Position numbers and translations under genes: made by a program
Part shown: positions 1 to 20,000 of the stretch, in pieces
Numbering within the stretch: position 1 is the first letter of the stretch
Layout: each line of letters starts with the position of its first letter
Source of the DNA: Rozella allomycis CSF55
Lineage: Eukaryota
Assembly: GCA_000442015.1 (NCBI GenBank)
Contig: KE561209.1
Span: forward strand, 366,390-386,389
Length of the DNA stretch: 20,000 nt
Direction: 5' to 3'
Notes under the pieces: generated by a model
Database searches by the model: none
Seen by the model: the letters and a program-made list of their open reading frames with translations, nothing else
What the model was told of the DNA's origin: nothing

Positions 1-837
1 AAAGTGTCCTTTACATAGTCTTCTTTGATGTTTGATTGTTGAAATAGCGGAAACAGAGAGCGAAAAGATTTAAAAATTTCATCTCCCAGATACGCCGGCG
101 GTACATAATGCGATTAAAGAGTTGGTAAACTTGTTGAATTTTAAAATTTTTTTTATANAGTTTTGTCACTTTTCACAATATATAACAATAACTTGAATTT
201 TATTCCCACGTATTCTTGTACTACTCTTTTTTGTATGACTCTATTCCAAGGCGTAACGTTGCTAACCTTTCAGATTGAAAATCACCTTCATTTCCTTTCT
301 ACACAGAATTATTGTTAGTCCGTGAAACCCCAATAGGCATAGCATCGAACATAAATATGTACAAAATAAAAATATAATATATACTACCTTGAAATCTCCA
401 AAGCGGTGTTGAAAAAAGGCGATGAAAGTAGATTATTTCAACTCTAACGACAATTTCAGTATTTTTTTTTTATATTTTAAATATATACAGTTATTTGAAT
501 AATCGTTTTTANTTGATCAATAAAAGGTTGAAATATTAAGAAGAATTCTTTTTTCTGATTTAATGGTGGAAAAATAACTCGAAAAAGGCTGTCGCACCGA
601 CACAATCTCAGATTGGAAAAGATGAGTCGTATAAAGAATGTTAATAATCAATAATAAATAAATTAGTTTATCTAAATAATTAATTTTTTATTGGTCGATT
701 CCAATTCCAAACTCCCTATCCCACGGAACATATGATTCCATAATATCTCATCAACAACTCAAACTGTAAGGATACCCTTACATAAGCATGTAACTCTTAG
801 ATTTATTTCTTACACTTTAACAAGACTAACTATTAAC

Positions 838-2355
838 ATGGATTTACAAGATTACTTTGTTGCACAGACCCAAGCATTGAATCAAATATCAGAAAAGCTT
901 TTGGCAGTGAGTGCTGGAAGATCGGGAATGCCTAAAATTAGTGAGCCAGAATATTTCTACGGAAATCCAAAGAAACTTGCCGCTTTCCTGAGACAATTAG
1001 AGTTTGTGTTTGAATTGAATGAACAAATGTATAACACTGATAACAAGAAGATTATTTATGCAGCTTCATATTGTCGAGGACCTGTGAGCAATTGGTTAGA
1101 GTCATATTGGCTCATTGATGAAACATTAAGAACATACGAAGATTTTGTATTACAATTAAAGAGACAAATTGGATTAAGAGAAAATAAAGTAGCTATTCAG
1201 CAAGAGATAATGAAAATGAAGCAAGGGAGCAAGTCTGTGAGTGCCTTAATCGCTGAGTTTCAACGACTTGCACCTCTTTCAGGTTTTAATGATGAAGCCA
1301 TTCAAGCATTTGTATTTAAGTCCCTTAACCGAGATATTCAGCAAACTCTTGAGTACCACAATGAACCCAGAAATCTCCAAGAATTTTATAATTTACTTTT
1401 ATTGATTGAGGAAAGAAAATTGATAAATAAAATGTATTCTTTTCAAAAAACAACGAAACTGAATGATGAGTATCAGAATAATCTTGAACCAACTGAAACA
1501 TCAACATCAGAACCAATGATAATTGACGGAACATTCAACAAATTCTCTAAATTAACAGTGGAGGGTCGTGAAAAATGTAAGAGAGAAGGGCGTTGTTTTC
1601 GCTGCGGAGCGAAAGGACACTTAGCAAAAAATTGTACGACTAATTCTAATAGTTCTATAAAGAACAATTTATCTACGTACCATCTTGTTTTTCCTATTTC
1701 TTTTATGAATGATATTTGCACTCATGTTCTCATTGATTCGGGCGCCTCAACTTCGTTTATTGATAAAGATTTCGCTCAACACTACAGTATTCCGTCATCC
1801 ATTAGGTCGCATAGTGAAGAAATTGAAACCATTGATGGACAACGGTTGAAAATTGATCGACAATGTGAACATTTAACATTTGTTATAAATGAACAAGCAT
1901 ATCAGCATACTTTTAAATTAATTGGAAGTCCACACTTCAATATTATTTTAGGTATGGATTGGTTAGTTAAAACCAATCCCAATATTGATTGGAAACATCG
2001 AACCATGAATATAAATCTGGAAACTAATTGTAGAAATATTTCATGTAATAAGCCTAATGATTCTATATTATCCAATTCAAAAACATCAAATACTTATCAA
2101 ATGCATAAAGCAAAGAAATTAATTCATTCTATTAACTCCATCTTAAAAACGGATATTGATATTCATTCAAATCTCCCAGAAATTTATCATGAATATCTTG
2201 ATGTATTTAGTGAAGAAAATGCGTCCCAATCACCAGAGCATTCAGAATTTGATATTACAATTGAATTATTGAAAGACACTAAACCACCGTTTGGTCCAAT
2301 ATACAATTTATCACAAGACAAATCAATCAAGAGCCTTAAAGATATATTTAGATGA
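838..2355 (+). CDS. Retrotransposon Gag (capsid + CCHC zinc knuckle) fused in frame to aspartic protease; ends after a frameshift at the start of RT
   Basis: 505-aa open ORF with PEYFYGNPKKLAAFL capsid-like start, CX2CX4HX4C, DSGA protease motif, IILGMDWL and PPFGPIYNLS (RT N-terminus). Confidence 0.88.
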   Translation: MDLQDYFVAQTQALNQISEKLLAVSAGRSGMPKISEPEYFYGNPKKLAAFLRQLEFVFELNEQMYNTDNKKIIYAASYCRGPVSNWLESYWLIDETLRTYEDFVLQLKRQIGLRENKVAIQQEIMKMKQGSKSVSALIAEFQRLAPLSGFNDEAIQAFVFKSLNRDIQQTLEYHNEPRNLQEFYNLLLLIEERKLINKMYSFQKTTKLNDEYQNNLEPTETSTSEPMIIDGTFNKFSKLTVEGREKCKREGRCFRCGAKGHLAKNCTTNSNSSIKNNLSTYHLVFPISFMNDICTHVLIDSGASTSFIDKDFAQHYSIPSSIRSHSEEIETIDGQRLKIDRQCEHLTFVINEQAYQHTFKLIGSPHFNIILGMDWLVKTNPNIDWKHRTMNINLETNCRNISCNKPNDSILSNSKTSNTYQMHKAKKLIHSINSILKTDIDIHSNLPEIYHEYLDVFSEENASQSPEHSEFDITIELLKDTKPPFGPIYNLSQDKSIKSLKDIFR

Positions 2356-3297
2356 AAATCTTAAAAAGAAATTTATTGTTGCGAGTAAATCTCCTGCAGC
2401 TTCACCAATTATGTTTGTAAAATAGAAAGATAAATCTTTGAGACTTGTTGTAGATTACAGAAAATTGAATAATATAACCGTGAAAAATAGATATCCAATA
2501 CCACTTATTCAAAATTTAATAGATAACTTAAAAGGCTCAAAAATACTTACAAAATTGGATTTAAGAGGTGCTTGTAATTTAATAAGAGTTAAAAAATCAG
2601 ATCAATGGAAAACAGCATTTCGTACAAAGTATGGTCAATTTCAATACCAAGTAATGCCATTCGGATTATGTAACGCACCGTCCATTTTTCAAAATATGAT
2701 GAATAGTATTTTTCATGATTTATTAGATCAGTTTGTTGTTATTTATTTGGATGATATTTTGATATTTTCTAAAAATCTAGAAGAACATTCTCAACATGTT
2801 AAAATAGTTTTGCAAAAATTGAGAGAACATAATCTTTTTGCAAAACTGGGAAAGTGGTTTTTCCATGTCACAGAGGTTGATTTGTTAGGTTTTGATATTA
2901 ATACTAATGGTATTTCGATGCATAAGAATAAAGTTCAGTCAATTGAAAAATGGGAAGAACCAAAAAATATTAAACAGTTGCAAAGATTTTTGGGAGTCAC
3001 AAATTATAACAGAAAATTTATTTCTAATTACCCTAAAATTGCTGTACCATTGACCAATTTATTGAAGAAAAATATTGGAAAATGTAATTGGACAAATGAG
3101 TGTAAAAATGCATTTAAATTATTAAAATCAAAATTTATTAAAATGCCAATTTTGCAATTTCCAGATATGACTAAACCATTCATTGTTCAAACGAATGCTT
3201 CGGATTTTGCTCTGGGTGGCGTATTATTACAAACTGATTCTGAAAACATTCTACATCCAGTTGCTTAGCATTCCCGGAAATTCTCGTCTGCAGAGCT
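2322..3297 (+). pseudogene. Disabled pol (reverse transcriptase + partial RNase H)
   Basis: ATCA tandem duplication at 2322-2329 shifts frame; removing it restores QDKSRALKIYLDENLKKKF. In-frame TAG at 2423-2425 (FVK*KD) and 3266-3268 (HPVA*HSRKF). RNase H TDASD reads TNASD (AAT 3194-3196). Confidence 0.85.
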
Positions 3298-3307
3298 NNN
3301 NNNNNNN
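3298..3307. other. Assembly gap (10 N)
   Basis: Run of N; retroelement homology does not resume afterwards. Confidence 0.98.
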
Positions 3308-4366
3308 TAAAAATTTGAATAACTTTCTAAAATCTTTATACAAATATTTCCTGAGAAATTCAGTACTGTCCATTTATTATACCAAGTGTGGTGAAGGACT
3401 ATATTTGAATATGAATATTTTGTTGTTTTTAAATCCATATAAAATGAAGCAAGCGATAATAATTGGAGTATTGCATGTTACCGCAGGCGCAATCATGCAA
3501 AGAATTTGTAGATTAAAGTAAAAAGGATTCAATTTTCATTGAAATATTCAACGATACCATGTTTCGTATCTTATCTGCACAAACCTTTTATCTCGCGTAT
3601 ATTTTTTCGTAATAAGATATTCGAGCTGTGTATTAATACCTCATTGGTAAATGCGACATTGCTTTCCCGTCACTGAAAACAACTTCCAATATTGTCTCTT
3701 TTTTTATAATTTATTTACTGAGACATGGGAAACATGCCGAGTAAATATCTTTTTGACATTATATTTAAACGAGTATTTGCTCAGCCTGTTTCCCGTGTCT
3801 AAATAGCTCATTGAGGGGAGATTTTCTTTTTTTACCCAACTATCAACAAACAATTCTTTGATCATATGAAGGATTTAGTTATTCAGATGACATATCCGCG
3901 GAATGAAAAAGAAAATGGGACAAGCAAGAGAAATTATAATTAGGTGACCGAGAAAGAAATTTCTGATATTCCAGATCTCTTAGTGTTATAAGCACTCATA
4001 GTCCGCAACGGCATGGTTAGGTTCCTTGTTCAATGGGTATGGATTCCACTGGAACTTTAATAGAAAATGTTGAGTTTGCAGATGATACCCTGGTTAATAT
4101 CACTTGAATATAGTAATGCGCAGCCAAGTATCATGCGGAATGATAACTCGCTTATTATATTTTGGGTATTATTTTTCGCAGGGATATAATGTCCTTTCTA
4201 ATAACTGGAGGCATTTCCATAATTTGTAAAGAATGGAATAAAGAAATGCAGAATCACCTCAAAGTGAATCCTTTCCTTCTTTAATGTATGAAAGTGAAGA
4301 CCACAGGTTTGGATTACCTCCCTTAAAAAAGCAATTTTATTTTTAGGATTCATTATGTGCACAACT

Positions 4367-5085
4367 TCACCATTCACTATAGACAGCTTGATCGCACTGT
4401 GAGCCCTGTTTTCTTGTCGCGCCATAAAATATTTTTATCAAATATATATTGTTGAATGAAGTATTAATCCATGGCGTGTGATGCATAAGAGAACATTGAT
4501 CTTGTGAAATAACTATGTGCTTTAAATTAAATTGGTTTAATAGAGCAGCAATATTCCAAAAACAACTACGATTAGTCAACAGTGATTGATATACTCTCTG
4601 TCTTGTATTGTGACTAGAGCATAGCATTGATCATTTTGTGACAAAGCAGAATAAAGGGTATAGATAAATTTATCAAAAAACCAGGGATTGTAAAGTGTAT
4701 CGGAAGCAAATATAAATGATACTTTCTCTTGAATTTGTTCTGCCCAAACGATTGGTTTGATTTTATACTTCAAAATTGAGTTGTGGCGACACGAGGTTTC
4801 AATATTATCAAACCAAGATTTTTCTGGCAAGTCTGTTAATGTAACATTGGCACCGCATATTTTTTCTGCGACCATTGACACTAAACCTGTTCCAGAGCCC
4901 AACTAATCAATTTTTGTTTCATTATTTACTTCCAAAGTCTTAAACCCGGTAAGATCTAAATTTTTTGCGATATAGTTTGCGAGAATAATAGCGCAGGGCC
5001 ATGTGTAACTAGAGTAGTTTTCTGAAGAGCTTTCTAAAACAAAAAATGGCTTGTCCTGTATGACAATCTTTTTAAGATTTTTCAT
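4367..5085 (-). CDS. METTL23-like class I protein methyltransferase (Methyltransf_16 family), 3 exons
   Basis: YTWPCAIILA, LELGSGTGL after splicing, LTDL, ASDTLY. Introns 4903-4929 (27 nt) and 4566-4594 (29 nt), both GT-AG, give TIQDRDCFWNIAALL. The 3' end is less certain. Confidence 0.82.
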
Positions 5086-5624
5086 AAAGCCTAAAGGTGA
5101 AATGAGAATATAAAGCTAGCTCCTGGTTCTAAAAAATTAATGAGAAAAAGACAAAAGTATGTATTCTACTACCCTTCTTCGTTGAAGTCTTGATTAAATT
5201 ATTATCTTTTCTTATCGATTATTACGAGGAGACCATTAGCCTCTAAGCTCAAAAAGATTTAATTAAGATTTCCAATCAGCGATCAGCGATGTTTAATTTT
5301 AATTTTTAGATATCATTGTTGCACTCTAAATACTACAAGTGTGATTTTTTTCGATTTTCGCTCGTTAGAGAAATGACTGGTGACTACTAAATCGCAATTG
5401 TAAATAAATTAATTGACCGTTCATTACTATTACGGAATTCCTTTACAGTTTCGGCACCATGACCATCATTGAAAATTGACCACTTCTGAACTCTGACAAG
5501 ACTTGAAGTGGTGTATTTCCAAAATATTTCCTACTATGGCATTCTAAAGGCTTAAAATTATTAATTAACCATTTCATTATTGTGAGGCATCTTTCTAGTT
5601 TCTGGATCTCTGCGCCACATTGCC

Positions 5625-8153
5625 ATGATTCCTAATTATGCTGAACAAGAGTTGTGTGAACATATTAGAAAAGCACTTAATAATGAAGAAACAGCACCCA
5701 AGCAGAAACATGTGAGGGCCATAATAGTTTTCGCCTTTGATTACGGAACAAGTGGACCGTTTTGGAATATGTTAGGATTGTTACCTATATTTTCTGATGA
5801 AATAGTCTGCTTTAAAAGTCTTATAACTATTCATAAACTTGTCAGTTCCGGACCGCCGATCGTAAGGTTATTAAAAAGTTATAAAAGTGTATCAAGGATG
5901 CCATAAAGAACATTTCGATATTAGATAACTGTGATCGATATGCGTCTGAAGGATATATGGGCTATTCTGTTCTAATAAAGCTGCATGTTAAGTTTTTGAA
6001 AAAGAAATTAGAACTCCATAAAATCCATCCAGAGTTTACTGGATCGTTTGACTTTAAGGAATACATTGCCTTAAAAAGAGTTGATGATCCAAATGATGGG
6101 TAATTTATTTATTCCAACTTTTCAGTTATTTAACCATTAGTGAATTGATGGATTTGCAAGATTCCATTGAACAATTTCAGCACACAGTTTTCTCAAGTTT
6201 TAGGCCATCATCTAATAACGAATGTAGAATTTCATCTTTGGTTCCATTGATCGAAGAATCCTTTGGTATTTACCAATTCGTCACATCCTTGCTCAAGGCT
6301 ATGTTTAATAGTAATCAGTTGTAACAAGGAATATAGTTTTAAGCGACGATTGCGATGTTTTGTTGCCTTTAGTTGATAAATATAAAATTCAATTTACTGC
6401 TTTGAGAAAGTTTTACGACGAGTGTCGTAACATTCGCTTTCTGTCTACCCTTGTCAATATACCCCAGCTTCCTCAAGTAAATTCACGAATAAAATCTGTT
6501 AGAATCCTCCAGACTTTTCTAAATGTTCATCTCAGGCAATATCGAGAAGCGGTTCACAAAATTTGGTTGTTGCCCGGGAACCAGAAACAACCTTGGTTGA
6601 GACAACAGTAACTTATAATCATTTTCAGGAGCAACAAAACCAAGAGATGTCACAGCAAATTCAAACTTTGCTTCTGCAAAATGAGATGGGAAAGCAAGCA
6701 CTGCAGCAGTATCAACAACATCTCAATGACATGCAATTTCAAATACAGCGATATAATTCAATTTTAGTTGAAAAAGAATCTTCCTACATGCAATCTTTAA
6801 ATGCGGCAAATGAAGAAACATCAATGTGGAGAAATAAATTCGAAGGCATGTCTAAAATCTACCAGGGTTTAAGGGGCGAGCATTTAGAACTTTTACAGAA
6901 GTACACGAAATTATCACAATCAAGTGATAAAAAGGGTGAAATGAATCAAAAGGTTGAAGCTTTAAAAGCCGAATTAGAAAAGAAAAGTGTGGAATTGATT
7001 GACAAACAAGGGGCACTTGAAAGGCTTAGAAATGATCTTCAAGAAGAAAAGTCCCGCAACTCCAACTTTGTGATTAACACAAAGTCACATTTAGAACAAC
7101 TGGTGGCTTCATTGCAAAATAAGAATGAAAGTTTGTCGAATGAAATCGCATTAAAGGATATTGAAATAAAAAATCTTAAGAGTGATTTATTAATGATGAA
7201 TGAGAAGCTTGAAGTAAAAATTTCACATACTTTTAATTTAGGCGATGAAGCAAAACGCTGATAATGAAATCGCTTCCTTGAAAAATGTAATCAATTTTCT
7301 TTGTATTCACAAGGCGTTACAATTAGAAACTTTACAGACAAAGGAACTTCAAAATCGAGAAATGGTGCTAATGAACGAAATAGTTGATCTTAAAAGTAAA
7401 AATAATCAATAAATATTAAAAGATAAATTAGGCGATGAAAATAAATCAAAAGACCTGGATGCTGAAATGAAGGAAGCTTTTCTTATAGTTCAGAATGCAA
7501 TTGACAGGCTTGGAAGTCTAAAATCAGATGCCGGTTTTTTAATAAAGTTGGATAAAAATATCCATGAAAAAATCATTGAAACGACAATGAATTTAATGGA
7601 TTCTATTGCAAAATTAATATATGCAGCCACTTTAACCCAAAAGGAAATTGTAAGCCAGGGTAAAGACACCGCCAACCCCGATCAATTCTATAAAAAGAAT
7701 AGTCGATGGACTGATGGACTTATTTCCGCTGCCAAATCCGTGGCCCTTACCTGTAAATTTCTTGTAGAAGCCGCTGATGGCGTGCTGAATGGTACAAACG
7801 TTTTTGAAGAACTAGTGGTGGCTTCCCATGAAGTTACTGCCAGTACTAGTCAACTACTCTCTGCTTCTAGAGTCAAAGCTTATCCTAATAGTCAAGCATT
7901 GAAGCAATTAGAACAGGCTGCTAAACAAGTTTCTGAAGCAAACAAACTTCTTGTACAATCTGTAGATAACGTCAATGAAGAAGGTGATGTAACTAATGCC
8001 ATGAAATCTTTAAGCATGAAACAGTACAAAGTATTGGAAATGAAGCAACAGGTAGAAATCATGACTTTGGAAAAACACTTATCGGTTGCAAGAAAAAAAT
8101 TGACGGATATGAGAAAACTTTCTTATCACACCTCGGATGAAACCATTGAATAA
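5625..8153 (+). CDS. SLA2: Sla2/End4/HIP1 endocytic adaptor (ANTH + coiled coil + I/LWEQ talin-like), about 780 aa
   Basis: ETAPKQKHVR, DPNDGYLTISELMDLQD, FYKKNSRWTDGLISAAKSVA, ASRVKA, EMKQQVEIMTLEK. Introns 5862-5887, 6100-6125, 6311-6336, 6477-6502 (26 nt each), 7214-7241 (28), 7287-7313 (27, stop-free, uncertain) and 7396-7422 (27) give one continuous frame. Confidence 0.95.
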
Positions 8154-8347
8154 ATAATTTCTATTTCTACGCAATATAGTCGAGTTATCTCTTTTATTTC
8201 TTTTTTGTGATACCTACATGATGTAAACATGTCGACGGTGGCGCCAGTGCCATACAAGTGAATTTTAGATCATATTTTGCTCTAGTAAAATTTGAGACAA
8301 CATGAATTTGAAAAAATAATTCTTTTACAATTTATTAGAATCCAAAA

Positions 8348-9425
8348 CTATTTTCCCTTTGCGCTTTGCAGCATTTTGTCGACATGTGAATATTCAATAT
8401 TATATTTCTTAATGGCAGCCTATGAAATTAAAGGGCAGAAACTTACTTTCCAAATGTCGAAAGTGAAGCCAAAAACAAACTGTCTGTTATTTTGTTCCTC
8501 CAATTCTTCTAAATTCTGTTCATTGATGTAAACCATTAGTTCTTTGTTTTCTTCCTTTAAAGTCACTCTTTTCTCTTTCACCAGGAATGAAAAAAAGAAT
8601 AAAAGTTCAACTGATCTCCCAAACGAATTGGGATCGATCAAAAACTTGAAAAAATTTATTGGATTCTCTTGCTCCAGACATCTAAACAGAGAGAAAACCA
8701 TTTTGGTCGTTTCTGTTGTACTATTTACTAGGACGTCTTCCCTTGATAACTCTCTGGGTCTTTCAACTTCTGCTTTTAACTCGTTATTATTTCTTTTTCT
8801 TTCAATCTTCCTTTTTTCCTTTTTCTCTATTTCAAATGACCCAAGCCTGTTTATTATGAATCTAAATGTTACAATGAATTAAAGGTAAAAACACCACAAG
8901 TGGCATTGAGAGCCATTGCACCAACTGCCCTCCAATCGATTCTACCATGCGGTCGTAATTCTGGCTGTCGTGAAAATAAGTTTTTAACTTGATCTCTAAA
9001 GGTACCTAAATCTAACGGATGACGACCAAGTTGTAACTTTGACACTTTTTCAGCACTCAAATCGGCAGATATCATAAGCAACCTCGCATCTAATACTGCT
9101 TCGGATGTTCCGCGGACTATTTTTAATAAATGATTGAAATACTGTGCTGGGATAATTGGTTTGCCCGCTCAACAACTTCACTTAGTAGCTATTATCAAAT
9201 ATGCAACACTTTTACATTCGAATCAGCCTTCAATGCCTCGGCTTTATTTTCTTCTAGAATTTTTGCCATGTTTCGGTACTGGTTTCTTACAAATCTCTTT
9301 ACACCTATGGACTGATTAGGATCGTACAACTGAGTTTCCTGTATTTTTTGTTTTTTGGTTTGGCTATTTAAGATGTTATTTCGTTCTCTTTCCGAATAGT
9401 TTTCCTCTTCTTCCATCTGTTGCAT
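8348..9425 (-). CDS. NSE4: Nse4/EID3 kleisin subunit of the Smc5/6 complex
   Basis: TSEAVLDARLL, ETTKMV, FLIDPNSFGRSVELLFFFSFLVK, WKAAIKKYNI. Introns 9189-9215 (27), 9117-9142 (26), 8847-8872 (26), 8420-8446 (27). Confidence 0.88.
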
Positions 9426-9540
9426 TTTTACAAGAAAAAGAAAATGTGAAATATCTATTTTAACGTTTACATCCGAAAACCTGTAAAGAGGGATAAAATA
9501 GATGCAAAAATATAAAAAATGAAATGTTCAAATGTATCAT

Positions 9541-9929
9541 TTATTGTTGAATGGTAACCTCAACATCAACTCCAGTTTCAATTTTGAATGATGTGATTTG
9601 TCTGACAATTTCAGTTGGGCTTTCCAAATCAATAACACGCTTGTGAATGCGCATTTCATAACGGTCCCAAGTCTTGGATCCTTCACCATTTGGTGTTTTT
9701 CTTGTAGTAATACGTAGAGTTTTAGTTGGCATGCGAACTGGTCCTTTGACTGGAAGTTCTTTTTCTTTTGCACGTTGAATTAACTCGGAGCAAACTAAAT
9801 TTACAAAAAAAATCACAAAATACCTTTCTCAACTTTGCTTACATCACGAGAAGTAAGGGTGACACGAATACGATGGATTTTTAATGGAGCAGATTCTTCT
9901 TGTCCAGCTTTAGCAACTTTGGAAGCCAT
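9541..9929 (-). CDS. RPS20: 40S ribosomal protein S20 (uS10), 119 aa
   Basis: [51 protein letters not shown]. One 29-nt GT-AG intron at 9795-9823. Confidence 0.98.
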
Positions 9930-10485
9930 TTTTCAAAAGGGTTTCTAGAGGGGCTTGGTTTTTTTTCAAATGCTTGAAAATTCCGAAAATTCGAAAACAG
10001 CGTCTGAGTAAGAAAAGAAAAAAATGTTGTATTTTATAAACCTCACGATTTTTAGTGCTTTTAGAAAACTTTCGGACAAACTTTGAACTAGATAATTTTA
10101 TGATGGCACATTAATTTACAACCATTTGATGGTTCACTTAATATTTCTAATCATGATTTGGCTAATATTATGTCAAATTGAAGCCCGAGACCGCAAAACA
10201 AATTTTCTTTGATATCGCGCTGAGTGAATATTCATAAATCGAGCTTTAGCAAATGGCCATACAAATAAGTCACCAAAATAAAACATAAATAACAATGTTA
10301 TTCTCTCTATTTAGTATTTATCAATGTCAGTATAAACTCTTTCAACAATGGCCCTCATTTTTGTTTAGAAAAGAAAAGTAATACGTGACTCCGTAAGATT
10401 GACTTTGTAATAAAATAATATTTATGTTCGACATCATTAATTTTACTTTATAGACGCCTCCAATAAACGAAATTTGCACCCCTGC

Positions 10486-13315
10486 ATGACTGTAAAGGAA
10501 GCCTCGTTATTTCCTAAAACCCAGAGAAGACATAATATAGATGTTGATAACGTGACAATATTGGATAATTTTGTAATATTTTTTAGTAAATCACAAAGGG
10601 AACACTGTCTAATCTGTTTGATATTGCAAAGAGGGGGCCGTTTGTTGGGAATGGAATAGTATCGGCAGAAAACAAGGCCAAATATCCAAATCAATGTGGG
10701 GCTAAATTTGAGTTTAAAATATACCAGTATTATATTACGTACTACGCGGAGACACCTTTGAAACCTGATGTATGGTTGAGAGGCGATCATTGTTATTTTA
10801 GGATTATGGTAAGCGGTACATAGTTTAGAGATTAGAATCCTTCATTTAAATATAAAGCTACGTATGAAGAATGCTGGAAGATGTTTCAATTTACTTCATT
10901 GTCTTTTGAATATTTGAAGGAAAACAAGGGCAAGTCTTTTGATTGGAAGAATTATTTTGAGACGGTAAGTCATTTTTGGAATGTTTAAAAGCTTATTATA
11001 AAGTTAGAGTTTAAAAGCCAAGAGTCTTTGATTGATTTTTTGTTTGAAGTTTCATCATTTTTTATGAATCAGTTGAGTCAAATGGCAGAGTATGAAAGAG
11101 ACTGTGGCGATCATATTGTTGTAAAATTGATGCAAAAAAGTCTTCAAACAAAATCCAATCAATTTAAGGGCTTGTTGGATTTAGAGATTGACCTCCCCCT
11201 TAAGCCCCTTGTAGCGTACACGAAAGCATTAAAGCCACAATGTATACCTCCATTGATAACGATTGTATTTTAAATGAGTTTTCGTAACAAAGATTAATGA
11301 TTTGAATTATCGTAATGGTTATTTCAAGTGCCCTGCATGCTATCAATCGTTTGACACTAGTGTAGATGGTGTTATTGATAATATTCTTTTACCGCATATA
11401 CAACAGCACATGAAATCACTTTGCGGCGATTTGAAAACGGAAGAGGAGTGGCTTGGTATCTACAATTCTTCGGCGGCAAAAATAAAGAAGCATGAAAAAT
11501 GTGACAAGGAGCATTATTTTTCACGATCTTTTCCCAGCAGAAATGTGATCAAGTCAAACTTTGGGGTAATGTGATGTTTTTTTGATGTTAGTTAATCAAA
11601 GGTGTGAAAGAAGAAAAGGTTTGTTTTATAGAGCCAGAAGTGGAGGAGATTAAAGTGAAAGAAGAGGTTTATTCAGAATTTGATGATTTTGTGGATATTC
11701 CCCTGATGGAGCCTTTAAATAATGTTGAAAATAGGGTATTTTATTTTGATTTAAAAGATAGCCTGTACGTGAGACCAGGGTTAATAATCAACCTTTGAAG
11801 AAGAAAAGGGCCAAGAGCGACAAGCCTGAATCGTCTAAAATAAATAATGCGGATTTAAAGCAAGAAAATGAAGACTATAGATTAGAGATAGAAATTCCAT
11901 CGATGAATTTGGAAATAAGTGAAATGACCCTTGATGAAGAGAGCGAAGAAGAAAAAGTTTTTAAAAAACGCAGAATTAGAAATAGAAAAGACAAAAGACG
12001 AAGAAACAGAAAAGAAAAAGAATTTCTTCCAGAGATTTTGACGTTTGCGAGAACCCTTGCGAATGATCTTTTGACTTTTTTGAAAACATTTGGCAATGAC
12101 AATCGAAGTGTTCCATTTGAAGGAAGCAAAGAAAAGGAGCAAATTTGTTTTAATGTTATGTGTTATTTCGGTCTGGGGATTGTAGAAGCAAAGGAGGTGT
12201 ATGACACTGTATTGAAATCTGATTATGAATTGATTGAAGAGTTTATAACGCTCGCAGAAGATTGTGGAATATTGGAAGAGATTTCTTTATTTTGTTTGAG
12301 ACCAAAAAGAGTAAAAACTATTTCCGAAATTTCCAATAAATTTTCTTTGGATGAATTGGCAGAAAAGATTGGAAGAAGCAACAAAAATAATGTAGAAATG
12401 AAAACAAGACAATCTAGAAATAAAAGAAATAAACAAATTAATCAAAATAGCACGAAGAGTGAAAATGTTTCAACTGAAGATTTAAGGAAGGCTATTGAGA
12501 TTTATAAGAAGAAATTTAACGTTGAGATTTCTATTGAAGATCTTTTTGAAATTTTAGAAAATTTAAACGAAGCAGAAAAAGAAGCAGAAGTAGAAGTAGA
12601 AGAAGTAAAGGGAAAGAGCTTTAAAGTAAATGAAGAAAACTTTGATGTAAATGAAAACTTTAAAGCAAATGGAGAAATCGTTGAAGAGATGCGAGAAAAC
12701 TTTAAAGACAAGAGGGAAGAAGAAGAAATACCAAAGGAAGAGAGGAGAGAAATCTTTGAAACAAAGGCAGAAGAAAGAGAAGACGAAGATTTAGAATTGG
12801 AAGAAACAAAAATTGAAGATGAAAAAAATGATCTGGAAATTGAAATCTTTGATGAAAATAAAAAAATAGATCTACATTTGGCATTGGATGATTTCATTAT
12901 TGAAGACGATCCAGAAGATCTTTTAATTGAAGACCCTGAACCTCTAAGGGACCCTGAACCTCAACTTTTCTTAGAACCTTCGAGGGACCCTGAACCTCAA
13001 ATATCTACAAGGTCTAAGCCTCCACTATTAATAGAAACATCAAAATCCAAAGTAGAAAATTTGATTGACGTTGTGGAAATAGAAGCGGACAGTTTTGCAT
13101 CAATTTTGTCAGAATATGAAAATTCAAACGCCCCTCTAAGAAATGTTTCAAATCAAAATTCAAATTCTTTTTGGAGTTGCAAAACATGCAATAAAATGCG
13201 TCAAGGTGCAAAATGTTTATTTTGTGGAAGTTTATGGGAATGTCCCAAATGTCTTTTAAATCACTCGATGAATTCTTCATGTCCGAAAAATCAGAAAATA
13301 ATTTACATTGAATAA
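10486..13315 (+). CDS. About 889-aa putative chromatin protein: N-terminal DNMT1-RFD/RFTS-like domain, C2H2-like finger, long acidic/basic region, C-terminal Cys-rich fingers
   Basis: Introns 10573-10598 (26), 10809-10835 (27), 10965-10991 (27), 11265-11292 (28), 11566-11591 (26) and 11736-11761 (26) join the fragments into one frame. The domain call is by eye from YITYY..PDVWLRGDHCYFRIMNPSFKYKATY..SFFMNQL. The start codon is uncertain. Confidence 0.7.
12932..13000 (+). repeat. Imperfect coding repeat GACCCTGAACCTC x3 (DPEP motifs)
   Basis: Three copies of gaccctgaacctc encoding EDPEPLRDPEPQLFLEPSRDPEPQ. Confidence 0.85.
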
Positions 13316-13382
13316 AGGGTAATTTTAAAGACTAAAAGATTTAAAATTTATAATCTAAAATATTAAAGATTCTTTTATTTAT

Positions 13383-16341
13383 TTAATTCCACCATTGGAA
13401 ATCTTTCGATGATGGCAACGGGAGAATTCTAACAGGCTCATCAAAATCTATCAAGGAAATTTCATTTGTGATTTTTCCAATTTCACTCTTTTCAGAATTC
13501 ATGCTTCTTCTTAATTCATTTCGAAGTCTTTCTTTCTTTTCCTTGTCTATCAATAAAACCTTAATTAAAAATGTCGACTTTACAGGCTTATGATCCGATA
13601 GTCTCAATTCTGCTCTTGAATACCCTTGTTGCACAATCTTTATTAAATACATCAATCCTCTCTTACATTCTGCCCCTTAAATAAAATGCGATCAGTCCAC
13701 GCTGGAATTCTCTGCTTCTCGCTAGTGTCGTATTCATCAGTCCCATTGTCATATTTGTACGTTGGATTAAAATTGATTTCTCCTTCAATAAACCCTTTAA
13801 ATGCATTTCCCTGTTTTAATTGATTATTTAACTTTCATCATGTCAAACATTGCTTACCTGGTCCTGGCGAAATAGTTCACTCAAATTTCCTTTTGATATC
13901 AAGTCTTTGGTTTGCCAGATTCCTAAATCAATTCGATAATTAAAATCTCCCAGCCAAATCACATTGTCGTGCACTTCAATTTTCTTTCCATGCTTAAACA
14001 CCAAGCCATCGGATATCGTCATGTAATCTCTATTCCTTTCCTCCACATTTCCATGTCCAGCTGCCAAATGCGCACAAATAAAACAAAACGACGAATCATA
14101 ATAATCAAATCTAATGCCAATGCCACCTTTATTCCCTGCCATCCCCTTTAACCCGGTCTATCATCTTATTCATACACACTTACTTTCTTTATTCCCACCT
14201 CTACATTTCGAAGATTTTTTATTATTGATAACTTTGCAAAAATACACAATGACGCGCCAACTAGCTGTCCGGATGTTACAAGGGTATATTTTTCACCATC
14301 CGCATTCAGTGACTTTTGTATTTGTCTTTCCCACAAAAGTCGCTTATCTGGATCGGTCATCATGATCTTTCTTTGAAACATCCTTGAATCTTACCTGCGC
14401 TGGAGTCAATTCCACAATCTCCTGAAATCCAATCACATACAAATCAGGATGGCTTTCTAAAACAGCAATCAAAAAATAGACTACCAGATGATAACCAGGG
14501 TGAAAGGCTTTCATGATTTATTGAAGGGCTCTTTCCATTCACATTCCACGTAGCAACAAAGACCGAAAGTGGAAAGTATGTTGAATACTCATTAATGCGA
14601 TTGTCCAATTCAATTCTAATCGAATTCAAAATAGGATTAAAAATAAAAACCGACGAATTTGGAATATTTCCTAAAAGTATATCAATGGTAGTCTGCTTAG
14701 ATTTATCAGTAAAATTGTTAACGTAAAATCGTTGTGCTGATTTTTTAGCGTCATCCATGAGTCCTGTAACTTATTTTAAAAACTCATTACCGGCAATGGT
14801 GCGCTTTCCAGTCCGCGTAAATCCAGACTTTAGGGCACCCGTCCCAGTGTATATTCGACTCAACTCATCGCCATTGTCCGCCCAAATGTCATTGAAGACT
14901 GGATGATCACTAAACTTGGCAGGAATTAACTTTAAACTCAAAAAATTATCTAAAACATATTTAACAATTGCCGTTTGCACAACATTTGTCCTTTTTAAAA
15001 ATACAGACAGGGGTACCTGTCCAAACAATCCAAGCAATTCACTCTCATAACGCCCCTTTGCATCATTAAAAGTTCATTTGTCTTCAAATCAATCACAGAG
15101 TACATTTGCTGCTGCAAAGCTACTTCTATCATTGTTAGCAAAACGCTGAGTCGATCGTAGCTTGTTCCTTTCATGTGATAGTGAAAATCAAACGCCGTTC
15201 TAGTTATCGGCATTCCACAGTTTTCTGTTTGAATTCTATATGCATTTCCCAACAATTCTTCTGCGTTCCCATCTCTCTGGGACAAAAGATCAATGATATG
15301 CACATTATCGTATTGATTTATTAAGTCTTCGAAATGACGATCAAAAGCGGGCTGTGTTGCCGCTATCGATCTGGTTATCTGAATTTTATGACCGCCAACC
15401 TGCAACCCTTGTTGTTCCCAGAATACAAAAATTAGAGGCAAAGTTATACTTTACCTGGCACTGATCCTCTTAAAATCACAAAAGAAAACAATTGGTCTGG
15501 TTGATGCTGGAAAACAACCTCCGTCTCCACAAAATTCGCAACATTCCCATCATCGTCAATCCCTCGTACATTGTACCTAGTCCCAGCTCTTTTGCTACTA
15601 AGCCTAGAAAAAACGGCTAAAAATGATTTTTCTCCGTTTATTTTTAAATCACAAACTTCAACAAATCCTTGAATGGCCAATACAAACAATGCACTTGAAT
15701 CTATATATCTTTTCTCTTCTTCCGCCAATTGGGCTCTAAATTTTATTATTTGTTTTAAAATAGATTTGTTCCACACCTTCATTGTAGTTTATTTTTTGTA
15801 TTACGAATCTATCGTCAAATGTTTCGAATAGGTGTCCCTGGGACCTGGTTCTGTTGCAAGAATTTAACGTGAGGTCAAATGAAGGCGAGAAATAAAATGA
15901 TCCCGAACTCATGTATTTTATCAAATCTTGGCAGGGATGAATAATCTTTTGTTCTTCATTTTGAATGGAATCAAAAGACACCATATCATATTTAGTGGAA
16001 TTAATCGAAATACATTCAACAGCCGTGATTCTAAATAATGGGTGTGACAAAAATGATCCAACTCTTTCTACGCTCTGTATACTGATTAAAAAATCATCTA
16101 GCAATAACTTTCATCCACATTATTCACCTTCATTAATTTTAACCATCCCCAGAATTCCGAAACATACTTTTGAGCCTGTAGGTACCTTTATGTTGTCTGT
16201 CACACAAAGCTCGGCATTTACACATTGTATATTTGTTTTATATGGTTTTATAGTTAGCAAAAATGGATTCGATGGGTCAGTACAATGAATAGACACTACT
16301 CTCTGTTTACCACCTTCAATTGTAATGTAGAAATTGGACAT
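13383..16341 (-). CDS. Synaptojanin-like phosphoinositide phosphatase (Sac1 domain + inositol 5-phosphatase; Inp52/Inp53 family), about 893 aa
   Basis: RAGTRYNVRGIDDDGNVANFVETE, RGSVPVFWEQ, RVNCLDCLDRTN, GFQEIVEL, GNKGG, WLGDFNYRI, PTYKYD, PAWTDRIL, SDHKPV. Introns 16098-16127, 15777-15804, 15426-15454 (GT-TG), 14991-15016, 14764-14790, 14457-14484, 14367-14394, 14158-14183, 13832-13857, 13638-13666. Confidence 0.95.
15426..15454 (-). other. Putative non-canonical GT-TG intron, 29 nt
   Basis: GTAAAGTATAACTTTGCCTCTAATTTTTG; removal restores the Sac1 motif RGSVPVFWEQ. Confidence 0.7.
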
Positions 16342-16480
16342 AACCCTGCGCCACCCCTCTTACTATTAAATAGAAATAAAAATAGATCATATTAATGTTA
16401 ATGTAAATTACTAAATAACAAAAAATGTTTATTCTAGTCATGTACTATTTACTAAAATTTTTGCAGTAAAACCCTAGTTC

Positions 16481-17044
16481 ATGAGAAAAGATTTGAAAGA
16501 ACAAGCTATAGCTGAAATCGGACACTTGCTGTTAAAAGGGTGGACTATGACAGATAAAAACTGTTCAATTTGTTCGGTAATATATTTATGTAACATAAAG
16601 TTTCGACTGTCCTTATGCGTGAAAAAGGAAGCGAAAAAACGAAATGCTGTTTCTGTGATTTAAAAAATCAAGAGTCTTCAGCTTTTCATAACATGGTCGA
16701 AAATGTCACGGCCAGCTGTGAGGTTTTGAATGAAATTTGTCCAACTTGTGAAGGAACGGTATAATCACAAATTTTAAGTTTACAAGAACTCCCTTTTAAA
16801 AAATGATGATAAAAGTTTACTTTGCTTGCAATGCAACCAGAAATATTACCTTGAAATTCCGAATAAACCACTTGATCAAGAAAACGAGTCCAGTGAAATT
16901 AATTCCATTCAGACTGAGGTTTTAAGAAACTTAGCTAATGCCCTCAAAGCTTCGAGAGGACTTCTTGACAAGAACCGTGCATTAGGATTCGATCTAATTA
17001 ATGAACTATCATTAACCATACATAAAGTAATAAGCATTGAATAA
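16481..17044 (+). CDS. SSSCA1/ZNRD2 (Auto_anti-p27)-like protein with two zinc-ribbon repeats, about 168 aa
   Basis: IGHLLLKGWTMTDKNCSICSTVLMREK..CCFC and VLNEICPTC..LL..CLQC. Introns 16577-16605 (29, GT-CG; alternative 16572-16600) and 16759-16786 (28). Confidence 0.8.
16577..16605 (+). other. Putative non-canonical GT-CG intron, 29 nt
   Basis: GTAATATATTTATGTAACATAAAGTTTCG; removal keeps CxxC and enters the conserved TVLM..CCFC frame. Confidence 0.55.
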
Positions 17045-17050
17045 AAAAGA

Positions 17051-17066
17051 GTTTTATTAATAAAAC
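17051..17066. terminator. Perfect 16-bp palindrome with AATAAA on both strands, in the 23-bp spacer between convergent genes
   Basis: GTTTTATTAATAAAAC is its own reverse complement; flanking stops at 17044 (+) and 17068 (-). Confidence 0.65.
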
Positions 17067-17067
17067 G

Positions 17068-19324
17068 CTATGCTAAATACTTGTAAAATTGCCTATTTAA
17101 GATATTCAAAGTTTGATACTTGTTTTCTTCATCTCTTTCAATGAATTCTTTTTCAATTAGATTTTCAATCCGCTTTTTAATAACGGAAGGCTCTGGGTGG
17201 AACCTTGATGAAAGGATTTTAATCACTGAAGAGACAAGAATTGTGTGTTCAACTTTACGTCTTGATTTCATTATCCTCACTATGGCTGCATCAATCGTGA
17301 CGTTAAGGATACATACATATTATATGATAGAACTAATAAACAACAAAAAGGATATTGATATCTTCGATCTTCCTCGACTTGTTCAATTGAATGTTCTGCG
17401 TTGGGCACCTCAGAGTTCGATGGTTTTATTTGCAGTAAAGGAACCTTAAACTTGAAAGCTTTGTGTTTAAAAGAATTGTTAAAAGTAAAAATATCAGAAT
17501 TCCTTAAAAAATTGTCGCCGGGGGTCTTTTGTAGAATCTTAAATCTTCCCAGTGCTAGGGAAAGTATATGCCGTTCCATTTCATGAAGAGTTATATTCAA
17601 GGATTTTGAAATTTGATCAGCATTTAATGTTTCCGCCTCCTGAAATAACAAAAGTATAAACATTTGGATTGTAGAGACGTTGACTTCATGTCGACTCTCT
17701 AAAAAGTTTATTACAAGATCCGCTTGACCCTTTCAAGTGAATTTATGAAATTTACTAAATTAAATTGCCAGTTTAGTCTTCTGCCATTGTGTTTGAGCAA
17801 GTATGATTTCTCAAATACATCCAACTGTTCTTTAAGCTTTAAAGGTAAATTAATCGAGGATTTAGTAGATTTGAGAGGCCAGAAGCTCGTTGTCAATATG
17901 ATTGGTTGTAGCGACTTTTCTTTGTAATCTGCGGATAAGGCTGCGTCATTGATCATTCCCTCCATTTTCTGGGTGTATTGAAGGCCACATTCACTCTTTT
18001 TTAATTGGTATAAATGATAGATACTTTTAATCTCACCACGAAACTTTGAATTAACGAAATATCTTTTCTCTGAATCAGCTGCTTTGCCAATAGTTTCCGA
18101 AACAAAAGATCAAAAACATCCTTATCGGGTATAAAACGAAAAATAATAATTAATTTATCAAAAATATTTTCGAATTCTTCTATATTTTCTCTGAATATTT
18201 TGTCTAGATACGAAATCAGGTGTGAACATGCATTAGACTCATTCTTTATGCAGTCTCCAAACGCCTATCGATAAAACAGTGCTAAAGTACCTGATTCATA
18301 CATTTCCATATATCTTTATTGTTTACAAAGCACTCTATTTGAACAAATGATAGATACTCATAAAAATTTATCATTTCATTCATCCAATTACTTTTTTCCG
18401 CTGTAAAATTAACAATAAATGTTCGAACGTAACTATTTAGAACCTCCATACAGCCACAAGGGTTGAATAAATTGTAAAACAACGTCAGGCATTCATAGTC
18501 TTTGTGTGCTAGCCTTTTCGAAATTCCTCCATTCAACTCGCATATCTTAGAGGAGGGTTGTTTGATAAAGATATCGTAAACTAAATCAATAAAGTTCTTT
18601 TGCGAAATTTCAGGAAAAAACATGACAATCCTTTCTTGTTCCCCTTCAAGTCGTGCTTTAACTTTCGCCAAGTACATTTTAGTATCATCGAATTTCATCA
18701 AAATTTCCTGTTCTTGAACAAAATAATCTCTTGTTTTCTCCATGAAATAGTCGTAGTCTATGGACTCCAACTCGTTCATCATTGTAAATATTTTAGACAA
18801 TGTGTCACGCTCAATTATATTCCCATTTCTTTCTTTATTTATTTCTTCAATTAAAGATCCATTTATTTTTGTTAATTGATTGCTAATGACAGTCTCCTTG
18901 AAGCAATCCAAGGCTAATTCCATGGTCTCCCTTATTCTCCTTTGTCTACAATACCCATTATTCATGTAAAGGCACACATCCGATACCATAGACACTGATA
19001 GCTTAAAGTTTTGCCATTCCTTTGACAAGTGTGCCAAATACTGATATCCTTGAAAAATTTCAATCCTCGCACCGATTTCTGAACACTTCAACATGAAGTA
19101 TTCTTCTATCTTTCCATAAAATACTTCTGCTTCTGACATTAAGCATAAGTTATAGCAATATCGATATAATTTTTCAAACGAAAGTTGAGATGTTTTTTGC
19201 CCAAATATTTTTTCAAAGGAGCTTACCAAACAATCCATCATATCTTTGGAAGACAGATTTTCATTATTCTACATTTTTTCTTACATATAGCGCTTACAAA
19301 TCTTGAAAATGGTTTTAGCCCCAT
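17068..19324 (-). CDS. Cullin, most similar by eye to CUL3 (divergent), about 686 aa
   Basis: LSFEKLYRYCYNL, FRFIPDKDVF, LKSECGLQYTQKMEGMIND, HNGRRLNWQ, neddylation motif IDAAIVRIMKSRR, IKKRIENLIEKEFIERD..YKYLA. Introns 19269-19297, 18265-18290, 17996-18024, 17730-17755, 17297-17355 (AT-AC), 17093-17119. Confidence 0.93.
17297..17355 (-). other. U12-type (minor spliceosome) AT-AC intron, 59 nt
   Basis: 5' ATATCCTTT, branch site TCCTTAAC (17302-17309, minus strand), 3' AC; phase-2 removal gives EEDRRYQ-IDAAIVRIMK. Confidence 0.93.
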
Positions 19325-19591
19325 TTTGGAATTTACTTAAAAGACAAACTAAAATCTTCAAAATTCAAACTTCGAAATATAATTATGAAAAATAATACTC
19401 GTGGCTATTTGCCGAATTTAGAACAATTAAATTCTTTTTCACGCATTAATTTTTCAGGCAGTTCATCCGGTTTTTCGTAAATTTTCTAGGTAATTTTGAA
19501 ACCGATTTTTACCTAAAACTTTGTTTCGGAAAAATCGACATTAGGAAATTTGAACTGAATTTGAACCCTTTTTTTGGAAATATCGAAAAAA

Positions 19592-19964
19592 ATGTCGCCA
19601 CCTGATTTGATACCTACCCATAAAGCTATCGCAGATAAATTCGCGTAATGTAGAAAAAGATTACTTATTCAGTGGTATAAATAGTTTAACCTTTTACAAA
19701 CGAGACGATTACGAAGCACTTCGCTTTGAGTGCCTGCGGGAAATGGACTGCGATTTGAAACCGCATAGCCAAGAATTTCGTGAGCTAGATAAAAAAGTTA
19801 AAGGTAACTTGCTAACGAAACCTCTTTCAGGTCTCGTAAGTCCACGGAAGATTGCAAATCAGACTTCCGAGTCGATTTGGGCTAGAGCGGATGCTGATGT
19901 GAGAGCAGTCGTTGATAAAGACGTTTTTGATTCTATTGCAGTCGCGGATATGGATACCAAATAA
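19592..19964 (+). CDS. Small hypothetical protein (about 105-114 aa), divergent from the cullin
   Basis: ATG at 19592 plus a 28-nt GT-AG intron (19645-19672) joins the 19743-19964 ORF frame. Possible stop-free 27-nt intron at 19804-19830. AATAAA overlaps the stop. No recognisable family. Confidence 0.55.
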
Positions 19965-20000
19965 ACATGTCTCGCTTGATTAAAGAATCGAATGAGGAAA

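What the first reader, a model, noticed from the sequence alone, without database searches (positions are those of the whole stretch)
4566..19830. Near-fixed-length 26-30 nt introns with a floor at 26: candidate ruler-type 3' splice-site selection
Seen: by my reconstruction 39 of 40 introns are 26 (14), 27 (10), 28 (7), 29 (7) or 30 (1) nt, and none is shorter. Donors are almost all GTA. About 14 acceptors are AAG preceded by A-rich sequence. There is no pyrimidine tract, and a CTAAY branch motif appears only sporadically. AGs below the floor are skipped: position 24 in 14367-14394, 22 in 11736-11761, 20 in 16098-16127, 24 in 16577-16605. Known: tiny introns occur in ciliates, nucleomorphs and microsporidia. 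Inference: the acceptor is set mainly by distance from the donor, which would imply a modified U2/U2AF/SF1 recognition system in an intron-rich genome.
Basis: partly seen in the sequence, partly recalled or inferred. Interest (0 to 1): 0.85.

Follow-up and report, generated by a model that had tools for sequence, protein, structure and literature searches.

The report
Tiny 26-30 nt introns in Rozella
The window comes from the parasitic fungus Rozella allomycis, whose genes are interrupted by many real introns only 26-30 bases long; such ultra-short introns are known from other lineages, but two of them here seem to end without the usual AG signal.

Summary
The window is Rozella allomycis CSF55 nuclear DNA (100% identity to a named NCBI protein). 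Frame bookkeeping, Pfam profile continuity and protein alignments support them. The public gene model P0001 uses 9 of the 10 introns that I place in its gene.

The 59-nt outlier is a textbook U12-type AT-AC intron. Two 29-nt introns need non-AG acceptors, TG and CG, to keep conserved residues; the public model instead uses a 47-nt GT-AG intron that deletes VFWEQQ. All 37 GT-AG short introns use the first AG that ends 26 nt or more from the donor.

High intron density, ultra-short length, GTA donors and no branch signature are already described for Paramecium, a nucleomorph, dicyemids and myxobolids (PMC2483917, PMC13644364). Short Rozella introns are mentioned in passing in PMC6349667. A distance rule is plausible but unproven, because no RNA data and no whole genome were available. 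Verdict: a new member of a known kind, of moderate interest.

The parts
4566..4594 (-). 29-nt intron, lysine-methyltransferase-like gene; GTAT..GTAG; ACTAAT with A at position 23
   Evidence: Listed. Joins ORF 4576-4902 (phase 2) to ORF 4367-4630 (hand frame check). Pfam Methyltransf_16 on the upstream exon.
4903..4929 (-). 27-nt intron, same gene; its last three bases TAG are an in-frame stop
   Evidence: Listed. Joins ..TLE to LGSGTGL.. in one frame (hand check).
5862..5887 (+). 26-nt intron 1 of the HIP1/Sla2-like gene; AG ending at position 17 skipped
   Evidence: Listed; frame 0 to frame 2 (hand). ANTH profile 4-69, then 86-144.
6100..6125 (+). 26-nt intron 2, phase 2; T-rich 3' half
   Evidence: Listed. 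ANTH profile 144, then 149.
6311..6336 (+). 26-nt intron 3, phase 1; AGs ending at 8 and 18 skipped
   Evidence: Listed. ANTH profile 209, then 219.
6477..6502 (+). 26-nt intron 4, phase 0
   Evidence: Listed; frame 0 to frame 2 (hand).
7214..7241 (+). 28-nt intron 5, phase 0
   Evidence: Listed; frame 2 to frame 0 (hand).
7287..7313 (+). 27-nt candidate intron 6; in frame and without a stop, so unproven
   Evidence: Listed. Motif only; no homology check was possible in this coiled-coil region.
7396..7422 (+). 27-nt intron 7, phase 1; removes an in-frame TAA
   Evidence: Listed. I_LWEQ domain in the following exon.
8420..8446 (-). 27-nt intron, Nse4-like gene (last intron)
   Evidence: Listed. 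The Nse4_C profile stops at 76 of 89 at the last residue of exon 8447-8845.
8847..8872 (-). 26-nt intron, Nse4-like gene, phase 2
   Evidence: Listed; frame 0 to frame 1 (hand).
9117..9142 (-). 26-nt intron, Nse4-like gene, phase 1; follows a 46-nt exon (9143-9188)
   Evidence: Listed; hand frame check.
9189..9215 (-). 27-nt intron, Nse4-like gene, phase 0; carries an in-frame TGA
   Evidence: Listed; hand frame check.
9795..9823 (-). 29-nt intron, ribosomal protein S20 gene, phase 1; T-rich
   Evidence: Listed. In-frame stop if retained. Ribosomal_S10 profile 16-98 starts at residue 1 of the next exon.
10573..10598 (+). 26-nt intron 1 of an unnamed long gene (10486-13315)
   Evidence: Listed; phase 0, frame 1 to frame 0 (hand).
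10809..10835 (+). 27-nt intron 2; AGs ending at 15, 20 and 22 skipped
   Evidence: Listed; contains an in-frame TAG.
10965..10991 (+). 27-nt intron 3
   Evidence: Listed; contains an in-frame TAA.
11265..11292 (+). 28-nt intron 4; CGTAAC with A at position 23
   Evidence: Listed; frame 0 to frame 1 (hand).
11566..11591 (+). 26-nt intron 5; T-rich
   Evidence: Listed; frame 1 to frame 0 (hand).
11736..11761 (+). 26-nt intron 6; AG ending at 22 skipped
   Evidence: Listed; frame 0 to frame 2 (hand).
13638..13666 (-). 29-nt intron 10 of the synaptojanin-like (Sac + 5-phosphatase) gene
   Evidence: Listed. Used by public model P0001. Junction is gap-free against Glomus P0011.
13832..13857 (-). 26-nt intron 9
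   Evidence: Listed; P0001; gap-free.
14158..14183 (-). 26-nt intron 8; AG ending at 19 skipped
   Evidence: Listed; P0001; gap-free.
14367..14394 (-). 28-nt intron 7; AAAG ending at 24 skipped for AAAG ending at 28
   Evidence: Listed; P0001; gap-free.
14457..14484 (-). 28-nt intron 6; T-rich
   Evidence: Listed; P0001. A 4-residue gap lies nearby in a variable region.
14764..14790 (-). 27-nt intron 5; AG ending at 21 skipped
   Evidence: Listed; P0001; gap-free.
14991..15016 (-). 26-nt intron 4
   Evidence: Listed; P0001; gap-free.
15426..15454 (-). 29-nt intron 3 with a non-AG acceptor (GTAAAG...CTAAT...TTTTTG); the public model uses 15408-15454 (47 nt, GT-AG) instead
   Evidence: P0001 lacks VFWEQQ against Glomus (6-residue gap). 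The window encodes VFWEQQGLQV in frame directly after 15426. 4 of 7 homologues read RGSVP followed at once by [VL]FWEQ.
15777..15804 (-). 28-nt intron 2
   Evidence: Listed; P0001; gap-free.
16098..16127 (-). 30-nt intron 1; the only GTG donor; AG ending at 20 skipped
   Evidence: P0001 reads KINE then DDFL; gap-free.
16577..16605 (+). 29-nt intron with a non-AG acceptor (GTAATA...AAAGTTTCG), autoantigen-p27-like zinc-ribbon gene; AG ending at 24 skipped
   Evidence: Pfam Auto_anti-p27 profile 2-21 of 40 covers exon-1 residues 12-31, including the Cys codon 16571-16573. The canonical alternative 16572-16600 replaces that Cys. The 24-nt option runs into an early stop (hand). No public protein holds this exon.
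16759..16786 (+). 28-nt intron 2 of the same gene; AG ending at 20 skipped
   Evidence: Listed; frame 1 to frame 2 (hand).
17093..17119 (-). 27-nt intron in the cullin-4-like gene, phase 2; in frame and without a stop
   Evidence: Listed. Spliced, 11 residues follow ERD and the protein ends YKYLA; unspliced, 20 follow. The Cullin-3 chains run only 7 residues past the aligned part (hand reading); that CUL4-type C-termini also have 11 is recalled, not from a call.
17297..17355 (-). 59-nt U12-type AT-AC intron: 5' ATATCCTTT, TCCTTAAC box, 3' AC
   Evidence: The pattern occurs once and in 0 of 200 shuffles. It is the only junction that gives ..DRRYQ then IDAAIVRIMK, as in human CUL4B DRQYQIDAAIVRIMK.
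17730..17755 (-). 26-nt intron, cullin gene
   Evidence: Listed. Cullin profile 530, then 531, exact.
17996..18024 (-). 29-nt intron, cullin gene
   Evidence: Listed. Cullin profile 420 (10 residues before the exon end), then 433.
18265..18290 (-). 26-nt intron, cullin gene
   Evidence: Listed. Cullin profile 341, then 342.
19269..19297 (-). 29-nt intron after a 9-codon first exon, cullin gene; AG ending at 18 skipped
   Evidence: Listed; ends in an in-frame TAG (hand).
19645..19672 (+). 28-nt intron, small unnamed gene (ATG at 19592), phase 2
   Evidence: Listed; frame 2 to frame 0 (hand).
19804..19830 (+). 27-nt candidate intron; in frame and without a stop; GCTAAC plus CCTCTTTCAG
   Evidence: Listed; motif only.

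Best explanation
These are genuine major-spliceosome (U2-type) introns of Rozella allomycis. They belong to the known 'short-intron lineage' pattern: many introns per gene, extreme and narrow length, a donor reduced to GTA(A), and no recognisable branch box or pyrimidine tract in most. The most likely working rule has three parts. The donor is fixed by GTA. A branch adenosine is taken from the A-rich 3' half without a strict motif. The second step uses the first AG that lies at least about 26 nt from the donor, because a shorter intron cannot span the catalytic core. Shown here: that the introns exist, their lengths, the donor and acceptor statistics, and that every AG intron obeys 'first AG at 26 or more'. 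Inferred: that the lower limit is steric, where the branch sites lie, and that two introns without an AG in the 26-30 window are cut at a YG at position 29.
For: Organism and public model. Forty introns join all exon frames of nine genes (hand work). Pfam profile positions run on across 7 junctions. Of the 10 junctions of P0001, 8 are gap-free against a Glomus homologue. GTA-N21-AG (26 nt) occurs 34 times against 20.3 expected, and 0 of 200 shuffles reach 34. By hand count, all 37 GT-AG short introns use the first AG ending at 26 or more; skipped AGs end at 24, 22, 22, 21, 20, 20, 20, 19, 18, 18, 17 and lower. The same pattern is described for Paramecium, the B. natans nucleomorph and dicyemids (PMC2483917, passages read) and for myxobolids and Dicyema (PMC13644364, main text read). 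That paper reports conserved U2 and U2AF, so ordinary machinery can process such introns.
Against: No RNA evidence: the one run offered held nothing from this locus. The sample is 39 introns from one 15-kb stretch. The expected number of AGs at positions 26 to L-2 of the longer introns is only about 1, so 'first AG at 26 or more' is weakly tested. TAAY-like boxes, where present, sit 5-8 nt before the 3' end in about seven introns, which also fits branch-anchored choice. Raw motif counts show no excess at 28-29 nt. An intron-like 21-nt stretch (6608-6628) cannot be excluded. A fungal intron median as low as 29 bp is reported (PMC8042348, passage; Table S7 not seen). If that figure is Rozella's, it implies a longer genome-wide tail than this window shows.
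Confidence: 0.6

Rival explanations
1. Branch-anchored choice. A weak branch site (TAAY-like, or any A) is picked first. The acceptor is the first AG, or a G, about 5-8 nt downstream. The 26-nt floor then follows from a minimum donor-to-branch distance plus a minimum branch-to-acceptor distance, and not from a ruler reading from the donor.
For: By hand reading, in five of the 28-29 nt introns with a TAAY-like box the branch A is at position 23-24, that is 5-6 nt before the 3' end: 4566-4594, 15426-15454, 11265-11292, 7214-7241, 13638-13666. Both non-AG introns have an A at position 23 and end in a G at 29. In 11566-11591 the only A in the 3' half apart from the acceptor's own A is 6 nt from the end. 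The U12-type intron also has its box only 6-7 nt from its 3' end. PMC13644364 reports weak A's whose distance from the AG grows with intron length in myxobolids and Dicyema.
Against: Other box-like motifs lie 8-15 nt from the end (19804-19830, 6311-6336, 16577-16605, 6100-6125). A is present 6 nt before the end in only 7 of the 14 26-nt introns, which is about the base frequency of A. With A-rich introns any assignment is loose.
Confidence: 0.3
2. The two non-AG acceptors are not real. They are assembly errors or recent mutations, and the cell uses the nearest canonical GT-AG sites (47 nt at 15408-15454; 29 nt at 16572-16600) or makes defective products.
For: The public model P0001 uses the 47-nt GT-AG intron. 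The window is draft quality, with single Ns and a 10-N gap. Curators of rozellid and microsporidian genes report multiple sequencing or assembly errors (PMC13393502, passage read). In the 47-nt version CTAAT would be followed by the first AG downstream, which is a normal fungal layout.
Against: Six codons identical to the Glomus protein (VFWEQQ) lie intact and in frame inside the would-be 47-nt intron. Two independent hits on the -2 base of an acceptor among 40 introns is unlikely for random error. Both sites keep the final G, both introns are 29 nt, and both have GTAA donors. The canonical option in the p27 gene destroys a zinc-binding Cys that is covered by the Pfam match.
Confidence: 0.35
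3. The short interruptions are artefacts (frameshift errors or pseudogene decay) and not introns.
For: None beyond the draft state of the assembly.
Against: All 40 interruptions have GT (or AT) at the start. 38 of the 39 short ones start GTA, 37 of the 39 end AG, and all fall in a 5-nt length range. Their removal gives conserved proteins.
Confidence: 0.02

Closest known systems
Ultra-short introns of 'short-intron lineages': Paramecium, Bigelowiella natans nucleomorph, dicyemids (PMC2483917, section 15 passage) and myxobolid myxozoans (PMC13644364)
   Same: High intron density, length below 30 nt in a narrow band, a 5' site reduced to GT(A), no branch-point signature, little or no pyrimidine tract, and an A-rich 3' part.
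   Different: The host here is a fungus (Cryptomycota), which is not named among the short-intron lineages in either paper. AAG acceptors are frequent (14 of 39). Two candidate non-AG acceptors occur. I found no analysis of Rozella intron length in the open library.
Microsporidian (Encephalitozoon cuniculi) short introns
   Same: Sister lineage of Rozella. Introns of a few tens of nt, with the branch close to the 3' end.
   Different: E. cuniculi has very few introns and a strong CTAAYTT box (PMC2483917, Table 1 passage). Rozella has about 2.5 introns per kb (PMC8476143, passage), and CTAAY occurs in only 3 of 39 here. PMC6349667 (passage) already noted that two ~30-nt putative Rozella S23 introns lack the E. 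cuniculi motifs.
Stentor coeruleus 15-16 nt introns (as cited in PMC13644364; otherwise recalled)
   Same: Length is so constrained that position largely fixes the acceptor, while the spliceosome appears conventional.
   Different: Stentor's band is 2 nt wide and much shorter. Rozella's window is 26-30 nt, and an AG is still chosen within it.
U12-type (minor spliceosome) AT-AC introns
   Same: Intron 17297-17355 has ATATCCTT at the 5' end, a TCCTTAAC box and an AC end.
   Different: The box lies only 6-7 nt from the 3' end, whereas the usual distance is about 10-15 nt (recalled). No open paper in the library pairs Rozella with U12 or with minor introns.

Membership tests
U2-type spliceosomal introns, ultra-short class | GT at the 5' end and AG at the 3' end | tested here: met
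   39 of 39 short introns start GT (38 GTA, 1 GTG). 37 of 39 end AG; the other 2 end TG and CG (hand reading).
U2-type spliceosomal introns, ultra-short class | Removal restores one open frame and a conserved protein | tested here: met
   Frames join for the 36 short introns that shift the frame or carry an in-frame stop, and for the U12-type one. Pfam profile continuity. 8 of 10 junctions gap-free against Glomus. 3 in-frame stopless introns are untestable by frame.
U2-type spliceosomal introns, ultra-short class | Narrow length band below about 30 nt | tested here: met
   39 of 40 introns are 26-30 nt (hand tally). 26-nt motif excess: 34 against 20.3 expected, 0 of 200 shuffles.
U2-type spliceosomal introns, ultra-short class | Absent from mature mRNA | not testable with these tools
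   No RNA holder was listed. Laying the one labelled run gave only pieces of about 20 nt.
Intron-poor-lineage introns with a strong branch box at a set distance (E. cuniculi, Giardia, Trichomonas type) | WCTRAYN box in nearly all introns | tested here: not met
   CTAAY occurs in 3 of 39 (4566-4594, 15426-15454, 19804-19830), by hand reading.
Tiny introns policed by translation (Paramecium type; recalled) | Deficit of 3n introns that lack an in-frame stop | tested here: inconclusive
   11 of 39 are 3n. 8 of those 11 carry an in-frame stop and 3 do not. The sample is too small.
U12-type introns | 5' RTATCCTT, TCCTTRAY box near the 3' end, AT-AC or GT-AG ends | tested here: met
   The combined pattern occurs once, at the junction that homology requires, and in 0 of 200 shuffles.
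U12-type introns | U11, U12, U4atac and U6atac snRNAs and minor-specific proteins in the genome | not testable with these tools
   No whole genome is held. Rfam found nothing in the window.
Ruler-type (AG-independent, distance-defined) 3' site selection | The acceptor position is predicted by distance from the donor, even without an AG | tested here: inconclusive
   Two homology-supported non-AG ends, both at 29 nt. But length varies from 26 to 30 nt, and there is neither RNA evidence nor read-level evidence.

The most novel reading that the evidence does not exclude
In Rozella allomycis the major spliceosome sets the 3' splice site chiefly by distance, within a 26-30 nt window from the donor or about 6 nt beyond a branch A. 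The AG is then only a preference. When no AG lies in the window, a YG at position 29 is used, as at 15426-15454 (TG) and 16577-16605 (CG). That would be a distance-defined acceptor in a culturable fungal parasite that also keeps a minor spliceosome. It would also mean that canonical-only gene callers systematically mis-model a few percent of its genes.
Probability: 0.3. Interest if true: 0.75.

Novelty: new member of a known kind. Interest (0 to 1): 0.5.

Why it matters
How introns shorter than 30 nt are recognised is stated to be an open question in the newest paper on the subject (PMC13644364). Rozella is a fungus that can be grown on Allomyces. It is sister to the microsporidia, which have nearly lost splicing, and it has about 2.5 introns per kb. 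That makes it a practical system for asking what the minimal intron is.

The window gives two concrete test cases in which a distance model and an AG-scanning model predict different mRNAs: 29 nt against 47 nt at 15426, and Cys against Phe at 16571-16573. It also shows that the public model of a conserved phosphatase probably lacks six conserved residues as a result. The U12-type intron suggests that Rozella kept the minor spliceosome, which matters for when that machinery was lost on the way to microsporidia.

Tried and rejected
1. Whole genome: none is held. No genome-wide length histogram and no search for snRNAs, U2AF or SF1 could be made.
2. Python: the script machine was lost at the first script. 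All frame checks, tallies and AG positions were done by hand and may carry small slips.
3. RNA evidence: no RNA holder was listed. The one run with the same species label, when laid on 4500-20000, gave only six pieces of 18-24 nt and no joints.
5. My first guess of a dicyemid or myxobolid origin, based on PMC13644364, was rejected once named Rozella.
6. I first rejected 17093-17119 as an intron through a phase slip, then reinstated it: spliced, the C-terminus after ERD is 11 residues long.
7. 17286-17312 (27 nt, GTATCC..GCAG) and 15400-15426 (27 nt) are decoys that break the frame. The canonical 59-nt GT-AG option 17286-17344 loses the conserved IDAA.
8. PDB search with the Sac exon aligned only from residue 35 and could not settle the junction.
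9. Searches for the public model or homologues of the p27-like gene found nothing (in the PDB). The HMMER scan of 1.84 billion representatives returned 3 repeat proteins and no p27 relatives. Short peptides gave no Pfam hit.
10. A metagenome scan for relatives of the Sac exon found none.
11. Rfam at gathering thresholds: 0 hits in the window.
12. James et al. 2013, the Rozella genome paper, is not held. Supplements were not seen (the S9 logos of PMC13644364; Table S7 of PMC8042348). They may hold Rozella intron statistics or positional logos that bear on novelty.

Full report
WHAT THE WINDOW IS. The window is AT-rich eukaryotic DNA (GC 0.28-0.37) that uses the standard genetic code. An exon of the large minus-strand gene is 100% identical to an 887-aa NCBI protein named 'DNase I-like protein [Rozella allomycis CSF55]' (P0001). 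The source is therefore the cryptomycotan parasite Rozella allomycis. My first guess, a dicyemid or a myxobolid (prompted by PMC13644364), was wrong.

Pfam names the genes:
- A broken Ty3/gypsy element (736-3265).
- A Methyltransf_16 gene (minus strand, 4370-5085).
- A HIP1/Sla2-type gene with ANTH and I_LWEQ domains (5625-8153).
- An Nse4 gene (minus strand).
- Ribosomal protein S20 (minus strand).
- A long unnamed gene (10486-13315).
- A synaptojanin-like gene with Sac and 5-phosphatase domains (minus strand, 13383-16341).
- A small gene with the autoantigen-p27 zinc ribbon (16481-17044).
- A cullin-4-like gene (minus strand, 17068-19324).
- A small unnamed gene starting at 19592.

No whole genome was held. 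The script machine was lost at the first script. No RNA run holds the locus. Every frame check, tally and AG position below is hand work.

CHECK OF THE OBSERVATION. For each gene I chained the stop-to-stop reading frames through GT..AG candidates and checked codon phase.

Independent support:
- The public model P0001 uses 9 of the 10 introns that I place in its gene.
- P0001 aligned to a Glomus homologue is gap-free at 8 of 10 junctions, has a 4-residue gap in a variable stretch at one junction, and a 6-residue gap at one.
- Pfam profile positions run on across junctions. For Cullin they read 4-341 | 342-420 | 433-530 | 531-620. For ANTH they read 4-69 | 86-144 | 149-209 | 219-261. Nse4_C breaks off at 76 of 89 exactly at an exon end. 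Ribosomal_S10 resumes at residue 1 of exon 2.

Three 27-nt introns are in frame and carry no stop (7287-7313, 17093-17119, 19804-19830). Only 17093-17119 has homology support: spliced, 11 residues follow ERD, against 20 if it is retained. Among the 11 introns whose length is a multiple of three, 8 carry an in-frame stop.

Motif counts of GTA-N-AG against 200 shuffles show an excess at 26 nt (34 against 20.3 expected; 0 of 200 shuffles reach 34) and a marginal one at 27 nt (29 against 20.9; 19 of 200). There is no excess at 24, 25, 28 or 29 nt, and a deficit at 30 nt (9 against 20.9). The longer classes therefore rest on frame and homology only.

An intron-like 21-nt in-frame stretch at 6608-6628 (seen within one search match) cannot be excluded as a shorter intron.

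SIGNALS. Donors: GTA in 38 of 39 and GTG in 1 (GTAA 27, GTAT 8, GTAC 2, GTAG 1). Acceptors: TAG 18, AAG 14, CAG 5, GAG 0, TG 1, CG 1. CTAAY occurs in 3 of 39. Looser TAAY-like boxes put the candidate branch A at positions 12, 14, 17, 18, 19, 23, 23, 23, 23 and 24 from the donor, so its position from the 5' end is not fixed. Most introns are A-rich in the 3' half, and a few have T runs.

Every one of the 37 GT-AG short introns uses the first AG that ends at position 26 or later. Skipped AGs end at 24, 22, 22, 21, 20, 20, 20, 19, 18, 18, 17 and lower. None ends at 23 or 25. The rule is only weakly tested, because the longer introns offer about 24 positions at which an earlier AG at 26 or beyond could occur, and only about one such AG would be expected by chance.

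(1) The outlier is a U12-type intron. Human CUL4B reads DRQYQIDAAIVRIMK. The window has ..EDRRYQ at the end of one frame and IDAAIVRIMK.. in the next. The only junction that joins them removes 17297-17355 on the minus strand. That stretch begins ATATCCTTT, contains TCCTTAAC and ends AC. The pattern ATATCCTT-N(20-50)-TCCTTAAC occurs once in the window and in none of 200 shuffles. A canonical GT-AG alternative of the same length would replace the conserved IDAA. No paper in the open library pairs Rozella with U12 or with minor introns.

(2) Intron 15426-15454 (29 nt) ends in TG. P0001 uses a 47-nt GT-AG intron (15408-15454) and so lacks VFWEQQ, which is exactly the 6-residue gap. The window encodes VFWEQQGLQV, identical to Glomus, in frame directly after 15426. 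In alignment A1, 4 of 7 homologues read RGSVP followed at once by [VL]FWEQ; one has an insert and two diverge. Six intact conserved codons inside a supposed intron are very unlikely unless they are exonic, or were exonic until very recently.

(3) Intron 16577-16605 (29 nt) ends in CG. Pfam's Auto_anti-p27 match covers exon-1 residues 12-31, up to and including the second Cys of the first CxxC. The canonical alternative 16572-16600 turns that Cys into Phe. The 24-nt GT-AG option runs into an early stop. No public protein contains this exon, so the gene seems to be unannotated. Both odd introns have GTAA donors, an A at position 23 and a final G at 29.

MECHANISM. The best-supported reading is ordinary U2-type splicing in a lineage that has shrunk its introns to the smallest size its spliceosome can handle. 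GTA fixes the 5' end, an unspecialised A serves as the branch, and the first AG beyond about 26 nt is used. I put 0.6 on a distance threshold being the main determinant.

The main rival, at 0.3, is branch anchoring. In five of the 28-29 nt introns with a TAAY-like box, the branch A lies 5-6 nt before the 3' end. Both non-AG introns have an A at position 23. Even the U12-type box lies only 6-7 nt from its 3' end. Against this rival, other boxes lie 8-15 nt from the end, and A at -6 is no commoner than the background (7 of the 14 26-nt introns).

The two non-AG ends may still be assembly errors or fresh mutations (0.35). The assembly is a draft, and curators report errors in rozellid assemblies (PMC13393502, passage read).

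Myxobolids with 22-27 nt introns are reported to keep a conserved U2 branch-pairing region and U2AF1/2 (PMC13644364, main text read).

COMPARISON WITH WHAT IS KNOWN. Irimia and Roy (PMC2483917, passages read) described this pattern for the three shortest-intron genomes then known (Paramecium, the B. natans nucleomorph and dicyemids): high intron density, a donor restricted to GT(A) and no branch signature. They contrasted it with intron-poor lineages such as E. cuniculi, which have a strong CTAAYTT box. PMC13644364 (main text read) adds myxobolids and Dicyema. It reports weak A's whose distance from the AG grows with intron length, and states that recognition remains to be worked out.

For Rozella I found only remarks in passing:
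- Two ~30-nt putative S23 introns that lack the microsporidian motifs (PMC6349667, passages).
- A density of 2.53 introns per kb (PMC8476143, passages).
- A fungal intron median as low as 29 bp in a set that includes Rozella (PMC8042348, passage; Table S7 not seen).

Searches found no dedicated analysis. The genome paper is not held and supplements were closed, so I cannot say that the length distribution is unpublished.

VERDICT. It is a new, under-described member of a known kind of intron system, not a new kind. The distance idea is reasonable, and two concrete loci now sharpen it, because there the distance model and the AG-scanning model predict different mRNAs. It remains unproven without RNA data. 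Interest 0.5.

Noticed in passing
window 17297-17355 (minus strand): A textbook U12-type AT-AC intron (ATATCCTTT ... TCCTTAAC ... AC, 59 nt) in the cullin-4-like gene. It implies that Rozella allomycis keeps a minor spliceosome. No open paper in the library pairs Rozella with U12.
   Followed up: partly
window 15408-15454 (minus strand); protein P0001: The public gene model of the synaptojanin-like phosphatase uses a 47-nt GT-AG intron and so lacks the conserved VFWEQQ of the Sac domain. The DNA encodes those six residues intact.
   Followed up: yes
window 16481-17044 (plus strand): A small gene with the autoantigen-p27 zinc ribbon has no matching protein of 91 aa or more in the protein collection. 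It is probably unannotated because its first intron lacks a usable canonical acceptor.
   Followed up: partly
window 736-3268 (plus strand): A Ty3/gypsy retrotransposon remnant. Gag, zinc knuckle and protease lie at 736-2352, and RT plus RNase H at 2426-3265. It is interrupted by stops or a frame change near 2353-2425 and cut by a 10-N assembly gap at 3298-3307.
   Followed up: partly
window 6608-6628 (plus strand): A 21-nt in-frame stretch, GTAAC...TTTTCAG, without a stop, in the linker region of the HIP1/Sla2-like gene. It looks like an intron but would lie below the 26-nt floor. It is undecidable without RNA.
   Followed up: no
window 9143-9188 (minus strand): A 46-nt internal exon of the Nse4-like gene, flanked by a 27-nt and a 26-nt intron. 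Very short exons between tiny introns argue for intron definition rather than exon definition.
   Followed up: no
window 17286-17312 and 15400-15426 (minus strand): Two perfect-looking 27-nt GTA..CAG decoys lie beside the real non-canonical junctions. Both break the reading frame and could mislead motif-based intron calling.
   Followed up: yes

What the first reader, a model, noticed from the sequence alone, without database searches (positions are those of the whole stretch)
8144..17045. Three unrelated genes end in the identical 11-mer CATTGAATAAA (Ile-Glu-stop fused to a poly(A) signal)
Seen: SLA2 (8144-8154), the RFTS-like gene (13306-13316) and the SSSCA1-like gene (17035-17045) all end C-ATT-GAA-TAA-A. 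RPS20 (CATTCAACAATAAA) and the 19592 gene (CCAAATAAA) also have AATAAA overlapping the stop. Known: stop codon/poly(A) signal overlap occurs in reduced parasites such as Giardia, Trichomonas and microsporidia. Inference: an extended 3'-processing element embedded in coding sequence that constrains protein C-termini and gives very short 3' UTRs. A shared C-terminal -IE peptide signal or chance in a small sample are alternatives.
Basis: partly seen in the sequence, partly recalled or inferred. Interest (0 to 1): 0.72.

Follow-up and report, generated by a model that had tools for sequence, protein, structure and literature searches.

The report
Rozella stop codons inside poly(A) signals
In the fungus-related parasite Rozella allomycis about four in ten sampled genes end with their stop codon built into the standard AATAAA message-end signal, which skews the last amino acid towards Lys, Glu or Gln; the shared Ile-Glu ending of three neighbouring genes is most likely a coincidence on top of that rule.

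Summary
The three identical 11-mers are real and each ends its gene as Ile-Glu-TAA, but the 11-mer is not a special element. Only 6 of its 74 genome copies are Ile-Glu stops; 3 lie in this window and 3 elsewhere, where 3.0 are expected. The real signal is the AATAAA core. In 378 predicted gene ends from 0.8 Mb (7%) of this Rozella allomycis genome, AATAAA overlaps the stop in 151 (40%), mostly as NAA-TAA-A (105); 5-6% of control TAAs have that context against 38% of terminal ones. Such genes lack a second AATAAA downstream (6 of 105 against 87 of 227), as expected if the overlap is the working poly(A) signal. The last residue is Lys/Glu/Gln in 43% against 19% background. This is a 'dual-use' stop codon, known from Giardia, Spironucleus, Trichomonas and Naegleria and visible in an Encephalitozoon table; this scan met it before in Naegleria and Giardia DNA. 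My searches found no report for Rozella. No RNA was available, so cleavage sites and UTR lengths are inferred.

The parts
8144..8154 (+). 11-mer at the end of SLA2/End4 (gene model 5625-8153); stop TAA 8151-8153 inside AATAAA 8149-8154
13306..13316 (+). 11-mer at the end of an 889-aa gene of unassigned family (model 10486-13315, Cys-rich C-terminus); stop 13313-13315 inside AATAAA 13311-13316
   Evidence: no Pfam family over cut-off
17035..17045 (+). 11-mer at the end of the SSSCA1/ZNRD2-like gene (model 16481-17044); stop 17042-17044 inside AATAAA 17040-17045
9540..9545 (-). AATAAA overlapping the RPS20 stop (CAA-TAA-A; model 9541-9929)
19960..19965 (+). AATAAA overlapping the stop of the 19592-19964 gene (AAA-TAA-A)
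13374..13385 (-). Stop of the synaptojanin-like gene (13383-13385) with AATAAA starting at +2 (overlapping) and at +6
17053..17064 (.). Back-to-back AATAAA pair in the 23-base gap between the convergent SSSCA1-like and cullin stops: - strand copy 12 nt after the cullin stop, + strand copy a second hexamer for the SSSCA1-like gene
   Evidence: read from the sequence
8331..8336 (-). AATAAA 14 nt after the predicted NSE4 stop (8348-8350): the non-overlapping form of the same signal

Best explanation
Rozella allomycis uses canonical AAUAAA as its poly(A) signal and keeps it at or next to the stop codon. About 40% of genes are 'dual-use': the UAA is part of the hexamer (NAA-UAA-A in 28%, UAAUAAA in 8%, U(A/G)AAUAAA in 5%). 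About 8% more carry the hexamer wholly inside the last 20 coding bases. A conserved CPSF30 most likely reads the hexamer and cleavage follows in the U-rich tract behind it, giving 3' UTRs of roughly 10-25 nt. The NAA form forces a final Lys, Glu or Gln codon. The three Ile-Glu endings are the Glu form of this rule plus chance agreement in four more bases. Shown: positional enrichment, codon coupling, mutual exclusion, residue bias, presence of several processing factors. Inferred: binding, cleavage site, UTR length, and compaction as the cause.
For: AATAAA overlaps the stop in 151 of 378 ends (95% CI 35-45%), in 78 of 194 ends from loci not chosen by motif, in 13 of 40 ends whose last exon completes a Pfam domain, and in 66 of 78 loci. 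Terminal TAA lies in AATAAA in 105 of 275; intron TAA in 111 of 2350, off-frame TAA in 680 of 11099, deep intergenic TAA in 311 of 5437. After AA-TAA the next base is A in 105 of 128, otherwise in 56 of 147. A second AATAAA at +4..+30 is found in 6 of 105 fused ends against 87 of 227 non-overlap ends, p 3e-11; the TTTATT control shows no such drop. Hexamers in the last 20 coding bases: 42 seen against 7.3 expected, and 2 of 30 such genes have a downstream copy against 99 of 194. Convergent stop-to-neighbour gaps are shorter for overlap genes (medians 40 and 48 against 77 nt, p 0.002). CPSF30 is present with 17 of 20 residues of zinc finger 2 identical to human; Fip1, CFIm25 and a CstF64 hinge are present. 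11-mer: 6 of 74 copies are IE stops, 3 outside the window against 3.0 expected.
Against: No RNA ends were seen. AATAAA is not depleted in coding interiors (680 seen against 597 in synonymous shuffles; TTTATT behaves the same) or in introns (89 against 92), so the hexamer cannot be sufficient. 78 of 378 ends have no AATAAA from -20 to +74. No UGUA or other upstream auxiliary word was found (TGTA 20 against 17.7). In PMC11529991, overlap counts in Trichomonas and Tritrichomonas were not backed by short UTRs, so an overlap count alone does not prove use. Gene ends come from my own predictor on 7% of the genome; the Pfam-backed subset gives a lower 33%. The tandem-neighbour gap is not significantly shorter (p 0.21). 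A triple of any one 11-mer in some window has only a 1-4% chance per genome under my model, so chance is likely but not overwhelming.
Confidence: 0.8

Rival explanations
1. The pattern is a translation-termination or mutational preference (UAAA as a strong stop context, A-rich codon ends in an AT-rich genome), not a poly(A) signal.
For: TAA is 72% of stops (285 of 394) and the genome sample is 33% GC. NAA last codons are slightly raised even outside the TAA-A class (for example 23 of 114 for TAA plus C/G/T, against 14% background). C-terminal residue biases exist in bacteria (PMC7246954, search listing only).
Against: It does not explain why fused genes lack a downstream AATAAA (6 of 105 against 87 of 227), why the same hexamer peaks at +1, +2, +3 to +40 and -20 to -5, or why A after TAA depends on the two preceding A's. 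Outside the -2 class, Lys/Glu/Gln ends are at background (58 of 273).
Confidence: 0.1
2. CATTGAATAAA is an extended or locally shared 3'-processing or RNA-binding element that co-regulates these three neighbouring genes.
For: Three of the genome's six IE-stop copies lie within 9 kb; chance for any such triple is 1-4% per genome. 13 of 74 copies sit at or within 60 nt after a sense stop. The genome count of 74 is a little above Markov estimates of 45-65.
Against: 44 of 74 copies lie inside genes as sense coding or antisense sequence. The non-signal variant ending in T is raised just as much (53 copies, Markov 33-49). 0 of 194 unselected ends read ATTGAATAAA. There is no visible likeness beyond the 11 bases. 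Shared 11-mers among the other ends are at chance (22 pairs against 19.6). A shared 10-mer triple has a 21% chance per genome.
Confidence: 0.06
3. A C-terminal -Ile-Glu peptide signal (degron or targeting motif) shared by the three proteins.
For: IE is among the commoner final dipeptides in the raw set (10 of 394), but 5 of those were selected by the motif.
Against: 3 of 194 unselected ends are IE; 0 of 119 Sla2 homologues end in IE; the bias is specific to NAA codons before TAA-A.
Confidence: 0.03

Closest known systems
'Dual-use' stop codons in Naegleria gruberi and Tritrichomonas foetus (AAUAAA type; PMC11529991, passages read)
   Same: Same hexamer and the same overlap geometry (2 nt before to 5 nt after the stop).
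   Different: There 11-13% of stops, and for Naegleria backed by a 22-nt median UTR; here 40% of 378 predicted ends and no RNA. The passages read do not report a last-residue bias.
Encephalitozoon cuniculi chromosome II poly(A)-signal table (PMC2803860, passages and supplement file 1)
   Same: Microsporidia are the sister group of Rozella (PMC4589312, passage). Distance -5 is the commonest value (18 of 80 rows), which I read as the NN-TAA-A overlap; AATAAA overlaps in 11 of 80.
   Different: Encephalitozoon uses ATTAAA often (19 of 80 rows); in Rozella ATTAAA at -2 is rare (13 against 110 of 394). The overlap rate is about three times higher in Rozella.
Giardia (AGURAA/WGURAA) and Spironucleus (AGTGA) dual-use signals (PMC9014877, PMC7641422, PMC3916229, PMC11529991; passages)
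   Same: The signal overlaps the stop and biases the two bases before it (NAG there, NAA here).
   Different: Derived hexamer, depleted in coding sequence, reduced machinery. Rozella keeps canonical AATAAA, does not deplete it, and keeps CFIm25, a CstF64 hinge, Fip1 and a human-like CPSF30. Overlap may be as common or more common there (7-18% in one paper, 'most genes' for G. muris in another).
Trichomonas vaginalis UAAA signal (as cited in PMC3916229 and PMC6413133)
   Same: [quoted passage not shown]
   Different: A tetramer there. In Rozella the excess of A after TAA depends on AA before it, so the unit is the hexamer.

Membership tests
Dual-use stop codon / poly(A) signal | Signal hexamer overlaps the stop far above chance | tested here: met
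   151 of 378 ends; 38% of terminal TAA against 5-6% in three controls
Dual-use stop codon / poly(A) signal | Bias is in nucleotides, not amino acids | tested here: met
   NAA 105 against NAG 2 among 161 TAA-A ends; K/E/Q at background outside the class
Dual-use stop codon / poly(A) signal | The overlapping hexamer replaces a downstream one | tested here: met
   6 of 105 against 87 of 227, p 3e-11
Dual-use stop codon / poly(A) signal | Cleavage and poly(A) addition at a set distance; ultrashort 3' UTRs | not testable with these tools
   No RNA run covering the stretch was listed
Canonical AAUAAA/CPSF processing | CPSF30 with conserved zinc fingers 2 and 3 | tested here: met
   L119:751-921 and 965-1066 match human CPSF30 (6fuw_C) at E 2.7e-28 and 9.9e-13; finger 2 is 17 of 20 identical; the first residues of finger 3 straddle an intron and were not aligned. 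Role of these fingers: PMC5760199, passages.
Canonical AAUAAA/CPSF processing | WDR33 with its basic N-terminal motif | not tested
   No query sequence or specific profile was at hand
Canonical AAUAAA/CPSF processing | Partner factors Fip1, CstF64, CFIm25, CPSF160 | tested here: inconclusive
   Fip1, CSTF2_hinge and NUDIX_2 found over cut-off. CPSF_A hits three loci over cut-off that I did not assign among CPSF160, DDB1 and SF3B3 (family members recalled).
Canonical AAUAAA/CPSF processing | Auxiliary elements (upstream UGUA, downstream U/GU-rich) | tested here: inconclusive
   TGTA not enriched (20 against 17.7). T fraction behind terminal hexamers 0.45 against 0.30 behind internal ones, which may only reflect non-coding composition.
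Giardia-type derived signal | Signal depleted inside coding sequence | tested here: not met
   Observed/expected 1.14 in coding interiors, 89 against 92 in introns
Extended 11-nt element CATTGAATAAA | Enriched at stops beyond the AATAAA rule | tested here: not met
   3 ends outside the window against 3.0 expected; 0 of 194 unselected ends

The most novel reading that the evidence does not exclude
In Rozella the poly(A) signal, not protein function, is the main force on protein C-termini: nearly half of all genes carry canonical AAUAAA over the stop or inside their last seven codons (doubling terminal Lys/Glu/Gln and adding Asn-Lys, Ile-Asn and Ile-Lys endings). Messages would then end only a few bases after the stop, and for hexamers near -19 possibly at the stop itself, with poly(A) completing UAA. 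Since Encephalitozoon shows the same overlap, the design could be ancestral to Rozella plus microsporidia and older than their extreme genome reduction, while running on a near-complete, human-like CPSF/CstF/CFIm set.
Probability: 0.3. Interest if true: 0.6.

Novelty: new member of a known kind. Interest (0 to 1): 0.36.

Why it matters
It extends dual-use stop codons to an intron-rich fungal relative, at about three times the rate published for other AAUAAA users, and puts a number on how an RNA signal shapes a proteome's last residue. It offers a simple aid for annotating Rozella-like genomes. It raises a testable question: how a canonical CPSF ignores the many internal AAUAAA copies (770 in the sampled genes) and works with almost no 3' UTR. 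The headline 11-mer itself matters little.

Tried and rejected
RNA: no RNA holder was listed for window 7400-17100; the one listed run (X1, metatranscriptome contigs, share 0.00) gave only short chance pieces when laid on 5400-20000. This says nothing on expression. Reversed-pattern control (74 against 15): rejected as a measure of enrichment, because the non-signal variant gives 53 against 6 and Markov estimates cover most of the gap. Extended G, TG or TTG before the hexamer: not found, either at fused ends or before 72 UTR hexamers. Cleavage site from base composition: T peaks at +11/+12 and +28 to +31 from the hexamer, too weak to call. Depletion of AATAAA in coding sequence and introns: not found. 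Homology between two of the three gene ends: none (E 0.44). A head-on palindromic form of the motif: 0 copies in the genome. CPSF30 hunt: the top PF00642 loci and the PF15663 locus were other zinc-finger proteins before C209 was identified. RPS20 relatives in metagenomes: 0 of 50 distinct ends overlap AATAAA (70 of 80 loci examined; several of the 50 stops lie in introns); these are unnamed, mostly distant eukaryotes, so this only shows the overlap is not a general RPS20 trait. Supplement file 2 of PMC2803860 turned out to be a promoter table.
Full report
Observation. Each copy ends an open frame as ATT-GAA-TAA. The window belongs to an 11.86-Mb genome in 1,059 contigs. Its RPS20 and Sla2 are 100% identical to public records that their sources name Rozella allomycis. 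Pfam supports the SLA2, SSSCA1-like, RPS20, NSE4, cullin and synaptojanin labels; the 'RFTS-like' label found no support.

Method. I wrote a self-training gene finder with no model of the bases around stop codons and ran it on the window plus 80 stretches, 801,500 bases or about 7% of the genome. 39 stretches were centred on 11-mer copies; 41 were chosen without regard to it, from two large contigs only. The finder learned introns of 26-31 nt (92% of 1,279), and its Sla2 model has the public record's length and tail. It is not error-free: it split the cullin gene near 17271-17330. Of 411 ends with enough flank and at least 300 coding bases, I dropped 17 with a last exon under 60 nt, 7 with N near the stop and 9 holding the 11-mer, which left 378.

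The 11-mer is not the element. The genome holds 74 copies. Classified against gene models, 28 are antisense within genes, 16 in sense coding sequence, 15 intergenic or unassigned, 6 within 60 nt after a stop, 6 Ile-Glu stops, 2 at introns and 1 a His-TGA stop. 30 of the 74 were judged on loci of 3 kb or less, so some labels are soft. Three of the six Ile-Glu stops are this window's; the other three match the 3.0 expected from codon statistics. Markov estimates give 45-65 copies. The variant ending in T, which is no poly(A) signal, has 53 copies against 33-49 estimated. None of 194 unselected ends reads ATTGAATAAA, and T or TT before GAA-TAA-A is at background. None of 119 Sla2 homologues ends in IE. 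Against this reading: a triple of any one 11-mer in some window has a 1-4% chance per genome in my model, and 21% for a 10-mer. The word and its limits were picked after the fact in a very large scan, so I read it as chance, with a small remainder.

What is real. AATAAA starts 2 bases before the stop in 105 of 378 ends, 1 base into it in 31 and 2 bases into it in 18; 151 ends (40%, CI 35-45%) have some overlap. The figure is 78 of 194 in unselected loci. I sent every second of 275 eligible last exons (138) to Pfam: overlap was 13 of 40 where a domain is completed, 17 of 52 with any non-transposon hit, 34 of 84 without a hit. Terminal TAAs lie in AATAAA in 105 of 275 cases; TAAs in introns, off-frame and deep intergenic sequence do so in 4.7, 6.1 and 5.7%. 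In the window, 6 of 8 host gene ends overlap the hexamer and the other two have it at +12 and +14.

It is a nucleotide signal used once per gene. Among 161 TAA-A ends the last codon is NAA in 105 and NAG in 2; in the other five stop classes NAA is 17-29% against a 14% background. A follows AA-TAA in 105 of 128 cases but other TAA in 56 of 147. Fused ends have a further AATAAA at +4 to +30 in 6 of 105 cases, non-overlap ends in 87 of 227 (p 3e-11), and the reverse-complement control does not drop. A second class carries the hexamer inside the last 20 coding bases: 42 seen against 7.3 expected, back to baseline beyond -20, with a downstream copy in 2 of 30 against 99 of 194. The last residue is Lys, Glu or Gln in 163 of 378 proteins against 19% background; at the four preceding positions it is 69-91 of 378, and outside the -2 class 58 of 273.

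Mechanism. A CPSF30 gene lies on contig C209, matching human CPSF30 at E 2.7e-28 and 9.9e-13; fingers 2 and 3 read AAUAAA in human (PMC5760199, passages). Fip1, CFIm25 and a CstF64 hinge are present; WDR33 was not tested. I infer that CPSF binds the hexamer, cleavage follows in the U-rich tract, and the message ends some 10-25 nt after the stop. If the hexamers near -19 work, cleavage lies at least about 15 nt behind them. Overlap genes have shorter gaps to convergent neighbours (medians 40 and 48 against 77 nt, p 0.002, pairs counted from both sides) but not significantly to tandem ones (p 0.21), which fits compaction only in part. Results against: AATAAA is not depleted in coding interiors or introns, no upstream auxiliary word was found, and 78 of 378 ends lack the hexamer from -20 to +74.

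What is known. 'Dual-use' stop codons are described in PMC11529991 (passages): 7-18% of genes in Giardia, 11-13% for AAUAAA in Naegleria and Tritrichomonas, with UTR support for Giardia and Naegleria only. PMC9014877, PMC7641422 and PMC3916229 (passages) give the Giardia and Spironucleus cases and cite over half of genes for Trichomonas. In PMC2803860 (passages and supplement file 1) 18 of 80 Encephalitozoon genes have the signal at -5, which I read as the same overlap; 11 of 80 are overlapping AATAAA. PMC6413133 and PMC4589312 were read as passages. Searches for Rozella with polyadenylation (4 papers), with AATAAA (1), with intergenic/untranslated (25 of 45 listed), a microsporidia query (0) and a dual-use query (5) showed no report of this in Rozella. 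The library lacks most subscription papers, including the genome paper as I recall it. The preprint 10.64898/2026.10.14.759114 (passages) treats histone 3' ends in Cryptomycota; its supplements were not seen and may show Rozella ends.

Verdict. Observation confirmed; interpretation partly supported. The Ile-Glu 11-mer is most likely chance. The underlying stop/AATAAA fusion is strong, genome-wide in the sample, and a new member of a known kind, notable for its rate and for the residue bias. Interest 0.36.

Noticed in passing
window 838-3297: Ty3/gypsy-like LTR retroelement (capsid, zinc knuckle and protease by Pfam; RT-like sequence follows), broken into several frames and ending at an N gap.
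   Followed up: partly
window 5625-19964 and L030-L109: Introns are nearly fixed in length: 92% of 1,279 predicted are 26-31 nt, with a sharp floor at 26 and GTA...WAG ends.
   Followed up: partly
window 17053-17064: Palindromic back-to-back AATAAA pair in the 23-base gap between convergent genes. Many convergent stops in the sample lie under 40 nt apart, some 1-8 nt, so 3' ends must overlap antisense.
   Followed up: partly
window 17271-17330: My finder split the cullin gene here. The last exon's frame is open from 17319, so a longer or non-standard intron is probably involved.
   Followed up: no
window 19964-20000: An ATG-led open frame starts at 19967, two bases after the stop of the 19592 gene; either a near-abutting next gene or an assembly frameshift, in which case this stop is doubtful.
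   Followed up: no
window 10486-13315: 889-aa gene with an acidic low-complexity middle and Cys-rich zinc-binding-like ends; no Pfam family over cut-off in five exon frames.
   Followed up: partly
L119:751-1194 (G000:C209): Well-conserved CPSF30/Yth1 gene, missed by my gene finder and ranked low in a CCCH search.
   Followed up: yes
L008:697-836: Two copies of the 11-mer lie in a 52-base direct duplication across an N at a contig end, probably an assembly artefact.
   Followed up: no

What the first reader, a model, noticed from the sequence alone, without database searches (positions are those of the whole stretch)
17297..17355. AT-AC U12 minor intron retained in a miniaturised genome
Seen: ATATCCTTT...TCCTTAAC-GTCAC, and its removal exactly restores the cullin DRRYQIDAAIVRIMK motif. 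It is the only intron outside the 26-30 nt class and is about twice as long. Known: these are the U11/U12 consensus signals, and the minor spliceosome is absent from Dikarya and canonical microsporidia. Inference: this compact organism keeps a working minor spliceosome with its own larger minimum intron size. Standard gene predictors would mis-model this gene's C-terminus.
Basis: partly seen in the sequence, partly recalled or inferred. Interest (0 to 1): 0.85.

Follow-up and report, generated by a model that had tools for sequence, protein, structure and literature searches.

The report
U12-type AT-AC intron in Rozella cullin
A 59-base intron with textbook minor-spliceosome signals interrupts a cullin gene of the parasitic fungus Rozella allomycis, the public gene model misses it and so loses the protein's key regulatory site, and this suggests that a close relative of microsporidia still uses the rare second splicing machinery.

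Summary
On the minus strand, 17355..17297 (59 nt) starts ATATCCTTT, carries TCCTTAAC and ends AC. The combined pattern occurs once in the window and in 0 of 200 shuffles.

Removing it joins ...DRRYQ to IDAAIVRIMK... in frame. Solved CUL4B and CUL3 chains align to the two flanking exons with exactly one residue between them, which is the split Gln codon. A profile of 80 homologues scores this splice at 228.2 bits. The GT-AG alternatives score 215.2 and 187.9, the public model 144.8 and the unspliced reading 113.8.

The window is Rozella allomycis CSF55. Its public protein model uses a 113-nt GT-AG intron that deletes the neddylation segment. Three DNA runs carry the segment.

Not tested: splicing itself, because no RNA holder was listed, and the minor snRNAs and proteins, because no genome is held. 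The "larger minimum size" idea rests on one intron. The branch motif lies unusually close to the 3' end, with the branch A at -7/-8 against a described optimum of 11-13 nt.

This is a new member of a known kind, of moderate interest. No searchable paper pairs Rozella with U12 or minor introns.

The parts
17068..19241 (-). Cullin gene of the CUL3/CUL4 group, from ATG to the TAG stop
   Evidence: Pfam Cullin (1.6e-43, 5e-21 and 1.9e-19 on exons 1, 3 and 4) and Cullin_Nedd8 (1.1e-25 on exon 5). 100% identity to P0001, 'Cullin-domain-containing protein [Rozella allomycis CSF55]'. The PDB's best hits are CUL3 and CUL4.
18291..19241 (-). Exon 1
   Evidence: Open frame. The Pfam Cullin match starts at residue 5, so the ATG at 19241 is a better start than the internal Met used by P0001.
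18265..18290 (-). Intron 1, GT-AG, 26 nt
   Evidence: Same junction as in P0001.
17996..18024 (-). Intron 2, GT-AG, 29 nt
   Evidence: Same junction as in P0001.
17730..17755 (-). Intron 3, GT-AG, 26 nt
   Evidence: Same junction as in P0001.
17356..17729 (-). Exon 4, ending ...VEEDRRY plus CA of the Gln codon
   Evidence: Pfam Cullin profile 531-620 of 620. It aligns to CUL4B chain 4a0l_E up to residue 661 and to CUL3 chain 8k9i_C up to residue 677.
17297..17355 (-). U12-type AT-AC intron, 59 nt, phase 2
   Evidence: If retained, the frame stops 24 codons later, before the neddylation domain.
17347..17355 (-). 5' splice site ATATCCTTT, 9 of 9 to the consensus /RTATCCTTT
   Evidence: The consensus is as quoted in PMC2846911.
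17302..17309 (-). Branch-point sequence TCCTTAAC. The two candidate branch adenosines lie at -8 and -7 from the 3' junction.
   Evidence: The consensus UCCUUAAC is as quoted in PMC2846911. Run X5 reads the first T as G.
17297..17298 (-). 3' terminal AC
17120..17296 (-). Exon 5: G of the Gln codon, then IDAAIVRIMK..., the neddylation (winged-helix) domain
   Evidence: Pfam Cullin_Nedd8 1.1e-25, profile 6-63 of 63. It aligns to 4a0l_E from residue 663 and to 8k9i_C from residue 679.
17093..17119 (-). Probable intron 5, GT-AG, 27 nt, a multiple of three with no stop codon; the public model retains it
   Evidence: The homologue profile scores 228.2 bits with it removed and 216.1 bits with it kept.
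17068..17092 (-). Last exon (...QFYKYLA) and the TAG stop
17204..17316 (-). The 113-nt GT-AG 'intron' of the public model P0001, which I judge to be wrong
   Evidence: It removes 31 residues that match Cullin_Nedd8. The P0001 C-terminus scores 144.8 bits against 228.2 for the AT-AC model.

Best explanation
Window 17355..17297 (minus strand) is a 59-nt, phase-2, U12-type AT-AC spliceosomal intron in a CUL3/CUL4-group cullin gene of Rozella allomycis.

Proposed mechanism, inferred from the known system: U11 snRNA pairs with ATATCCTTT and U12 snRNA pairs with TCCTTAAC, bulging one of its two adenosines. The U4atac/U6atac.U5 tri-snRNP then completes catalysis. The exons are joined CA|G, so the mRNA reads ...DRRYQ-IDAAIVRIMK... 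and encodes an intact neddylation domain.

Shown here:
- the signals;
- their improbability by chance;
- exact frame and spacing restoration against homologues and solved structures;
- reproducibility of the DNA;
- failure of the public GT-AG model.

Inferred, not shown:
- that the transcript is spliced at these bases;
- that Rozella encodes the minor snRNAs and proteins.
For: 1. Signals. The 5' splice site matches 9 of 9 and the branch site 8 of 8 consensus positions (the consensus is from the PMC2846911 passage). The joint pattern gives 1 match, and 0 of 200 shuffles have any.

2. Need for an intron. Exon 5 is a Cullin_Nedd8 domain (1.1e-25) in a different frame from exon 4. Without splicing the frame stops.

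3. Exact junction.
- CUL4B chain 4a0l_E aligns to exon 4 up to residue 661 and to exon 5 from residue 663. CUL3 chain 8k9i_C aligns up to 677 and from 679. One residue is left in each case, which is the split codon.
- 88 of the 149 non-self representatives carry the A-A/S-IVRIMK-type motif, and all 88 have Arg at -6. The AT-AC splice reproduces that spacing.

4. Model comparison. The profile was built from 80 homologues: the first 80, by rank, of the 149 non-self representatives that are 650-850 aa long. Scores:

| Model | Bits |
|---|---|
| AT-AC, 59 nt | 228.2 |
| GT-AG, 59 nt | 215.2 |
| GT-AG, 26 nt | 187.9 |
| Public model | 144.8 |
| Unspliced | 113.8 |

5. There is no AG between the in-frame TAA at 17322-17320 and the conserved IDAA codons. 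A GT-AG intron therefore cannot give the conserved product.

6. The DNA is real. X4 and X6 contigs are identical across the segment, and X5 is identical apart from one base.

7. Phylogenetic plausibility. Passages in PMC2396436 and PMC10639083 report minor snRNAs or introns in chytrids, Allomyces, zygomycete lineages and Glomeromycota.
Against: - There is no RNA evidence. No listed holder is RNA, and the one RNA run laid gave only spurious 18-24-nt matches.
- There is no evidence on U11, U12, U4atac, U6atac or the minor-specific proteins. No genome is held and the window contains no snRNA.
- Only one such intron occurs in 20 kb. The other five RTATCCTT matches are antisense to genes, lie in the retroelement, or overlap the branch site itself.
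- The branch motif ends 6 nt before the exon, putting the branch A at -7/-8. The PMC3584512 passage gives an optimum of 11-13 nt.
- Run X5 shows TCCTTAAC as GCCTTAAC in one contig at depth 7.9. This is either an error or a tolerated variant.
- The best GT-AG rival is only 13 bits worse.
Confidence: 0.8

Rival explanations
1. The segment is handled by the major spliceosome through a GT-AG intron. There are three candidates. (a) 17344-17286, 59 nt, gives ...DRRYQYPFS-IVRIMK. (b) 17301-17276, 26 nt and so in the usual size class, gives ...YPFCCLLVLSYNMYVSLT-IMK. (c) The public model's 17316-17204, 113 nt.
For: All three keep the frame open to the same stop. (b) has the modal intron length of 26 nt. 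(c) has a good GTATGT donor and is what an automatic pipeline chose. (a) scores only 13 bits below the AT-AC model.
Against: - Each destroys part of the conserved I-D/E-A-A-IVRIMK block, although that block is encoded intact and in frame. Scores are 215.2, 187.9 and 144.8 bits against 228.2.
- The donors of (a) and (b) are GTTGTT and GTCACG. In the strict ORF-joining scan, 9 of the 13 GT-AG candidates of 26 nt start GTA, and the set of about two dozen short introns that I hand-picked starts GTA almost throughout. That picking is my own judgement.
- (b) ends GAG.
- None of them explains a perfect U12 donor and branch site at this spot.
Confidence: 0.05
2. It is an AT-AC intron removed at the same bases by the major (U2-dependent) spliceosome, in an organism that has already lost the minor one.
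For: No minor snRNA or protein could be looked for. The very short distance from branch site to 3' end is unlike described U12 introns. Microsporidia, the sister lineage, lack the minor spliceosome.
Against: ATATCCTTT plus TCCTTAAC is the U11/U12 recognition pair. Nothing would keep 17 of 17 consensus bases intact without that machinery. In the surveys read, lineages without minor snRNAs also lack such introns (PMC2846911 abstract and conclusions). From recall, not from a call: U2-type AT-AC introns carry major-type donor sequences.
Confidence: 0.07
3. The segment is not removed at all. The gene is decaying, or it makes a truncated cullin without the neddylation domain.
For: No expression data. 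The Rozella cullin is very divergent: the nearest non-self representatives are 32-34% identical.
Against: All the other exons are open and match the Cullin profile end to end. The downstream 59 residues still match Cullin_Nedd8 at 1.1e-25. That would not survive without selection on a spliced product.
Confidence: 0.04

Closest known systems
U12-type (minor, AT-AC subtype) spliceosomal introns, as described in animals, plants, Acanthamoeba, Phytophthora and early-diverging fungi
   Same: AT-AC termini, /ATATCCTTT donor, TCCTTAAC branch site close to the 3' end, no polypyrimidine tract, and a single such intron among many U2-type introns of a conserved housekeeping gene.
   Different: It is only 59 nt long. 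The branch adenosine lies at -7/-8 rather than at the 11-13 nt optimum. The host lineage (Rozella, Cryptomycota/Rozellomycota) is not named together with U12 or minor introns in any searchable paper.
Blastocystis minor introns (Larue and Roy 2023, PMC10639083; passage read)
   Same: A genome with very short major introns in which the minor introns are also very short and mostly of the AT-AC subtype.
   Different: The Blastocystis minor introns have a median of 39 bp and number in the hundreds. Here there is one intron of 59 nt, about twice the local major-intron mode of 26 nt. Blastocystis is an unrelated lineage.
U2-type introns at the same cullin site in environmental eukaryotes (loci L033, L062, L063, L073)
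   Same: The intron lies between the DRQxQ and [IV]DAAIVRIMK codons, within one base of the Rozella position.
   Different: They are GT-AG, in phase 0 (L033 80 nt, L062 351 nt, L063 288 nt) or phase 1 (L073 49 nt). None has RTATCCTT or TCCTTRAY in the 700 nt upstream. The Rozella intron is in phase 2. The organisms are unknown, and orthology of the introns is not established.

Membership tests
U12-type (minor) spliceosomal intron | 5' splice site /RTATCCTTT | tested here: met
   ATATCCTTT at 17355-17347, 9 of 9. The consensus is from the PMC2846911 passage.
U12-type (minor) spliceosomal intron | Branch-point sequence TCCTTAAC near the 3' end | tested here: met
   TCCTTAAC at 17309-17302, the only copy in the window. 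Joint pattern with the donor: 0 of 200 shuffles have a match.
U12-type (minor) spliceosomal intron | Distance from branch site to 3' splice site short and constrained (optimum 11-13 nt in the systems studied) | tested here: inconclusive
   The candidate branch adenosines are at -7 and -8. This is shorter than the optimum quoted in PMC3584512. The 8-nt core motif lies within the (-40,-5) interval that PMC2846911 scans with 12-nt segments. No other Rozella U12 intron is available for comparison.
U12-type (minor) spliceosomal intron | AT-AC or GT-AG termini and no polypyrimidine tract | tested here: met
   AT...AC, with only CGTCAC after the branch motif.
U12-type (minor) spliceosomal intron | Removed from the transcript at these boundaries | not testable with these tools
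   No RNA holder was listed. RNA run X9 gave no real cover. Protein homology supports the junction only indirectly.
U12-type (minor) spliceosomal intron | The organism encodes U11, U12, U4atac and U6atac snRNAs and the U11/U12-specific proteins | not testable with these tools
   No genome is held for the window. There are no Rfam matches in the window at the gathering score or at E up to 1. No permitted query sequences were available for the proteins.
Cullin family (CUL3/CUL4 group) | Cullin repeat and homology region plus a C-terminal neddylation (winged-helix) domain with the IVRIMK lysine | tested here: met
   Pfam PF00888 on exons 1, 3 and 4, and PF10557 on exon 5. The best PDB hits are CUL3 and CUL4A/B in all three segments. 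Whether it is a CUL3 or a CUL4 orthologue is not resolved: exons 1 and 5 lean to CUL3 and exon 4 to CUL4.

The most novel reading that the evidence does not exclude
Rozella allomycis, on the branch closest to Microsporidia, keeps a working minor spliceosome that operates on a compacted substrate: a 59-nt intron with the branch adenosine only 7-8 nt from the 3' junction. This would date the microsporidian loss of U12 splicing to after the split from Rozella. It would also provide a natural near-minimal U12 intron, and show that annotation-based surveys undercount minor introns in such genomes because pipelines force GT-AG models on them.
Probability: 0.5. Interest if true: 0.6.

Novelty: new member of a known kind. 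Interest (0 to 1): 0.48.

Why it matters
1. Evolution. Passages read in PMC2396436, PMC2846911 and PMC6865273 count Microsporidia as one of two fungal losses of the minor spliceosome. A conserved-looking U12 intron in Rozella would place that loss after the split between Rozella and Microsporidia. It would also show that genome compaction alone did not remove the system.

2. Annotation. The public protein lacks the neddylation lysine segment because the pipeline forced a GT-AG model. Surveys that classify annotated introns, such as the intronIC-based approach described in the PMC10639083 passages, cannot see an intron that was never annotated.

3. Mechanism. If confirmed, a 59-nt U12 intron with its branch site 7-8 nt from the acceptor would be a useful natural test of the spacing limits of U11/U12 recognition.

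Tried and rejected
- Whole genome: none is held, so no search for snRNAs, proteins or further U12 introns was possible.
- Rfam on the window found nothing at gathering scores. At E up to 1 it gave three weak, irrelevant matches.
- RNA evidence: no RNA holder was listed. RNA run X9, laid anyway, gave only 18-24-nt fragments.
- Literature:

| Search | Result |
|---|---|
| 'Rozella' + 'U12' | 0 papers |
| 'Rozella' + 'minor intron' | 0 papers |
| 'U12-type' + 'Cryptomycota' | 0 papers |
| 'Rozella' + 'minor spliceosome' | 1 paper, on Polycomb (listing only) |
| 'U12-type' + 'cullin' | 18 papers, 15 listed; by title and abstract none concerns a U12 intron in a cullin gene (listing only) |
| Six-term search | None of the 25 listed (of 6,610) mentions Rozella |

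- The main text of PMC10639083 has no 'Rozell', 'Cryptomyc' or 'microsporidia'. Its Figure 1 and FigShare tables may list Rozella. Figures and supplements could not be seen.
- Splice models rejected: the two GT-AG rivals, the public model, the unspliced reading, and a one-base-shifted AA-CA junction at 226.1 bits. A one-base shift to the right (TA-CG) gives the same protein, so it is excluded only by the splice-signal argument.
- The minimum-intron solver picks some implausible 19-21-nt 'introns'. It was used only to show that short-intron paths exist. It gave no path for the methyltransferase-like gene with my end coordinates.
- Close relatives: the nearest non-self representatives among 1.84 billion are 32-34% identical, so no sister-species gene model could be compared.

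Full report
**What is there**

The minus strand of 17068-19241 encodes a cullin.
- Exon 1 (19241-18291) and the next two coding blocks match Pfam Cullin. The block 17295-17071 matches Cullin_Nedd8 at 1.1e-25, profile positions 6-63 of 63.
- Exon 1 is 100% identical to P0001, which NCBI names 'Cullin-domain-containing protein [Rozella allomycis CSF55]' and UniRef names 'Cullin CUL3-like'. The window is therefore Rozella allomycis, an endoparasite usually placed as sister to Microsporidia.
- Solved structures place the protein in the CUL3/CUL4 group without deciding between the two.

**The observation**

- Minus strand 17355..17297 is 59 nt and 25% G+C. It begins ATATCCTTT, contains TCCTTAAC (17309-17302) and ends GTCAC.
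- Each motif alone is not rare. RTATCCTT has 6 matches against 1.69 expected, and TCCTTAAC has 1 against 0.66 expected.
- Donor and branch site together within 20-50 nt occur once, and in 0 of 200 dinucleotide-preserving shuffles.
- The other five RTATCCTT hits are antisense to genes, lie in the retroelement, or overlap the branch site itself.

**Why it must be an intron with these boundaries**

- Read through, exon 4 continues ...DRRYQYPFCC... and stops after 24 codons. The neddylation domain lies in another frame behind an in-frame TAA.
- Cutting at AT...AC joins CA|G and gives ...VEEDRRYQ | IDAAIVRIMK....
- Two independent checks fix the junction:
  - CUL4B chain 4a0l_E aligns to exon 4 up to residue 661 and to exon 5 from 663. 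CUL3 chain 8k9i_C aligns up to 677 and from 679. Exactly one residue, the split Gln codon, lies between.
  - Of the 149 non-self representatives returned for P0001, 88 carry the A-A/S-IVRIMK-type motif, and all 88 have Arg six residues upstream. The AT-AC splice reproduces that spacing.
- I built a profile from 80 of those representatives (the first 80, by rank, that are 650-850 aa long). It scores the C-terminal models as follows:

| Model | Bits |
|---|---|
| AT-AC, 59 nt | 228.2 |
| One-base-shifted AA-CA | 226.1 |
| GT-AG, 59 nt (17344-17286) | 215.2 |
| GT-AG, 26 nt (17301-17276) | 187.9 |
| Public model | 144.8 |
| Unspliced | 113.8 |

- No AG lies between the in-frame TAA and the conserved IDAA codons. 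No GT-AG intron can therefore yield the conserved product.

**The public model is wrong here**

P0001 reads ...DRRYQYPFCCLLVLSYNM and then jumps to FHPEPS.... That corresponds to a GT-AG 'intron' of 113 nt (17316-17204). It deletes 31 residues, including the IVRIMK neddylation segment.

**The surrounding intron class**

- The gene's other introns are 26, 29 and 26 nt, with the same junctions as P0001. A probable 27-nt intron lies near the 3' end, and removing it adds 12 bits.
- In a strict ORF-joining scan of the whole window, GT-AG candidates peak at 26 nt: 13 candidates, 9 of them starting GTA, against 0-3 at neighbouring lengths. Control dinucleotide pairs show no such peak.
- Five neighbouring genes can each be read through using only GT-AG introns of at most 34 nt. 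These are the Sla2/HIP1R-like, Nse4-like, an unnamed gene, the synaptojanin-like and the SSSCA1-like gene. The methyltransferase-like gene gave no path with my end coordinates (gene identities).
- Short Rozella introns are already on record. A passage of PMC6349667 mentions introns of about 30 nt. A passage of PMC8042348 gives 29 bp as the lowest fungal median intron length in a set that includes Rozella.
- The U12 intron is therefore about twice the local norm. That is one data point and not a demonstrated size floor.

**Is the DNA real?**

- Contigs from three DNA runs span the segment.
  - X4: record covering 16765-17596, 0 differences.
  - X6: record covering 16880-17779, 0 differences.
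  - X5: record covering 15559-19247, one difference.
- The X5 difference is at 17309. It changes the first T of the branch motif to G, in one contig at depth 7.9. It may be an amplification error or a tolerated variant.
- Some of these runs may be the source of the assembly and so are not independent.

**What could not be tested**

- No RNA run holds the gene.
- No genome is held, so the minor snRNAs and proteins and any further U12 introns could not be sought.
- The window has no snRNA.
- 'A working minor spliceosome' therefore remains an inference. It rests on 17 of 17 consensus bases being intact in an otherwise well-kept, presumably essential gene.

**An atypical feature**

The branch motif is followed by only CGTCAC, so the candidate branch adenosines are at -7 and -8. 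The review passage in PMC3584512 gives an optimum of 11-13 nt and says that either A can be used. The only downstream AG, at +17, would break the frame. Either Rozella's machinery tolerates a compressed 3' end, or this counts mildly against the reading.

**The same site elsewhere**

- A scan of metagenome contigs with exon 5 matched 588 stretches. Of these, 193 encode relatives, and the best 80 were kept.
- Of the 80, 75 are continuous across the site. Many may be intron-poor organisms or transcript assemblies. One is cut by the contig end.
- Four have an intron within one base of the Rozella position: L033 (80 nt, phase 0), L062 (351 nt, phase 0), L063 (288 nt, phase 0) and L073 (49 nt, phase 1).
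- All four are GT-AG, and none has U12-like motifs in the 700 nt upstream.
- The site is therefore used for introns in other eukaryotes. Whether these are converted descendants of an ancestral U12 intron is open.

**Comparison with what is known**

- The consensus signals and their meaning are textbook.
- Minor snRNAs or introns are reported in chytrids, Allomyces, zygomycete lineages and Glomeromycota. They are reported absent from Dikarya and Microsporidia (passages).
- A U12 intron in Rozella fits that distribution and refines it.
- No searchable paper holds Rozella together with 'U12' or 'minor intron', or 'U12-type' together with Cryptomycota.
- The large survey PMC10639083 does not name Rozella in its main text. 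It excluded introns under 30 bp and worked from annotated introns. Its figure and data tables, which I could not see, may include the species.

**Verdict**

- The identification as a U12-type AT-AC intron is well supported by sequence and homology.
- The claims of a working minor spliceosome and a separate size minimum are untested.
- It is a new member of a known kind. It brings a concrete annotation correction and a modest evolutionary point.
- Interest is moderate.

Noticed in passing
window 17093-17119 (-): A 27-nt GT-AG segment (a multiple of three, with no stop) near the 3' end of the cullin is kept as coding in the public model. Removing it gives a canonical ...QFYKYLA end and raises the homologue-profile score from 216.1 to 228.2 bits.
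   Followed up: partly
window 19139-19241 (-): The public model P0001 starts at an internal Met (MSEAEV...). An upstream ATG at 19241 adds 34 residues, and the Pfam Cullin match begins at residue 5 of this longer exon 1.
   Followed up: partly
window 16572-16605 (+), SSSCA1/p27-like gene (16478-17044): Keeping the first zinc-ribbon CxxC (CSIC) and continuing into TVLMREK... needs a 29-nt intron, 16577-16605, that starts GTAATA but ends CG. The canonical 29-nt GT-AG alternative, 16572-16600, turns the second Cys into Phe. The piece upstream matches Pfam Auto_anti-p27 positions 2-21 of 40. This may be a non-canonical acceptor or a base error.
   Followed up: partly
window 17309: Run X5 reads C instead of A on the plus strand. 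That changes the first T of the U12 branch motif to G. It is seen in one contig at depth 7.9, and not in X4 or X6.
   Followed up: no
window 12985-18453, several clusters: Run X4 carries alternative contigs at about one third of the depth. They have clustered substitutions, for example at 17951-18002 and 18399-18453 inside the cullin. This suggests a second haplotype or strain. No variant is among the rows the tool listed for the U12 intron, and 8 further rows were not shown.
   Followed up: no
window 19228-20000: High-copy repeat. Contig depth is 10 to more than 100 times that of the rest of the window in X4, X5 and X6, with many loose ends and joints.
   Followed up: no
window 736-3521 (+): Ty3/gypsy-type retroelement: gag with a CCHC knuckle, a protease-like region, and RVT_1 plus RNase H. 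It is broken by a 10-N run at 3298-3307.
   Followed up: partly
L033, L062, L063, L073: Environmental CUL4-like genes have U2-type GT-AG introns (80, 351, 288 and 49 nt) within one base of the Rozella U12 intron position.
   Followed up: partly
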